From NCBI GenBank assembly GCA_965205945.1, contig CBDBIB010000002.1, positions 32,001 to 96,000 of the forward strand: 64,000 bases of DNA, written 5' to 3'. Numbering within the stretch: position 1 is the stretch's first letter; the number at the start of each line of letters is the position of its first letter. Position numbers and translations under genes: made by a program. The notes below the pieces were generated by a model. It was not told where the DNA came from, ran no database searches, and worked only from the letters and a program-made list of their open reading frames with translations. Shown one piece after another: positions 1 to 64,000 of the stretch. Source of the stretch: Bdellovibrionales bacterium. Lineage in GTDB: Bacteria; Bdellovibrionota; Bdellovibrionia; Bdellovibrionales; UBA1609.

Positions 1-1241
1 AAAAATTCCCAGTTTTTTTGTCTAAAAGTATTATCTAATTTATCTAAAGTCTTCCAATTTTTAAAATAGTGTTCTGTTCTACAATCGTTTGCAGTGCTTG
101 GTAAAGAAATATCTATATCTAGACCGTTTTGATGACTCCTATGTGTTTTAAAATAACTACCGTTTTTAAGAGATAAATCATTTATACATATGGGAGCTTT
201 TGGATGTAAGCGGTTAAATTCCTCTGAGATATACTCAACTGTTTTTATTAAAAGACCTGAGGCGTACTGCTTATTTCTTCTTTGTGGATTAATTTTAGAA
301 CCTTTAAGGCGAGATGGGAGTTGTGTTGAATGTATTATTTTACCATATTTATCATGATGTTTAGAATAAAAATATTTGGACTGATTAAAAGTAGTTGTTT
401 GTATTTCTTTTAAAAGTACATTGCCAAAATCTTTCTTGTATTGTAGCAGGTCGTAAGTTTCTGCTGAGTTAATATTAAAACCCTTTTGTGCTGTATTTTC
501 ACCAATATTTGGAAATATAAATCTACCAGCTCCAACAGCTGTACTTTCACTATCAATAATAATTGTGTTCTCACTATTAATTTCAGGATTAGTTATGGTA
601 GGGCTTGGTAAAGGTTTTGGAGTAGAAGGTTCTTTTGAAAAAATTAGAGTTTCTTCAGGGGCTAATATTGAATTTTTAGTTTCATTAGAATTGTCTGCTC
701 TAAACTGCTCAGTAATTTTAAGATCATTTACAAAATAAGCGATTTCAAGGGCAAGCTCATTACATGTGACTTTATTATCATCTAAGCACATGCCTTGGAG
801 TGTCACTATTTTTTTTGAAAAACCTGAGGATTTAGTAAATAAAAAATGCTTTTCATGGTTCTTAGGGGTTAAAAAAGTAATGGATTCTAAAATGCCATTA
901 TAAGTGATATCTAGAGTGACTTTTTTTTGACCATTATTTTTAAAAAGTACTCTAGGGTTTGAAAAAGTAATTTTCTCATGGTTTAACTCGTTTAGCTTTA
1001 CCTTTGTTTTTTCTGCTCTATTTCTTTGAATTTCCTCTTCTAACTTCCTAATAAAAGAGTTTTTAGAGTAAAGTGAGGTAATGGGAAGCAGCTCAATAGT
1101 GGGCTCTCCTTGGGCGTTTATTTGAATATGAGGTGCCGCTTTTGAGCGAGTAAAGCTATTAGAAGAGGGATTATTTTCAGCACAGCTGGCTAGAAAGAAT
1201 AAAAAGATTAGAATAAAGCCTATTATTAGGTTGTAAGGCAT
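1..1241 (-). CDS. mepA: MepA-family (peptidase M74) murein endopeptidase lipoprotein, 3' end runs off window
   Basis: Not in ORF track. Manual translation from ATG 1241 (GGAG upstream; alternative ATG 1247) gives signal peptide with lipobox LASC. In the same frame, 111-143 reads HRSHQNGLDID, the MepA HxSHQxGLDxD zinc motif. The middle of the frame was only spot-checked. Confidence 0.75.
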   Translation of the reverse strand, partial: MPYNLIIGFILIFLFFLASCAENNPSSNSFTRSKAAPHIQINAQGEPTIELLPITSLYSKNSFIRKLEEEIQRNRAEKTKVKLNELNHEKITFSNPRVLFKNNGQKKVTLDITYNGILESITFLTPKNHEKHFLFTKSSGFSKKIVTLQGMCLDDNKVTCNELALEIAYFVNDLKITEQFRADNSNETKNSILAPEETLIFSKEPSTPKPLPSPTITNPEINSENTIIIDSESTAVGAGRFIFPNIGENTAQKGFNINSAETYDLLQYKKDFGNVLLKEIQTTTFNQSKYFYSKHHDKYGKIIHSTQLPSRLKGSKINPQRRNKQYASGLLIKTVEYISEEFNRLHPKAPICINDLSLKNGSYFKTHRSHQNGLDIDISLPSTANDCRTEHYFKNWKTLDKLDNTFRQKNWEF

Positions 1242-1259
1242 TTTCATCTCCATTTAATG

Positions 1260-1276
1260 AGCAATATGGGTGCCAA
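1260..1276 (-). promoter_or_regulatory. sigma54 (-24/-12) promoter upstream of mepA-like gene
   Basis: Minus strand reads TTGGCAC-CCATA-TTGCT, matching TGGCAC-N5-TTGCW. Confidence 0.65.
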
Positions 1277-1280
1277 GCCG

Positions 1281-2129
1281 TTATTTAGAAAATTTTATGG
1301 TTCTAGCAAGTCCTAAGTAAACACTAATGGAGTTCATTTTAACAGTGTCTGAAGATGGATATAAGCCATACTCAAGCCATAAAGGAACATAAATCTTGTT
1401 AGATATTAAAATATCTATACCTGCTCCAGCCTGCATGAAAATGGCCGTTGTAAGGTCTTCTTTATTTAAGGCCGTTGTACTGTTGGGAATAGGATTAAAT
1501 AAAATACCTAACCCCAAACCTGCCCAAAAGTTATATTTGCCTTTGTTAAAATGGTAGCGAGGCCAAATATCTAGATTTGTAAAGGTTAAGTCCACTTTGC
1601 AAACAGCTTTAGAAGTATTATTTTGCTTTATACATTGAGTGTTGCTTGTATCTTCAGAATAAAAAGCCTGCTGTCCTAAAGAAGTTCTTAGATAAAGTTT
1701 TTTATGAAGCTTAAAATCTAGAAGTAGTTCAGAAGAAATGCTAGTTCCCGTATAAGAATCTAAACGAGGAGAATCGTTTTTAAAAAGCACATCAGAAGAG
1801 TTATTATTAAAACCTAGGGCAAAGCCTATGGCCAGCTTTCTGTCTTTAATTTTTTTAATTGGAATATTGCGTTTTTTTAAAGTCCAATTAGCTAAAGCCT
1901 TTCCTTTAAGAAGTCTTGCTAAAGCTTGATCTTTTTTAAGTTTCACTATCCTAACAATACCTTTTTTTTTCCCATTAGACATGAGGTAATAGAGTTTACC
2001 TATTTGAATATTATCATCATCAGTATCAATTAAGACAGCAGATCCCTTTACTTTTAGAACTTGGGCGGGAAAAGAAGATATAGAAAAACTTAAGCTTAAT
2101 ATAAAAAGTAGCATAAGTATATAACGCAT
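1281..2129 (-). CDS. outer-membrane beta-barrel protein with small N-terminal domain
   Basis: Start revised to ATG 2129 (AGGAGG upstream); signal peptide; C-terminal half has alternating amphipathic strands with aromatic residues. Confidence 0.6.
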   Translation of the reverse strand: MRYILMLLFILSLSFSISSFPAQVLKVKGSAVLIDTDDDNIQIGKLYYLMSNGKKKGIVRIVKLKKDQALARLLKGKALANWTLKKRNIPIKKIKDRKLAIGFALGFNNNSSDVLFKNDSPRLDSYTGTSISSELLLDFKLHKKLYLRTSLGQQAFYSEDTSNTQCIKQNNTSKAVCKVDLTFTNLDIWPRYHFNKGKYNFWAGLGLGILFNPIPNSTTALNKEDLTTAIFMQAGAGIDILISNKIYVPLWLEYGLYPSSDTVKMNSISVYLGLARTIKFSK

Positions 2130-2239
2130 AAAGAAGCCTCCTGTTTTTGATAACAAGTTTATTATAACTCTGTATCTCTTAGGAGGTCTTGCTTTTCTTC
2201 TTAAACTAGACTGCTTAAAAGGCTTAATCTAAGGTTTTA

Positions 2240-2683
2240 TTAAAATGGGATTTCTTCGTTTGAAGATTTAAAATCAGGCTCTGGTGCAAAGTCAGTAAAA
2301 GGGTTGTCATTAACAGAAGGGCTATCAAGGTTAGTCGAGCTTGATGCTTGGGGGCTGCCTCCAATAAACTGAACGTTTGTTGCAACAACTTCTGTAGTGT
2401 ATTTTTTATTTCCTTGCTGGTCTTCCCATGAGCGAGTTTGAAGTCGCCCTTCAACAAAAACTTGACGACCTTTAGCTAAATATTTGCCGCATACGTCAGC
2501 AAGCTTTCCCCAAACAACAACTCTGTGCCACTCAGTTTTTTCTTGTTTTTGGCCTTCCTTGTCTTTCCAAACTTCACTTGTTGCAAGACTAAATGTGCAA
2601 ACAGTGTTACCAGAACTTATATTTTTTGTTTCAGGGTCTGAACCTAATCTACCTAAAACAATTACTTTATTAACACCAGACAT
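2240..2683 (-). CDS. ssb: single-stranded DNA-binding protein
   Basis: [26 protein letters not shown], acidic tail ending EIPF. Confidence 0.98.
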
Positions 2684-2831
2684 ACGTATTTCTCCTTATT
2701 TGAAAGTTTTATGTGTTACAGTGGCATATTGCAAGTAGACAGCATCACTAAACTTAATTTTATTTGCAAGTCATTGCGCTTTAAGACGGACGCGCCCAAA
2801 AATTAAGCCTTTATATAAATTTGTTTAGTAT

Positions 2832-3854
2832 TTATTCAAAGGAGTTTAGGCGAAAGAATCTAGGTGATCTAAAGCTTTGCTCTAAATTACCTTGGATGGT
2901 AAAGAGGTACTTTGCTCCTCCTTGAGGGAGCTTAATAATATTAACATTTTGAGGATTTATAAAGGACTGTAGGTCTGTGGCTAATGCTCTTTGAAAGGTT
3001 GCATTTAATTCAAGCTCAATACGAAACTCATAGTTTCTACAGGCTTGAGATATATTTTGACCAGACTTATGAAATAAACAGGTAATAAACCCTTTATACC
3101 GACCGTTAATAGGGGAGGACTTAGTTCCTAAAGTCCCCCTAGTAACTGTTATTTTTCCTTTTTCTATTTTTCCAAAAAGATTTGAATTCTCCCAAATAAC
3201 TTTTTTAGGAAGAGGGATATCGCCTATACTTGGGATATGTATGGTTGCAGGGATCACAATTTTTTCTATGTTAAATTTAAAATTACCTTTAGGCTGAACT
3301 CTAAAACTGTCTTCACCTTCAATAAAAAAATTCCCATTAAGATTTCCTGTTAGTTTGTAGGCAAGATTTTGAAAATCAATTAGATCTGCTAAAGAGATAT
3401 TTTTTAAATCTGAAGATAAGATAAATTTTTGAGTTTTTTCTTCGGTTTTTCCATTTAGACTTAGATTTAGATTTGCAAAACCAGAAAAAAAACCAGAAAG
3501 AAGAAGGGAGCCTCCAGGTTGAAATTTTAAGAGAGAAAAAATATTTGGTCGAAGAGTGATGTTTTTAATCTTAAGAGGTTTTTTAAAAGACTTTATAGAA
3601 AGTTCAAAATCAGAAGTTTGTATGCCAAAGGGTACAAGGTTTAAATTAATATTAGAATAATCAACAGATCCATTTAAAGGTTTCATAATTTGATTTATTT
3701 GTTCTTTAGAAAAATATGTTAAATCTGAAAATGGGAAAAGAGTCATAAAAAAAAATAAAAAAGCGCATAAAAAAAAAGCTAATTTTTTCTTATGGTATAA
3801 GAGAACATTTTTAAAAGGCAGGGTAAGAGAAGCTAAGAGTTTAGATGAGGTCAT
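2832..3854 (-). CDS. gspN: type II secretion system protein GspN-like
   Basis: N-terminal TM ending TLFPF, beta-rich body; last of a GspL/M/N-like trio. Confidence 0.65.
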   Translation of the reverse strand: MTSSKLLASLTLPFKNVLLYHKKKLAFFLCAFLFFFMTLFPFSDLTYFSKEQINQIMKPLNGSVDYSNINLNLVPFGIQTSDFELSIKSFKKPLKIKNITLRPNIFSLLKFQPGGSLLLSGFFSGFANLNLSLNGKTEEKTQKFILSSDLKNISLADLIDFQNLAYKLTGNLNGNFFIEGEDSFRVQPKGNFKFNIEKIVIPATIHIPSIGDIPLPKKVIWENSNLFGKIEKGKITVTRGTLGTKSSPINGRYKGFITCLFHKSGQNISQACRNYEFRIELELNATFQRALATDLQSFINPQNVNIIKLPQGGAKYLFTIQGNLEQSFRSPRFFRLNSFE

Positions 3855-4528
3855 TACTTTTTACCTCGTCTAGATTTTATAGGTTTTTTAATTTCAGGGC
3901 TTGGTAAAATATCAGAAGCAGGTTTAACAAATAAATTAGCTATAGTGATTAAACCATCAAAATAAGAAGGGTTTTCAGGATTAGCTTTAAGTTCAATGGA
4001 TTCAATGAGTAGGGATTTATTAAGCTTTTGAAGACTATAAGTCAGAGCTGAGAATTGATTTATATTAGTTTTCTTTGTTTGAATATTAAAATTATTTTGA
4101 TTTGCTGAAAGGATAATTTTAGAGCTAGCTTTACTAGAAGTTACTGAAATTTGATCTGGTAAGAAATTTATTGAATATGCATTTCCTAGGTCACTTACTT
4201 TTGTTTTTAAATCTGCTAATTGATACTTTTTAGGTGTTTGAGAGGTGAATTTAGATTTTTTTTGAAAAGAAATAATTTTTTGAGTAAGCTTTTTTTGTTC
4301 TTCAAAAAAAATCATATTTTCTACAGAGGTTTGGTAGTTTGTAATAGGTTTTATAAGAGTTAAAATGAGAATTAAAAAGCAGGCTGTTGTAATCAATAGC
4401 TTTTGAGTAAAAGGAGAGAATGAACTGAATTTGTTTCTTAAAGAATCAAAAGTAGAGCTTTCTTGAACCTGAGAGACAATAGATTGAAAGTATTCATTAA
4501 TCTGGTCAATTATATTTTCAAAAAACAT
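3854..4528 (-). CDS. type II secretion system GspM-like membrane protein
   Basis: Single TM near N-terminus, coiled region, located between GspL-like and GspN-like genes. Confidence 0.5.
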   Translation of the reverse strand: MFFENIIDQINEYFQSIVSQVQESSTFDSLRNKFSSFSPFTQKLLITTACFLILILTLIKPITNYQTSVENMIFFEEQKKLTQKIISFQKKSKFTSQTPKKYQLADLKTKVSDLGNAYSINFLPDQISVTSSKASSKIILSANQNNFNIQTKKTNINQFSALTYSLQKLNKSLLIESIELKANPENPSYFDGLITIANLFVKPASDILPSPEIKKPIKSRRGKK

Positions 4529-4531
4529 AAG

Positions 4532-6217
4532 TTACAGTCCTTTTTTGGGTTTAAAGGTTATTGTAAAATTAATTTTGCCATTATTCCCAGAGCTCTCAGT
4601 TTTTAAAATTTTACCAGAGCTAAGACTTTTTAGTTTATTTGAAAAAACTTGGAGTTCATTTCTAGCGGTTGTTGTTCCCTGAATTCGCACAAGATTTTTG
4701 TTTATTTTAAAGTTTGTAATATCCATTGGGAGTTTACTTCTTGAAGAGGCTTTTTCAGAAATACTTTTTAAAGTAAGCAGAGGAGCATTTGCAGATTGTT
4801 TTGTTTTTTTAATAATTTTTAATTTTATAGATTCTCGGGTTTTAAGATCAGCAAAAAGCTTTTTAAGTTTTTGTTTTGTGGCATTATTTTTTTGAATTTG
4901 AAAAACATTAGAGGCAGCAGTTTTCATATTCTGTTTGGTTTGAGAAGTGAGTTCTTCAGATATAGAGTTTCTTAGAAATGAATATATAAAAAAAATAAGA
5001 ATAGATGCGGCCACTAAATTAATATAAAAGCCCCATGAACTCCAAAGGGCTTTAAAGGAAGCGTTTTCTTTTGAAAATTCTTCTCGTCTAAAATTTATAG
5101 CCGGGTTTTTAGGTCTTTTATATGCCTCAAGCGCAAGACCTATTGCTACTCCCATAGAAAGGTGGTTTTTAGAGTTGCGAGTAATATCGATCTCAGGGTG
5201 ATTTTTAATTTTTGAAATTTTATTACAGGGAGTTAAAGTAAATTCAGTTAACTTAGGCCCTAAGTTATGTAGTGAGGCTAAGCCACCCATTAAACCAAGG
5301 CCTTTAATATCTACAGAGTTTACACCCTTAATTTCTAAAAAGGTAAGCTTTAAGATTCTGCCAAGCTGTGCAATTTCATTAGATAATATATTTGAAAATT
5401 CTAAATCGCTTTTTAATCCAGATTGAGTGTTTAAAAATATACCTTTTGAAGCTTTAAGATTTGTTAAAGCCTCAGTTTCTTGAATATTTTTTTCTTTGGC
5501 CACAGCCTTAGCTAAATTTAAAGCACCCCAGTTGATTCTTCGAATATTACATAAACTGCCCTTGCTTCTAACAATTAAAATAGATGAAGAGTGACCAACA
5601 TTTAAAATGGCTTCTCCATTTTCTAAAATAGTATTGTCTGGGATTAAATTTTTAGAAATTTCTTCAGGTTCTAAATTTTCATCCCAGTTTTTATCTAAAT
5701 CTACTTGAGGGGGAGCTGCTAAAATATCTTCAAAAAGGTTGTTTAAAGCAAAACCTTCTAAAGAAATTATCTTAGGGTTTATTTGAATATCTGATGAAAG
5801 GGTTAAGTAAGATTTTATAAGCTCTTTTGGTGCTGCAATAGAGAGGACTTCTGATCCATTTTGTAGCAGTTTAATAATCTTACCCTCAAAAATAGCGTCA
5901 TATGAAGAAAAGGGTATAAGATCCTCAAGTTCAAAAGGTAAACTTTTTAAAATTTTAAACTTTTCTTTAAAAGGAAAGAAAAGACTTCGAGTGCTTATTT
6001 TATCTTGAGGTAGACCGAGTACAAAAGTAGTATACTCTTTATTATAACTAACAAGAATATCTTTTAAAGTTGTTATAAGTTCAATCTGTTTATCGACACC
6101 AGGTTTTTGAGAAAGAGGATACTCATGTAGTTTTGTTACTAAAATTGAGGAGCCTGATCTTTCAAGGTCAGCAATTTTAATACTGTAAGAACCAATGTCT
6201 ATGCCAATAGTTTTCAA
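4532..6217 (-). CDS. gspL: GspL/PilM-like actin-fold T2SS assembly protein
   Basis: IGIDIGSYSIK PilM/actin-like start, LPFELEDLIPF, INFRREEF followed by TM and periplasmic tail. Confidence 0.75.
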   Translation of the reverse strand: MKTIGIDIGSYSIKIADLERSGSSILVTKLHEYPLSQKPGVDKQIELITTLKDILVSYNKEYTTFVLGLPQDKISTRSLFFPFKEKFKILKSLPFELEDLIPFSSYDAIFEGKIIKLLQNGSEVLSIAAPKELIKSYLTLSSDIQINPKIISLEGFALNNLFEDILAAPPQVDLDKNWDENLEPEEISKNLIPDNTILENGEAILNVGHSSSILIVRSKGSLCNIRRINWGALNLAKAVAKEKNIQETEALTNLKASKGIFLNTQSGLKSDLEFSNILSNEIAQLGRILKLTFLEIKGVNSVDIKGLGLMGGLASLHNLGPKLTEFTLTPCNKISKIKNHPEIDITRNSKNHLSMGVAIGLALEAYKRPKNPAINFRREEFSKENASFKALWSSWGFYINLVAASILIFFIYSFLRNSISEELTSQTKQNMKTAASNVFQIQKNNATKQKLKKLFADLKTRESIKLKIIKKTKQSANAPLLTLKSISEKASSRSKLPMDITNFKINKNLVRIQGTTTARNELQVFSNKLKSLSSGKILKTESSGNNGKINFTITFKPKKGL

Positions 6218-6810
6218 GATGAAACCCTCTCTATAAATATCTTCTTAAATTTAGAATGAAAAGTCTACTTATTTGGCACAAAGCTTTTATAGTAGTATTT
6301 AAAAAAATGTTATCTTATATTTATATAGCTTATACAGCGTTTTCCTTTTTAATATTTTAAAAATCAGGTTTATAAAAACAAGGTATACATTATGTGCATT
6401 TTCTATGAAAGACTTAATACCTTTGACCTTTGGGTTTGAAAAATTAGCTAATGTTTTTTGACAAGATTAAATATGGCTCAACATTAATATATATCTAAAC
6501 TATAATAGAATTTTTTTAAAGATTTTTAGATGAAATAAAGTTAGGTCAAAAGTCTAGATTTCTTAAAAGGCTTTTAAAGGCTTAAAGAGTCTGCACTTTT
6601 AAAAATACCTTAAGTAAATATTTTAGAAAATTAATAATAAAAAAATATCAGCTTGATTACTAAAGACTATATCAAAAAACTAGAGTAAAGCTTTTTGTCT
6701 TTTAAAGATAGAACAAAGCTTATTATCAATAGATATTAAAGAGCAGGGCCATACTTTTAAAGGCGAGTTTACAGATTTTAGTATAAAAACTTTAAATAAA
6801 AGTCTTACTT

Positions 6811-7617
6811 TTAGTAGATTTTCCATGAAAACAAAACATTAAAAGTATGGTTAACATCTTGCTTTCTAACAAAATCAGCATTTTTATTTTGTTTTTGTTG
6901 AATTGTAGACATTTTATAAAAAGGAATTAATCTTCCATTCCAGGGAAGTATTGGAAAGAAACTGCCTAAAGAATAAGTGATATGACCAAGGCCACTCACA
7001 CCTTCAGGCCCATAAGTGTATTGATTAGAAATTTTATCCCCAATACCAAAATCTATTTTAAGAGTTATATATTTTAAAATACCAGTATTAAAGCTTATAC
7101 TAACATAGTTGCCTAAGTGACCATTGATATCTTTATGGTAATCTAGAGAAAAACCAAAGAGCATTTTATATTTATATTCATATTTAAGACTTGTTTCCCA
7201 AGTTGAAGGTCGTTTGCTTTTGTAGTCTTCTTTCTTCTTTCTTCCAAGTAAAATTGCGAGACCTTTTTGAGGTTGATCATTAAAGTAATAGGTAGAGGTT
7301 GAAAGTTTATGCCTTTTTCCAAAGTTTTTTGTATAAGTAAATCCTGGACCTTTAAACGTAATCTTATTAAAAAGAGTAATTCTGGGACCAAGAAAGATAA
7401 GTGGAGTGTCAGAAATTAAGGCTCCACGATAGATCCTACTATTTATAAAGATTAAACCAAAACTAAGTTTAAAGTTTTTTTTTGATGGAGAGGGTTTTAC
7501 TTCTATATCACTTTTTAATGCTTTTAAAGAAAGATTAAGTTTTTTTATAGTCGTTTCATTTTCAGCCATACTTGTAATAGAAAATATAGTAAGTATTAAA
7601 AAACCAGGTAATTTCAT
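6811..7617 (-). CDS. MipA/OmpV-like outer-membrane protein
   Basis: Signal peptide, IYRGA N-terminal motif, NQYTYG, beta-strand pattern ending FSWKIY. Confidence 0.5.
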   Translation of the reverse strand: MKLPGFLILTIFSITSMAENETTIKKLNLSLKALKSDIEVKPSPSKKNFKLSFGLIFINSRIYRGALISDTPLIFLGPRITLFNKITFKGPGFTYTKNFGKRHKLSTSTYYFNDQPQKGLAILLGRKKKEDYKSKRPSTWETSLKYEYKYKMLFGFSLDYHKDINGHLGNYVSISFNTGILKYITLKIDFGIGDKISNQYTYGPEGVSGLGHITYSLGSFFPILPWNGRLIPFYKMSTIQQKQNKNADFVRKQDVNHTFNVLFSWKIY

Positions 7618-7642
7618 ATCTATAAAGCCTTTATTATTTTTA

Positions 7643-8004
7643 GGCGCTGTTACACATGATTACTCAACCTAGACCAACAACTTAAAGATCTTCTCCCACT
7701 CACCCTAAAATAAATTTGATTTAATATACCAAGGATGGTTAGAGTGGGCCATCTTAAAAGCACGCTCATTTTTTAAGCTTACACTTAGAGCTACTCAAGG
7801 TTTTACTCAAAGTTTACTAAAGCTTTTAAAGTTTAATTTGCCAATACCAGACTATTTAACCCTTTTAAGATGCCTTAAGAAGCTAGAAATTAAGTTTGGA
7901 AAGCTAGAGCCAAAGGGCAAGAAAATTCATGTTGTCATAGATTCAACCCATTTGCTCTGTAAAATTTAAATCACAAGGCCTGTCGCTTCATGTGCAACAA
8001 AATA
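7643..8004 (+). mobile_element. internally deleted IS5-family (IS903 group) element
   Basis: 7748-7948 translates as LTLRATQGFTQSLLKLLKFNLPIPDYLTLLR...IHVVIDST, an IS903-type transposase segment. Imperfect terminal inverted repeats with core TGTT(A/G)CACATGA at 7643-7659 and 7988-8004. Confidence 0.75.
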
Positions 8005-8456
8005 AAACTTTGATTTAAATATTTTAAAAAAACTTTTTGAAAATCTTAATCTCTAGTCTATAAAGCCACCATTGGTGGCTAAACTGTTAATTTGTTTCGA
8101 TAATGACGCTTCTACATTTTAATAAACTTTAAATCAATTTTTAGCTTTAGTAATTAGTCAAGTAGCAAAAATTAAATTTAAAGAACTAAAGTTTCATTAA
8201 ATGGGTTTCTTTGCTACCAGCCTCATATCCGTGTGCTGGGTAATGCATTAAGTGGTCTTTTCTTTCCAAAAAGTAAGCACTCACTTTTACTATTTTCTAA
8301 GCTAAATTAGATAAACTATGACTAATTTTGTTACTCCTTTTGAAATAGCTTCATAGAATTTAAATTTAAATCAAACCTGCTTCATTTAAACCTCGGCCTA
8401 TAGATTGCTCTAGTCTAAAAGTACGAAGTTAAGAAATATTAAAAAAGGAGCTAGAA

Positions 8457-9104
8457 ATGGTACGTATACTAATTATAAAAACAGTTTTTTTAATGGCTTT
8501 TACAGTTTTGGCTAATCAACAAAAGATTAAAAATGATCTTGTATGGTCAGATATTGACAATAATACTTTTAAAGTAAGAAATGAAATAAGAATTCAAAGA
8601 AATTACAACTCAATCAGTGATAGTGAAGGGCTTATGCCTGTAGGATCATTTATTAAGCTTGCTCAAGACATTAACCTTAGAAAAACTCCAAATGGTGAAT
8701 TAATTAAACCTCTTTTTAGGGGTGATGAGTTTCAAGTTTTAAACGTAATCGTAGATAATAACAAAACTAGGCACTATAAGATTAAATCTAAAAAAGATTT
8801 TGGTTACCTTTATGCAGGAACTAAGGTTTCTTATTCAAAGTGGATTAAACAAACATGGTCATCTAATAACAAGATAATTGCTCAACCTGGTGATATGATT
8901 AAGGTAAGAAGAATAAAAGGCTTAAAAATTTCTAAAAAAATTAATGATAAAGATTTCTTCTACTTAATTCCAAAGAACTCAGAAGTTCGAGTTAAATCAA
9001 TAATTCAAGATAAATCAGGAAAACTATACTATAAAGTTAAGTATAAATCTAAAGCAGGGTTTGCTCAAGTTACAAACTTTAATAAGCTTGGTTATCCACT
9101 ATGA
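8457..9104 (+). CDS. secreted protein with two SH3-like domains
   Basis: Signal peptide; INLRKTPNG...HYKIK...GYLY and YYKVKY...GFA resemble bacterial SH3b; AAGGAG RBS. Confidence 0.55.
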   Translation: MVRILIIKTVFLMAFTVLANQQKIKNDLVWSDIDNNTFKVRNEIRIQRNYNSISDSEGLMPVGSFIKLAQDINLRKTPNGELIKPLFRGDEFQVLNVIVDNNKTRHYKIKSKKDFGYLYAGTKVSYSKWIKQTWSSNNKIIAQPGDMIKVRRIKGLKISKKINDKDFFYLIPKNSEVRVKSIIQDKSGKLYYKVKYKSKAGFAQVTNFNKLGYPL

Positions 9105-9334
9105 AGAGCTACGTTATTAATTTACTTTATGCAGAATAAGTGAGCTTTTTGGTAAAGATTTTAAGTTAAAGCTTCTTTTTAAAGGCATAAGATATTCTTA
9201 TACATAGCCTAGAATATATAATTTGTTTAAATTAGAGTTTTTAATGCTACTTAGACTATTAAAAATATAGAAAATAGGGCATTGTTTTAGACTTTAATCC
9301 AGTTTAGTAAGAAAAAAATATTTGGAGGATTGTT

Positions 9335-10177
9335 TTGAGAACAAGCTTAGAAAGAAAAATAAGATTACTAAAATGGTTTGTCGCTGTAGGGGTATTAGTG
9401 AGCATGGCAAGTAGAGCATTTACACAAGCAGACTCTAATGGTCAGAGTTTTTTAAATCATGCTGCTAAGAAACTAAAGCTTAATGCTTCTTTAAGTGTAT
9501 CAGCAATGAGAGGTTTTGATGAGTTTTCAGAAGAAAGCGCTTATTATCAAGGCGTAATTGGTATGAAAATTAATGAAAATTTAAAAACAGATATGAGTAT
9601 TGGTTATTCTCACCCTTTTGACTTTGATGCTAATAGAACTGATCGATGGGAAATAGAAGATGTTTTATTTAGATTGTTAAAATCTTCAATTTGGAAAAAT
9701 GATTCTAAAAGTCAGAATATTTCTTTAACTGGTTCAATATCACTTCCAACTTCGGGAACTTCAAAAGATTCAAGCCTGTATTCACAAATTAGTCTTACTA
9801 CAGGGTACACACTTAATTACAAAAAATTAACTTTTGTAGCAACACCAACAATTGTTGGTGCTCTTCATAAGTTTGATACAGCAGATGAAGAGGGTTTTGA
9901 AAAGAATTCTCCATTGGGTATTTCATTAGGTGGGTCTATTAGATATGGAGTTACTTCTAAATTGGGTTTGGCTCTAGGAGCATCAATATATTCCATGTTT
10001 AATTATGATTTTAACAATAAAAATATCCAGACTGTCTCAGGTGCAGTTGAATACTTAGTTAATAAAAAGATTTCATTATCTTTTAGTGGCAGATGGAGAA
10101 GTAAAGTGGTTACAAATAACTCACTCTTTGATGATGATGCCTCATTCGTGTCATTAGGTTTAGTTTATAATATTTAG
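9335..10177 (+). CDS. outer-membrane beta-barrel protein
   Basis: GGAGG RBS plus TTG start, signal peptide, amphipathic strands, C-terminal VSLGLVYNI. Confidence 0.6.
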   Translation: MRTSLERKIRLLKWFVAVGVLVSMASRAFTQADSNGQSFLNHAAKKLKLNASLSVSAMRGFDEFSEESAYYQGVIGMKINENLKTDMSIGYSHPFDFDANRTDRWEIEDVLFRLLKSSIWKNDSKSQNISLTGSISLPTSGTSKDSSLYSQISLTTGYTLNYKKLTFVATPTIVGALHKFDTADEEGFEKNSPLGISLGGSIRYGVTSKLGLALGASIYSMFNYDFNNKNIQTVSGAVEYLVNKKISLSFSGRWRSKVVTNNSLFDDDASFVSLGLVYNI

Positions 10178-10200
10178 AAGTTTTAATATAGGGAGTAAAA

Positions 10201-13200
10201 ATGAAAATAAATCAATTAAGAGTATCCGTTTTAGTCTTAGGGTTTGGAGCTTTTTTGACTTTTACAGGTTGTGTAAAGCAACATGATAAAAGAGCTGGGC
10301 AGGGTGCGTTAGCCATAGGAGAGAGAAGGTATGCAATTAAAGCAAATACATTGCCTGATAAAAAGGGTCTACAAGTACAAACTTTACAGGGCATGTACCA
10401 GACGGAAACCGAGTATCTTGGTTGTGAACCTGTTGCTAAAAATCAGGTTGTTGGGAACTCAACAACTACAAACAAAGTTGTTGTTGAGTTTTCTGGAAAA
10501 AAAGCGGCCTGTGTAAGAGTTGATGAACTTGAAACTTTAAAAGAAAGACCTCCTGTAACATTACGAGGTTCTTTAGGTACTACTCCTTATTGGATTCAAA
10601 CAAGAAAGGTTCTTAGAAAATCAGGGAGAACACGGGCGTTAGAGGGGGTAGATTCAGATAATGATTCGGGCATTAATTTTTTAGACTTTGTATCGTATTC
10701 AACTAACTCTCCTTTGCTTAATGCTGTTGCCGACAGATTAGAGGTTAGGGCCTTACCAGGTAAGCAGTACAAAATTTATCATAAAATTGCAGCACAAACC
10801 GTGTACATCATGATGGTTGTTCCCAAAAAAGATATGGGACATTTAGACTTTTCATTGTCTGATAATTTAGGAAATGGTGAATATGCTGTTCCATTGGCAT
10901 GGGCAGATATAAGCTTACAAAAACAAGAGTTAAGGCTTAATTCTGACAATGAAAAAACTAATGTTATTCTTTATAATAAAGTAGAGACTCTTTCTCAGGC
11001 TACACATATTGATTTAAATGTGTCTAATCTAAATGAGGTTAAATTAACACAACTTAACAACTTAGAAGATACCTACCCTACAGATTATTTCACCAGTGGT
11101 CAGTGGTATTTTTCTGAATCGGTTGTTGATACTAGGCCAGGAAGTGAAGGTTTTATTGGAACAGTTACAGGTGCTTTTGATACTTCATATAGACCGGCTA
11201 CAATAATTCAGTTTACAGTAAGAACGGAAGGGCTCATTGCCTGTAACGTAAGTATAGATCAAAAATATAGTGATGATCTATACTGTGATAGTTCTGATTC
11301 AGTTTTAACTATTCCAGGTAGCGGGGTTGCCTACGGTCTGCTTCCTAATAATGGGTCAATAAAGGTTTTTAATGTTCAACCTTTAAAAGCTCCATACTTT
11401 AAACTAGAATTAGATTCAACTATTAGTTTAAGAAAGAGTATTGATGAACTATTTTCAGTAATCAGAGATACGAATCAGGATCAGGTTATTAAAGTGAATT
11501 TTCATAAAGATAAATTCTCCTTTATAACTCAAAGGGGGGCTAATGGAAGAAGAATTATGTATTCTTTCTTAAGAACTCAGGGGAGGGCTCCATATGCAGT
11601 AAGAAGGCATCATAAAAATGATAGACAAAAAAGGTTTGGTTATTTTACTCAGATAGTTTCAAAAATAAGATCGTCTGATATTATTTCTAGAGAAGAAGAC
11701 CTTGAAAAAGATTATTTAATACAAAGGCACAATCCAGCTAAGGATATTGTATTTCATTTTAGTAATTTAACTCCAAACTATGAAAAAGGAAAAGACCCCT
11801 ATGGTTTAGAGATTGATTATAGGCAAATTGGCAGAAACTCTGTTGAGTACTGGAACAAGGCTTATGAAAGAGCAGGTTCTCCAAATAGAGTTGTCTTAAG
11901 GGAAAGTGATGCTCCTTTTGGTGATATTGCATACAATACGATAAATTTAATTGACTCTGAAAGAGGAAGTAACCTTTTAGGTGTTGGTCCTTCCTTGGTT
12001 GATCCCTATTCGGGTGAAGTAATTAATGCAAATGCAAATGTTTATATAGCACCTTTTAGAGAGATTATTGCTCTCAGGGTGAGAAATTATATTAAAGCTA
12101 AAACGGGTTTGTTAGATAATGCTGCTAACCAGCTTCCTGTAGGGGCCACACAAAATAGTACCTTATTAGGTGATATGGCCTTTAGTACTTTAGGTATTAA
12201 AGGTATTTTATCAGCAATGGTTCCTGAACGTATAATGACAATAGTAGCAAACCTTTATCATCATAATCCTGTTAATTTTACAACAAGAAAAATTAATGTT
12301 GATGGGTATGGAAATAACTCAGATGAGGTAGTAGACCTCTATAGTCTTACTAAGTTTAATTTTGAAAATTCAATAATTCAGCGTCTTATAAAAGTATCTA
12401 AAAGAATTCCTGAGATGATTTTTTTAAGAGATAAAGGTAAGATCACGTTTAATCCAAGGAGTAGAAAAGACCTTTTAAATTTACAGAAGGCTTTAGAAAC
12501 CTATAGGCCAACTTTTTATAGGTCATACTTTATGTCTGACTCTGCTCTTGCAAGTGATTACAATCCAATGACTAATCAAATTGAAGAAAAATGTGGTGAG
12601 GTTCTTAAACTTGTAGCATTTGTAAATAATAGAGCTGAAAGTGAGAGTGCTCCGGGAAGACTTACAACGGAAGAAGAGCTTCCGGCTCTTAGGCACTGTA
12701 TGACTCAACTTATTCCGGCAACGTTTCAAGCGACTCTTATTCATGAAATAGGTCATACACTTGGACTTAGGCATAACTTTAAAGCAAGTACAGATAAAGA
12801 TAACTTTTTTAACAAAGAAGAGGTTAAAGAACTGTATGGCTTAGATATTCAGGAGCACAACCTTCCAACAACTTCATCTGTAATGGATTATGTAAGGGTT
12901 GAACAAAGTAAACTTATATATCCTGGGCATTATGATATTGCAGCCATTAGGTATGGTTATGCAAATGCTGTGGAAGTTGAATCGTCTGCAAAAAGACCAA
13001 ATAGCTTAAAGGGTAATTATATAAAGCTAGCTCAAGAAAGTATTAAAAGTCTTGATGAAGACTATAAAATTAAGCCTTTTTCTTATTGTACAGATGTTGA
13101 AGCTAGTTTAGAGATCGACCCATTATGTGTAAGGCATGATTTTGGAACTAACCCTAAAATGATTGTTGAAGATACTATTAACTTATTCTGGGAAAGTTTT

Positions 13201-15024
13201 GTTCTTTATAACTTTAAATATGATACAGTAGGGCCTTGGGCTGAAGGGCCTTTTCATAGAGCATCTTATTTAGATAAACTTAAAAGAATGTACACTCAAT
13301 GGAGAATACACCTTGCAAACTATTTAGGTGGAGAAGATTCGACAGGTAATGTTTACCTTCAAAGGTATAGCAAAATTGAATACGAAGCCTTACTAAAGGA
13401 TCTTAAAGTAGATCCAAATTTTAAAGGTAAAGAGTACTTAGCTGTAAGAGATCAAATATTTGATTTTATTATGGATATAGCATTTTTTCCAAATAAATAT
13501 TGCTTAGTACAAACTCCTATTGGCCCGAAGGCTTATGAGTTTAGTAAATTAAAGGAGGAACTTAAAAATCAAGTTCCTAAAGGAGAAAGAATATCTTCAT
13601 GTGAGAATAATTATATGAAAAGCCTTATTGAGTCTAAAGGGTATGTCTACCATTACGAAGCAGGTCTTCCAGTAGATAACCTTTGGTACTTTGTAAATCC
13701 TGAAGATACTTTTGAAGAAGGTATAAGATTTAGGTCATTTAGAGCTCCCCTTGATATAGTGGGGAGTTTTCTTGATAGGTATTTTGCTTCAGCTTTCTTA
13801 GGTGCAAGAAATGCTGGTTATACGGGAGTCTTGGAGAAGATATTTCCTAATATGATGGATGAGCCAGATCTTTATGAAAAATTTGAAGAAAGAATGCTTA
13901 AGAGGTTAACTAAAGGTGTTGATATAAGAAAGGTTTTTGAAAGGGCGAATAAAATAACTCTTCCTCCTGAAGAGCAAGTTAGCTTTGTTCTTTTAAACTT
14001 TGATGCTGAATCAGCACTGCTAAAAGCCCTATGGTTGTCACTAGAGGAGGGTATTAGAAATGAATTTGTTGATAACTCTTTAAAAATTTCTAAATATACA
14101 AGACAAATTACCACTGAGCCGAGTATTATTAATGATGTTCAAGCTAATGGTGGTTTTGCAATGCCGCTTGCTGATGGGTCGACTTTAGTTATTCGTCCTG
14201 AGGCAACAGTTGCATTCTCTCTTGCACAGGCTTTAGTAGGAATTGTTCAAACAATTGAATTTGCAAATCAGCAGATTCCAACCGTAGAGCAGTTAATGCA
14301 GGGTCTTGAGGACTTAGTATTAAAGGCTTCTAAAGATTTAAAAGTTGAAGATGGTACTCAAATTTCTGTTGAACAATACATGACCTTTGCAAGAAGTTTT
14401 AATAAAATTATGATAGATCATCCATTAAAAGATTTTGCATTTCAAAATACTTATTTGTCTGAACTAATTCCCTATTTAGTTTTTTTAAAAGATCCTGAAG
14501 GTATAATTAATCAAGCAATAGCAGCAGGACAAAAACCACCAGCAGATGCGGTAGAGTATGTTGAACGTACAGTGGCGGAGTGGACAGCTAAAGGTATGGA
14601 TAGAGTACTTGTTGAGACTCAGGAGTGGTTAAATAAAAATGGATATAGTCAAATCATTGCTGTTGCACCAACTAAAGACTCTATTATAACTAAGTTTACA
14701 TTGATAGAACAAAGAATTATAGAAGGAATTAAGCAGGCTACACAAGCAAAGGATGTACAGCAAGTATATTTAAAAGTTAATGGCCCTGAGCTTTTTGCAC
14801 AGTACGATCTTTTAAGATCTATATTGATTTATGATTTTTCACAAATTAATACAGATTTACAAATTAGATTTATAGAGCTTTTTGATAATAATAGGGGTAG
14901 AAATTTTTTTAAAACTCTTTCTAAGAATTCTAGATCGGATATAAGATTCTTTGCGCACAAATATCTTAGTCCAAAGGCAATTGCCAAAGCTAAATGGGGT
15001 ATTAAGGTTCCATTTAGTTTGTAA
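10201..15024 (+). CDS. large zinc-dependent metzincin metalloprotease lipoprotein (EcxA/DUF4953-like)
   Basis: Lipobox FTGC; RFGYF; LGVGPSLVDPYSGEVI; HEIGHTLGLRHNF zinc motif; SSVMDY Met-turn; YDIAAIRYGY. Confidence 0.85.
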   Translation: MKINQLRVSVLVLGFGAFLTFTGCVKQHDKRAGQGALAIGERRYAIKANTLPDKKGLQVQTLQGMYQTETEYLGCEPVAKNQVVGNSTTTNKVVVEFSGKKAACVRVDELETLKERPPVTLRGSLGTTPYWIQTRKVLRKSGRTRALEGVDSDNDSGINFLDFVSYSTNSPLLNAVADRLEVRALPGKQYKIYHKIAAQTVYIMMVVPKKDMGHLDFSLSDNLGNGEYAVPLAWADISLQKQELRLNSDNEKTNVILYNKVETLSQATHIDLNVSNLNEVKLTQLNNLEDTYPTDYFTSGQWYFSESVVDTRPGSEGFIGTVTGAFDTSYRPATIIQFTVRTEGLIACNVSIDQKYSDDLYCDSSDSVLTIPGSGVAYGLLPNNGSIKVFNVQPLKAPYFKLELDSTISLRKSIDELFSVIRDTNQDQVIKVNFHKDKFSFITQRGANGRRIMYSFLRTQGRAPYAVRRHHKNDRQKRFGYFTQIVSKIRSSDIISREEDLEKDYLIQRHNPAKDIVFHFSNLTPNYEKGKDPYGLEIDYRQIGRNSVEYWNKAYERAGSPNRVVLRESDAPFGDIAYNTINLIDSERGSNLLGVGPSLVDPYSGEVINANANVYIAPFREIIALRVRNYIKAKTGLLDNAANQLPVGATQNSTLLGDMAFSTLGIKGILSAMVPERIMTIVANLYHHNPVNFTTRKINVDGYGNNSDEVVDLYSLTKFNFENSIIQRLIKVSKRIPEMIFLRDKGKITFNPRSRKDLLNLQKALETYRPTFYRSYFMSDSALASDYNPMTNQIEEKCGEVLKLVAFVNNRAESESAPGRLTTEEELPALRHCMTQLIPATFQATLIHEIGHTLGLRHNFKASTDKDNFFNKEEVKELYGLDIQEHNLPTTSSVMDYVRVEQSKLIYPGHYDIAAIRYGYANAVEVESSAKRPNSLKGNYIKLAQESIKSLDEDYKIKPFSYCTDVEASLEIDPLCVRHDFGTNPKMIVEDTINLFWESFVLYNFKYDTVGPWAEGPFHRASYLDKLKRMYTQWRIHLANYLGGEDSTGNVYLQRYSKIEYEALLKDLKVDPNFKGKEYLAVRDQIFDFIMDIAFFPNKYCLVQTPIGPKAYEFSKLKEELKNQVPKGERISSCENNYMKSLIESKGYVYHYEAGLPVDNLWYFVNPEDTFEEGIRFRSFRAPLDIVGSFLDRYFASAFLGARNAGYTGVLEKIFPNMMDEPDLYEKFEERMLKRLTKGVDIRKVFERANKITLPPEEQVSFVLLNFDAESALLKALWLSLEEGIRNEFVDNSLKISKYTRQITTEPSIINDVQANGGFAMPLADGSTLVIRPEATVAFSLAQALVGIVQTIEFANQQIPTVEQLMQGLEDLVLKASKDLKVEDGTQISVEQYMTFARSFNKIMIDHPLKDFAFQNTYLSELIPYLVFLKDPEGIINQAIAAGQKPPADAVEYVERTVAEWTAKGMDRVLVETQEWLNKNGYSQIIAVAPTKDSIITKFTLIEQRIIEGIKQATQAKDVQQVYLKVNGPELFAQYDLLRSILIYDFSQINTDLQIRFIELFDNNRGRNFFKTLSKNSRSDIRFFAHKYLSPKAIAKAKWGIKVPFSL

Positions 15025-15037
15025 GCTTAAGCAAGAG

Positions 15038-15068
15038 GCCTGAGCAATTTTTTGTTCAGGCTTTTTTA
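15038..15068 (+). terminator. intrinsic terminator between convergent genes
   Basis: GCCTGAGCAA...TTGTTCAGGC hairpin followed by T-tract. Confidence 0.7.
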
Positions 15069-15079
15069 CTTATAAGCTA

Positions 15080-16546
15080 TTATCTTCTAAATGCATGAAA
15101 TTTTTTAAGCCAAGTTATAACTTTTTCAGGCTTGGTTTGATTTTTCCAAGAACTTGCTACATATTTGTTTGCTTCACCTAGAGTAGGGTAGGGGTGGATG
15201 GTGCCCATAATACTGTTTAAACCAAAGTTATTTTTCATTGCTGAAGTTAATTCTAAAAGCATGTCTCCAGCGTTTGTACAAACAATTGTAGCTCCTAGAA
15301 TTTTATCTGTTCCAGGTTTAGTTAAAACTTGTACAAAACCTTTTGTTTCACTTTCAGTAATGGCACGATCTAAGTCATCTAATGAGTAAATTGTTTTAAG
15401 GTATTTAGTGTTTGTACTTCTAGCTTCAGCTTCACTTAAACCAACACTGGCAACTTCAGGGTCTGTAAAAGTTACCCTTGGGACAGCATCATAATTAGCT
15501 TTCTTCTTATAAAAAGGCCTAAATAAAGAATTCACAGCAACATACCAAGCTTGGTGGGCAGCTGTATGAGTAAATTGAAAAGGACCAGCAACATCACCAC
15601 AAGCATAGATATTTTTATATTTTGTTGTTCTTAAATAATCATCAACTTTAATAGTTCCATTTGGATTAAGCTCAATATTAAGTTCTTCTAAGCCTAAGCC
15701 ATTAGTATTGGCCGTTCTACCTATGGCCATAATACAAAGATCAAAAGTGAGTTCTGTTTGAGAGTTGTTTGATTTTATAAAAGCTATGTTTTGATTATTT
15801 ATTTTTTTAAATTTTATAATTTCAGCATTGAGCAAAAGGTGAACACCCTCTTCTTTAAAAGATTCTTGAAGGATTTTAGATACAGCCTCATCTTCTCTTG
15901 CCATTATTCTATGATTTTTTTCAATTTGAGTGACTTTAGAGCCAAGGCGTGAAAAAGCTTGTGCAAGCTCAGACCCAATAGGTCCTCCTCCGATAATTAA
16001 AAGATTTTTAGGAAGTTGAGTGATTTTCCAAAGATTGTCGGATGTTGCAAGGTTAATGTCATTAATTCCAGGTATGGGAGGTATAAAGGGGCTTGCCCCT
16101 GTAGCAATGGTGATATTTTTAGTTGTTAAAATTCTATTATTAACCTTAACTTCCCATGGGGAAAGTATTTTTGCTTCTCCTAAAATACACTTAACACCTA
16201 ATTTTGAGTATCTTTCTACAGAGTCATGAGGTTGAATATCTGCAATTACTTTATGAATACGTTTCATGACGGCTTTAAAATCTAGAAAGGTATTAGATAC
16301 TGTGATTCCATACTTAGAGGCATTTTTAATTTGATGATTTATTTTTGCAGATTTAATGAGAGCTTTTGAAGGAACACAACCTGTATTTAAGCAGTCACCA
16401 CCCATTTTATGTTTTTCTATAAGAGCAGATTTTGCTCCAACAACTGCAGCAATATATGTTGTAACTAACCCTGCAGCACCGGCACCAATTGCTATTTGGT
16501 TATATTCAAATTTTTTAGGTTTTTTATATTTTTTAGACATTAGCAT
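15080..16546 (-). CDS. FAD-dependent pyridine nucleotide-disulfide oxidoreductase (LpdA/MerA-like, VTT-associated type)
   Basis: GAGAAG FAD motif, GGDCLNTGCVPSK redox disulfide, GGGPIG, HPYPT; no MerA C-terminal CC. Confidence 0.9.
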   Translation of the reverse strand: MLMSKKYKKPKKFEYNQIAIGAGAAGLVTTYIAAVVGAKSALIEKHKMGGDCLNTGCVPSKALIKSAKINHQIKNASKYGITVSNTFLDFKAVMKRIHKVIADIQPHDSVERYSKLGVKCILGEAKILSPWEVKVNNRILTTKNITIATGASPFIPPIPGINDINLATSDNLWKITQLPKNLLIIGGGPIGSELAQAFSRLGSKVTQIEKNHRIMAREDEAVSKILQESFKEEGVHLLLNAEIIKFKKINNQNIAFIKSNNSQTELTFDLCIMAIGRTANTNGLGLEELNIELNPNGTIKVDDYLRTTKYKNIYACGDVAGPFQFTHTAAHQAWYVAVNSLFRPFYKKKANYDAVPRVTFTDPEVASVGLSEAEARSTNTKYLKTIYSLDDLDRAITESETKGFVQVLTKPGTDKILGATIVCTNAGDMLLELTSAMKNNFGLNSIMGTIHPYPTLGEANKYVASSWKNQTKPEKVITWLKKFHAFRR

Positions 16547-17220
16547 TTCCTAAAGGGTTTAAGTATTTTAATTAGTTTTTTTGAAGCTATTGGTAAAAGA
16601 CCGAGAGCAGCAAAAGATATAATAAGCACAGGGGATAAAATACCTGATGCAGACTCTAGCTCAGAAAGTCTAGTTCCTGTATTTATATAAAGAATAGTAG
16701 CTGGAAGCATTCCTAGTTGGCTTACCCATATGTAGGTGCTAGTTTTAATTTTGGTTATTCCCATTAATAAATTCACCATAAAAAATGGGAAAATAGGGAT
16801 AAGTCTTAAGCTAAATAAGTAAAAACTACCTTCTTTTTCAATTCCAAGGTTTATTTTGTCTAGATAGGAGGAGAATTTTTTTTCAACCCAGTTTTTAAGC
16901 AAAAACCTTGAACCTAAAAAAGCTAGAGTTGCCCCTATTGTGCTGGCTATAGAGACAACAATAGTTCCAATAAAGATTCCAAAGAGGGCTCCACTTAAAA
17001 GTGTTAAAAAAGAAGCACCTGGAATTGAAAGAATCGTTGAAATTATGTAAATACCACAAAACCCTATGAGCATAAACAAAAAATATTTTTCTTTGTAGAT
17101 TTCTAAATCCCCTTGTATTTCCTTAACCTTTGAAAAACTTAAGTAGTAAAATAGGTCAAAATAGATAATAAGGCCTATTATAATAAGGAGTAATGAGGCT
17201 AGAAGAGCTTTTTTAATAAT
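16540..17220 (-). CDS. TVP38/TMEM64 (VTT/DedA superfamily) membrane protein
   Basis: LSIPGA, GALFG, LRLIPIFPFFMVN motifs. Frame extends upstream of the track start to ATT 17220 behind AAGGA, adding a typical N-terminal TM. Confidence 0.85.
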   Translation of the reverse strand: MIKKALLASLLLIIIGLIIYFDLFYYLSFSKVKEIQGDLEIYKEKYFLFMLIGFCGIYIISTILSIPGASFLTLLSGALFGIFIGTIVVSIASTIGATLAFLGSRFLLKNWVEKKFSSYLDKINLGIEKEGSFYLFSLRLIPIFPFFMVNLLMGITKIKTSTYIWVSQLGMLPATILYINTGTRLSELESASGILSPVLIISFAALGLLPIASKKLIKILKPFRKC

Positions 17221-17361
17221 ACGAAATTCCTTTTTTATAGATTATTGATTTTTATGAAACTTTGAGCAAGAAAGACTAATGAACTAGTTTCATTATAGAG
17301 AGTTGAAAAAGGGTTAATTTTGCCTTAGAGCCTTGTTTTTTAGCCTTTTTAGTATCATAAA

Positions 17362-17380
17362 GATAGTGATAATAGTTTTC
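17362..17380 (+). promoter_or_regulatory. Fur-family box upstream of folE2-fur-uvrA
   Basis: GATAGTGATAATAGTTTTC matches 15/19 of GATAATGATAATCATTATC. Confidence 0.55.
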
Positions 17381-17414
17381 AGATAAGTTTTGATAAATTT
17401 AAGGTGGTTATTAT

Positions 17415-18332
17415 ATGTATTCAGTAAAGAATATGCCAGATATTGTAGAGTCAAAAAATACTCAATTTGACCGGTCCATTGATTGGGTTGGAATGTCTTT
17501 AGTTGAGGCAAGTATTAAAACTCAAGATGGAAGTGTTCCCTGTGAAGTCGATGTTTTTGTTGATTTAAGTGATGTAAAAGCTAAAGGAATTCATATGTCT
17601 AGGCTTTACTTAGCGGTTTCAAAAGAGCTTAAAAGTCGAGCTCTTTCAAAAGAGCTTATTTATGATTTATTAGTAAGACTTATTACTGAGCAACAAGGAA
17701 AATCTGTTCAATCTAGAATAAAAATTAAATTTAATCTTTCAATTATGAGAAAAGCATTAGTGAGTCAAACTTTTGGGGAAAGGCATTATCCTATTGAAGT
17801 AGAGGCTTGTGCGATTAAAGTAGGAGAAGACTATCATTGTGACTTTAATGTAAGTTTTAAAGCTTTGTATTCAAGTACATGTCCTTGTTCAGCAGCTTTG
17901 TCCAGACAGCTTATTCAAGAAAACTGGAATAAATTTACAGAAGATAAGAAAACAGTTACTCCTAAACAGGTTTCTAAATGGCTAAAGCAAGAGTCCTCTA
18001 TGGTGGCCACACCTCATGCACAAAGAAGTGAGGCGTATATAACTTTAAAACCTAAAAACTTTAATGAGATTGTAGTTAAGGAGTGGATTGAAAAATTAGA
18101 AAGAAATGTTTTAAAAACACCGGTTCAAACAGCTGTTAAAAGAGAAGATGAACAGGAATTTGCAAGGCTTAATGGTGCAAACCTTATGTTTTGTGAAGAT
18201 GCAGCAAGAAGAGTGGCTAGTTGGTTAGATAATGACGATGAGATTTTAGCTTATTGTGCTAGAATGGAGCATAGAGAGAGCCTTCATTCTCATAATGCTG
18301 TTAGTGAAATTTCTAAAAATTGGAGGACTTAA
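17415..18332 (+). CDS. folE2: GTP cyclohydrolase I type 2 (FolE2)
   Basis: KGIHMSRLY, YSSTCPCSAALS, HAQRS, VKREDEQEFA, NLMFCEDAAR, ESLHSHNA. Confidence 0.95.
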   Translation: MYSVKNMPDIVESKNTQFDRSIDWVGMSLVEASIKTQDGSVPCEVDVFVDLSDVKAKGIHMSRLYLAVSKELKSRALSKELIYDLLVRLITEQQGKSVQSRIKIKFNLSIMRKALVSQTFGERHYPIEVEACAIKVGEDYHCDFNVSFKALYSSTCPCSAALSRQLIQENWNKFTEDKKTVTPKQVSKWLKQESSMVATPHAQRSEAYITLKPKNFNEIVVKEWIEKLERNVLKTPVQTAVKREDEQEFARLNGANLMFCEDAARRVASWLDNDDEILAYCARMEHRESLHSHNAVSEISKNWRT

Positions 18333-18835
18333 TGGAAAGTAATAAAAGAGAAATACTTTTACCAGATTTAGTCAGAGGACAGCAGAATCCTAAAGAAGAA
18401 TTAATAAGTAGAGAGGTTTTAGATGCTAAAACTTCTAAGCGTATGATTAGAGAAATGGGCTTAAAGGTTACAAAGCAAAGAATGGTTATATTAGAAGGGC
18501 TTAATACTGGTCGTGCTCACGTTACAGCTCAGGAAGTGTATGAATCAGTTAACGAAAAACATCTTGAAATTGGTTTTGCAACTGTATATAGGTTTTTAAG
18601 AAAATTAACGGAACAAGGTTTTGTAACAGAACTGCGAATGGGTGGGCTTCCTGCAAGATATGAACTCACTCCGAAAAAACACCATGATCATTTAACTTGT
18701 ACAAATTGTGGTAAGATTGTTGAATTTGAAAACAATCAAATTGAAAAACTGCAAGAAGAAATAGCAACAAGTTATGATTTTATTCTTACAGATCATGTGT
18801 TAGAGCTTTATGGAGTTTGCAGCTATTGTAAATAA
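18332..18835 (+). CDS. fur: Fur-family metalloregulator
   Basis: GLKVTKQR, ATVYRFL, HHDHLTCTNCG, YGVCSYC; start ATG 18332 overlaps folE2 stop (TAATG) with GGAGG RBS. Confidence 0.9.
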   Translation: MESNKREILLPDLVRGQQNPKEELISREVLDAKTSKRMIREMGLKVTKQRMVILEGLNTGRAHVTAQEVYESVNEKHLEIGFATVYRFLRKLTEQGFVTELRMGGLPARYELTPKKHHDHLTCTNCGKIVEFENNQIEKLQEEIATSYDFILTDHVLELYGVCSYCK

Positions 18836-18842
18836 ACACTAT

Positions 18843-21407
18843 ATGGGTTTTAGTAAAAATCAAGATTGGATAGAGCTTAAAGGTGTTCGTGAGAATAATC
18901 TTAAAAATATTTCAGTAAAAATCCCTAAAAATAAAATTACAGTAGTTACAGGTTTAAGTGGGAGTGGTAAATCAAGTCTTGTATTTGAAACTTTATTTTT
19001 AGAATCTCAAAGAAGATTTTTAGACGGGTTATCAAACTATTCAAAAAATTTTTTAGACACTTTTAAAAAACCTGAGTTAGATTCATTAAAAGAAGTTTCT
19101 CCTTCTATAGCGGTTGATCAAAAAACTGCAGGCTCAAGCCCTAGATCTACAGTTGGAACAATGACTGAAGTTTTAGACTATTTAAGACTTTTGTATGCAA
19201 GATTGGGCGAACCAAGATGTCCTAAGCATGGTCAATTTATAAAAGAAGGCTCTAAGGAAGGTCTTTATGAGTGGGCTAGCAAAAATTTTATTGGTAAAAA
19301 AATCAGAATTTTATGTCCTATTGTTCAATCTAAAAAAGGTGAGTTCACAAAAGAATTAGAAAAGTGGCAGTCTTTCGGGTTTTTAAAAGCTTATGTCAAT
19401 GGCAAACTTATGAATTTAAGTGAGATTCCAAAACTTCATAAAAGAAAAAATCATTCTATTGATTTAGTAGTGGATCAATTTAAATTTGAGAAAAAATTAA
19501 GTAATAGATTGAAAAAATCTATAAAAAGATCATTTAACTTACTTAAAGATGTTATTGCTTTTAAGGTTAATGAAAAAAGGGTTTTGTTTTCTATAAAAGC
19601 TGCATGTACAGAATGTGGTTTCTCTTTTCCAGAACTTGAGCCTAGACATTTTAGTTTTAATAATAGATTGGGGGCATGTGAAGATTGTGGGGGCCTAGGA
19701 ACTCAAGATATTCTAGAAATTGAAGACCAAGATCAAATAGGTTCTGGTGGAATATATATGAATTTAAAAAAGAAGAGCTATAAAAGCCTGGTTGATGGAA
19801 CGCCTTCTTTTTGTGAAACATGTAAAGGTTTAAGATTAAATCAAAGGGCGCTATCTGTTTTTATTGATAATAAGAATATTGCAGATTTTAGTGCATTTTC
19901 AATTCAAGAACTCATTAGTCATTTAGAAAACATAAAATTTAAAGGAAATAAAAAGTTGATTTTTAAACCTATTTTTAAAGAAATTAAGGAAAGACTTTGT
20001 TATCTTAAAGAGGTAGGAACAGGATACTTATCTTTAGATAGGAAATCAGAAAGTCTATCAGGTGGAGAAAGGCAAAGGTTAAGGCTTGCATCTCAACTTG
20101 GAAGTCCTTTAATAGGTGTTTTGTATGTATTAGACGAGCCTTCCATTGGTTTGCACCTTCAAGATCATAGAAAGCTTTTAAAAATAATTCAAAGATTAAA
20201 GAATCAAGGAAATACTGTTGTTATAGTAGAGCATGATGAAGACACTATGAGAATTGCAGACTTTATTATTGAAGTTGGTCCTGGAGCGGGTGCTATGGGT
20301 GGAGAAATTGTTAGTGCTAAAGTTTATAATAAGTTTTTGTCACAAAAACCAGAAACATTAACATCTTCATTTTTAAATAGAACAAAAAAAATTGTGAGAT
20401 TAGAGCCAAAAAAAATAGATTTAAAAAATGTGTTTTCAATTAAAAATGCAAATCTGAATAATCTTAAAAATGTAGATATTGATTTTCCAGTAGGAACCAT
20501 GATAGGAGTTTCGGGAGTTTCAGGGAGTGGGAAAAGTTCGTTAATAATGGATACACTTGCACAATCAGAATCTTTTAAAAATTCTAAAACTAAATTTAAA
20601 AATTTAAATAGATTTAACGTGATAAATAAAATAGATCAAAAACCTATAGGAAAAACGCCAAGATCTACTCCGGCAACATACGTGGGAGTTTATCAGTTGA
20701 TTAGATCGCTTTTTGCAAGGCTTGCAGAATCTCAAGTTAGAGGTTTTAAGGTAGGGCACTTTAGTTTTAACAGTGAGCTTGGACGATGTGGTGAGTGTGC
20801 AGGTAACGGAGTTAAAAAATTGGGATCACATTTTTTAACAAATATTTCAGTTAGTTGTACAACTTGTAATGGGAAAAGATTTAAGCCCGAAGTGTTAACT
20901 GTTCAATTTAAAGGTAAAAATATTTCAGACATTTTACAGATGTCTGTTAATCAAGCTTATAAGTTTTTTCAGAATCAAAATCCTATAAGGAATAAACTTA
21001 AGACAATGTTAGACGTTGGGCTTGGCTACATTAACCTTGGACAAGATAGTACAACCTTATCAGGTGGAGAGTCTCAAAGGCTAAAGCTTAGCAAAGAGCT
21101 TTCAAAAATATATAGAGGCGATATTTTATATATTCTAGATGAACCAACTACAGGACTTCATTTTCAAGATATTGATAAACTTATTAATTTACTTTCAAAC
21201 CTAGTAAAGAAAGGCCATACGGTCATTATTATTGAGCACCAGTTAGATATTTTAGGGCAATGTGATTATATAGTAGATCTAGGTCCTGAAGGTGGAAAAA
21301 AAGGAGGCTTTATTGTAGATAAAGGCTCTCCTAAAGAGATAGCTAAAAAAAGATTTGGACCAACAGGAAGAAGTCTTGCAGCTTTTTTAAAACAACGTAC
21401 TCAATAG
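18843..21407 (+). CDS. uvrA: excinuclease ABC subunit A
   Basis: Two ABC modules (GLSGSGKSS, GVSGSGKSS, LSGGE, LDEPS/LDEPT) and zinc fingers; start probably ATG 18843 rather than 18810. Confidence 0.93.
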   Translation: MGFSKNQDWIELKGVRENNLKNISVKIPKNKITVVTGLSGSGKSSLVFETLFLESQRRFLDGLSNYSKNFLDTFKKPELDSLKEVSPSIAVDQKTAGSSPRSTVGTMTEVLDYLRLLYARLGEPRCPKHGQFIKEGSKEGLYEWASKNFIGKKIRILCPIVQSKKGEFTKELEKWQSFGFLKAYVNGKLMNLSEIPKLHKRKNHSIDLVVDQFKFEKKLSNRLKKSIKRSFNLLKDVIAFKVNEKRVLFSIKAACTECGFSFPELEPRHFSFNNRLGACEDCGGLGTQDILEIEDQDQIGSGGIYMNLKKKSYKSLVDGTPSFCETCKGLRLNQRALSVFIDNKNIADFSAFSIQELISHLENIKFKGNKKLIFKPIFKEIKERLCYLKEVGTGYLSLDRKSESLSGGERQRLRLASQLGSPLIGVLYVLDEPSIGLHLQDHRKLLKIIQRLKNQGNTVVIVEHDEDTMRIADFIIEVGPGAGAMGGEIVSAKVYNKFLSQKPETLTSSFLNRTKKIVRLEPKKIDLKNVFSIKNANLNNLKNVDIDFPVGTMIGVSGVSGSGKSSLIMDTLAQSESFKNSKTKFKNLNRFNVINKIDQKPIGKTPRSTPATYVGVYQLIRSLFARLAESQVRGFKVGHFSFNSELGRCGECAGNGVKKLGSHFLTNISVSCTTCNGKRFKPEVLTVQFKGKNISDILQMSVNQAYKFFQNQNPIRNKLKTMLDVGLGYINLGQDSTTLSGGESQRLKLSKELSKIYRGDILYILDEPTTGLHFQDIDKLINLLSNLVKKGHTVIIIEHQLDILGQCDYIVDLGPEGGKKGGFIVDKGSPKEIAKKRFGPTGRSLAAFLKQRTQ

Positions 21408-21607
21408 TAAAATAGGTTAAATTCTTTATAAATAAAGGTATAAAAGCTTAGGCTACTTCATCTATAATAAGTGTATAATTTTTTTACAAAAAAAGGCCTT
21501 AGTTATCTTTTTTTTAATAAATACTTGAGTCAGCATTGTTTAATGTCGACATTGTTTTTAAGTGTCCATTTAAGGATATGTGTACTACTGTATAGGGGAA
21601 TATCACG

Positions 21608-22258
21608 GTGAGTTGGAATGATATACCAGATTGGGCATCATATGTAACAAAGGCATTACTTCAAACATTAAAAGCAAAAGATCCACATACGTTTTTTCAT
21701 TGTTGTAGAGTAGGTAGAGCAGCAAGGTTACTTGGTAAAGCAGCAGGGCTTAACGAGTATGAACAACATGTTTTAGAATATTCAGGCGTTTATCATGATA
21801 TTGGTAAAATTGCAATTCCTGATGAAGTTTTGTTTAAGCCTGCTAAATTAACAAGAGATGAGTATAGGTTAATGAAGCTTCACACTATGCGAAGTGTGGA
21901 GATTATAGCCCCTCTTATGGGAAATTCGTTTTTTAAAGATATTGCTCCTGCAGTTGAGCTTCATCATGAACGTTTAGATGGAACAGGTTATCCTTATCAA
22001 TTATTAGAAAAAGATATTCCAATTATAACTAGAATTGTTTCTATTGTGGATGCTGTGGATGCTATGGTGACCTCACGTCCTTACTGTAAAGGCATGCCTA
22101 TGGAGCGTGTTATTGGAGAGTTGAAAAAATATTCAGGGACTCAATTTGATGGATCTCTTGTTAAAATTTATTTAGAAGTATATAAGTTTTGGGAAAAAGA
22201 AAATCTTAAAGAAGAGGGTTTTTTAGTTGCAGATACGCTGCTTCATGTAGCTAGTTAA
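21608..22258 (+). CDS. HD-GYP c-di-GMP phosphodiesterase domain protein
   Basis: HDIGK, HHERLDGTGYP, DAVDAM..RPY, GTQFD. Confidence 0.92.
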   Translation: MSWNDIPDWASYVTKALLQTLKAKDPHTFFHCCRVGRAARLLGKAAGLNEYEQHVLEYSGVYHDIGKIAIPDEVLFKPAKLTRDEYRLMKLHTMRSVEIIAPLMGNSFFKDIAPAVELHHERLDGTGYPYQLLEKDIPIITRIVSIVDAVDAMVTSRPYCKGMPMERVIGELKKYSGTQFDGSLVKIYLEVYKFWEKENLKEEGFLVADTLLHVAS

Positions 22259-22412
22259 AATGTAGAAGTATTATTGCCAAGGTTTTTTTAAATTGGCGCT
22301 TTAATTTTTTAAAAACCGGTAGCTCCGTTATCTTTATAAAAGACTACCTTATTTTGATTAAAAAATACTTCATATTTTTTTCTAGGCACTTTTTACTCCA
22401 GTTACATTTATT

Positions 22413-22590
22413 TAACCCGAATTCGAACTTTTTAAATCTGCTGTAACATTCTATTTTTGTGGGTTTTTGAATATGGATTGATGGTTTAAAAGGGCACAGA
22501 CAATATACTGTTAATACTGACAAAACAGTCTTAACAATATATCTTATTCCTCAGTAACAGTTTATCAAATAGGTGATCTTCTTCGGGTTA
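22413..22590 (+). mobile_element. MITE-like / IS-end remnant, copy A
   Basis: Ends TAACCCGAA...TTCGGGTTA (9-bp perfect inverted repeat); first ~110 bp homologous to 30686-30793 in reverse orientation. Confidence 0.55.
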
Positions 22591-22836
22591 TCTTACAACA
22601 GATTTGTAGAAATTAGGAAATCTTTAAACACCTTATTTTTTTGTTTTTCTACATCTGCTTATACAATCAAATCTTTGCATTGAAATATTCGTTATAGAGA
22701 CTCTTAGCCTCATTGTTATTTATAATAATAAAATTAATTGCCATAAAACCTTTAGTGAGCTTGTTAAAAAAGGGTATTGTCTTACATAAAGCAGATCTCT
22801 TAAAGTAAGCTCTTCTATTCATCAAAAAAAAATAAA

Positions 22837-25800
22837 TTAATAACCAGGGCTACAACGTGTAAAATTAGGTTTTTCAGCACGAGTCCAAGAAGTTAAAGTT
22901 CGGCCTGAAAAACTGCCGCAATCGAGAACGTTAGAAACATTCCATGAACTGATGTCTTGATCAAAAGAAGCTGCACCATTAAACATAGACCTCATACTAG
23001 TAACCTTAGAAGTGTCCCAGTCAGAGGTGTCAGGGTTAGCTAAAGCTGCATTATTAAACATAGAGTTCATATTAATAACCTTAGAAGTGTCCCAGTTAGA
23101 GGTGTCAGGGTTAGCTAAAGCTGCATTATTAAACATAGAGTTCATATTAATAACCTTAGAAGTGTCCCAGTTAGAGGTGTCAGGGTTAGCTAAATCTGCA
23201 CCATAAAACATAGAGTTCATATTAGTAACCTTAGAAGTGTCCCAGTTAGAGGTGTCAGGGTTAGCTAAATCTGCACCATAAAACATAGAGTTCATATTAG
23301 TAACCTTAGAAGTGTCCCAGTCAGAGGTGTCAGGGTTAGCTAAAGCTGCACCTAAAAACATCCAGCTCATATTAGTAACCTTAGAAGTGTCCCAGTCAGA
23401 GGTGTCAGGGTTAGCTAAATCTGCACTATTAAACATATAGCTCATATTAGTAACCTTAGAAGTGTCCCAGTCAGAGGTGTCAGGGTTAGCTAAAGCTGTA
23501 TTAGAAAACATAAAGCCCATACTAGTAACCTTAGAAGTGTCCCAGTCAGAGGTGTCAGGGTTAGCTAAATCTGCATTATAAAACATAGAGCTCATACTAG
23601 TAACCTTAGAAGTGTCCCAGTCAGAGGTGTCAGGGTTAGCTAAATCTGCATTATAAAACATAGAGCTCATACTAGTAACCTTAGAAGTGTCCCAGTTAGA
23701 GGTGTCAGGGTTAGCTAAAGCTGCATCATAAAACATCAAGCCCATATCAGTAACCTTAGAAGTGTCCCAGTTAGAGGTGTCAGGGTTAGCTAAAGCTGCA
23801 TCATAAAACATCAAGCCCATACTAGTAACCTTAGAAGTGTCCCAGTTAGAGGTGTCAGGGTTAGCTAAAGCTGCATAAGAAAACATAGAGTTCATACTAG
23901 TAACATGTCTAGTTGAGCCACCATTAACAAGAGTTAAGTTATCTGCTTTATAAAACATATAACTAAAACTTTCCCACCCTGTGTCTCCTAATTCTGTAAC
24001 CTCAATTATTTGCTCGCTATCACGAAAGTTAAGATATGGGCAGCGCCCAGTGATTTTAACTATATAAGTCCCTGAAGATGAATAAGTATGATTTTTATCT
24101 AAATCACTTGATGAAGTAACAACTCCCGAGGTTCCATCCCCCCAATGAACCATAAAGTTATATGTATAAGAAGAACTTAAACTAAGATTTAAATTTAAAT
24201 CACTACCATAAATTCTAAATTTAGCTGTAAAAGGGGTTCCTAAATTTTGTATTTCAGTGCTTAAACTAACTACATCAGACAGGTTTCCGGCTGCATCTTG
24301 TGCAACACCAGAGGCGATTGTAATTTGAATATTTCCGGTTTCATCACTGCAGTCTGAAATCCTAATACTTGGATTAATAGTTGTTCCATTTGTTACTAAA
24401 ACTGTGCAACCTGTAGTAGTTCCAGTAAGGCTGACATTGCTCTTTTCTAGGTTTATACTACTAAAGTCTTGGCTTACAGTTATGGGAAAGTCTATAGAAT
24501 TTGAACTGCTTATTATATGGCTTCCAATACTGACAATAGGGGGTTTAGTATCTTTTATTAGATTTAAAACACCTGAAGTTTTAGAATTTCCAGCAATGTT
24601 TGTGATACTAGCAGTTAGTGAAAGTGGACCATCACTTAGGCTTGAAAAATCAATATCACCACTAAAGCTTTTATTAGAACAAGTAATAAAGCTTGTACCA
24701 TGTGAAAATGTGATAAGCTCACCATCTTCAGAACATGTTCCTAAAACCCTAAAACCCCCCTCATTAATAGAATTAATGTAAGATCCACTTAAAGAGTTTG
24801 TAATAGAAATTGTTGGATCATTGTTACTTAAAAAAGTTTTCCACACTACCCCATCGCAAAACTCCAGTTTTTTTCCTAAAGAATTATACCTTAAAGTACC
24901 CTCAGTTAAACTGTCACAAGGGGTTGTAACTGTTCCAACTTTTTTTAAAAATGTAACAGTAGATGTACTAATAGATCCTGGAGTAGAAATGCTTCCAGAG
25001 ACAGAAACATCACCATTATTGTTAATAGTGATTCCTTCATCATCGCCGTCTCCACTTAAATAATTTTGGTTAAGATTTATATTTAATCGAGCCCTGCCAT
25101 CTCCCATATTATCAGCACTGCTTGGTAAGTTTATAAGCCGACTTCCATCAACAGCAGGCAGTCTTAAAGAGCTATCAAGCTTAATAAGCTGATTGCTCCC
25201 TGTGCCAACATCTAATCTAGCTGTGCTAATGGTTCCTGAAGTGATCTTTTCTCCATTTAAATCTGGTATATCAGATTTTAATAAACTTAAACCCTCAACC
25301 ACTCTTCCTTTAACATCAACTCTAACTTTTGGGTACGTCCCTTGGGTTACACCCGTTGGTATAAGACTAGGGTTCGGGTAGGTTCCTGTAAGATCCCCTT
25401 GAGCCTGGCTTCCTAAAAGACTTGTGTCTGTCACACATGACCATAAATAAATAGGACCTTCACTCATTTGAAGTTTTTCATTGCTTTCACAATTAGGCAC
25501 TCCACCAGCATCCATTGCGTTGCCTGCATTTTTTCCTAAAGAAGCTTTTAAATAACCGTTTAAAAAGTTTGAATGTGTTATTTTTTTAAGACCACTTTGA
25601 GAAACATCATACATTAAAACACTGTCTAAAGAATCAGCCGTAGTTTTTTCTGTAGTTTTGTTAATGTCTACACTTAAACTTCTATTAGTTGATAAATCTC
25701 CACCTCCACTTAATCCACTGTTTAAAGCCGTTCTAATAGTTCTAGTTATTGGAGCTTTTCTAGATTCAAGTTCATTAAGTGCACCTTCTACATCTGTAGC

Positions 25801-28800
25801 CTGAATGTTTCCAAATGGAGTGTAGGTCACCGTGTTTGCCGCTAGACTTGCTAAACTCCAACCTTCAGACACATCCTTACAATTTGCTCCTCTTTCATCA
25901 CAAATTTGTGTTATTCTTGCTGTTCCAGCAACGTCTAATAAAGCCTCAGGACTAGCCTTACCAACTCCAACCCTTCCACTAGCATCAATAATAATTCCCT
26001 CATTATCACCGTCTCCACTTAAATAATTTTGGTTAAGATTTATATTTAATCGAGCTATACTATCTCCCATATTATCAGCACTGCTTGGTAAGTTTATAAG
26101 CCGACTTCCATCAACAGCAGGCAGTCTTAAAGAGCTATCAAGCTTAACAAGCTGATTACTCCCTGTGCCAACATCTAATCTAGCTGTGCTAATGGTTCCT
26201 GAAGTGATCTTTTCTCCATTTAAATCTGGTATATCAGATTTTAATAAACTTAAACCCTCAACCACTCTTCCTTTAACATCAACTCTAACTTTTGGGTACG
26301 TCCCTGGGGTTACACCCGTTGGTGTAAGACTAGGGTTTGGGTAGGTTCCTGTAAGATCCCCTTGAGCCTGGCTTCCTAAAAGACTTGTGTTTTGATCAAC
26401 TTCACATGACCAGGAATAAATAGGACCTTCACTCATTTGAAGTTTTTCATTGCTTTCACAACTAGGCACTCCACCAGCATCCATTGCGTTGCCTCGACTT
26501 TTTCCTAAAGAGGCTTTTAAATAACCGTTTAAAAAGTTTGAATGTGTTATTTTTTTAAGACCACTTTGAGAAACATCATATATTAAAACACTGTCTAAAG
26601 AATCAGCCGTAGTTTTTTCTGTAGTTTTGTTAATGTCTACACTTAAACTTCTATTAGTTGATAAATCTCCACCTCCACTTAATCCACTGTTTAAAGCCGT
26701 TGTAATAGTTCTAGTTATTGGAGCTTTTCTAGATTCAAGTTCATTAAGTGCACCTTCTACATCTGTAGCCTGAATGTTTCCAAATGGAGTGTAGGTCACC
26801 GTGTTTGCCGCCAGACTTGCTAAACTCCAACCTTCAGACACATCCTTACAATTTGCTCCTCTTTCATCACAAATTTGTGTTATTCTTGCTGTTCCAGCAA
26901 CGTCTAATAAAGCCTCAGGACTAGCCTTACCAACTCCAACCCTTCCATTAGCATCAATAATAATTCCCTCATTATCACCGTCTCCACTTAAATAATTTTG
27001 GTTAAGATTTATATTTAATCGAGCTATACCATCTCCCATATTATCAGCACTGCTTGGTAAGTTTATAAGCTGACTTCCATCAACAGCAGGCAGTCTTAAA
27101 GAGCTATCAAGCTTAACAAGCTGATTGCTCCCTGTGCCAACATCTAATCTAGCTGTGCTAATGGTTCCTGAAGTGATCTTTTCTCCATTTAAATCTGGTA
27201 TATCAGATTTTAATAAACTTAAACCCTCAACCACTCTTCCTTTAACATCAACTCTAACTTTTGGGTACGTCCCTGGGGTTACACCCGTTGGTATAAGACT
27301 AGGGTTCGGGTAGGTTCCTGTAAGATCCCCTTGAGCCTGGCTTCCTAAAAGACTTGTGTTTTGATCAACTTCACATGACCATAAATAAATAGGACCTTCA
27401 CTCATTTGAAGTTTTTCATTGCTTTCACAACTAGGCACTCCACCAGCATCCATTGCGTTGCCTCGACTTTTTCCTAAAGAGGCTTTTAAATAACCGTTTA
27501 AAAAGTTTGAATGTGTTATTTTTTTAAGACCACTTTGAGAAACATCATACATTAAAACACTGTCTAAAGAATCAGCCGTAGTTTTTTCTGTAGTTTTGTT
27601 AATGTCTACACTTAAACTTCTATCAGTTGATAAATCTCCGCCTCCACTTAATCCACTGTTTAAAGCCGTTCTAATAGTTCTAGTTATTGGAGCTTTTCTA
27701 GATTCAAGTTCATTAAGTGCACCTTCTACATCTGTAGCCTGAATGTTTCCAAATGGAGTGTAGGTCACCGTGTTTGCCGCCAGACTTGCTAAACTCCAAC
27801 CTTCAGACACATCCTTACAATTTGCTCCTCTTTCATCACAAATTTGTGTTATTCTTGCTGTTCCAGCAACGTCTAATAAAGCCTCAGGACTAGCCTTACC
27901 AACTCCAACCCTTCCACTAGCATCAATAATAATTCCCTCATTATCACCGTCTCCACTTAAATAATTTTGGTTAAGATTTATATTTAATCGAGCTACGCTA
28001 TCTCCCATATTATCAGCACTACTTGGTAAGTTTATAAGCCGACTTCCATCAACAGCAGGCAGTCTTAAAGAGCTATCAAGCTTAATAAGCTGATTGCTCC
28101 CTGTGCCAACATCTAATCTAGCTGTGCTAATAGTTCCTGAAGTGATCTTTTCTCCATTTAAATCTGGTATATCAGATTTTAATAAACTTAAACCCTCAAC
28201 CACTCTTCCTTTAACATCAACTCTAACTTTTGGGTACGCCCCTTGGGTTACACCCGTTGGTGTAAGACTAGGGTTTGGGTAGGTTCCTGTAAGATCCCCT
28301 TGAGCCTGGCTTCCTAAAAGACTTGTGTCTGTGTCTGTATCAATATCAGCCACGCAAGAATAGCTTATTATAGCACCAGGGTTTCGTTGAATCTTTTCCC
28401 CACTAGTACACACAGGAAGAGTGTCCACTTGCATGAGCTGTCCTAAACCACTTCCTATATCTGCTTCTAAACCCCTTGGCGTAATTTTTAAACCACTTCC
28501 TACTTTTACTTTTAATTTATTTATATTAAACTCTAAACCCCCAGAAGAATCTAAATCTAAATCTATGTTTCCACTGTTGTTGTATAAACCCCTACCAAGG
28601 TTGATGCTTATTGTTGGGTTGCTACCACCTGAAGAGGTTAAAGGAGCATTGACTAAAACACTTGATGCACTACTTAAGGTGCTTAAAACTTCTAAGCTAA
28701 CACCATTCCAATACTTAAGCGCTCCAGAGTCACTATTGTACCAAGTAGCCCCAGCATTGCTCATGTTCATAGATCCTAAAAGACTAACTTCTTCTAAATT

Positions 28801-29928
28801 CGTATAAGAACCTAAGGTCATGGTACTTCCTGGGTTTTGCATAATATGACTTGTGTTTAGAATCTGATTATTATTAAGATTAAGGTCACCTAATAAAACC
28901 CCTCCTGTAAGAGGAAGTTTTGTATTGTCAGTTCCTGTGGGAACCACTGAGCTTGGTAGAATTCCACTTGTGATTTTATTTGCATGAATACCACTTGCAA
29001 GATGACTGTTTAAAACACCCCCTGGTGCAATTAAAATTGTACCACTGTTTGTAATGGTTCCACCACTTAAGCCGCTTCCTGCTGTAATACTGGTTACAGT
29101 TCCACTACCTTTACCAACAACAGTGGCTGCTGATCCATTGTAGTACATGATTTGATTATTTGTAGAGTTATACCAAATATCTCCTGCCTGAGAATTAGGT
29201 GGTGGATGAGAGCTTGAAAAACTAGGTAAAAAGCTAGCTCCACTGATGCTTAATGGGGAGTATTGATTAGAACTGCCATTAATTAAAGCCATAAGCTCCC
29301 TTTGATTGGCATCATTATCAAACACGGTCTCTAAATTGCTTTGAGTAACACCACGACTTACTTGAATAAAATCATTAACAGCTTTTCCACCAAGTTTGCC
29401 GGCATACTGAGCATAGGGCACACTGTGAATTATATGATCATTTGTTAAAGTAAGAGGGCCGCTGCCATGATCAAAAGTTACTCTAAGCCTTCTTGTATCG
29501 TTTAAGGTTGGAGTGTATGAAGACCCAAAGGCACAACTAAGACTTTTATTGTTTAAAAAAGAATTGTCTAAAGCTTTAGATAAATTTGTTAAGCCTCCAT
29601 TTCCTGTGTTTATTCCAGACCCAACGTTTAAGTTAAAAACTCCCTTTGATCCTATCATATTAAGATTAAAACTTTCTTCGTAAAGAAGACAATGATCCAT
29701 GGAGGATAAAACTTGAACAAGAAAGCTGACATTATTTTCTTCTAAAGCGTCTCCATTGGGTTTTACAATTTGGCCTTGAAAAACAAAAGAACTTGGGGTG
29801 GCTAGAGAATGGGGAGTTAATAGTAAAATTGTGAAGAAAGTTAGAGCTTTCACACCTATTTCTATGAAATTTTTTAATAAGTCATATACTCTATACATAT
29901 TGTATATTTCGGATGAAAAGCTTAACAA
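22837..29928 (-). CDS. giant phage-tail-fibre-like (Bdellovibrio MAT-type) adhesin with repeat stalk, Ig/PKD-like domains and BspA/DUF285 LRR head
   Basis: N-terminal FVFQGQIVKPNG...CLLYEE...G.FNL.VG domain; fibre motifs GTVTSITAGSGLSGG, GDLTGTYPNP, YPKVRVDVKGRV, GRVGVGKASP; EGTLRYN..EFCDG connector; VHWGDG; WDTSKVTxMxxMF repeats. True start may be GTG 29853. Confidence 0.85.
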   Translation of the reverse strand: MLSFSSEIYNMYRVYDLLKNFIEIGVKALTFFTILLLTPHSLATPSSFVFQGQIVKPNGDALEENNVSFLVQVLSSMDHCLLYEESFNLNMIGSKGVFNLNVGSGINTGNGGLTNLSKALDNSFLNNKSLSCAFGSSYTPTLNDTRRLRVTFDHGSGPLTLTNDHIIHSVPYAQYAGKLGGKAVNDFIQVSRGVTQSNLETVFDNDANQRELMALINGSSNQYSPLSISGASFLPSFSSSHPPPNSQAGDIWYNSTNNQIMYYNGSAATVVGKGSGTVTSITAGSGLSGGTITNSGTILIAPGGVLNSHLASGIHANKITSGILPSSVVPTGTDNTKLPLTGGVLLGDLNLNNNQILNTSHIMQNPGSTMTLGSYTNLEEVSLLGSMNMSNAGATWYNSDSGALKYWNGVSLEVLSTLSSASSVLVNAPLTSSGGSNPTISINLGRGLYNNSGNIDLDLDSSGGLEFNINKLKVKVGSGLKITPRGLEADIGSGLGQLMQVDTLPVCTSGEKIQRNPGAIISYSCVADIDTDTDTSLLGSQAQGDLTGTYPNPSLTPTGVTQGAYPKVRVDVKGRVVEGLSLLKSDIPDLNGEKITSGTISTARLDVGTGSNQLIKLDSSLRLPAVDGSRLINLPSSADNMGDSVARLNINLNQNYLSGDGDNEGIIIDASGRVGVGKASPEALLDVAGTARITQICDERGANCKDVSEGWSLASLAANTVTYTPFGNIQATDVEGALNELESRKAPITRTIRTALNSGLSGGGDLSTDRSLSVDINKTTEKTTADSLDSVLMYDVSQSGLKKITHSNFLNGYLKASLGKSRGNAMDAGGVPSCESNEKLQMSEGPIYLWSCEVDQNTSLLGSQAQGDLTGTYPNPSLIPTGVTPGTYPKVRVDVKGRVVEGLSLLKSDIPDLNGEKITSGTISTARLDVGTGSNQLVKLDSSLRLPAVDGSQLINLPSSADNMGDGIARLNINLNQNYLSGDGDNEGIIIDANGRVGVGKASPEALLDVAGTARITQICDERGANCKDVSEGWSLASLAANTVTYTPFGNIQATDVEGALNELESRKAPITRTITTALNSGLSGGGDLSTNRSLSVDINKTTEKTTADSLDSVLIYDVSQSGLKKITHSNFLNGYLKASLGKSRGNAMDAGGVPSCESNEKLQMSEGPIYSWSCEVDQNTSLLGSQAQGDLTGTYPNPSLTPTGVTPGTYPKVRVDVKGRVVEGLSLLKSDIPDLNGEKITSGTISTARLDVGTGSNQLVKLDSSLRLPAVDGSRLINLPSSADNMGDSIARLNINLNQNYLSGDGDNEGIIIDASGRVGVGKASPEALLDVAGTARITQICDERGANCKDVSEGWSLASLAANTVTYTPFGNIQATDVEGALNELESRKAPITRTIRTALNSGLSGGGDLSTNRSLSVDINKTTEKTTADSLDSVLMYDVSQSGLKKITHSNFLNGYLKASLGKNAGNAMDAGGVPNCESNEKLQMSEGPIYLWSCVTDTSLLGSQAQGDLTGTYPNPSLIPTGVTQGTYPKVRVDVKGRVVEGLSLLKSDIPDLNGEKITSGTISTARLDVGTGSNQLIKLDSSLRLPAVDGSRLINLPSSADNMGDGRARLNINLNQNYLSGDGDDEGITINNNGDVSVSGSISTPGSISTSTVTFLKKVGTVTTPCDSLTEGTLRYNSLGKKLEFCDGVVWKTFLSNNDPTISITNSLSGSYINSINEGGFRVLGTCSEDGELITFSHGTSFITCSNKSFSGDIDFSSLSDGPLSLTASITNIAGNSKTSGVLNLIKDTKPPIVSIGSHIISSSNSIDFPITVSQDFSSINLEKSNVSLTGTTTGCTVLVTNGTTINPSIRISDCSDETGNIQITIASGVAQDAAGNLSDVVSLSTEIQNLGTPFTAKFRIYGSDLNLNLSLSSSYTYNFMVHWGDGTSGVVTSSSDLDKNHTYSSSGTYIVKITGRCPYLNFRDSEQIIEVTELGDTGWESFSYMFYKADNLTLVNGGSTRHVTSMNSMFSYAALANPDTSNWDTSKVTSMGLMFYDAALANPDTSNWDTSKVTDMGLMFYDAALANPDTSNWDTSKVTSMSSMFYNADLANPDTSDWDTSKVTSMSSMFYNADLANPDTSDWDTSKVTSMGFMFSNTALANPDTSDWDTSKVTNMSYMFNSADLANPDTSDWDTSKVTNMSWMFLGAALANPDTSDWDTSKVTNMNSMFYGADLANPDTSNWDTSKVTNMNSMFYGADLANPDTSNWDTSKVINMNSMFNNAALANPDTSNWDTSKVINMNSMFNNAALANPDTSDWDTSKVTSMRSMFNGAASFDQDISSWNVSNVLDCGSFSGRTLTSWTRAEKPNFTRCSPGY
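22968..23904 (-). repeat. 75-bp (25-aa) tandem LRR repeat, 12 units plus partial
   Basis: Unit ANPDTS(N/D)WDTSKV(T/I)xMxxMFxxAxL; period 75 bp (e.g. 23041 vs 23116). Confidence 0.95.
25038..28329 (-). repeat. 969-bp near-identical tandem repeat, 3 full units plus partial
   Basis: Marker TTCCTAAAAG at 28311, 27342, 26373, 25410 (periods 969, 969, 963). Confidence 0.95.
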
Positions 29929-29988
29929 TTAGAGGGAATTAAATAGTTTTTTAGCTCTAATTCTACATTTTTATTTTCATTTAAAATC

Positions 29989-30031
29989 TGTGCTTTTACA
30001 AAACATGCCGATAAGGAGGATTATGTTACTA
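29989..30031 (+). repeat. left 43-bp inverted repeat containing dif-like XerC/XerD site
   Basis: TGTGCTTTTACAAAA-CATGCCGATAA-GGAGGA-TTATGTTACTA; 41/43 identical to reverse complement of 30498-30540. Confidence 0.9.
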
Positions 30032-30497
30032 TTTCTGCTTAAAACCACATTATTTTTGATTTGACCTGCTGATTTTAACTATGGTGCTTAAGTGTAAATT
30101 TCTTTGTGACATAAAAATGTTGCAAAATAGTTACGTTTAATTAACAAGATTTTCTTGTTTAAATAATATCTCTATACAAATAAATATTAAAAAAACCTTA
30201 AAGAATATCGCTTTAAATATTTATTTAATTTTATATAATACATATGCTGTATCTTAATAACTTTTAAACTTAGATGTTGGTTAAAATAACAGCTATGATA
30301 AATAAAGATATTTAAATCTAAGCTTTAAAAAAAGAGCGCTAAATATTAAATATTTTTAAAGTAAATTCTAAAGCAGTCCTTATTTTTAATGATAAAAATT
30401 TTATTGAAAATAATAATTTTAAAAAAATAAAGTCTAAACTTTTATAATTAAATACTTTTAAACTTAAATATAATTTTAAAATAGACGTAAATAGACG

Positions 30498-30540
30498 TAG
30501 TAACATAATCCTCCTTATCGGCATATTTTATAAAAGCACA
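30498..30540 (-). repeat. right 43-bp inverted repeat containing dif-like XerC/XerD site
   Basis: Minus strand TGTGCTTTTATAAAA-TATGCCGATAA-GGAGGA-TTATGTTACTA. Confidence 0.9.
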
Positions 30541-30545
30541 CCATC

Positions 30546-30639
30546 CATATTAATAACTTTAAAAGTATTCCAACCAGAGATGTTAGGGGGTTACTAAAGC
30601 TGCATTACTCAATGCATATGGCTCATATTAGTAACATGT
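30546..30639 (-). pseudogene. degenerate orphan copy of the adhesin's 75-bp LRR repeat
   Basis: CATATTAATAACTTTAAAAGTATTCCAACCAGAGATGTTAGGG...CTAAAGCTGCATTA...CTCATATTAGTAACATGT aligns with units at 22968-23904, same orientation, with indels. Confidence 0.7.
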
Positions 30640-30688
30640 GTAGCTCCGACTCCCTACAAGGAAATAACGGCTAGAAAACGCTAAGTGT
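30637..30688 (+). mobile_element. IS1595 transposase 3'-end fragment
   Basis: 51/52 identical to reverse complement of 45025-45076; reads VAPTPYKEITARKR-stop. Confidence 0.75.
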
Positions 30689-30793
30689 TAGCATTAACTG
30701 CATATTGTCTGCGTCCTTTTAAACCAGCAATACGTGCTTAAAACCATGAAAATAGAGTGTTAAACCAGATTTAAAAAGTCCCAACTCGGGTTA
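30686..30793 (-). mobile_element. MITE-like / IS-end remnant, copy B
   Basis: Minus strand TAACCCGAGTTGGGACTTTTTAAATCTG...; roughly 80% identical by eye to 22413-22522. Confidence 0.6.
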
Positions 30794-31003
30794 TTGTAAA
30801 AGTTTAAAATAGCAGAACATAAATTAAAAACCGTCACTTAATAAATGAACTGTTTAAAATTGTTGATCATCCATCCTTAGAATTTATAAATTTATGTAAA
30901 CTTTAAACCCTTTTTAATCAGGGTTTTAGAGGTTTTAATTTTTGTAAAGAGTTTATTTTAAAAAAGGTAAGTGTCATGGGTTACCCTTTAAGTTTTAAAC
31001 AGT

Positions 31004-31573
31004 TTACTTTGAAGATTCAAAGTTTCTGTTATTTGGATTAGGAAGGTTGGGGAGAATTTCAATATATGAGTCTGAGTCAGGGTCTAAACTAGAATTTCCC
31101 ATTGAAACAGCTGCAGAAGCAACACGTTTTTCTAAAGTTTGTTTCATTGCTTCAAAACTTTCTTCTCCACGCTTGGAATTTGCGCTGTTGTTTTGGGGGA
31201 TATTAATACGTTGAGTTTTTTGGTTTTCGTATTCTTCCATGGGAAAAGCTCCTAGTTCTGCAAGGTAGGCGGAAATACTACCATTTTTATGTTGGATCAC
31301 CTCTCTTAAGGTTTTAAGGGGTGCATACTGTGCAGCCTTTTTTTCAGCCTCAAATATTATTTGTGTAAGTGTAGATGCTGTAATATCATTTTTAGTTTTA
31401 TTATCAATAACAACAACTTGTTCATCAGCGCGGATCATTTTAGCAATATCGTCTAAAGTAACATAGCAGCTTTGTTGAGTATCATAGAGCTTTCTGTTTT
31501 GATAACGTTTTACAATCTTAGCCCTACTAGCAGTGGAGTTCATCATAAGCTCCTGGTCTAGTTCGTGATTCAC
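31004..31573 (-). CDS. PhaR/PhbF-type (PHA synthesis regulator) DNA-binding domain protein
   Basis: IVKRYQNRKLYDTQQSCYVTLDDIAKMIR...DITASTLTQIIFE; AAGGAGG RBS. Confidence 0.85.
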   Translation of the reverse strand: MNHELDQELMMNSTASRAKIVKRYQNRKLYDTQQSCYVTLDDIAKMIRADEQVVVIDNKTKNDITASTLTQIIFEAEKKAAQYAPLKTLREVIQHKNGSISAYLAELGAFPMEEYENQKTQRINIPQNNSANSKRGEESFEAMKQTLEKRVASAAVSMGNSSLDPDSDSYIEILPNLPNPNNRNFESSK

Positions 31574-31995
31574 TAAAGTCCCTCCTTTTGTATATCAGCG
31601 CAAATATCCTTTAAACTAAGGTTTTACACAGACTATCGTTGTGGAGTTTAAAACTTTTTGCCAGATCGTGTCAAGAATGCAGGCAAAATTTTTTATGAAA
31701 AGGCTTAAATTTAAGTAAATTTTTTATAAAAGCTTTAAATTTAGGCGCATTAACTTAAAAATAAATGATATCAAGAACAAATTAAGAGATTTAAGCATAT
31801 TTAAGTTACTTTCCTGATGTGTTTTTTAAAAGCATTTTTAGTTTAGGTTTAAGTTGAATTTTTTTCTCTCTAAGTACTACCTCTTAGAGGGATTTTTAAA
31901 GACTGCTTTTTAGGCGCAAGGTGTTTGTCGCTTTTATACTTTTTTTATACTCCATTAAGTATAAGGTCCTCGTATAAATTTAACTTTACCTGGGT

Positions 31996-32133
31996 ATGCA
32001 CTTAACGCTAAAGCAAGAAACCACAAGGCCTCTAAGAAAGAATGCTATAGCTTAGCAAGAAGAGTTTGAGAAATTTATAAAAATCTATAATTATGAGCGT
32101 CCCCATGAAGGGATCAATAATAAATACCCCTGT
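31996..32133 (+). pseudogene. IS481-family transposase remnant
   Basis: MHLTLKQETTRPLRKNAIA*QEEFEKFIKIYNYERPHEGINNKYP: integrase-core C-terminal YNxERPH motif with in-frame stop. Confidence 0.75.
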
Positions 32134-32458
32134 AAAGCAAGCTATTAAGAGGCTTTGCAAACACCCCAGGGGCTTTAAAAAGGCTTCAAAATTTGAAATG
32201 ACATGAAATTTCTTGAAATATTGACCTTCAAAACCTCCCTCAAACCAAACACTACTAAGTGTAAGCGGTTATTAGTGTTTTTTATTTTTGTTAAATTTAT
32301 ACTTAAAAAATGGTCGGGGAGACAGGTCGGACTGTTACCCAGACCTAAGTATTTTGAAAATAATAAATAATTTAACAATAATAACAACTTAAAGTCTTTC
32401 TGGCTTGGAGCGAATTGGAATATTTTGGTAGGTTTTGGAGTGTATTCTGGGGGTGGTG

Positions 32459-32719
32459 TTAGGAAATTTGGAAAGGTCCCACATGCGGTCCACTAGACTC
32501 AGAAGGGCTGTCGACACCTGAGACTCTAACTTTAACTTTCTTACCAATGAGAGGGTGAAGCCCAGGGGTACTTACCTTAAATGTGTCACCATCTACAGGT
32601 CTTTCATACTTAACGCAATTGAATGAGGTGGTGGTGTGAGTGCAGGGTGAGCTGAAAGCTATTGATGGTAAAAAAATAAACAAAAGCAGAAAAAAGGTGA
32701 GTGTGCACTTAGAGGTCAC
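32459..32719 (-). pseudogene. truncated thermonuclease (SNase) family secreted protein
   Basis: Signal peptide, VDGDTF and VRVSGVDSPE motifs, then stops about 12 aa later without the rest of the domain. Confidence 0.7.
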
Positions 32720-32981
32720 GGCTATTTATTCCATTTACATAAAATTCATTTTTGTCACTTTTCCCATATTCAATTTCAAAAAAGCCATTATTTTTAGATT
32801 TCAGGGAGAGAAGATCATTGTATAGATCAATTGAAATATTTTTAATGATAGTCCCTTTAAATACCTTAATTGAATCTTTTGACTCCCCGGTGCTTCTTTT
32901 AAGAAGCTCAATTTTAAACTGTGAGGTTTCATTTATCTCTTCATCTATTGTTAGTATTCTGCACATTGAAACTTTAGGCAT
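32709..32981 (-). CDS. hypothetical protein (90 aa)
   Basis: ORF with GGAA upstream, downstream of lon, overlapping the nuclease start; no recognisable motif. Confidence 0.4.
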   Translation of the reverse strand: MPKVSMCRILTIDEEINETSQFKIELLKRSTGESKDSIKVFKGTIIKNISIDLYNDLLSLKSKNNGFFEIEYGKSDKNEFYVNGINSRDL

Positions 32982-33043
32982 TGTACATTCCCATTTTTAT
33001 AATAGTTAAAAGCCCCGTGAGAATTTAAGGGTGTGGGCTATAA

Positions 33044-35455
33044 TTAAGCAGCTAAATTATTTCCAGTACCTGTTGCAGGAAAAGAGTTCTCCATATCATC
33101 ACCTTCAAAGACTTCACAGAAAACTTCATTTAGATGTCTAACTAAAATAAAGTTTAGTTTATTTTTAAATTCATCAGGAATATCTTGAATGTCTTTTCTA
33201 TTTTGAAAAGGAATGATTATATTTGTAATTCCTTGATTAAGAGCGGCTAAGGCTTTTTCTCTAATTCCACCCACAGGAAGGACTCGCCCTGTTAGAGTGA
33301 TTTCACCAGTCATTGCAATATCCATTCTTACAGGCCGTTTTGTTATAAGACTTAATAGAGCCGATGAAAGAGAGGTTCCTGCTGAAGGGCCATCTTTTGG
33401 AACAGCTCCTGCTGGTAAATGTATATGGATATCATGATTTTCAAACCAAGAAGAGTCTAAATTAAGAGTATCCGCGTTAGCTTTAATATATGTAAGCGCT
33501 GCAGAGGCGGACTCTTTCATTATATCGCCTAGTTGACCAGTAAGTTTAATGGCCCCTTTTCCAGGAGTTGCAATAGATTCAATATATAAAATTTCTCCAC
33601 CAACTTGAGTCCATGCTAGACCTATTGAAACACCTACTGGGTTATTGTGATAATGCTCCTCACGAATGAACTTTGGAGGGCCCATAAGTTCTACTAAGGT
33701 TTGTGAATTGACTAGAATTTTATCAGTTTGACCTTCGACAACAAGTTTAGCAACTTTTCTACAGACTGAGCCAATCTCTCTTTCTAAATTTCTTAGACCT
33801 GCTTCACGAGTAAAGCCTGAGATGAGTGTTTGAAGGCCATCATCTGTAAACTCAATATGAGAAGGCTTAAGTCCATTGTCTTCTATTTGGCGAGTGGTTA
33901 AATGTTTTTGGGCAATAAGTAATTTATCATTTTCCGTGTATCCAGGAATATTAATAACCTCCATTCGATCTTTTAACGCAGGGGGAATATTTTGTAGGAT
34001 ATTTGCTGTAGCTAAGAAGATTACGTTTGAAAGGTCAAAGTCAGAATTGATATAATTATCTTTAAAAGTGTTATTTTGTTCAGGATCTAAAACTTCAAGC
34101 ATTGCTGCTGATGGATCACCTCTAAAATCAGAGCCAAGTTTATCGATTTCATCTAATACAATGACAGGATTGTTAGTGCCTGCAGCTTTAAGGGCTTGGA
34201 TTATTTTACCAGGCATTGCTCCTACATAAGTTCTACGATGTCCTCTAATTTCAGCTTCATCTTTTAGGCCGCCAAGTGCAATGCGCTGATATTTTCTGCC
34301 CATTGCGTGGGCGATGCTTTTGCCAAGAGATGTTTTTCCAACTCCCGGAGGGCCTCCAAAACAGAGGATGGGGCCTTTAAGTTTAGTTTTCAGTTGTCGA
34401 ACGGCTAGGAATTCTAAAATACGATCTTTTACTTTATCTAAATCGTAATGATCTGAATCTAAGATTTTTCTAGCTTGAACAAGGTCTAAATTGTCTTTAG
34501 TAGATTTCGACCAAGGAAGGTCACACATCCAATCAAGGTAGCTTCTAATCATGGAAGATTCACTTGCATCAGGATGCATTTTTTCTAAACGAGCAAGTTG
34601 TTTTAAAACCTCAGTTTCAATTTCAAGAGGCATTTTTGCCTGTAAAACTCTATGGTTATAATTATTAACATCATTTTCTTTATTAGAACCTTCACCGTTT
34701 TCGTTAAGTTCATGTTTAATAGCCTTCATTTGTTCACGTAAGAAATATTCTCTTTGTGATTTTGTAAGCTGATCTTTAGAGGTGCCTGTAATTGTTGATT
34801 GCACTTTTAATAGATCTAACTCAGTAGATAAGAACTCATGAACAAGGCGTAGCCTTTTTAGATGGTCAGCTTCTTCTAATATGCGCTGTGAATTTTCAAT
34901 TTTTAAATTAAGGTTGCTTGCTAGGTGGTCTGCAAATTTACCTGGATCTTCAGAAACACTGTCTAAATCAAAAAGAATTCCTGCAGAAAGAGATTTTCCG
35001 TAACTAAGAGATTCTTCAACTATTGATTTACATTCTTCTATAAGAAGGCGTACTTCAGGCGTAGGTTTAATAGTTTTAGGTTCAAGAAGTTGTTTAATTT
35101 CTACTTCAAAGAAAGGGTCTTCATTTGAAAAACTTAAAACTTTGGCTTTACAAATACCTTGAGCTAAAATTTTAATGCGTCCATCAGAAAGTTTTCTAAT
35201 AGGCCTAACAATTTTTGCAATGGTTCCTGTTCTATAAATAGCATCTGAGGTAGGCTTATCATCAGTTTTTTCAACTTGTGTAGATAAGAAAATATACCTA
35301 TGTGTAGAAAAAGATTTTTCTACAGCTAGCACAGATGAATTTCTTCCAATGTATAATGGCAATGCCATGTAGGGAAAAACAACCATGTCTCGTACAGGAA
35401 GTAGTGGCAGTCGTGTTGGAAGAGAGTGGTTTGTTTTTTTATTTTTTGAGCTCAT
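33044..35455 (-). CDS. lon: ATP-dependent Lon protease
   Basis: LPLLPVRD, GPPGVGKTS, RGHRRTYVGAMPG, PKDGPSAG. Confidence 0.98.
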   Translation of the reverse strand: MSSKNKKTNHSLPTRLPLLPVRDMVVFPYMALPLYIGRNSSVLAVEKSFSTHRYIFLSTQVEKTDDKPTSDAIYRTGTIAKIVRPIRKLSDGRIKILAQGICKAKVLSFSNEDPFFEVEIKQLLEPKTIKPTPEVRLLIEECKSIVEESLSYGKSLSAGILFDLDSVSEDPGKFADHLASNLNLKIENSQRILEEADHLKRLRLVHEFLSTELDLLKVQSTITGTSKDQLTKSQREYFLREQMKAIKHELNENGEGSNKENDVNNYNHRVLQAKMPLEIETEVLKQLARLEKMHPDASESSMIRSYLDWMCDLPWSKSTKDNLDLVQARKILDSDHYDLDKVKDRILEFLAVRQLKTKLKGPILCFGGPPGVGKTSLGKSIAHAMGRKYQRIALGGLKDEAEIRGHRRTYVGAMPGKIIQALKAAGTNNPVIVLDEIDKLGSDFRGDPSAAMLEVLDPEQNNTFKDNYINSDFDLSNVIFLATANILQNIPPALKDRMEVINIPGYTENDKLLIAQKHLTTRQIEDNGLKPSHIEFTDDGLQTLISGFTREAGLRNLEREIGSVCRKVAKLVVEGQTDKILVNSQTLVELMGPPKFIREEHYHNNPVGVSIGLAWTQVGGEILYIESIATPGKGAIKLTGQLGDIMKESASAALTYIKANADTLNLDSSWFENHDIHIHLPAGAVPKDGPSAGTSLSSALLSLITKRPVRMDIAMTGEITLTGRVLPVGGIREKALAALNQGITNIIIPFQNRKDIQDIPDEFKNKLNFILVRHLNEVFCEVFEGDDMENSFPATGTGNNLAA

Positions 35456-35478
35456 GAAGCCTCCTCTATGTGATATTT

Positions 35479-35506
35479 TAATCGGGAGGTAGCGTTAAAG
35501 CCTTAA
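35479..35506 (-). promoter_or_regulatory. sigma28/FliA-like promoter upstream of lon
   Basis: TTAAG-N15-CCCGATTA versus TAAA-N15-GCCGATAA, shortly before GAGGAGG RBS. Confidence 0.45.
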
Positions 35507-35748
35507 AGGGGTGGAATTTTGACACTAAAAGTCTAGACATTTGTTTAGTTAGACTAAATTAAAACGCTTGTTAAAGCGTTGTTATTAAGAGAAATGTGCT
35601 TTTTTACCACATACTTAGTACTACTGTTTATAAATGAGATTCCTTTAATCTTGTTTATTTTTATAAATTAATTTTTTATCAAAAAAAGTGATCAGTTTTA
35701 CTCAAAGTTATTTAGAATTTTTTTAAATCTATTTGATTGTTTTAAAGC

Positions 35749-37713
35749 TTATTTGTTTTCTTTTATGTCATTTATTAACACAATCCTCTTATCTTTAACA
35801 GTTAGAGGGAGAAGGGGGCTTGCAAAATTGTGACCTTCTCGGATTAAACCTTGAGGTAAGCATTTATGAGTGATGATGGAGGTTTTGTTTAATGCTGAAA
35901 GGAGAGTTTTTCTAGACGTGATTTTAAAATAATTATGTATACTATTTAAAATAACACCTATTTCAATGCCTTTAAAAACATAAGAATTAATAGGCTCTTG
36001 AAATTTTGATAAAAATTCTTGTTCACACTTAGAAATAAGAATGTGAGGTTTAAAATAAGAACTTGCAAAGATGGAATTTTCTACAAAACGCTGCCCACGT
36101 TCTAATAAATCAGGATCATTCCATAGGTGAGTGCCAAGTAAAGTAAGGTTTTCTACATCAAAGTAAGCAAGTGTAGAAGCAATAAGACCTCCATTTTTAG
36201 CTCCATCAGAGATAAAAAGGGCATCAAAATCTATTTGAGGCTTTAAAAGCTCTTCTATTTTGGGTGAAGTGTTTCCTCTAGAGTGGAAAGATTTTTGCCA
36301 ATTCTTTAAAGCAACATTGTATTCTTCTTCTCGTCCTTTAATTGTAAGAAGTCCAACTAAGTTTTTAACAGTATTTGGAAGGGCTTTTTTTTCAGAAAGG
36401 TCATACTCAAGGGTTTGTATAATCTGACCACCTTTTTTAGTAAAACTTTTAAAAAAGGCTTTAGCATATTTTGTAGAAAAAGATTTTTTTGAATGAAGAA
36501 TAGACATACGTTTAATATTTAATTTTTCAATGGCAATGCTGGAGATTAAATCAGTATATTTTTCTAAAGATTGCAAACTTTGAAAGCCATATTTAGAAGA
36601 ATTAATAAGGCCCTCTTTTTGGCTTAAGGTTAGCGTTGGAATTTTGTATTCTTTTGATTTTTGTAAAAGAATTTTAGTGGTTTTTCCAATGAGCCCACCA
36701 ATAATAGCAATGGGCTTATCATTTTTAATCAGTTCATCAAAAGCTGAGGGAACTTGATTAGGGTCACCTTGAGAATCTAGAACTGCAAGTTTAAACTTAG
36801 TTTTATTTGTTGAATCCCAAATATTTAATGAGTATTGAAGACCTTTTAAAATTTGTTCACCAACAATCCGATATTTCCCGCTTAATGGAATGATTACGCC
36901 AATAACATCTTTATTTGTCGATTCATAAAGGCGACCTCGTGTTATAAGTTCAGCCCTTTGATTTTTATAAAAAGGTTGGTTTAAAAGATGAGAATATGCC
37001 TTAAGATTTGAAAGGGCTAATTCAGGAGAGTTATTTTCAAAATAATAAGTTGTAAGATTTAATGCGGCTTGAGGATGAAAGATACTAAGAGAAGGCTGAT
37101 TAAGAATTTTTTTAGTTTTTTCGCCTGTTAATTTTATTTTTAAAACATCTTGAGCCTGCTTAAATGTACTTTGAGCAAGTGTTTGATCTTTGGTTGTTAA
37201 AATAATATCTTTGGCATTATATAAATAATCAAAGTATCTTTCATTTTGAATAAGAAGAGGGGATTTAAGGAGCTGGATTTTTTTTAAGGAGCTTTGATCA
37301 ATAAGCTTATGGTGTTTAACATAGTTTAATGTTTTAAGGGCTTCTTTGCTATTTCCAAATTGTAACAAAAGATTTACTTTTCTTATAAGTGTACGTCCAT
37401 CAAGAGGAGATGAATATTTTGAATCTAAAATTTTAGAATAGGCTTTAAGTGCACCTTTTAAATCCCCTGCTTTTTCTAGAAGGAAACCTAAAAGAAACAG
37501 GGCGTCATCAGATAAATTATTTTTAGGATGGGTTGATAAGAGTTGATTTAGATTAGAAACTGCAAGGTTAGGATTGTTTGCAGAAATTTTTTGAATTCTT
37601 ATTAGGGTATTTTGGTAATTTTTTGAAGCTTGTAAAGCTTCTTGCTTAAGCTCTAGGGTCTTACAGCTGGAAAGAAAGGTTAAAATTAAAACTGTGTATT
37701 TAAGCATAGGCAC
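35749..37713 (-). CDS. penicillin-binding protein activator LpoA-like lipoprotein
   Basis: Lipobox FLSSC, TPR-like N-terminus, IGVIIPLSG periplasmic-binding fold, DFDALFISD, LLGTHLWN. Confidence 0.8.
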   Translation of the reverse strand: MPMLKYTVLILTFLSSCKTLELKQEALQASKNYQNTLIRIQKISANNPNLAVSNLNQLLSTHPKNNLSDDALFLLGFLLEKAGDLKGALKAYSKILDSKYSSPLDGRTLIRKVNLLLQFGNSKEALKTLNYVKHHKLIDQSSLKKIQLLKSPLLIQNERYFDYLYNAKDIILTTKDQTLAQSTFKQAQDVLKIKLTGEKTKKILNQPSLSIFHPQAALNLTTYYFENNSPELALSNLKAYSHLLNQPFYKNQRAELITRGRLYESTNKDVIGVIIPLSGKYRIVGEQILKGLQYSLNIWDSTNKTKFKLAVLDSQGDPNQVPSAFDELIKNDKPIAIIGGLIGKTTKILLQKSKEYKIPTLTLSQKEGLINSSKYGFQSLQSLEKYTDLISSIAIEKLNIKRMSILHSKKSFSTKYAKAFFKSFTKKGGQIIQTLEYDLSEKKALPNTVKNLVGLLTIKGREEEYNVALKNWQKSFHSRGNTSPKIEELLKPQIDFDALFISDGAKNGGLIASTLAYFDVENLTLLGTHLWNDPDLLERGQRFVENSIFASSYFKPHILISKCEQEFLSKFQEPINSYVFKGIEIGVILNSIHNYFKITSRKTLLSALNKTSIITHKCLPQGLIREGHNFASPLLPLTVKDKRIVLINDIKENK

Positions 37714-38586
37714 CTATTTTTTTCTACTTATTAAAGTTTCTTGAATTTTTTTAGAATATTCTTGCACAAGGGGGGTGGTTCTTTTACTAAGTAACTGTAA
37801 AGCTCTTAGTTCCTCAGGGGTAAGGTTTTCTGGAAAATCTACAATAATTTTAATAAGCATATCACCACGGCTGGTACCGCCAACTTTAGAAAAACCTTTT
37901 TGGCGAAGACGAAATATTTTTCCAGTGTGTGTGTTTTCAGGTATGTTTAAAACAGCTTTTCCAAAGAGCGTTGGAACATTAACCTTTCCTCCAAGTACTG
38001 CAGTGCCTAGATTTAATGGAAGGTCCATATAGAGATTGCGACCTTTTCTTTCAAAAAGAGGATGTGGTAAAACATCAATATACACAAAGAGATCCCCCCT
38101 TTTTTTAGAGGACAATACAGGGCCTTCCCCTTTAAGCTTTAGTTTTTGCCCTTCTTTAACCCCACGAGGCACTACGACTTCTAAACGTACCTCTTCTTTT
38201 TTACCAAGGGGTGAACTTTTGTAGAAATGAATTACTTTAGAGCAGCCTTGTCCACATTCTTCAAGAGATAGAAGAAGAGAGTATTTATAGTGAGGGGTTT
38301 TAGATTGATTAAAACTAGGATCCGTTGCTGCGTTATTAGGGCTCCAGCCAGGGCAGGTGTTTTCATCAAAGGTGTCTTCATCCTTATTTAACTCAGCAGA
38401 TAGGGCGTATTCAGATAACTTTTTATAGGCATCATTGATTTTATTAAAAACTTCTTCAGGATTGTTAATACTAGGATTCTTATCTGGGTGGTATTTTAAC
38501 GCAAGTTGTCGGTAGGCCTTTTTAATGTCAGCAAGAGAGGCCCCCGATTTTAAGCCTAAAGTAGTATAGTAGGCGTTTAAATTCAA
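37714..38586 (-). CDS. DnaJ/CbpA-type co-chaperone without zinc finger
   Basis: J domain with HPD, DnaJ C-terminal domain (GDLFV, AVLGG, RGDMLI), no CxxCxGxG repeats. Confidence 0.9.
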   Translation of the reverse strand: MNLNAYYTTLGLKSGASLADIKKAYRQLALKYHPDKNPSINNPEEVFNKINDAYKKLSEYALSAELNKDEDTFDENTCPGWSPNNAATDPSFNQSKTPHYKYSLLLSLEECGQGCSKVIHFYKSSPLGKKEEVRLEVVVPRGVKEGQKLKLKGEGPVLSSKKRGDLFVYIDVLPHPLFERKGRNLYMDLPLNLGTAVLGGKVNVPTLFGKAVLNIPENTHTGKIFRLRQKGFSKVGGTSRGDMLIKIIVDFPENLTPEELRALQLLSKRTTPLVQEYSKKIQETLISRKK

Positions 38587-38588
38587 AG

Positions 38589-39146
38589 TTAGCTTTTGCT
38601 TGATACAGGTTTAGTTGCAATGATTACTTGTGCGTGGCGTAAAACTTTTTCATGGTAAAAATAGCCCTTTCTCATAACATTATAAACAAGGCCTTCTTTT
38701 ATATCTGCTGAGGGAAATTGGCTTAGTGCTTCAGCCTGAGAAGGGTTAAAGGGTTTATTTTTGCAATCTATTTCACTTATTCCATGTTTGGAAAATACAC
38801 CTTTAAGCTCTTTTTCAGTGAGCTTTACTCCATCAAGAAAAGATTGAAAGTTTTTAGGGGAGACTTTCATTTCTAAAGCTTTTTGAAAAACATCTAACAC
38901 AGTTAAAAGGTCTCTTGCAATAGCTTCTCCTCCAAATTTAATAAGTTCTGAGTGCTCTTTAATTGAGTGCTTTCTAAAGTTGTCAAATTCGGCTCTAAGG
39001 TAAAGGTATTCTTTTTTTGAGTTTTTAAGTTCAGTCTTTAAGGACTCAAGCTCTAGGGCTTTGGGCTCTTCTTCTGAATTTACATTAGGCGGTTCTGGGA
39101 TTTCATTTTCAGTGTCTATTTCAGAATTATTTGTATTGTTATTCAT
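38589..39146 (-). CDS. grpE: nucleotide exchange factor GrpE
   Basis: LRAEFDNFRK, FNP..AEA, KGY...KVLRHAQV. Confidence 0.93.
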   Translation of the reverse strand: MNNNTNNSEIDTENEIPEPPNVNSEEEPKALELESLKTELKNSKKEYLYLRAEFDNFRKHSIKEHSELIKFGGEAIARDLLTVLDVFQKALEMKVSPKNFQSFLDGVKLTEKELKGVFSKHGISEIDCKNKPFNPSQAEALSQFPSADIKEGLVYNVMRKGYFYHEKVLRHAQVIIATKPVSSKS

Positions 39147-39158
39147 ATAAATCTCCTT

Positions 39159-40343
39159 TTAAAAGCAAAGCTTTTTAAATACTTCATTAGGAATTTTAAA
39201 TCCAGTAGATGTTAACGCCCATTGGCCATTATTATAAGATATTAGTCCATTTTGTTCCAATTTGGACAGGTTGTGCTCAAGTTTAGGGGGAATATTTTGG
39301 TATCCATATTTTAAGAGTAAACTTTTACGACTCATACCTTTAAGTTGCCTTAAAGAAGTATGACAAAAATCTGTAAGAGATTCATGGAGCTTTAAAATTT
39401 CTTTTTTTTGATGTGGCCTTAAAGGATTGCTTACACAAGTCTTATATTTTGAATAAACGCCACTGTTCCAAGATCGAGTTCCCCACTTAGAAGATTTTAA
39501 ATAAGAATGGGCCCCCATCCCTAGACCTAAGTATTCGCAATCTTGCCAATAACCTTTATTGTGTTTAGACTCATACCCACTTTGAGCATAATTTGAAATC
39601 TCATATTTAAAAATCTTATTTTCAGAGAGTCTATTTGTGATTAAGTCCATCATTTTAATTTGAATCTGGTCATTAGGGCGGTTTTTATTAAAGAAATGTT
39701 GGGTGGGAAGAGTTAAGTTGTACGGACTTACATGTTTTAAAGAAAAAGGTAAGAGCTTATTTAAGTCCTCATTTAAGTGTTTAAGTGTTTGATTAGGAAG
39801 GCCAAATAAAATATCTATAGAAAAATTAATATTTAGGTGGCTCATGTTTTCTAAGTCTTTTAATGTTTGCTCAGGGCTGTGTTCTCTATGACATGCCTTT
39901 AAGAATAGGGGATTAAGGGTTTGAACTCCTAGACTAAAGCGATTTACTCCAAGATCTAAGAGTTCTTTAAAATCATTTAAAGACAAGGTGCCAGGATTAA
40001 TTTCTAAAGTGATTTCAGGGTTTTTAACAAATGAGTACGTTTTTTGGACATCATTAAGAATACATTTTATTTGTTTAATAGAGAGAAGGGATGGGGTGCC
40101 ACCTCCAAAGTAGAGAGTTTTAATTTTTTTGGGTCTATCAATGCTTTTAAGTTTAAGTTCTTTAGATAGCAGTTTAATGTAATCGGTAAGAGGTGGTAAT
40201 TCATTTATTTGAAATTTCACAAAATCACAGTAATGACACTTTTGTATGCAGTAAGGAATATGAATATAAAGACCAAAAGTTAAAGACGATCCCCTTTCTG
40301 GAGGAGAATTTGATGAAAAATTTGAAAGTTGAGAGTCTATCAA
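39159..40343 (-). CDS. hemW: radical SAM heme chaperone HemW
   Basis: LYIHIPYCIQKCHYCDF, YFGGGTPS, YEISNYA, HNKGYW, YLGLGMGAHS. Confidence 0.9.
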   Translation of the reverse strand: MIDSQLSNFSSNSPPERGSSLTFGLYIHIPYCIQKCHYCDFVKFQINELPPLTDYIKLLSKELKLKSIDRPKKIKTLYFGGGTPSLLSIKQIKCILNDVQKTYSFVKNPEITLEINPGTLSLNDFKELLDLGVNRFSLGVQTLNPLFLKACHREHSPEQTLKDLENMSHLNINFSIDILFGLPNQTLKHLNEDLNKLLPFSLKHVSPYNLTLPTQHFFNKNRPNDQIQIKMMDLITNRLSENKIFKYEISNYAQSGYESKHNKGYWQDCEYLGLGMGAHSYLKSSKWGTRSWNSGVYSKYKTCVSNPLRPHQKKEILKLHESLTDFCHTSLRQLKGMSRKSLLLKYGYQNIPPKLEHNLSKLEQNGLISYNNGQWALTSTGFKIPNEVFKKLCF

Positions 40344-42889
40344 ACAATATACCTTTATTTACGTTAAAATCTAAAAAAGCGCCTGTAGTTACATTGCAAG
40401 TTTGGGTGAAAACAGGCAGTGCACACGAGTTTAAAACAGAAGCTGGTCTAAGTCATTTCATTGAACATCTTGTTTTTAAAGGAACCGATTCTTTTGCACC
40501 TGGTGAAATTGCTCAGTTAATAGAGTCTGTTGGTGGCGAATTAAATGCCTATACATCTTTTGAACAGACTGTTTTTTATACAACAGTACCTTATAAAAGT
40601 TTACATGTTGCAGCACATGCTTTATCTGAAATGGTGAATTCTCCTCGTTTTGATCCTAAGGAGGTAGATAACGAAAGAGAAGTTGTTATTGAAGAGATTA
40701 AGATGGGCCTTGATCAACCAAGTAGAGTGGCTAGTAAAATGTTGTTTTCTCAAATGTATGCAGGACATTCATATGCCCTTCCTGTAATAGGAACAAAAGA
40801 AAATATACGTAGAGTGGGTCTTAATGAAATTAAAAATTATTTTAATGAACGCTATGTAGGAAAAAATATGGCTCTTATTTGCGTAGGAGATTTTAAGGAT
40901 GAAGTTAAAGAGCTTTTAGAAAAGTATTTTTCAAAGCTTAAGTATGAAGGACCTTTAGGGCAGGATCGAAAAATAACGCCTAGAAGGTTAGAGAAAGAAA
41001 ATGCTGTTAAGTTTGTAAAGTCGAAATTTGAAAAGGATCATTTTTATCTTTCCTGGCCTGTAGAGGGTTTTTTAAATGATATTGTAGATAACTATGAGCT
41101 TTTAGCTTTGATACTTGGACAGGGAGAAAGCTCTTATTTGTATAAAGAATTAAAATTAAAGAAAGGAATATGTAGAAGTATTGGGGCTTCTTACTTTGGT
41201 GATCCTAAAGAAGGTGTTTTTGTTATAAGCGGGGTAACAACGTTAGGCGAAAGAGCGGCTTTGTTTAAGGAGTTGCCCGTTGTACTTAATACATTTTTAA
41301 ATCAAACAGATATACGTTTTGATTTAGAAAAAGCTAGAAACATTTTTGAAAGTGAAGCCTCTTATGCAGAAGAATCGATATCTTTTTTGTGCAAAAATAT
41401 TGGGAATGATTGGTTGTACTATGATGATCCATTTGTTAGAGAGAAGAGAAGAGAAAAAACGTTAAAATTAACAGAAAAAGATTTGATTAAAGCTGTGGAA
41501 AAAATCTTTTCTAAGAATGTATATTTAAGTGTGTTGTCTCAAAATGAACCTAATAAAGGCATTGATGAAATGATGACGGCTCTTACAAATTTAAAAAACG
41601 TAAAGGCTCAATTTCAAGAAAGTACAGGGCATAAAAAAAATAAGACTTCTTTGGTGGCTAAGGGGCTTGAGCAAAAAAATTATTTATGGAAAACCTCTAA
41701 GGGGAGTGATGTTTTATTTGTATCACAGTCATTAGGTTCTGTGGTGTCATTTAAGGTTGCCTTTGAAGGTGGGGAACTGTTGTCATCTGACAAAACTCAA
41801 GGGTTAGTGGCTCTTTTTGGGAGCGTTTGGGCTAGAGAGTTTAAGGGTGTTATAGAGCAAGAATTTATTCAAGAGATTGATTTTTATTGTTCAGATTTTA
41901 GTGTTTTTTTTGGTAAGCATTCTGTGGGTTTAAGTTTATCTACACAGGACAAACATTTTGAAAAATTATCTAAATACTTTGTAAAAGCTGTTAAGCATCC
42001 AGTTTTTTCTAAAGCCGTTATTGATAGAGAAAAGGAGAGCCTTCTTCAAAATTTAAAAACTAGATTGGATAGGCCCTCAGCTATGGCATTTAAGGAATTT
42101 TCAAAGCTTTTATTTAAAGGTTCTATTTATGCTAGGGACGGTATTGGTGTAGAAGAACATATAAAAAAACTTACGCAAAAAGATTTGGAAATGTTTTTTG
42201 AAAAATCAAAAAAGAAAAAACGTATCTATAGTGTTGTTGGAAACTTGACGAAAAAACAAGTTGAAAAGACTGTGGAGTCTATTGAAGAACATCTTCCTGA
42301 ATCAAAAGAAACTTTTTTCCATGAAAAGATTTTTTTTGACTGGAGTAAGGGGCAGAGAGTTGAAATAGAATCTGAAAAAAAACAATCTCATATTATTATG
42401 GGTTATCCAGGAGTAAGGTATTCTGATGAAAAAAAAATTCACTTAGAACTTTTAACTTCTTTACTTGGAGGTCAAGGTGGAAGATTTTTTATTGAATTAA
42501 GAGATAAGGCGTCATTGGCTTATTCTGTGGTTCCCTTAGAATATTCAGGGGCATTTGGTGGATATTTTGGGGGGTATATTGCCTGTGATCCTTTTAAAAA
42601 AGAACTGGCAATAAAAATGATGAGAGAGGAGTTGCAAAAGCTATCTAAACAGACTGTATCTAAAGAAGACTTAAGGTGGATGAAAAATCAAGTTTTAGGT
42701 AGTTTTTTAATATCCTCACAGAAGAACTCTTTTATTTGTGATATTATGTTGTTTGATTTTTTTTATGGTCTAAATGCATTTGCTTATCAAAGATTAGAAG
42801 AAGTATTAGAAAAAATAACTCCAGAGGAGTTAAGAGTTACAGCATCAGAGATTTTAAAAGGACCTGAGTATGTGGTTTCAGTTGGTTAG
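40313..42889 (+). CDS. M16 (pitrilysin) family zinc peptidase
   Basis: HFIEH inverted zinc motif, NAYTS; start revised to ATG 40313 behind GGAGGAG. Confidence 0.92.
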   Translation: MKNLKVESLSNNIPLFTLKSKKAPVVTLQVWVKTGSAHEFKTEAGLSHFIEHLVFKGTDSFAPGEIAQLIESVGGELNAYTSFEQTVFYTTVPYKSLHVAAHALSEMVNSPRFDPKEVDNEREVVIEEIKMGLDQPSRVASKMLFSQMYAGHSYALPVIGTKENIRRVGLNEIKNYFNERYVGKNMALICVGDFKDEVKELLEKYFSKLKYEGPLGQDRKITPRRLEKENAVKFVKSKFEKDHFYLSWPVEGFLNDIVDNYELLALILGQGESSYLYKELKLKKGICRSIGASYFGDPKEGVFVISGVTTLGERAALFKELPVVLNTFLNQTDIRFDLEKARNIFESEASYAEESISFLCKNIGNDWLYYDDPFVREKRREKTLKLTEKDLIKAVEKIFSKNVYLSVLSQNEPNKGIDEMMTALTNLKNVKAQFQESTGHKKNKTSLVAKGLEQKNYLWKTSKGSDVLFVSQSLGSVVSFKVAFEGGELLSSDKTQGLVALFGSVWAREFKGVIEQEFIQEIDFYCSDFSVFFGKHSVGLSLSTQDKHFEKLSKYFVKAVKHPVFSKAVIDREKESLLQNLKTRLDRPSAMAFKEFSKLLFKGSIYARDGIGVEEHIKKLTQKDLEMFFEKSKKKKRIYSVVGNLTKKQVEKTVESIEEHLPESKETFFHEKIFFDWSKGQRVEIESEKKQSHIIMGYPGVRYSDEKKIHLELLTSLLGGQGGRFFIELRDKASLAYSVVPLEYSGAFGGYFGGYIACDPFKKELAIKMMREELQKLSKQTVSKEDLRWMKNQVLGSFLISSQKNSFICDIMLFDFFYGLNAFAYQRLEEVLEKITPEELRVTASEILKGPEYVVSVG

Positions 42890-43317
42890 TAGCTGTTAAA
42901 TTTGGCTTTTCTATTACATTATAATATTAATGGTTAAAATTTAAAAAGAAAGAACAAAGAAAATCTTCGTATTTAAATTTTTATAAAAAGTATTTATTAT
43001 AGATTATAATTACTCTTAAATTGGATTAATAAGACTAAAGTCTTAAAAATGATTGGGTGAAATAAGGGAGCATTCTTTATTAAATTCTTCTTTTTATGGG
43101 GAAGTTATGGATTTAGTTTTAAATAGGGTTTTTTTACGTTTAAAGAGGCTGTATTGACATGCTCACTACCAGGGCTCAAGCTTTTAGTAAGGCTTAAATA
43201 GATTCTTTTTAAATTATAATCATGAATAAAGCCTAAAGGAGTATTAAAGACTTAGAGAGCATATTTTTTAAACTAATTTCGTATAAAGTTCGATGAACCT
43301 GTAATGGAGGTGATTTT

Positions 43318-43908
43318 ATTTGTAATCAAAGTGACTCAATTTTATTAAGAGCTTCAATGACGGACTTATTTAGGCCATTGATTAAAGAAGCTGCTAGAAA
43401 ATCAAAATTTAAACTTAAAGATAGTTCTTATGCTTATATACTTTCAATTTTAGAGCGCTGCTTGTTTAGTGAGGGGCTTTTTACAGGAGGTAAATCGGAT
43501 CCTATGATTTTAGAGATTTTGTTTAAAGCACTTCAAGAAGAGGGGGTTCAAAAAAAACAAAGGCAACTAAAGTCTTTAGGAGAGGCGATTTTGTTTAAAA
43601 GTGGCTTTTTTGCTGAATCTTTTAAAAGAAAAATGGTTGGTATTGAGTACTATATTAATATGGGAAGCCTAGTGTATAAAAACTTATATGAATTTTCAAA
43701 GAATCAAGTTCACGAGGATCTTTCAGATAGATTTTCTGGCTATGTGGATTTATTTTCTCAAGTAAGCTCTAAGGTGAATTTTAGTGATCAGGAAGATCTT
43801 TTGGTATTATTTGATCGTTATTTAAGCGCTGATTCTGAGAGTGCTATGACTAAGCTTATAGAATTAGGGGCTGTTCCTGCGCAGTATAAAAAATCTTCAA
43901 ACCAATAA
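43318..43908 (+). CDS. conserved hypothetical protein
   Basis: LGEAILFKSGFFAESFKRKMVGIEYYINMG resembles a conserved deltaproteobacterial-type family; strong GGAGGTGA precedes in-frame ATT 43318 (track start ATG 43357). Confidence 0.7.
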   Translation: MCNQSDSILLRASMTDLFRPLIKEAARKSKFKLKDSSYAYILSILERCLFSEGLFTGGKSDPMILEILFKALQEEGVQKKQRQLKSLGEAILFKSGFFAESFKRKMVGIEYYINMGSLVYKNLYEFSKNQVHEDLSDRFSGYVDLFSQVSSKVNFSDQEDLLVLFDRYLSADSESAMTKLIELGAVPAQYKKSSNQ

Positions 43909-43946
43909 AATTTTACAAATTTAAATAACTAAGTTAGTTTTAACCT

Positions 43947-44156
43947 GTGTTTAACTTAGGTTTTTGGGAAATGGTTGTTTTAGCGGTTATTGCGCTTTTG
44001 GTAGTGGGTCCTGAAAGGTTGCCTTCTTTGGCTAGAAATATTGGTCAATTTTTAAATCATTTAAAAAGAACGGTAAATACAATTACAGCAGATATTAATG
44101 AAACAATAGATGAGGATGAATTTTTAAAAGAATGTAGAAAAAAACCAGAGCATTAA
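43947..44156 (+). CDS. tatB: twin-arginine translocase TatB/TatA subunit
   Basis: FNLGFWEMVVLAVIALLVVGPERLP; upstream of tatC. Confidence 0.85.
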   Translation: MFNLGFWEMVVLAVIALLVVGPERLPSLARNIGQFLNHLKRTVNTITADINETIDEDEFLKECRKKPEH

Positions 44157-44232
44157 CTTAAGAGCAATCTTGATAAAGGTTTAAAAGCTTTACATGACCT
44201 TAAAAAAGAAAATGAGTTAAAAAGTTTTAAAG

Positions 44233-44973
44233 ATGAAGGGTAGTATTTTAGAAGAACTTAAGCAAGAAACTTTGATTGATCATTTAAGGGAACTTAAAAA
44301 ACGTTTAGTTTATAGCATGTTTGGTATAGTTGTTGGGGCTGGTGTTTGTTGGCTTTATAAAGAGCTTTTGTTTGATATAATTAGAATGCCCATTGAGCCA
44401 TTTTTATCTACAGAAGAAAGAGGGCTTATTTATACAGGCCTTATGGAAAATTTTATAGCATATGTAAAGATTTCTCTTCTAGGTGGTGTAGTAGTTTCTT
44501 GTCCTTTTTGGATGTATCATTTATGGTGTTTTTTATCTCCAGCTTTGTATAAGAAAGAGAAAAAATATGGAGTTGGATTTATTCTTAGTGGAACTTTGTT
44601 GTTTTTATCAGGTATTTTGTTTGTTTATTTTCTTGTTTATCCTCTAGCTTTTGATTTTTTATTAAGTTTTGGTCAAGGGCAAGATATGGCCTTAATTACT
44701 GTTAATGAGTATTTGTCATTTTTTTTAAAAACAACTTTCTTATTTGGAATGGCTTTTGAAATTCCACTGGCTCTTACAATTTTGGGGATTTTAGGAATAG
44801 TGAGTGCAGAGTTTTTATCAGAAAATAAAAGATATGCCATACTTTTTTTGTCTTTTATATCAGCACTTATGACACCTCCAGATCCATTAAGCATGATTAT
44901 GATGGTTGGTCCTATGTGGGTCTTGTATGAGCTTTCAATTATTGCCATTAGATTTTTTGTTCCAAAGGGGTGA
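44233..44973 (+). CDS. tatC: twin-arginine translocase TatC
   Basis: HLRELKKRL, FLSPALYKKE, FEIP, TPPDPLS. Confidence 0.96.
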   Translation: MKGSILEELKQETLIDHLRELKKRLVYSMFGIVVGAGVCWLYKELLFDIIRMPIEPFLSTEERGLIYTGLMENFIAYVKISLLGGVVVSCPFWMYHLWCFLSPALYKKEKKYGVGFILSGTLLFLSGILFVYFLVYPLAFDFLLSFGQGQDMALITVNEYLSFFLKTTFLFGMAFEIPLALTILGILGIVSAEFLSENKRYAILFLSFISALMTPPDPLSMIMMVGPMWVLYELSIIAIRFFVPKG

Positions 44974-45024
44974 AATTTATTAAAACTAGTTTTTAAACTA
45001 ATTTACCAGCATATGCACATAGCT

Positions 45025-45305
45025 ACACTTAGCGTTTTCTAGCCGTTATTTCCTTGTAGGGAGTGGGAGCTACACAGTATTAAGTTTTCTATAACTCTTT
45101 GGAATAAAAGACCTCTCGCCTTAGATGTTCTCCTGTTAAACCTAAAAATAAACTCCTTAAAATAACTATCCATATGTTTTAAATCCAGTCTTCCATGGAG
45201 CGTACCCATCAACTATCTTTTTAAAAGTGCTGTTACAGTATTTATTCTCGGCAACAATTTATCAGGATCTACACTCGCTGATTTTCTTGGCAAATGGTTG
45301 TATCC
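45025..45305 (-). pseudogene. IS1595-family transposase C-terminal remnant
   Basis: LLPRINTVTALLKR*LMGTLHG...HMDSYFKEFIFRFNRRTSKARGLLF with internal stop and 3' frameshift. Confidence 0.8.
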
Positions 45306-45548
45306 TAAACTTCCAACATCATTATAACTTTTTTAGTTTTAATTGAACAAGGTTTTAATCCTTTAGTTTTTTTAGCTCATGAAATGTTTGTTTAGATAAA
45401 CATGTGTGCTATGAAAGACTTAAGAAATATTGATATTGTCTTTAAAGGGTTTTGTGAGTTTAACTCTATAAAAGCTCAATAAACTTACAGAATTTTTTTT
45501 AGTGTTGACCAAGGGGGGGAGATGGGTTTTATCCTTCTTTCTTGTTTA

Positions 45549-45624
45549 GCTGGATTAGCTCAATTGGTAGAGCAGCTGATTTGTAATCAGCAGGTTGCGG
45601 GTTCGAGTCCCATATCCAGCTCCA
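45549..45624 (+). tRNA. tRNA-Thr(TGT)
   Basis: Cloverleaf, anticodon arm CTGAT-TTGTAA-TCAG, GTTCGA, CCA end. Confidence 0.95.
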
Positions 45625-45627
45625 AGT

Positions 45628-45713
45628 GGAGAGATGTCCGAGTGGTTAAAGGAGACGGGCTGTAAACCCGTTCGTGTATGCGTACGCAGGTTCAAATCCT
45701 GCTCTCTCCACCA
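45628..45713 (+). tRNA. tRNA-Tyr(GTA)
   Basis: Cloverleaf with long variable arm, CTGTAAA loop, CCA end. Confidence 0.95.
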
Positions 45714-45729
45714 TTATTTTTTACTCCGA

Positions 45730-45805
45730 GCGGGAGTAGCTCAATTGGTAGAGTATCAGCCTTCCAAGCTGAGGGTTGCGGGTTCGAGACCCGTCTCCCG
45801 CTCCA
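45730..45805 (+). tRNA. tRNA-Gly(TCC)
   Basis: Cloverleaf, CTTCCAA loop, CCA end. Confidence 0.95.
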
Positions 45806-45837
45806 TTTTAAAAGGGTAAGGTGTTTAAGTTACTTAT

Positions 45838-45912
45838 GCCCATATGGCTCAGTGGTAGAGCACACCCTTGGTAAGGGTGAGGTCGAGGGTTCAATTCTCT
45901 CTATGGGCTCCA
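45838..45912 (+). tRNA. tRNA-Thr(GGT)
   Basis: Cloverleaf, TTGGTAA loop, CCA end; canonical Thr-Tyr-Gly-Thr-tuf order. Confidence 0.95.
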
Positions 45913-46067
45913 TTATAATAATGGTTTGCTTTGGTTCTTATGCTAAGGGGAGTAAAAGATTTTAAAAATGTGTGACAAGACTCTTTTTTAATGGCACTTT
46001 TTTTTAATTGGTTTTTAAATATTAAAAACGCTATAAGCGTTTATTTTGTCATTCTAGGAGGAATAAA

Positions 46068-47258
46068 ATGGCTAAGGAAAAATTCGAGCGTAATAAGCCG
46101 CATATAAATATTGGAACTATTGGTCACGTAGACCATGGTAAGACGACTCTTACTGCTGCCATTTCTATGGTTTTAGCTGAAGCTACGGGCTCTAAGGCCA
46201 TGAACTATGCTGATATTGATAATGCTCCAGAAGAGAAAGAACGTGGAATTACAATTTCAACTTCTCACGTTGAGTATGAGACAGAGAATCGTCACTATGC
46301 TCATGTGGACTGTCCAGGTCATGCTGATTATGTAAAAAACATGATTACTGGAGCTGCACAGATGGATGGGGCTATTCTTGTTGTTAACGCCGCAGATGGC
46401 CCTATGCCACAAACTAGAGAGCATATTTTGCTTGCTAGACAGGTTGGAGTTCCTTCTATAGTGGTTTTTTTAAACAAAGTTGATCAAGTTGATGATGCTG
46501 AACTTTTAGAGTTAGTTGAGCTTGAGATTAGAGAGCTTCTTTCTAAATATGAATACCCTGGAGACGAAGTTCCAATAATTGTAGGCTCTGCTCTTGCTGC
46601 TGTTGAAGGAAGAGACCCTTCTATTGGAAAAGATGCTATTCTTAAGCTTATGACTGAAATTGATAGATATGTTCCAGCTCCAGAAAGAGCAGTGGATTTA
46701 CCTTTCTTAATGCCCATTGAGGATGTTTTTTCTATCTCTGGTCGTGGTACAGTTGTTACTGGTAGAATTGAACGTGGTGTTGTTAAAGTCGGACAAGAGA
46801 TTGAAATCATAGGTATTAAAGAAACAACTAAGACTACAGTTACTGGTATTGAAATGTTTAGAAAGCTTCTTGATGAAGGTCATGCAGGTGATAATGCTGG
46901 CTGCCTATTAAGAGGTGTGAAGAAAGAAGATGTTGAAAGAGGACAGGTACTTGCTGTTCCTGATTCAATAAAACCACATAAAAAATTCAAATGTGAGGCC
47001 TATATTCTTTCTAAAGAAGAAGGGGGAAGACACACGCCATTTTTTAATGGATATCGTCCACAGTTTTACTTTAGAACTACTGATGTTACAGGTGTTGTGA
47101 CTCTTAGTGCTGGTGTTGAAATGGTTATGCCTGGTGATAGAGTTGAAATGAGTTGTGAGCTTATTTGCCCAATTGCCATGGAAAAAGAACTTCGTTTTGC
47201 TATCCGGGAAGGTGGAAGAACTGTTGGAGCAGGTGTTGTAACTGAAATTGTTGAGTAA
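46068..47258 (+). CDS. tuf: elongation factor Tu
   Basis: [17 protein letters not shown], full-length EF-Tu. Confidence 0.99.
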
Positions 47259-47282
47259 TATTAGTACTAAGCCCTAAATGCT

Positions 47283-47311
47283 AAAGAGTCTTTTTTTAAG
47301 GCTCTTTTTTT
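47283..47311 (+). terminator. intrinsic terminator after tuf
   Basis: AAGAGTCTT...AAGGCTCTT hairpin plus T-tract. Confidence 0.6.
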
Positions 47312-47330
47312 GAAAATTGAAAGTTTATAA

Positions 47331-47407
47331 AGGGTAGTAGCTCTAATTGGTAGAGCAGTGGATTCCAAATCCACCGGTTGTGGGTTCGAATCCCTCCTGC
47401 CCTGCCA
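47331..47407 (+). tRNA. tRNA-Trp(CCA)
   Basis: AGGGTAG/CTGCCCT acceptor stem, TTCCAAA loop, CCA end; upstream of secE. Confidence 0.95.
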
Positions 47408-47435
47408 TTTTAAGTGCTTTTTTTTTCTAGGAAAG

Positions 47436-47485
47436 TGTAAGCCATGTCTCCGGTATAAATTGTAAACTATGTGTCAGGATGGACA
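47436..47485 (+). mobile_element. IS481-type right-end remnant
   Basis: TGTAAGCCATGTCTCCGGTATAAAT-TGTAAACTATGTGTCAGGATGGACA: two subterminal repeats and ACA terminus typical of IS481 ends. Confidence 0.55.
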
Positions 47486-47486
47486 C

Positions 47487-47546
47487 ATTGTGAGAGTGTT
47501 AGAATCTAAGTCCACTGGCTGTGGTTTGAATATCCCTTGCTTCGCC
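47487..47546 (+). pseudogene. degenerate duplicate of tRNA-Trp 3' part
   Basis: GAGAGTGTTAGAATCTAAGTCCACTGGCTGTGG-TTTGAATATCCCTTGCTTCGCC aligns colinearly with the tRNA-Trp at 47331-47407. Confidence 0.6.
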
Positions 47547-47683
47547 TATTTAATCAGCATAAATTGATAACTTTTTGTTTTTTAAAGGAATAGTTGGAAA
47601 ACAAGTTTTTTGTTGATGATTCGAAAAAAATAACGTGACAAGGCATAGGTTTTCTGTGAGACATAAAAGCTCTGGAGTAAAAA

Positions 47684-48067
47684 TTGGATAAAGCAACGAC
47701 AAATAAAATTATGACGTTTTCCTTCTTATTGGCTGCGGTTCTTGTGTTTTGGACTGCTGGTGTTTTATTTGAGACTGCCTCTGATAGCTTTGCCGTTATA
47801 GCAAATTTTAAAGCACAGCCTATTATAAGGCACGGGTTTCCGTTTTTATGTGGTTTAGGAGTATTTTCGTGGCTTCAGTTTAGTGAGAAAAATAAAATTT
47901 TTGTTGACGAAGTGATTACTGAGACAGCTAAGGTTGTTTGGCCTTCGCTTCAAGATGTTAAGGGCATGACTATTGCGGTGACTATTATGTTGATTATATC
48001 GGGTATTATTATTTCTGGATTTGATTTTGGGGCTAGTAAGACTATAAAACTCATATTAGGTATGTAA
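47684..48067 (+). CDS. secE: preprotein translocase SecE (three-TM type)
   Basis: EVITETAKVVWPS motif, upstream of nusG. Confidence 0.92.
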   Translation: MDKATTNKIMTFSFLLAAVLVFWTAGVLFETASDSFAVIANFKAQPIIRHGFPFLCGLGVFSWLQFSEKNKIFVDEVITETAKVVWPSLQDVKGMTIAVTIMLIISGIIISGFDFGASKTIKLILGM

Positions 48068-48072
48068 GGACA

Positions 48073-48612
48073 GTGAACGTGGATAAAAAATGGTACATTG
48101 TTAATGTTCAAACTAGCTGTGAAGGGATTGCAAAATCTGCAATCCAAGAGCGAGTTGAAGCAAAAGGGATGGGAGATCTTTTTGGGGAAATTCTTGTTCC
48201 TACTGAAAATGTAGTTCAGCTTATTAAAGGTAAGAAGCAAAATAGGGTTAAAAAATTTTTTCCTGGTTACATTTTTATCCAAATGTTTTTAAATGATGAC
48301 ACTTGGCATTTAGTAAGAGGCAGTTCAAAAGTTACAGGTTTTGTTGGAAGGTCAAGTAATCAAAAACCTATGCCTGTTCCTGAGGAGCAAGTAACTCGGA
48401 TTACAAATATGGAGTCTGGGGCTATTAAGTCTATAACCAAGGCTGATTTTAATGTTGGTGAGTCTGTAACGGTTATAGATGGTCCATTTAATAACTTTTC
48501 TGGAACAGTTGAAGAGATTAATGAGGATAAAGGTAAAGTTAAGGTGTCAGTGATGATTTTAGGCCGCTCGACACCTGTAGAGTTGGATTTTGTTCAAGTT
48601 GAAAGAGGTTAA
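48073..48612 (+). CDS. nusG: transcription factor NusG
   Basis: WYIV, FFPGYIF, GPFNNF KOW, GRSTPVEL. Confidence 0.98.
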   Translation: MNVDKKWYIVNVQTSCEGIAKSAIQERVEAKGMGDLFGEILVPTENVVQLIKGKKQNRVKKFFPGYIFIQMFLNDDTWHLVRGSSKVTGFVGRSSNQKPMPVPEEQVTRITNMESGAIKSITKADFNVGESVTVIDGPFNNFSGTVEEINEDKGKVKVSVMILGRSTPVELDFVQVERG

Positions 48613-48677
48613 TTAAATTGTATTTTTTCCTAAATTAATTTAGGAGTACATTACAACTGTGTGTTGAGGAGTGGTAA

Positions 48678-49103
48678 ATGATAAAAAAAGTAGCAGGTGT
48701 GATTAAGCTACAGATACCAGCAGGGAAAGCGAATCCATCGCCTCCTGTTGGACCAGCACTGGGACAACATGGTGTTAATATAATGGATTTTTGCAAACAG
48801 TTTAATGCAAAAACTCAGGCCATGGGTGATACAATCGCTCCAGTTATTATTACTGTGTATACGGATCGTTCTTTTACATTCATCGTAAAAAGCCCACCGG
48901 TTTCAGTTTTATTAAAAAAAGCTGTAAACCTAAAGAGTGGATCTAAAATGCCTCAAAAAGACAAAGTTGGAAAAATTTCTAATGCACAAGTTGAGGAAAT
49001 TGCAAAAATTAAACTTCCTGATTTAAATTGTATAGGTCTAGAGCCTGCAATGGAACAGATTAGAGGAACGGCTAAGTCTATGGGCTTAGAGGTGGAGACT
49101 TAA
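48678..49103 (+). CDS. rplK: 50S ribosomal protein L11
   Basis: [30 protein letters not shown]. Confidence 0.99.
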
Positions 49104-49104
49104 G

Positions 49105-49800
49105 ATGGGTAAAGTGTCTAAGAAAATGAAAGAGCTCGTAGTTAAGATTGATAAGGGTAAACAATACTCTTTAAATGAGGCTTTTAACTTAGTAATGTCT
49201 GGCAAGAGTGCTAATTTTGATGAATCTATTGACTTCTCCATTCGTTTAGGAATTGATCCTAAACAATCGGATCAACAAGTAAGGGGGGCTGTTGCTCTTC
49301 CTAACGGTCTAGGCAAAGAGGTTAGAGTAGTTGTCTTTGCTAAGGGTCCTAAAGAGGAAGAGGCAAAAAATGCTGGAGCTGATTTTGTTGGAGCTAATGA
49401 TTTGATTGAGAAAATTCAAGGAGGGTGGCTTGAATTTGATAAAGTTTTAGCAACACCAGATATGATGGCAACTGTTACAAAAGTTTCAAAAGTTTTAGGT
49501 CCAAGAGGATTGATGCCTAATCCAAAAGTTGGAACCGTGACTTTAAATATTGGAACAGCTGTTGAGTCAGAGAAAAAGGGGAAACTAAGTTTCAGGGTTG
49601 AGAAGAATGGTATTCTTCATGCCTCTGTAGGTAAAAAATCTATGGGTACAGAAAAACTTAAGCAAAATGCTGCTGTATTTTTATCAGCTGTAATTAAGGC
49701 TAAGCCTGCATCAAGCAAAGGTATTTATTTAACAGGTATTGCGATGTCTTCAACTATGGGCCCTGGGGTTAAAGTTGATGTGAGGTCTGTTATTGATTAA
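49105..49800 (+). CDS. rplA: 50S ribosomal protein L1
   Basis: FDESID, LGPRGLMPNPK, STMGPG. Confidence 0.99.
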   Translation: MGKVSKKMKELVVKIDKGKQYSLNEAFNLVMSGKSANFDESIDFSIRLGIDPKQSDQQVRGAVALPNGLGKEVRVVVFAKGPKEEEAKNAGADFVGANDLIEKIQGGWLEFDKVLATPDMMATVTKVSKVLGPRGLMPNPKVGTVTLNIGTAVESEKKGKLSFRVEKNGILHASVGKKSMGTEKLKQNAAVFLSAVIKAKPASSKGIYLTGIAMSSTMGPGVKVDVRSVID

Positions 49801-49819
49801 TTTTTTTTAATTTCTCTAG

Positions 49820-49925
49820 CTAGCCAGAGATATATTGGTGCCCTGTTTTATAAGTTATGCAGGGTTTAAATAAGTCAAAAGACTTAGCCATGTGAGGTAA
49901 AGGGAAAAAACCTTCTTGCCTGGTT
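49820..49925 (+). promoter_or_regulatory. putative L10 ribosomal leader
   Basis: Structured rplA-rplJ intergenic region (GCCCTG...CAGGGT, TAAGTC...GACTTA stems) at the position where L10 leaders occur. Confidence 0.4.
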
Positions 49926-49954
49926 AGAGAAAATATATGAAAGGAGGTAGTAAA

Positions 49955-50473
49955 TTGTTAACACGTGAGAGAAAAGCTGAAATGATAAAAGGTCTATCTA
50001 GTAGATTTGAACGATCTAAAGCGGCTTTTCTTGTGGACTTTAAAGGTCTTTCAGTTGAGCAAGTGACAATGTTAAGAAAGCAACTAACAAAAGTGGGGGC
50101 AGAGCTTAAAGTGGTACGTAATACCCTTGCAGTAAGAGCTTTAGCTGATCATAAAATTGAAAGTGGCGTTTTAGAGTCGAAACTTGTTGGAACGAATGCT
50201 TTTGTGTTTGCCTACGAAGAGGTTTCAGCACCAGCAAAGACTCTAACACAACTTGCAAAGGATATGGAAAATTTAAAGATCAAATCTGGTGTTATGGGTG
50301 GGGAAGAACTTGATGATAATAAAATTAAGTTCTTATCAACTCTTCCGGGGAAAAATGAGCTTAGAGCAATATTGTTAAGAACTTTGCAAGCTCCGGCTAG
50401 TCAATTTGTTCGTGTTTTAAATGCTGTCCCACAAGGAGTGGTAACAGTTCTTAAAGCTTATGCTGAAAAATAA
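49955..50473 (+). CDS. rplJ: 50S ribosomal protein L10
   Basis: DFKGLSV..LRK, VVRNTL; start revised to TTG 49955 behind AAGGAGGT. Confidence 0.97.
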   Translation: MLTRERKAEMIKGLSSRFERSKAAFLVDFKGLSVEQVTMLRKQLTKVGAELKVVRNTLAVRALADHKIESGVLESKLVGTNAFVFAYEEVSAPAKTLTQLAKDMENLKIKSGVMGGEELDDNKIKFLSTLPGKNELRAILLRTLQAPASQFVRVLNAVPQGVVTVLKAYAEK

Positions 50474-50516
50474 ATAAATAAATTTAAAAGTTATAAAAAA
50501 TATTGGAGAAAATAAA

Positions 50517-50882
50517 ATGACTGATTTAAATAAAATTGTGGATGAATTATCAACGCTACCTGTTTTAGAAGTAGCTGAACTAATTAAAATGCTTGAAGAA
50601 AAATGGGGGGTTTCTGCTGCAGCACCTGTTGCTGCTGCTGCTAACCCTGCTGCTGGGGCTGTTGAGGAGAAAACAGAATTTGATGTTATTCTTACAAGTG
50701 TTGGTTCAAGTAAAATTAATGTGATTAAAGAGGTGAGATCACTTACTGGATTAGGTCTTAAAGAAGCAAAAGATTTAGTTGAAGCAGCTCCTAAGGCTGT
50801 AAAGGAAGCGGTTAATAAAGAAGAGTCTGTAAAGATTAAAGAAGCTTTAGAAAAAGCTGGAGCAACTGTAGAAGTTAAATAA
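50517..50882 (+). CDS. rplL: 50S ribosomal protein L7/L12
   Basis: [28 protein letters not shown]. Confidence 0.99.
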
Positions 50883-51013
50883 TTTCATCACAGTTGATGT
50901 AATTTACTTTAAACCAGAGCCGCCCTTTAGAGCTCTGGTTGCTTTGGTTTAAAGAGAGCAAGAACTTTTTGTGTTTAATTTAAATCGTAACTTTAAAAAA
51001 ATGGAGATAAAAT

Positions 51014-54000
51014 ATGGCTAAGAATGCAGTCACAGCTTCTAACCTCAGATTAAGAAAGAGTTTCTCTAAAAATAGTGTCGTAATTGACATCCCAAATTTA
51101 ATTTTACTACAAAAGCAATCATACGAAAAATTTCTTCAAAAAGATGCTGATTCTGAAAGAAGAGAGGAGTTTGGTCTTCAGTCTGTATTTCAGTCTGTAT
51201 TTCCAATTTCTGATTTTAATGGAACATCTAATTTAGAGTTTGTTAATTATACCCTTGAACCGCCTAAGTATGATGTTGATGAGTGTAGACAAAGAGGGAT
51301 GACATTTGCCTCCCCACTAAAAGTAACATTACGTTTAATTGTTTTTGAAGTTGATGAAGTTACTGATGCTCGTTCTATTAGGGATGTAAAAGAGCAAGAG
51401 GTATATTTAGGTGAAATTCCGCTTATGACAACAAATGGATCATTTATTATAAATGGAACAGAAAGAGTTGTTGTAAGTCAATTACACCGTTCACCAGGTG
51501 TTTTCTTTGACCATGATGGTGGAAAGGGAAGTACAACAGGAAAATTTTTGTACAATGCACGGGTCATTCCTTATAGAGGGTCTTGGTTAGATTTTGAGTT
51601 TGATCAAAAAGACCTTCTTTATTGTAGAATTGATAGGAGAAGAAAATTTCCTGTAACAATTTTATTAAAAGCTTTAGGCTATAACGATGAAGAATTACTA
51701 CAGTTTTTCTATGATTTAGATAAAGTTATTTTTGAAAATGGAAAATACTTTAGATATATTAGTGTTGAAAAATTATCAGGTCAAAGAGCAATTTCTGATA
51801 TTAAAGATCCAAAAACTAATGAAGTTTTAGTTAAAGCTGGGCGTCGTATTACGCGTGCTTTAGTTAAAAAGATGGAAGCTGTTAATTTGGAAAGAATTGA
51901 AGTTTCTACTGAAGATATGATTGGTAAAACTTTAGCAAGGCCTATTGTTGATCTTACTACAGGTGAGGTTTTGGCTGATACAAATACAGAAACAACAGCT
52001 GATTTATTAGAGTTGGTAAAATCTGTAGGAGTGTCGGAATTTTCGGTAATCTTTTTTGATGGTTTATCAGTAGGTCCTTATCTTAGAAACACTCTTTTAA
52101 TTGATAAGGTTTCGACTAAGGATGAAGCTCTTGTAGAGATTTATAAACGTTTGCGCCCAGGAGAACCTCCGACAATTGAAGCAGCGGCGGCTTTTTTTAA
52201 GCGTTTATTCTTTGACCCAGAAACCTATGATTTAAGTGAGGTGGGTCGCTTAAAAATCAATCATAGATTCGGATTTGATAGTGGTAATAAATCTTTAGAA
52301 CTTCAAACGCTAACTCAAGATGGTATTATGGCTGTTGTTAAGACTTTGATTGATCTTAAAAATGGTCAAGGAAAAGTTGATGATATTGATCATCTTGGTA
52401 ACAGAAGAGTGCGTTCGGTTGGTGAGCTTTTAGAAAATCAATATAGAATCGGTCTTGTTAGAATGGAACGTTCAATTAAAGAAAGAATGAGCCTTCAAGA
52501 TTTAGAGACAATGATGCCACATGATTTAGTTAATGCTAAACCTGTAAATGCAGTTGTTAAAGAATTTTTTGGATCTAGCCAGCTTTCTCAATTTATGGAT
52601 CAAACAAATCCACTTTCTGAAATTACTCATAAAAGAAGACTTTCTGCTCTAGGTCCAGGGGGGTTAACTAGAGACAGGGCTGGTTTTGAAGTTCGTGACG
52701 TACATCCTACGCATTATGGTCGTATTTGTCCCATTGAAACTCCGGAGGGGCCCAATATTGGTCTGATCGCCTCACTTGCTACATATGCAAGGATTAACAA
52801 ACATGGATTTATTGAAACCCCTTATAGAGAGGTTGTGGAAGGTAAGGTATCTTCTGAAATTAAATATTTTTCTGCACTTGATGAATTTGGGAAAACAATT
52901 GCTCAGGTTGATAGGGATGAGAGGAAAACAGATAAGATTATAAAAGATAAAGTTAATGTTAGGCATGATGGAGAATATGAAATTCTTGATAAGAACTGCG
53001 TATCTTTAATGGATGTATCGCCAAGTCAGTTGGTGTCTATTGCTGCATCGTTGATTCCTTTTTTGGAACATGATGATGCAAATAGAGCTTTAATGGGATC
53101 AAACATGCAGCGTCAGGCCGTTCCGTTAATGAGATCTAAAGCTCCACTAGTAGGAACTGGTGTTGAAAGGCTTGTAGCTAAAGACTCTGGAACATCTATT
53201 GTTGCAATGAACGATGGTGTTGTTGAAGAGGTGGATGCATCTAGGATAGTGATAAGAAGGTTTGCAAGAGCTGGAGAACTTGGGGCGAATATTGATATTT
53301 ATAATTTGACAAAATACCAAAGGACCAACCAAAATACTTCGTTTAATCAAAAACCAATCGTTAATCTTGGTGATGTAGTTAAAAAAAATAATGTTGTTGC
53401 AGATGGTCCATCTACTGAGCTTGGTGAATTGGCTTTAGGCCAAAATATTTTAGTCGCATTCACACCTTGGATGGGTTATAATTATGAGGATTCAATTCTT
53501 ATTTCTGAAAGACTCATTAAAGATGATGTGTACACATCAGTTCACATTGAAGAGTTTGAGTGTGTTGCAAGAGATACTAAGCTTGGAAAAGAAGAGATAA
53601 CTAGAGATATTGCAAATGTTGGTGAAGAGGCTTTATCAGAGCTAGATTCTTCAGGTATCATTAGAATTGGTGCCGAAGTAACTCCGGGAGATATTTTAGT
53701 CGGTAAAGTGACTCCTAAGGGGGAGACTCAGCTTTCTCCAGAAGAAAAGCTTTTAAGAGCAATTTTTGGCGAAAAAGCTGGGGATGTTAGAGACAGTTCA
53801 TTAAGAGTACCATCTGGAGTTCAAGGCACTATAATTGATGCTCAAGTTTATTCAAGAGATGCAACTAATCAGAGTGAACGATTGCTATCAATTTTAAATG
53901 ATAAGAAAATCAAGCTTGAAAAAGATCATGGCATTGAACAAAATGTAATTAAAAACGCAGCTTTAGATAAGCTTAAGACTTTGTTAATTGGTAAAAAAAT

Positions 54001-55177
54001 AATTGGTGAACTCTTAAATGAAGATGGATCTAAAGTCTTATTAAATGAGGGTGATATAATTACAGGTGAAGATCTTGAGAGTATTCCATTTGGGCTTTTA
54101 AGCTATTTACCACTTGCTTCTGAAATCGAGCAACAGGTTGTTTATATTGTTGATGGCGCAAGAAATAAGCTTGAGGCCATTAAAATGGTTTTTGAAGACA
54201 AGATTGAAAATCTGTATAAAGGTGATGAGCTTCCTCCAGGCGTTGTAAAGATGGTTAAAGTTTATGTTGCAATTAAACGTAAGCTGCAAGTTGGTGATAA
54301 ATTTGCCGGTCGTCACGGTAATAAAGGGGTTATTTCTAGAGTTATGCCTGTAGAAGATATGCCTTATTTAGAAAACGGAACTCCTGTTGATATGGTTTTA
54401 AATCCACTAGGGGTGCCTTCTCGTATGAACATTGGTCAGATCTTAGAGATTCATTCAGGTATGGCAGCTAGAACACTAGGTGTTCAGATTGGTGATATGC
54501 TTGAAGATTTTAATGCAGATCAAGTAAGGGAAAAACTTAAAATTTCTTACTCAGATGATGTTATTTCAAAAAAGATCAATAGTGCAGATGACAATTCAAT
54601 TAAGAAGATGGCTATTAAAGTTAAAGATGGAATTCATTTAGCAACACCAGTTTTTGATGGTGCTAGAGAGTTTGAAATTAAAGAAATTTTAGCTCGTGCA
54701 GGACTTTCTACAACAGGTCAATCATTATTATTTGATGGAAGAACAGGGGAGGCCTTTGAAAACCCAGTTACTGTTGGAATCATGTATATGCTAAAACTCC
54801 ACCACTTGGTTGAAGAAAAAATTCATGCCAGATCTATCGGTCCATATTCACTAGTATCTCAACAGCCATTAGGTGGTAAGGCGCAATTTGGTGGACAAAG
54901 ACTTGGAGAGATGGAGGTCTGGGCCATTGAAGCATATGGAGCAGCATATTGTTTACAGGAATTCTTAACAGTTAAATCAGACGATGTGGCTGGTAGGACT
55001 AGAATGTATGAGAGTATTGTTAAAGGTGAGTATGTATTAGAGCCAGGTCTTCCTGAGTCTTTTAATGTGCTTCTTAAGGAATTACAGTCTTTAGCGCTAG
55101 ATGTGCAATTAGTAGAATCAAATGTTTTATCTGATGATGAAGTAGATGCTGTTAAACCTCAACTAGAATTACAATAA
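51014..55177 (+). CDS. rpoB: RNA polymerase beta subunit
   Basis: [34 protein letters not shown]. Confidence 0.99.
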
Positions 55178-55192
55178 GTAAGGAGTTAGAAA

Positions 55193-58100
55193 TTGAAAGA
55201 TTTATTAAACTTTTTTGATAAACCAAAAGATCCATTAGCCTTTGAAGGTGTTAAAATTGGTTTAGCTTCCCCAGAGCTTATTCAAAGCTGGTCGTTTGGT
55301 GAAGTTAAAAAACCTGAGACGATTAATTATAGAACGTTTAAACCTGAAAGAGAGGGTTTGTTCTGTGCTAAGATTTTTGGGCCAATTAAAGATTATGAGT
55401 GTTTATGTGGAAAGTATAAGAGAATGAAATTTCGTGGTGTTGTTTGTGAAAAATGTGGTGTTGAGGTGACTCAATCTAAAGTGCGCCGTGAACGTATGGG
55501 TCATATTGAACTTGCATCTCCAGTTGCTCATATTTGGTTTTTAAGATCACTTCCAAGTAGAATTGGAAACATTCTTAATTTAACATTAAAAGATGTAGAA
55601 AGAGTTCTTTATTGTGAAGCTTATGTGGTTATTGATCCAATGGAGACAACATTAGAAGAGTCTCAAGTTCTTGGGGAAGAAGCTTACCAAGCTGCTTTAG
55701 AGGAGTTTGGCCCCAATTTTCATGCTGATATTGGAGGCAATGCAATTTCAGAGCTTCTTAAAAAAGTTGATGTTGAGTACTTATCTAAAAAACTTAGGAT
55801 GGAGCTTAAAGAAGTTAAATCTGAAGCGGCAACTAAGAAACTAACTAAAAGACTAAAGGTTTTAGAGGCTTTTAAAGGTACAGTAAATAAGCCTGTGTGG
55901 ATGATGCTACAAAATGTTCCGGTAATTCCACCAGACCTAAGACCTTTAGTGCCTTTAGATGGTGGTCGCTTTGCAACTTCTGATTTAAACGATCTTTACA
56001 GACGAGTAATTAATAGAAATAACCGTTTAAAAAGGTTACAAGAGCTAAATGCTCCTGATGTTATTATTAGAAATGAAAAAAGAATGCTACAAGAAGCTGT
56101 GGATGCGCTTCTTGATAATGGAAGGCGAGGCAAAACTTTTACTGGTCCAAATAAAAGGCCTCTTAAATCTTTAAGCGATATGCTTAAAGGCAAACAGGGT
56201 AGATTTAGGCAAAATTTGTTAGGCAAGCGTGTGGATTATTCTGGGCGTTCAGTTATTGTTGTCGGTCCAAATTTAAAGCTCCATCAATGTGGTCTTCCAA
56301 AGAAAATGGCTCTTGAACTATTTAAACCATTTATTTTTGCAAAGCTTGAAGAACGTGGTTTTGCTACTACAATTAAGCAGGCTAAAAAATTAGTTGAAGA
56401 GCAGACTGTAGAAGTTTGGGATATTTTATCTGAAGTGGTTAAAGAACATCCGGTCATGTTAAACAGAGCACCTACTCTTCATAGGCTTGGTGTTCAGGCA
56501 TTTGAGCCTGTTTTACATGAAGGAAAGGCAATTCGTCTACACCCTCTTGTATGTACAGCGTTTAATGCTGATTTTGATGGTGATCAAATGGCTGTACATG
56601 TGCCGTTATCTGTTGAAGCACAGGTTGAAGCACGTGTGCTTATGATGTCAACAAATAATATCTTGTCTCCTGCAAATGGTAGACCAGTAATTAATCCCAC
56701 ACAGGATATTGTTTTAGGTTGTTATTGGATGACAAGAATTAAGCCTGGAGCAAAAGGTACGGGTAAACTTTTTGGAAACGTAAATGAAGTTCTTTATGCT
56801 TATGAAGCAAAGAATGTGGATTTACAAGCAGCTATTAAGGTTAGAGTTCATGGAAAAATTTATGATACATCTGTTGGAAGAGCTATTTTTAGTGATATTC
56901 TTCCTTTAGAGGTTCCTTTTAATGAAATCAATAAACCATTAGATAAGAAAGAGCTTGCTAGTGTGATTGATAAATCATTTAGACTTGCTGGCGGCAAAGC
57001 TACGGCAATTTTAGCAGACAATATTATGGAAAAAGGCTTTACCTATTCAACTAAAGCAGGGATTTCAATTTGCCTTGATGACTTAAAGATTCCTGAGGCA
57101 AAAACTAAAATGATTCAAACTGCTGAAAATGAGGTTTTAGAGATTCAAGGGCAGTACGATGAAGGTTTAATCACTGACGGTGAACGCTATAATAAAGTTG
57201 TAGATATATGGGCTCAAACTGGTGATAAAGTGGCCAAAGAAATGATGAGGCATATTGAAAAAGAAGAGTTTAATGTAAATGGTGAAACTGTTATAGGGGA
57301 TAGTTTTAATTCAATTTTTGTTATGGCAGACTCTGGAGCAAGAGGTTCAGCTGCACAGATTAGACAACTTGCAGGTATGAGGGGTTTGATGGCTAAACCA
57401 TCTGGTGAGATCATTGAAACACCAATTACTGCAAATTTTAGAGAAGGTTTATCAGTGCTTCAATACTTTATTTCTACCCATGGTGCACGAAAGGGACTTG
57501 CCGATACAGCACTTAAGACAGCAAATTCAGGCTATTTAACAAGAAGGCTTGTAGATGTGGCTCAAGATGTGATTGTTACCCAGCAAGATTGTGGAACAAC
57601 TGATGGAATGGCACTTGTGCCGTTAATGGAGGGTGGAGAAATCATTCAACCGTTAAGTGAAAGAGTGCTTGGTCGTACCTGCATGGAAGATGTTAAAGAT
57701 CCATATAGTGAAGAGGTTCTTGTAGAGGCGGGTGAAGAAATCGCTGAAGGTCATATTGAGAAAATAGATAAAGCTGGCGTTATTAAAGTTATGATTAGAT
57801 CAGTATTAACTTGTAAATCTAGACGAGGCGTTTGTGTTAAATGTTACGGTCGTGACTTATCTCGTGGAACAACGGTTAACCTTGGTGAAACTGTTGGTAT
57901 TATAGCAGCACAGTCTATTGGTGAACCGGGGACACAACTTACAATGAGGACATTTCATGTGGGTGGTACAGCAACTAGAGCTGTTGAGCAGTCAGTTCAT
58001 ATTTCTAGAATGGATGCACTGTTTAAATTAGAAGGTGTTTCCACGGTTACTAATAAAGATGGAAAGCTTGTTTCTATGAATAGAAGTGGATATATTTTGC

Positions 58101-59338
58101 TTATTGATCCTGAAGGAAGAGAGAGGGATCGTTATGCAGTTGTTTATGGCTCTACAATTTATTTTAAAGATGGTGATCAGGTTAAAAAAGGTGATACTAT
58201 TTGTGACTGGGACCCTTATGCAAATCCAATTATTGCAGAAGTTTCAGGTAAAATTAATTTCCTTGGAATTGTTGAAGGGCAAACAATGTCAGAGCAAATT
58301 GACCCTGTAACAGGTTTTGCAACTAAAGTGATTACAGATTCAAAAACTGTAGATGACAATAAGCCAACAGTATTTATTTCAGATGTCCAGGGAAATCCAG
58401 TTGAAATTAAAGGAAGGGCTGCACCAGCAAGATATGTCATTCCAATGGGAGCGCAATTGTTGGTCTCAGTTGGAGATGAAGTTTGTGCTGGTGAAATTAT
58501 TGCAAAAATCCATAGAGAAACATCTAAGACAAAAGATATTACGGGGGGTTTGCCAAGAGTTGCTGAGCTTTTTGAGGCAAGAAAACCAAAAGAGGCTGCC
58601 ATTGTAACTGAAATTGATGGTTATGTGACTTTTGGAAAAGATATTAAAACTAAGCAAAGAGTGATTATTACTCCAGAGCTTGGTGAGCCGAGAGAGTATT
58701 TGATTCCAAAAGGAAAGCATTTTGCTGTTCGTGAGGGTGAGTTTGTTCAAGCAGGTGATGCTTTAATGGATGGACTAATTAATCCGCATGATATTTTAGC
58801 TGTTAAAGGTGACCAAGAGCTTGCAGCCTATATGGTGAATGAAGTTCAAGAGGTTTATAGGCTTCAAGGCGTTGGAATTAACGATAAACATATTGAAACT
58901 ATTGTAAGGCAGATGTTAAGAAAAGTTACTGTGACAAGTCCTGGTGATACTATTTTCTTAAATGATATGCAGGTTGAAAAATATAGACTTGAAGAGGAGA
59001 ATGAAAGAGTTCTGGCAGAAGGTTTAGAGCCAGCAAAAGTTCAACCACTTCTTCTTGGTATTACTAAAGTTTCATTAGGAACTGAGAGTTGGATTTCTGC
59101 TGCATCATTTCAAGAGACTACTAAAGTACTTACTGAGGCATCTATTAATGGAAAAGAAGATAAGCTTAAAGGTCTTAAAGAAAATATTATTATGGGTAGA
59201 TTGATTCCTGCAGGAACAGGGGTATCAGCTTATAAAAAATGGAAGCTTAAGGTTGACGAGATTGAGGAGTCCTCAGGAGCTGTCTTACTGGGATTAGGAA
59301 GGGAATTTTCAACTCAGGATGGGATAAATAGAGTTTAG
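55193..59338 (+). CDS. rpoC: RNA polymerase beta' subunit
   Basis: [11 protein letters not shown] catalytic motif, N-terminal zinc finger. Confidence 0.99.
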
Positions 59339-59392
59339 GAGAATTAGGTGGAGGAGTTACTTAAAAAATAAGTGAAAGCCTGTTAATTAGGC

Positions 59393-59421
59393 TTGACGGC
59401 AAGGTTTTTGAGTCTTATTTT
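59393..59421 (+). promoter_or_regulatory. sigma70-type promoter of rpsL operon
   Basis: TTGACG-N17-TATTTT. Confidence 0.5.
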
Positions 59422-59503
59422 TCCTCCTTTATATGAGTTTAAAATAACTAAATTTTATTTTTTGTTGGGTTTAAAAGTAAGTAAAAATTAGAAAAGGAAA
59501 GCT

Positions 59504-59878
59504 ATGCCAACTATTAATCAGTTGATTAGGAAAGAAAGAACAATTCAAAAGAATAAAACAACTTCTCCTGCATTAGCGTCATGCCCACAAAAAAGAGGCG
59601 TATGTACAAGAGTTTATACAACAACTCCAAAGAAACCAAATTCAGCTTTAAGAAAAGTTGCAAAGGTTAGACTGTCTAATGGGTTTGAAGTGATTTCATA
59701 TATTCCAGGCACTGGTCATAACTTACAAGAACATAGTATTGTTCTTATTCGTGGTGGCCGTGTAAAAGACTTACCGGGTGTGAGGTATCATATTGTAAGA
59801 GGGATTTTAGATACTCAAGGTGTTAAAGATAGAAAAAATAGCCGTTCTAAATATGGAGCTAAAAGGCCAAAAGTCTAA
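59504..59878 (+). CDS. rpsL: 30S ribosomal protein S12
   Basis: [22 protein letters not shown]. Confidence 0.99.
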
Positions 59879-59891
59879 GGAGAGGAGTTAA

Positions 59892-60365
59892 ATGTCTCGT
59901 AGAAGAAAAAGTGTAAAAAGAGAGATCCTTCCAGATCCGATTTATAATGATCTTACATTGGCTAAGTTTGTAAATACTCTTATGCTTGATGGGAAAAAAT
60001 CAACTGCGCAAAATATTTTATATAGCGCTTTAGATGAGTTAAAAGATAAAGTTCCTGGTGAGGAACCTTTAGCAGTATTTAAAAAAGCAATTGAAAATAC
60101 AAAGCCTGCTGTTGAAGTTAAATCAAGAAGAGTTGGTGGTGCTACATATCAAGTTCCTGTTGATGTAAGGCCTTTAAGAAGACTTGCTCTTTCTATGAGA
60201 TGGCTTGTTGAGTATTCAAGAAAAAGATCAGAGAAAAACATGGCCAGTAGACTTTCTTCTGAATTTGCAGATGCTTTTAACGGGAGGGGAAATTCTGTTA
60301 AAAAAAGAGAAGATGTTCATAAAACAGCTGAAGCTAATAGAGCATTTTCGCATTTTAGCTGGTAA
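59892..60365 (+). CDS. rpsG: 30S ribosomal protein S7
   Basis: [22 protein letters not shown]. Confidence 0.99.
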
Positions 60366-60401
60366 GCTTAGTTAAGGCTTAAAGTTTTATGGAATTTATA
60401 A

Positions 60402-60430
60402 GACACTTCTTTTTAAGAGGTGTTTTTTTT
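60402..60430 (+). terminator. intrinsic terminator between rpsG and fusA
   Basis: ACACTTCTT-loop-AAGAGGTGT stem followed by long T-tract. Confidence 0.65.
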
Positions 60431-60453
60431 ATTAAAAGGTGTAAATAAACATT

Positions 60454-62550
60454 ATGGTATATAAACAGCCTGGAACAATTAAAGATTTAAAACTTACAAG
60501 AAATTTTGGTATTATGGCGCATATTGATGCGGGTAAAACAACTACTACTGAAAGGATTTTGTTTTATACAGGAAAGAGTCATAAAATTGGTGAGGTCCAC
60601 GATGGACAAGCTGTAATGGACTGGATGGAGCAAGAGCAAGAACGTGGGATCACGATTACTTCTGCTGCAATAACAAGTTACTGGAAAAACCACAAGATTA
60701 ATATCATTGATACGCCTGGACATGTGGACTTTACAATTGAAGTAGAGCGATCGCTACGAGTTTTAGATGGGGCTGTGGCTGTATTTGATGGAGTCAATGG
60801 TGTTGAGCCTCAATCGGAAACAGTTTGGCGTCAGGCTGATCGCTATAAGGTTCCAAGAATTGTCTTTATTAATAAAATGGATAGGGTGGGAGCAGATTTT
60901 TATTATTCTATTAAAACTATTAAAAAAAGACTTAGTGGAAACCCCCTTGCATTACAACTTCCCATTGGTGAAGAGGATGGGTTTCAAGGTGTTGTAGATC
61001 TTATTTTAAATAAAGCTTATATTTGGGATGGTGAAGGTTTAGGGGTAGATTTTAAAGTCACAGAGATTCCCGAATATCTAAAAATAAAAGCTAAAGAGTA
61101 TAGGCAAAAGGCTATTGAAACTATATGTGAATTTGATGATGATCTTTTAGATGAATATCTTAAGGGTAAGCAGCCTAGTTTAGAAAAACTAAAGACTGTA
61201 TTAAGACAAGCAGTTTTAGACTTAAAGATTTGTCCAGTTTTTTGTGGATCTGCTTTTAAGAACAAAAGTATTCAGCCTTTACTTGATGCCATTTTAGATT
61301 ATTTACCAAGCCCTTTAGATAGATCTGCAGTAATAGGGAGAGACCCTAAAAGACAGGATAAGGCGATCATTTGTAAAACTGATTTTAAAGAAGCTTTAAG
61401 TGCTTTAGCTTTTAAAATAGCAAGAGATCCTTTTTCTGGAGTTCTTACTTTTATAAGAGTTTATTCAGGAGTAATTAAGACTGGAGAGGCGTTATTAAAC
61501 CCAAGAACTCAAAAAAAAGAGCGTATTAGTAAGATTTTTAAAATGCATTCAAATACTAGAGAGGAAATATCAGAAGTTAAAGCTGGGGACATAGCAGCAC
61601 TTGTAGGGTTAAAAGATACGGGAACTGGGGATACTCTTTGTGCTTCTAAGAGACCGGTTGTCTTAGAAAGAATTAAATTTCCAGATCCTGTGATTTCCGT
61701 AGCTATTGAAGCTAAGTCATCTATGGATCAAAAAAAGTTAGAAGAGGGTTTAGCTGCTTTATTAAGGGAAGATCCTTCTTGTAAGCTTGATATGGATCCT
61801 GACACTGGCCAAACGCTTCTTTCAGGAATGGGGGAGCTTCACTTAGATATCTTAGTAGATAGGCTTTTAAAGGAATATAAGGTGAGCGCAAATATTGGTA
61901 AGCCACAAGTTTTTTATAGAGAGTTTTTAGAAAATAAATCTAAGGGTGAAGCTAGATTTGAAAGAGTAGTTTCTGGCACTACTGAGTGGGCAAAGATATC
62001 TTTAGAAATTGAGCCTCAAAAAAATGGTGAAGCCCATATGTTTATTAATAATTTTAAAACAGATAAAAAGCTAGATTCAATGTTAATTGATGCCATTAGG
62101 GATGGGGCTATGGATGCTGTGGGTATAGGTCCTTTAGCGGGTTATCCAATGATGGGGATTAAAATTATTTTAAAGCACTTAGAATGGGATGTTTTTACTT
62201 CTAGAGGCGTTTGTAAAATTGCAACGTCTCAAGCGCTAAGGCAGTGTTTAAAAGAAGCAAAAGTGAGTGTGTATGAACCAGTTTTTAAAGTAGAGGTTTT
62301 ATCTCCAGGAGAATTTGTAGGTTCTATTGTTGGGGATATTAATGCTCGAAAAGGAAAAGTGTTAAACATGGAGCATAAGGGTGATAAGCAAATAATACAT
62401 GCACAGATTCCATTGGCCTCTTTGTTCGGTTATGCAACTGATATTAGGTCTTTAAGCCAAGGGCGTGCAATGTTTTCTATGGAGTTTTATAATTATGGAA
62501 TGCTTCCTAAAAAATCTCAAAATGAATTTCTATTAAAATTTGGACGGTAA
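60454..62550 (+). CDS. fusA: elongation factor G (divergent domain IV)
   Basis: [24 protein letters not shown]; domain IV loops atypical. Confidence 0.95.
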
Positions 62551-62552
62551 GC

Positions 62553-63704
62553 TTATCTACTTTTTTCAATAAGTTTTAAGCCAATTAGAGTATTTTTTTT
62601 AAATGGAGGCATGACAGGAGCATCGCTTCCAAAGTGATATTCGTATCCATGTGTATCTAGGAAAGTAAAGGGGTAAATTTCATGGGGCATGAGTAAAGCC
62701 TTATTCTTTTCATACCAAATCTTATCTTGAATCCAGTGTGCAGGCTGAAAATGGAAGACACATTTTAAATGGTGCGCACTTAAGATTTTTAAAGCATGTT
62801 TTGTAAAAATAGGAGCATGTTCAAGGTGTAGTGTTGGAATAGAGGTATTGTTTTTACTTAGAACTTGATAAACTTTTAAAACTTCTTGTAATGCTAAGTC
62901 TCCAATGGTGTGAACGGCTAGTGGAACTTTTTGTACACATAAAATAAAAGTCATTTTTTTTAAAAGATCTTTTTTACTCATGCGGGGAGAGGAGCTTTTA
63001 AAAGAGCTAGTGTATGCAGTGTTTGAGTTTAAAGAACCATCATAAAATATTTTTATACCTTTAGCCGAGAGTATTTTAGAGTTTGAAGTTTTAGCTAAAT
63101 CCAACGCATTAAGTGCAGTCTTTATAGTTTGCCCCATGAATTCAGAGAAAAACACCTCGATATTAAGTTTTAAAAGATTCCTAGATTCAAGTTTTTTTAG
63201 GCAGATCCAATGATCGATGTTTCCGGTGAGATGTCTGATTTTTTTAATGCCATTTTCCAAAAAAACATTTTGTGCAAATAATGCTATTTTTTTAAGTTCC
63301 TTTATTGAACGTGAAGGGATAAGTGCGTAGAAAGAATCTCGTTCAGCCTCTGAAAGGATAGATCCTGTTTTTAAAGGAATTGCATTTTTAGAAGAGAATT
63401 TTAAATGATCTAAAAGATTTTTTGAAACAAAAGAGCTGTGACCATCAATATATGAAATACAAAAATATTTATTAGGATACTTTTCACAAAGCTGGTTAAA
63501 TTCTTTAAGAGGAAGTTTATTTGACCATCCAAAACCTCGAATTAAAGTTTGATTTTTTAGATTTTCTGGAAGATTTAGGGTGACAGCATTTTGATCAATA
63601 ACAAAGTCTACAGCAGAAAGGCCTACACCAAAAAAGTGTACGTGGCTATCATAGTTTAGTTTTTTATATAAGCTAGTATTTGACAGGTTCAATTCTAACT
63701 TCAT
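62553..63704 (-). CDS. amidohydrolase family 3 (YtcJ-like) protein
   Basis: DSHVH, DGHS, KIFYDGSL, HTIGD, LEHA, FGSDAPV. Confidence 0.85.
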   Translation of the reverse strand: MKLELNLSNTSLYKKLNYDSHVHFFGVGLSAVDFVIDQNAVTLNLPENLKNQTLIRGFGWSNKLPLKEFNQLCEKYPNKYFCISYIDGHSSFVSKNLLDHLKFSSKNAIPLKTGSILSEAERDSFYALIPSRSIKELKKIALFAQNVFLENGIKKIRHLTGNIDHWICLKKLESRNLLKLNIEVFFSEFMGQTIKTALNALDLAKTSNSKILSAKGIKIFYDGSLNSNTAYTSSFKSSSPRMSKKDLLKKMTFILCVQKVPLAVHTIGDLALQEVLKVYQVLSKNNTSIPTLHLEHAPIFTKHALKILSAHHLKCVFHFQPAHWIQDKIWYEKNKALLMPHEIYPFTFLDTHGYEYHFGSDAPVMPPFKKNTLIGLKLIEKSR

Positions 63705-63999
63705 TGTTATTGTTGTTTAATAAGATGATAAGAATTGACGCTAGTGTCACTCCTGTTATTGCATACCATGTTGATTTTTTTTGAAAAAAATTCTTTTTGT
63801 GTGGTAGTTTTAAGGGTTTATCGGTATGAATTTTAAAAAGTTTTTTTTGAGCAGGGTGGTTTATTTGTTTAGAAATTTTCTTTATACAGGATTTTGAAAA
63901 AAAGATTTCATCTACTCTAAAACCTTGATGTGTAATAAAATTAGGATTAGCACATGTTCCAAGGTTTAATTTTTTAAGTTTAATAGGTTTAGTCTTTAA
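63673..63999 (-). CDS. hypothetical protein with C-terminal TM, 5' part outside window
   Basis: Open frame from window edge to TAG 63673: ...KKSTWYAITGVTLASILIILLNN... Confidence 0.55.
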   Translation of the reverse strand, partial: LKTKPIKLKKLNLGTCANPNFITHQGFRVDEIFFSKSCIKKISKQINHPAQKKLFKIHTDKPLKLPHKKNFFQKKSTWYAITGVTLASILIILLNNNNNEVRIEPVKY

Positions 64000-64000
64000 A

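Follow-up and report, generated by a model that had tools for sequence, protein, structure and literature searches.

An inverted pair of dif-like sites before a giant fibre gene of a Bdellovibrionales bacterium: a candidate Xer-flipped expression switch

Can a bacterium turn XerC and XerD into a switch for its own surface genes? The question is raised by a locus in a Bdellovibrionales bacterium at which an inverted pair of dif-like sites stands before a giant fibre gene. XerCD is regarded as a tightly policed housekeeping system: it works at dif, under the control of FtsK, one time in each cell cycle, and apart from that is known only to be hijacked by mobile elements. The window analysed here, a stretch of 64,000 nucleotides (C2:32001-96000), belongs to a genome of 1.87 Mb, G000, and was compared with that of a congener, G003. 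A sequence-only reading had noticed the pair and proposed that Xer was co-opted as an adhesin switch. The observation is confirmed, and the interpretation is supported by what we found in the sequences: we consider it somewhat better than an even chance that the 552-bp unit is a cassette flipped by XerC/XerD that switches expression of the fibre gene, one of eight such units plus one truncated copy. The features of the locus, in window coordinates, are as follows.

22837..29853, minus strand: giant surface-fibre gene, 2338 aa from GTG 29853 (ORF, Pfam, PHROG)
29854..29988, minus strand: flank A, a leader of 135 bp from switch to start codon (blastn)
29989..30031, plus strand: left inverted-repeat arm, with its dif-like core at 30004-30031
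30004-30031: left site, with XerC-type arm 30004-30014, spacer GGAGGA 30015-30020 and XerD-type arm 30021-30031
30032..30497, no strand: invertible cassette, 466 bp without a credible gene; its X end (30032 to ~30165) is gene-proximal here
30498..30540, minus strand: right inverted-repeat arm, with its dif-like core at 30498-30525, mirrored
30498-30525: right site, with XerD-type arm 30498-30508, spacer 30509-30514 and XerC-type arm 30515-30525
30541..30643, no strand: flank B, 103 bp, conserved at 6 switch loci (blastn)

The inverted repeat spans 53 nt at 89% complementarity (29989-30041 and 30488-30540), and its outer 43 nt (29989-30031 and 30498-30540) contain two mismatched positions. Both arms have an 11-6-11 layout, made up of the XerC-type arm (C/T)ATGCCGATAA, the spacer GGAGGA and the XerD-type arm TTATGTTACTA; the two spacers are identical and asymmetric, and the XerD-type arms face inward. 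This is the architecture of Xer/dif-type sites, namely two 11-bp arms around a 6-bp centre with an XerD arm of the TTATGTTA type. Within the window, the 27-mer core has two occurrences at 0 mismatches; with up to three mismatches allowed, none was present in 100 dinucleotide-preserving shuffles. Most of this anatomy had been described in the sequence-only reading and was recovered here: two 43-bp repeats, 41/43 identical, in an inverted-repeat search; 466 bp of AT-rich DNA between them (inner GC 18.5%, against 32% for the genome); 11-6-11 sites with matching spacers and inward XerD arms; and a position near rpoBC, with rpoB and rpoC at 51014-59338. The matches of 7/11 and 8/11 that it gave between the arms and E. 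coli dif hold for the E. coli sequence as quoted there.

The gene behind the pair encodes a protein that has a signal-like peptide at its N terminus, repeats resembling those of phage tail fibres and, at its C terminus, DUF285 repeats; it matches Pfam DUF285 at 3.8e-101 and the PHROG tail fibre phrog_7389 at 4.8e-44. A PDB sequence search with the whole protein gave 0 matches; the sole PDB matches, both weak, are the fragments 8OML and 8ON4 of the Bdellovibrio bacteriovorus MAT fibre Bd1334 (E 4.7e-4 and 0.009). MAT (mosaic adhesive trimer) fibres, among which the window protein may belong, combine a phage-tail-fibre-like trimeric stalk with a variable C-terminal adhesin tip. The tip is DUF285 in the window protein and Lcl_C in G003. 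In the text of the paper on MAT fibres, neither 'promoter' nor 'inversion' occurs. The first in-frame start of the ORF, TTG 29928, lies 60 bp from the repeat, and GTG 29853, which is backed by the ATG of the congener's homologue, lies 135 bp from it, in agreement with the distance of 60-135 bp noted earlier.

The sites resemble the genome's own dif. Native dif, at C1:58572-58599, is present once in the genome, lies on the plateau where cumulative GC skew is maximal (43-63 kb), and is identical in G003, flanks included. Its core is shared by the dif published for B. bacteriovorus HD100, as given in the proteobacterial dif table of PMC2731167, whose sites have the same 11-6-11 layout, and a dif 19-mer with the spacer GTTATA occurs in 15 of 40 relatives, mostly as a single copy. 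The arms of the switch sites agree with those of native dif at 9/11 and 10/11 bases, and the G003 sites are likewise dif-like; the spacers differ at three of six positions (GGAGGA in the switch versus GGTATA in native dif). The sequence-only reading had suggested comparing the 28-mer with the true dif, an unrelated native site being the outcome that would speak against it, and the two turn out to be closely related. The exact switch site, at up to three mismatches, was found in 0/40 relatives.

It is hardly credible that the repeats instead represent sigma-28 promoter/RBS units that were duplicated, or MITE ends, the alternatives offered in the same reading. Promoter units would account for GCCGATAA followed by GGAGGA and ATG at the G000 sites, but we rejected a sigma-28 promoter on finding a TAAA -35 at 14-16 nt in 0/17 sites; in addition, the G003 sites have GCTGATAA and TATGGA and therefore neither a sigma-28 -10 nor GGAGG. 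The ATG of the XerD-type arm opens ORFs of 13 and 61 aa at this locus and of 10 and 18 aa in G003, the longer one being shifted by indels from copy to copy. A MITE would fit a unit in many copies, but these copies all occupy paralogous positions, having been multiplied only along with the region upstream of a single gene family, and the bases beside the arms carry no target-site duplication. We also rejected the small ORFs as genes, since they match nothing in Pfam and the copies differ by frame-shifting indels. A peptide of 13-18 aa, MLLFL.KTTLFLI, is conserved between G000 and G003, which may reflect a constraint on coding or on the DNA itself.

Conservation within the cassette is concentrated at one end. 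Seven of the eight copies are 95.6-99.2% identical and one has diverged to ~80%; the X end, its first 135-160 bp, is the sole part conserved against both the congener and the ~80% copy, while the rest drifts, and it is also the sole part retained in the truncated locus. No Rfam family matched in 29800-31000 at E up to 1, and the predicted fold of a 108-bp dispersed repeat was not significant (z = 0.56 and -0.44). Sigma-70-like matches number 13 in the cassette versus 6.7 expected in shuffles, and among the sigma-70, sigma-28 and sigma-54 motifs searched in the cassette none is conserved between G000 and G003. The fixed flank A holds one sigma-70-like match (29928-29899, 9 of 12), which could drive the fibre gene in either orientation of the cassette. 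Flank A is ~99% identical at 9/9 paralog loci (blastn homology 1..1527 in each). By blastn, flank B is 76-79% similar to the DNA that encodes the DUF285 repeats of the giant genes; it is probably what remains of an ancestral copy of the gene that lay next to it.

The locus is one of a family. The core lies at 17 places in the genome, which resolve into eight inverted pairs (509-567 bp) and one solo site, and all nine fibre paralogs found (mutually 94-98% identical, the window gene among them) have a site upstream, at a distance of 77-107 bp from the earliest in-frame start of the ORF, as the sequence-only reading had wondered when it proposed a search before other fibre genes. These loci are spread over three contigs, and the cassette stands 135 bp upstream of the start codon. 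Two of them are collinear with the window locus through flank A, cassette and flank B. Three further loci with both flanks align to it as 1..1527, 1485..2036 reversed and 1994 onward, which places the breakpoints inside the repeat. In the other two loci at which the Y end is gene-proximal, a relic of flank A lies on the far side and the reversed segment reaches 1396 or 1352. Relative to the window locus, the cassette is inverted in 5/9 loci, so that X is the gene-proximal end in four genes and Y in five; the junctions at the 17 sites comprise A+X (6), A+Y (5), B+X (3) and B+Y (3). The earlier question of orientation can thus be answered for paralogous loci, among which both orientations exist, rather than within one population.

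Of eight public runs on record, none of them recorded as RNA, four were compared with the window locus as Logan contigs. These contigs break off at the 27-bp cores; none of the pieces bridges the stretch, and the flank on the gene side is repeated. A joint of opposite strands from 30031 to 30487 (run X4, depth 3.5) was rejected: it bears the flank variant of another paralog locus and is therefore uninformative on this one.

The congener has the same design with other letters. In G003, two 546-bp cassettes bounded by GTGCTGATAA / TATGGA / TTATGTTACTA stand before two 99%-identical fibre homologues, with the same outer flanks and the cassette in opposite orientation. The repeat is here the dif-like core alone (27-30 bp), and the inversion breakpoints lie inside the cores. 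On these alignments, precise inversion in the evolutionary history of two species is shown. The switch is present at 2/12 full-length fibre paralogs of G003; the fixed upstream regions of nine switch-less ones agree with the switch-type leader over no more than ~14 nt ahead of the ATG, and therefore do not reveal which cassette end bears a promoter. One G003 fibre is a likely DGR target.

A highly improbable account of these inversions is RecA-dependent homologous recombination between the inverted repeats, in which the likeness to dif would be incidental to flipping. The G000 repeat, extended to 43-53 bp, lends itself to this, and so does a single base. At the window locus, the XerC-type arm begins with C beside flank A and with T beside flank B, and the other five loci with both flanks have these two the other way round. 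The base is placed as if it had travelled with the cassette, an outcome not expected from clean exchange within the spacer; it could stem from gene conversion, or from a RecA crossover within the extended 43-bp repeat. Against this account, inversion between the 99%-identical G003 loci is precise although the repeat is merely a 27-bp dif-like core, and two species keep dif-like arms around different, internally matched spacers.

The strongest rival, which we nevertheless regard as unlikely, is that the cassette is a passive or selfish gene-less dif module that inverts occasionally, has no regulatory role and became multi-copy through duplication of the fibre gene. Flanks and cassette were indeed duplicated with the gene as one unit, no promoter has been identified in the cassette while a sigma-70-like site lies in the fixed leader, and 10/12 G003 paralogs do without a cassette. 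In other members of the family, dif-like pairs also enclose larger segments whose cargo is unrelated, and the dif modules of Acinetobacter are elements of this type. Against this rival, the cassette is always found 135 bp ahead of the start codon of a surface-protein gene, and the first 135-160 bp of one end are kept across species and in diverged and truncated copies, while the rest drifts; and orientations divided almost evenly, 4:5, among paralogs of 94-98% identity fit switches that flip independently. Dif-like sites that bound a cassette before nine fibre genes, together with flips between the copies, suggest that XerC/XerD doubles as a switch.

Which recombinase would flip the cassette? 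No recombinase gene lies in the window, as had been noted before, the nearest being at C2:242725. G000 encodes one XerD-like and one XerC-like protein with the R..HxxR..H..Y motifs, which score under the NCBIfam equivalog cut-offs (XerD 263 vs 329.6 bits, XerC 160 vs 335), and its FtsK has a gamma domain. It also encodes three other tyrosine integrases (PF00589) and one small serine recombinase (PF00239), and it is improbable, in our judgement, that the switch is real and is flipped by one of these in place of XerC/D. Phase-variation switches normally rely on dedicated invertases, and Xer-named paralogs serve in mycoplasmas, according to passages of PMC2268961 and PMC3599477. None of the additional genes, however, is near any of the nine loci, and the arms copy native dif. 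G003 (98% complete) has the same design with the XerC/XerD-like pair as its only tyrosine recombinases, plus one large serine recombinase, and G061 and G062, which have many sites, encode only two Xer-like tyrosine recombinases and have no PF00239 match. Canonical XerCD needs activation by FtsK at dif, which weighs against Xer-driven inversion here.

If XerC and XerD are the recombinases, the housekeeping pair would bind both sites and synapse them by looping out the 466 bp, and strand exchange across the identical, asymmetric spacers would flip the cassette. The heterologous, 'private' spacer would prevent recombination between switch sites and dif. The conserved X end may carry an orientation-dependent expression signal; each fibre gene would therefore be switched on its own, and the predator's surface fibres would vary combinatorially. 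As a weak guess, the orientation in the window, with the X end beside the gene, is ON. Catalysis by XerC/D, a promoter in the cassette, the ON state and rapid reversible switching are points that we infer. Seventeen identical sites should also permit harmful recombination between loci, and the two relic A flanks and the solo site may be scars of it.

More tentatively, at a little less than an even chance, XerC/XerD may act as a global invertase on dif mimics with private spacers, governing a genome-wide regulon of switches that flip independently and serve predator surface structures (giant fibre adhesins in this genus, type IV pilins in a sister genus), in which the spacer would serve as an address code that insulates the switches from dif and defines orthogonal classes. 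The theme recurs within the family, in line with the main reading: seven of 109 family genomes, G000 and G003 included, have at least four dif-like sites bearing genome-private spacers. In G062, 4/4 local site pairs are spacer-matched, in two spacer classes. A metagenome scan with the arm pattern and a free spacer returned 21 stretches, each with one exact site and no inverted partner.

Several known systems share parts of this design. The mpl family of Mycoplasma penetrans has invertible promoters at many loci under one global invertase. The capsule promoters of Bacteroides fragilis, as outlined in sections of PMC10403206, resemble our loci in their unlinked surface loci, shared repeats, lack of an adjacent invertase and combinatorial states. 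In both of these systems the invertase is dedicated and its sites are unrelated to dif, whereas here the sites are copies of dif and the Xer pair are the only conserved candidates. The Xer1 gene of Mycoplasma agalactiae is located at the vpma locus. Xer1 (Vpma) and Ureaplasma XerC (mba) bring about inversion at short sites before surface-protein families, in the portions of PMC2268961 and PMC3599477 that bear on this; the recombinase is reported to act there at locus-specific sites, whereas here dif mimics lie on three contigs and the congener has no extra Xer paralog.

Also close are pairs of XerC/D sites on Acinetobacter plasmids, where pairs with identical spacers mediate reversible inversions (extracts of PMC9947245) and the site sequence governs the compatibility of XerC/D sites (extracts of PMC11705084). 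Like these pdif pairs, our sites are oppositely oriented, 28 bp long, share identical 6-bp spacers and bound inverting segments. The Acinetobacter modules are carried on plasmids, contain genes (resistance, toxin-antitoxin) and are read as plasmid plasticity; the cassette studied here, in contrast, is chromosomal, consists of 466 bp with no credible ORF and stands at a fixed distance before one surface-protein family, with 17 sites genome-wide. IMEXs use Xer at non-dif sites independently of FtsK, as stated in parts of PMC9226527 and PMC6744903. They and the dif/XerCD/FtsK system share with the switch sites the 11-6-11 architecture and the host XerC/XerD, but they integrate, excise or resolve between direct or single sites, whereas here the sites are paired and inverted, the outcome is inversion and the spacer is unlike that of dif. 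In the literature searched, we found no paper on dif-like inverted pairs as chromosomal phase-variation switches and no Xer-linked switching in Bdellovibrio, and Xer-mediated inversion at XerC/D-site pairs on Acinetobacter plasmids only.

If the proposed XerC/XerD switch is real, the host itself re-uses Xer for programmed gene switching, with 17 dif mimics before a major fibre family. This would raise the questions of how Xer is activated away from the septum and how the spacer keeps the switches apart from dif. Several genera of the family show the design again, with other spacers, and would provide natural replicates for experiments. For predatory bacteria, the switch would offer a testable route to variation in prey-recognition fibres, which may be MAT-like.

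A sequence-only reading had proposed a XerC/D-driven invertible promoter upstream of a giant fibre gene, and its basic observation is confirmed. The genome concerned, G000, comprises 1.87 Mb in 5 contigs at 32.5% GC, with the window at G000:C2:32001-96000, and the features of interest in window coordinates are the following.

29989-30041 and 30488-30540, inverted-repeat arms of the switch, 53 nt, 89% complementary (repeat search)
22837-29928, minus strand, giant fibre ORF to the left of the switch (ORF call)
51014-59338, rpoB and rpoC

The outer 43 nt of the two arms differ at 2 positions and enclose a 466-bp cassette of 18.5% GC. Within each arm lie a XerC-type arm, (C/T)ATGCCGATAA, a GGAGGA spacer and a XerD-type arm, TTATGTTACTA, with the XerD-type arms pointing inward. 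The window holds exactly two copies of the 27-nt core, against none in 100 dinucleotide-preserving shuffles even with 3 mismatches allowed. The location near rpoBC also holds, and we likewise found no recombinase gene in the window. The true start of the giant ORF is most likely the GTG at 29853, since the homologue in the congener G003 begins with ATG at the same codon; this would place the switch 135 bp upstream of the gene.

A fuzzy search of the whole genome returned 19 matches to the switch site at up to 7 substitutions. Seventeen of these, all at no more than 2 mismatches, form 8 inverted pairs (509-567 bp long) and 1 solo site, each pair, like the solo site, having a giant ORF's first in-frame start 77-107 bp away. 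The other two are C1:58572 (6 mismatches), a candidate for the native dif, and a 7-mismatch site that looks like a chance match. In the reverse direction, a profile of the N-terminal 450 residues found nine places in G000 with a site upstream of every one, so that similar sites before other fibre genes, which the sequence-only reading had suggested looking for, are present at all 9 paralogs. The nine proteins share 94-98% identity, range in length over 1256-2838 aa (one is cut by the end of its contig), and bear DUF285 repeats (3.8e-101) and phage tail-fibre-like segments (phrog_7389, 4.8e-44). Their only PDB sequence matches are weak ones to 8OML and 8ON4, fragments of the Bdellovibrio bacteriovorus MAT fibre Bd1334 (PMC10769870). 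On these grounds "fibre adhesin" is a fair label, and membership of the MAT family is weakly supported.

The C1:58572-58599 site, ATGCTGATAA / GGTATA / TTATGTTACAA, is single-copy in G000 and lies at the replication terminus, within a plateau at 43-63 kb that the cumulative GC-skew curve of contig C1 reaches before declining over the remaining 590 kb. The pattern GATAA-N6-TTATGTTA has at least one match in 27 of 40 relatives of the same order, and the version with exactly GTTATA as spacer occurs in 15 of the 40, nearly always once. The HD100 dif of B. bacteriovorus listed by Carnoy and Roten, 'TCTTCTGATAAGTT ATATTATGTAACGG' (PMC2731167), shares its core with our candidate, and G003 has an identical site with identical flanks. 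The candidate came to light because it resembles the switch site, so using that resemblance by itself as evidence would be circular; its skew position, single-copy state and conservation, and the published sequence, do not depend on the resemblance. Compared with this dif, the switch sites are related, matching at 9/11 positions of the XerC-type arm and 10/11 of the XerD-type arm, and at only 3/6 of the spacer. Inverted pairs of copies of the lineage's consensus dif also occur in two relatives, 40 bp apart in G022 (C52:2843-2901) and 9.7 kb apart with identical flanks in G114 (C1:1166852-1176572). A dispersed repeat of about 108 bp (window 30686-30798) has at least 15 genome copies at 80-99% identity; a copy follows each of three giant genes at a distance of about 315 bp, and another lies beside the native dif. 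The repeat has no Rfam match and no significant fold, and the bin holding it has a summed contig depth of 336 in one public sequencing run (X1).

We oriented all switch loci gene-left and aligned them by blastn to the window locus. In what follows, A stands for the leader side and B for the second conserved flank, and X and Y are the ends of the cassette. Two loci (C2_176032 and C3_99331) are collinear with the window locus across leader, cassette and about 100 bp further. Three others (C1_68076, C2_116514 and C1_521581) align directly over 1..1527, reversed over 1485..2036 and directly again from 1994 onward, which on this alignment is a clean cassette inversion bounded by the repeat. The cassette is inverted as well at C3_589940 and C1_651703, where the far side carries a relic leader and no gene, and at C1_289272 nothing is left but the solo site and about 160 bp from one end of the cassette. 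The relic leaders (C1:651570-651702 and C3:590450-590540, with no gene behind) and the solo-site locus C1:289272 may be scars of inter-locus recombination or of deletion between identical sites. The 17 junctions divide into A+X (6), A+Y (5), B+X (3) and B+Y (3), and the gene-proximal end is X in 4 of the 9 genes and Y in 5. Cassette identity is 95.6-99.2% in seven of eight and about 80% in one; because the most similar group includes both orientations, the flips are recent relative to the duplications. Overall, inversion at the dif-like sites is almost certain.

The unit is multi-copy through duplication of an entire block made up of B, cassette, A and gene. A MITE-type element at many unrelated loci, raised earlier as an alternative, does not fit, as the G000 copies lie in this duplicated block with no target duplication visible beside them. 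Flank B (30541-30643) is 76-79% similar to DUF285-repeat coding DNA within the giant genes, which suggests that it is left over from an adjacent gene copy in an ancestral tandem array. Public-run contigs covering the locus break at the 27-bp cores, with the gene-side flank repeated. The XerC-type arm begins with a variable base (C/T), which is predicted to stay with its flank if exchange takes place in the spacer. In the other five loci with flanks A and B, B carries C in either cassette orientation; at A, the three that share the leader variant of the window locus have T, and the two with a different variant have G. The window locus departs from this prediction, with C at A and T at B, as though the base had travelled with the cassette. 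Gene conversion among the nine loci is a possible cause, and an A..C+X junction is indeed present at a relic flank; inter-locus exchange is also possible, as is crossing-over by RecA inside the extended 43-bp repeat.

The congener provides an independent replicate. At two G003 loci, inverted pairs of GTGCTGATAA / TATGGA / TTATGTTACTA, spaced about 546 bp from each other, sit directly upstream of fibre homologues of 1248 and 1074 aa that are 99% identical to each other and 74% to the G000 protein across the N-terminus. The outer flanks are common to both loci and the cassette is reversed: blastn of one locus against the other is direct to 8463, reversed over 8437-8992 (99.3%) and direct from 8963, so the exchange falls within the 27-30-bp cores. 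As the inverted repeat consists of nothing but these cores, homologous recombination is unlikely to have caused the G003 inversion. The G003 arms are dif arms, and the spacer is private and differs from that of G000. The proposal that the repeats are duplicated sigma-28 promoter and ribosome-binding units does not carry over to G003, where the spacer lacks GGAGG and the XerC-type arm lacks a perfect sigma-28 -10 box. A switch is present at just 2 of the 12 full-length G003 paralogs (eleven inspected locally, the twelfth through a genome-wide pattern search only), and three other congeners, in assemblies of 60-100 contigs, gave no fibre match at 1e-20. One switch-bearing G003 fibre gene (L054:9102-15896) ends in a Lcl_C (C-type-lectin-like) domain, and downstream of it come a bAvd-like ORF, an IS transposase and an ORF encoding a reverse transcriptase; from this arrangement, the fibre looks like a diversity-generating retroelement target as well.

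The functional payload of the cassette can be placed, by inference, in the X end (30032 to about 30165), because no other part is conserved, whether G000 is compared with G003 or the diverged (~80%) copy with the other G000 cassettes, and exactly this end is kept at the truncated C1_289272, beside an intact 1694-aa gene. That X next to the gene, the window state, is ON is a guess. A promoter scan gave 13 sigma-70-like matches against 6.7 expected in shuffles, none conserved in G003; one (9/12) sits in the leader, which does not flip, and could drive expression whichever way the cassette points. The switch region yielded no terminator-like site and no Rfam family. An ATG within the XerD-type arm, 3 nt after the Shine-Dalgarno-like G000 spacer GGAGGA, opens a 13-aa frame (MLLFLLKTTLFLI; window 30021-30062), kept in the G003 X ends (L054/L055) as 18 aa with two synonymous codon changes; it may be a leader peptide or reflect DNA-level conservation. 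Overall, we lean towards a regulatory role for the switch.

G000 encodes five PF00589 proteins and one PF00239 protein, none near any switch. The former include one XerD-like (TIGR02225, 263 bits) and one XerC-like protein (TIGR02224, 160 bits). The two score below the NCBIfam equivalog cut-offs, and the Arg, His-x-x-Arg, His and Tyr motifs are conserved in each; the genome also encodes an FtsK that has a gamma domain. In G003 (98% complete, 10 contigs) the XerD-like and XerC-like proteins are the only PF00589 matches; one large serine recombinase, in a 628-aa frame, is present too. Since all four congeners have the pair, it is the housekeeping pair rather than an extra one specific to the switch. 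Elimination of the others, and arms that copy dif, make XerC/XerD the best candidates and probably the switch enzyme. The XerC-like gene lies immediately downstream of the second switch-bearing fibre locus in G003 (L055:13592-14566), and 43 kb from the nearest switch in G000.

Reversible inversion between oppositely oriented XerC/D sites with identical spacers has been shown on Acinetobacter plasmids (PMC9947245), where site sequence governs compatibility (PMC11705084). In mycoplasmas and ureaplasmas, Xer-named recombinases drive surface-antigen switching at their own sites (PMC2268961, PMC3599477), and Bacteroides has multi-locus invertible promoters under a global invertase (PMC10403206). 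In the literature searched, no paper describes dif mimics on a chromosome serving as switches in front of a surface-protein family, and there is nothing comparable for Bdellovibrio; the main text of the MAT-fibre paper contains neither "promoter" nor "inversion" (PMC10769870). Given these precedents and this negative result, what is new here is limited to the site type and the presumed enzyme, a site-specific invertible switch as such being already known. For the whole chain, from dif-like sites through inversion and XerC/D to a regulatory switch, we put the chance at somewhat better than even.

The dif pattern occurs in 63 of 109 genomes of the same family, mostly once. Seven have at least 4 sites (G000 18, G062 13, G109 7, G057 6, G061 6, G003 5 and G060 4), the extra sites sharing genome-private spacers and often forming inverted pairs 1.3-10 kb apart; a metagenome scan gave no further site pairs. 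In a sister genus (G060, G057 and G061), 7 of 8 sites are followed by a type IV pilin-like ORF of 152-216 aa with a PF07963 (N_methyl) motif, whose ATG falls inside the XerD-type arm. The pilin-linked inverted site pairs are the following.

G060, L092:2014-3486
G057, L093:2021-3318
G061, L094:2015-11958
G061, L095:1977-9703

The segments between them hold a PD-(D/E)XK transposase-like gene or AAA_13/SMC-like ATPase genes, and these loci look like pilin switching by inversion at Xer-type sites. G062 (2.49 Mb, single contig C1; L088-L091 and others) has twelve dif-like sites in two spacer classes, GCTTAA and GCTTCA, and its local inverted pairs (2.6-10 kb) are class-matched in 4 of 4 cases. G061 and G062 each encode only two Xer-like tyrosine recombinases and have no PF00239 match. 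Together, these genomes suggest that members of this family may have repeatedly used dif mimics to rearrange genes for surface structures.
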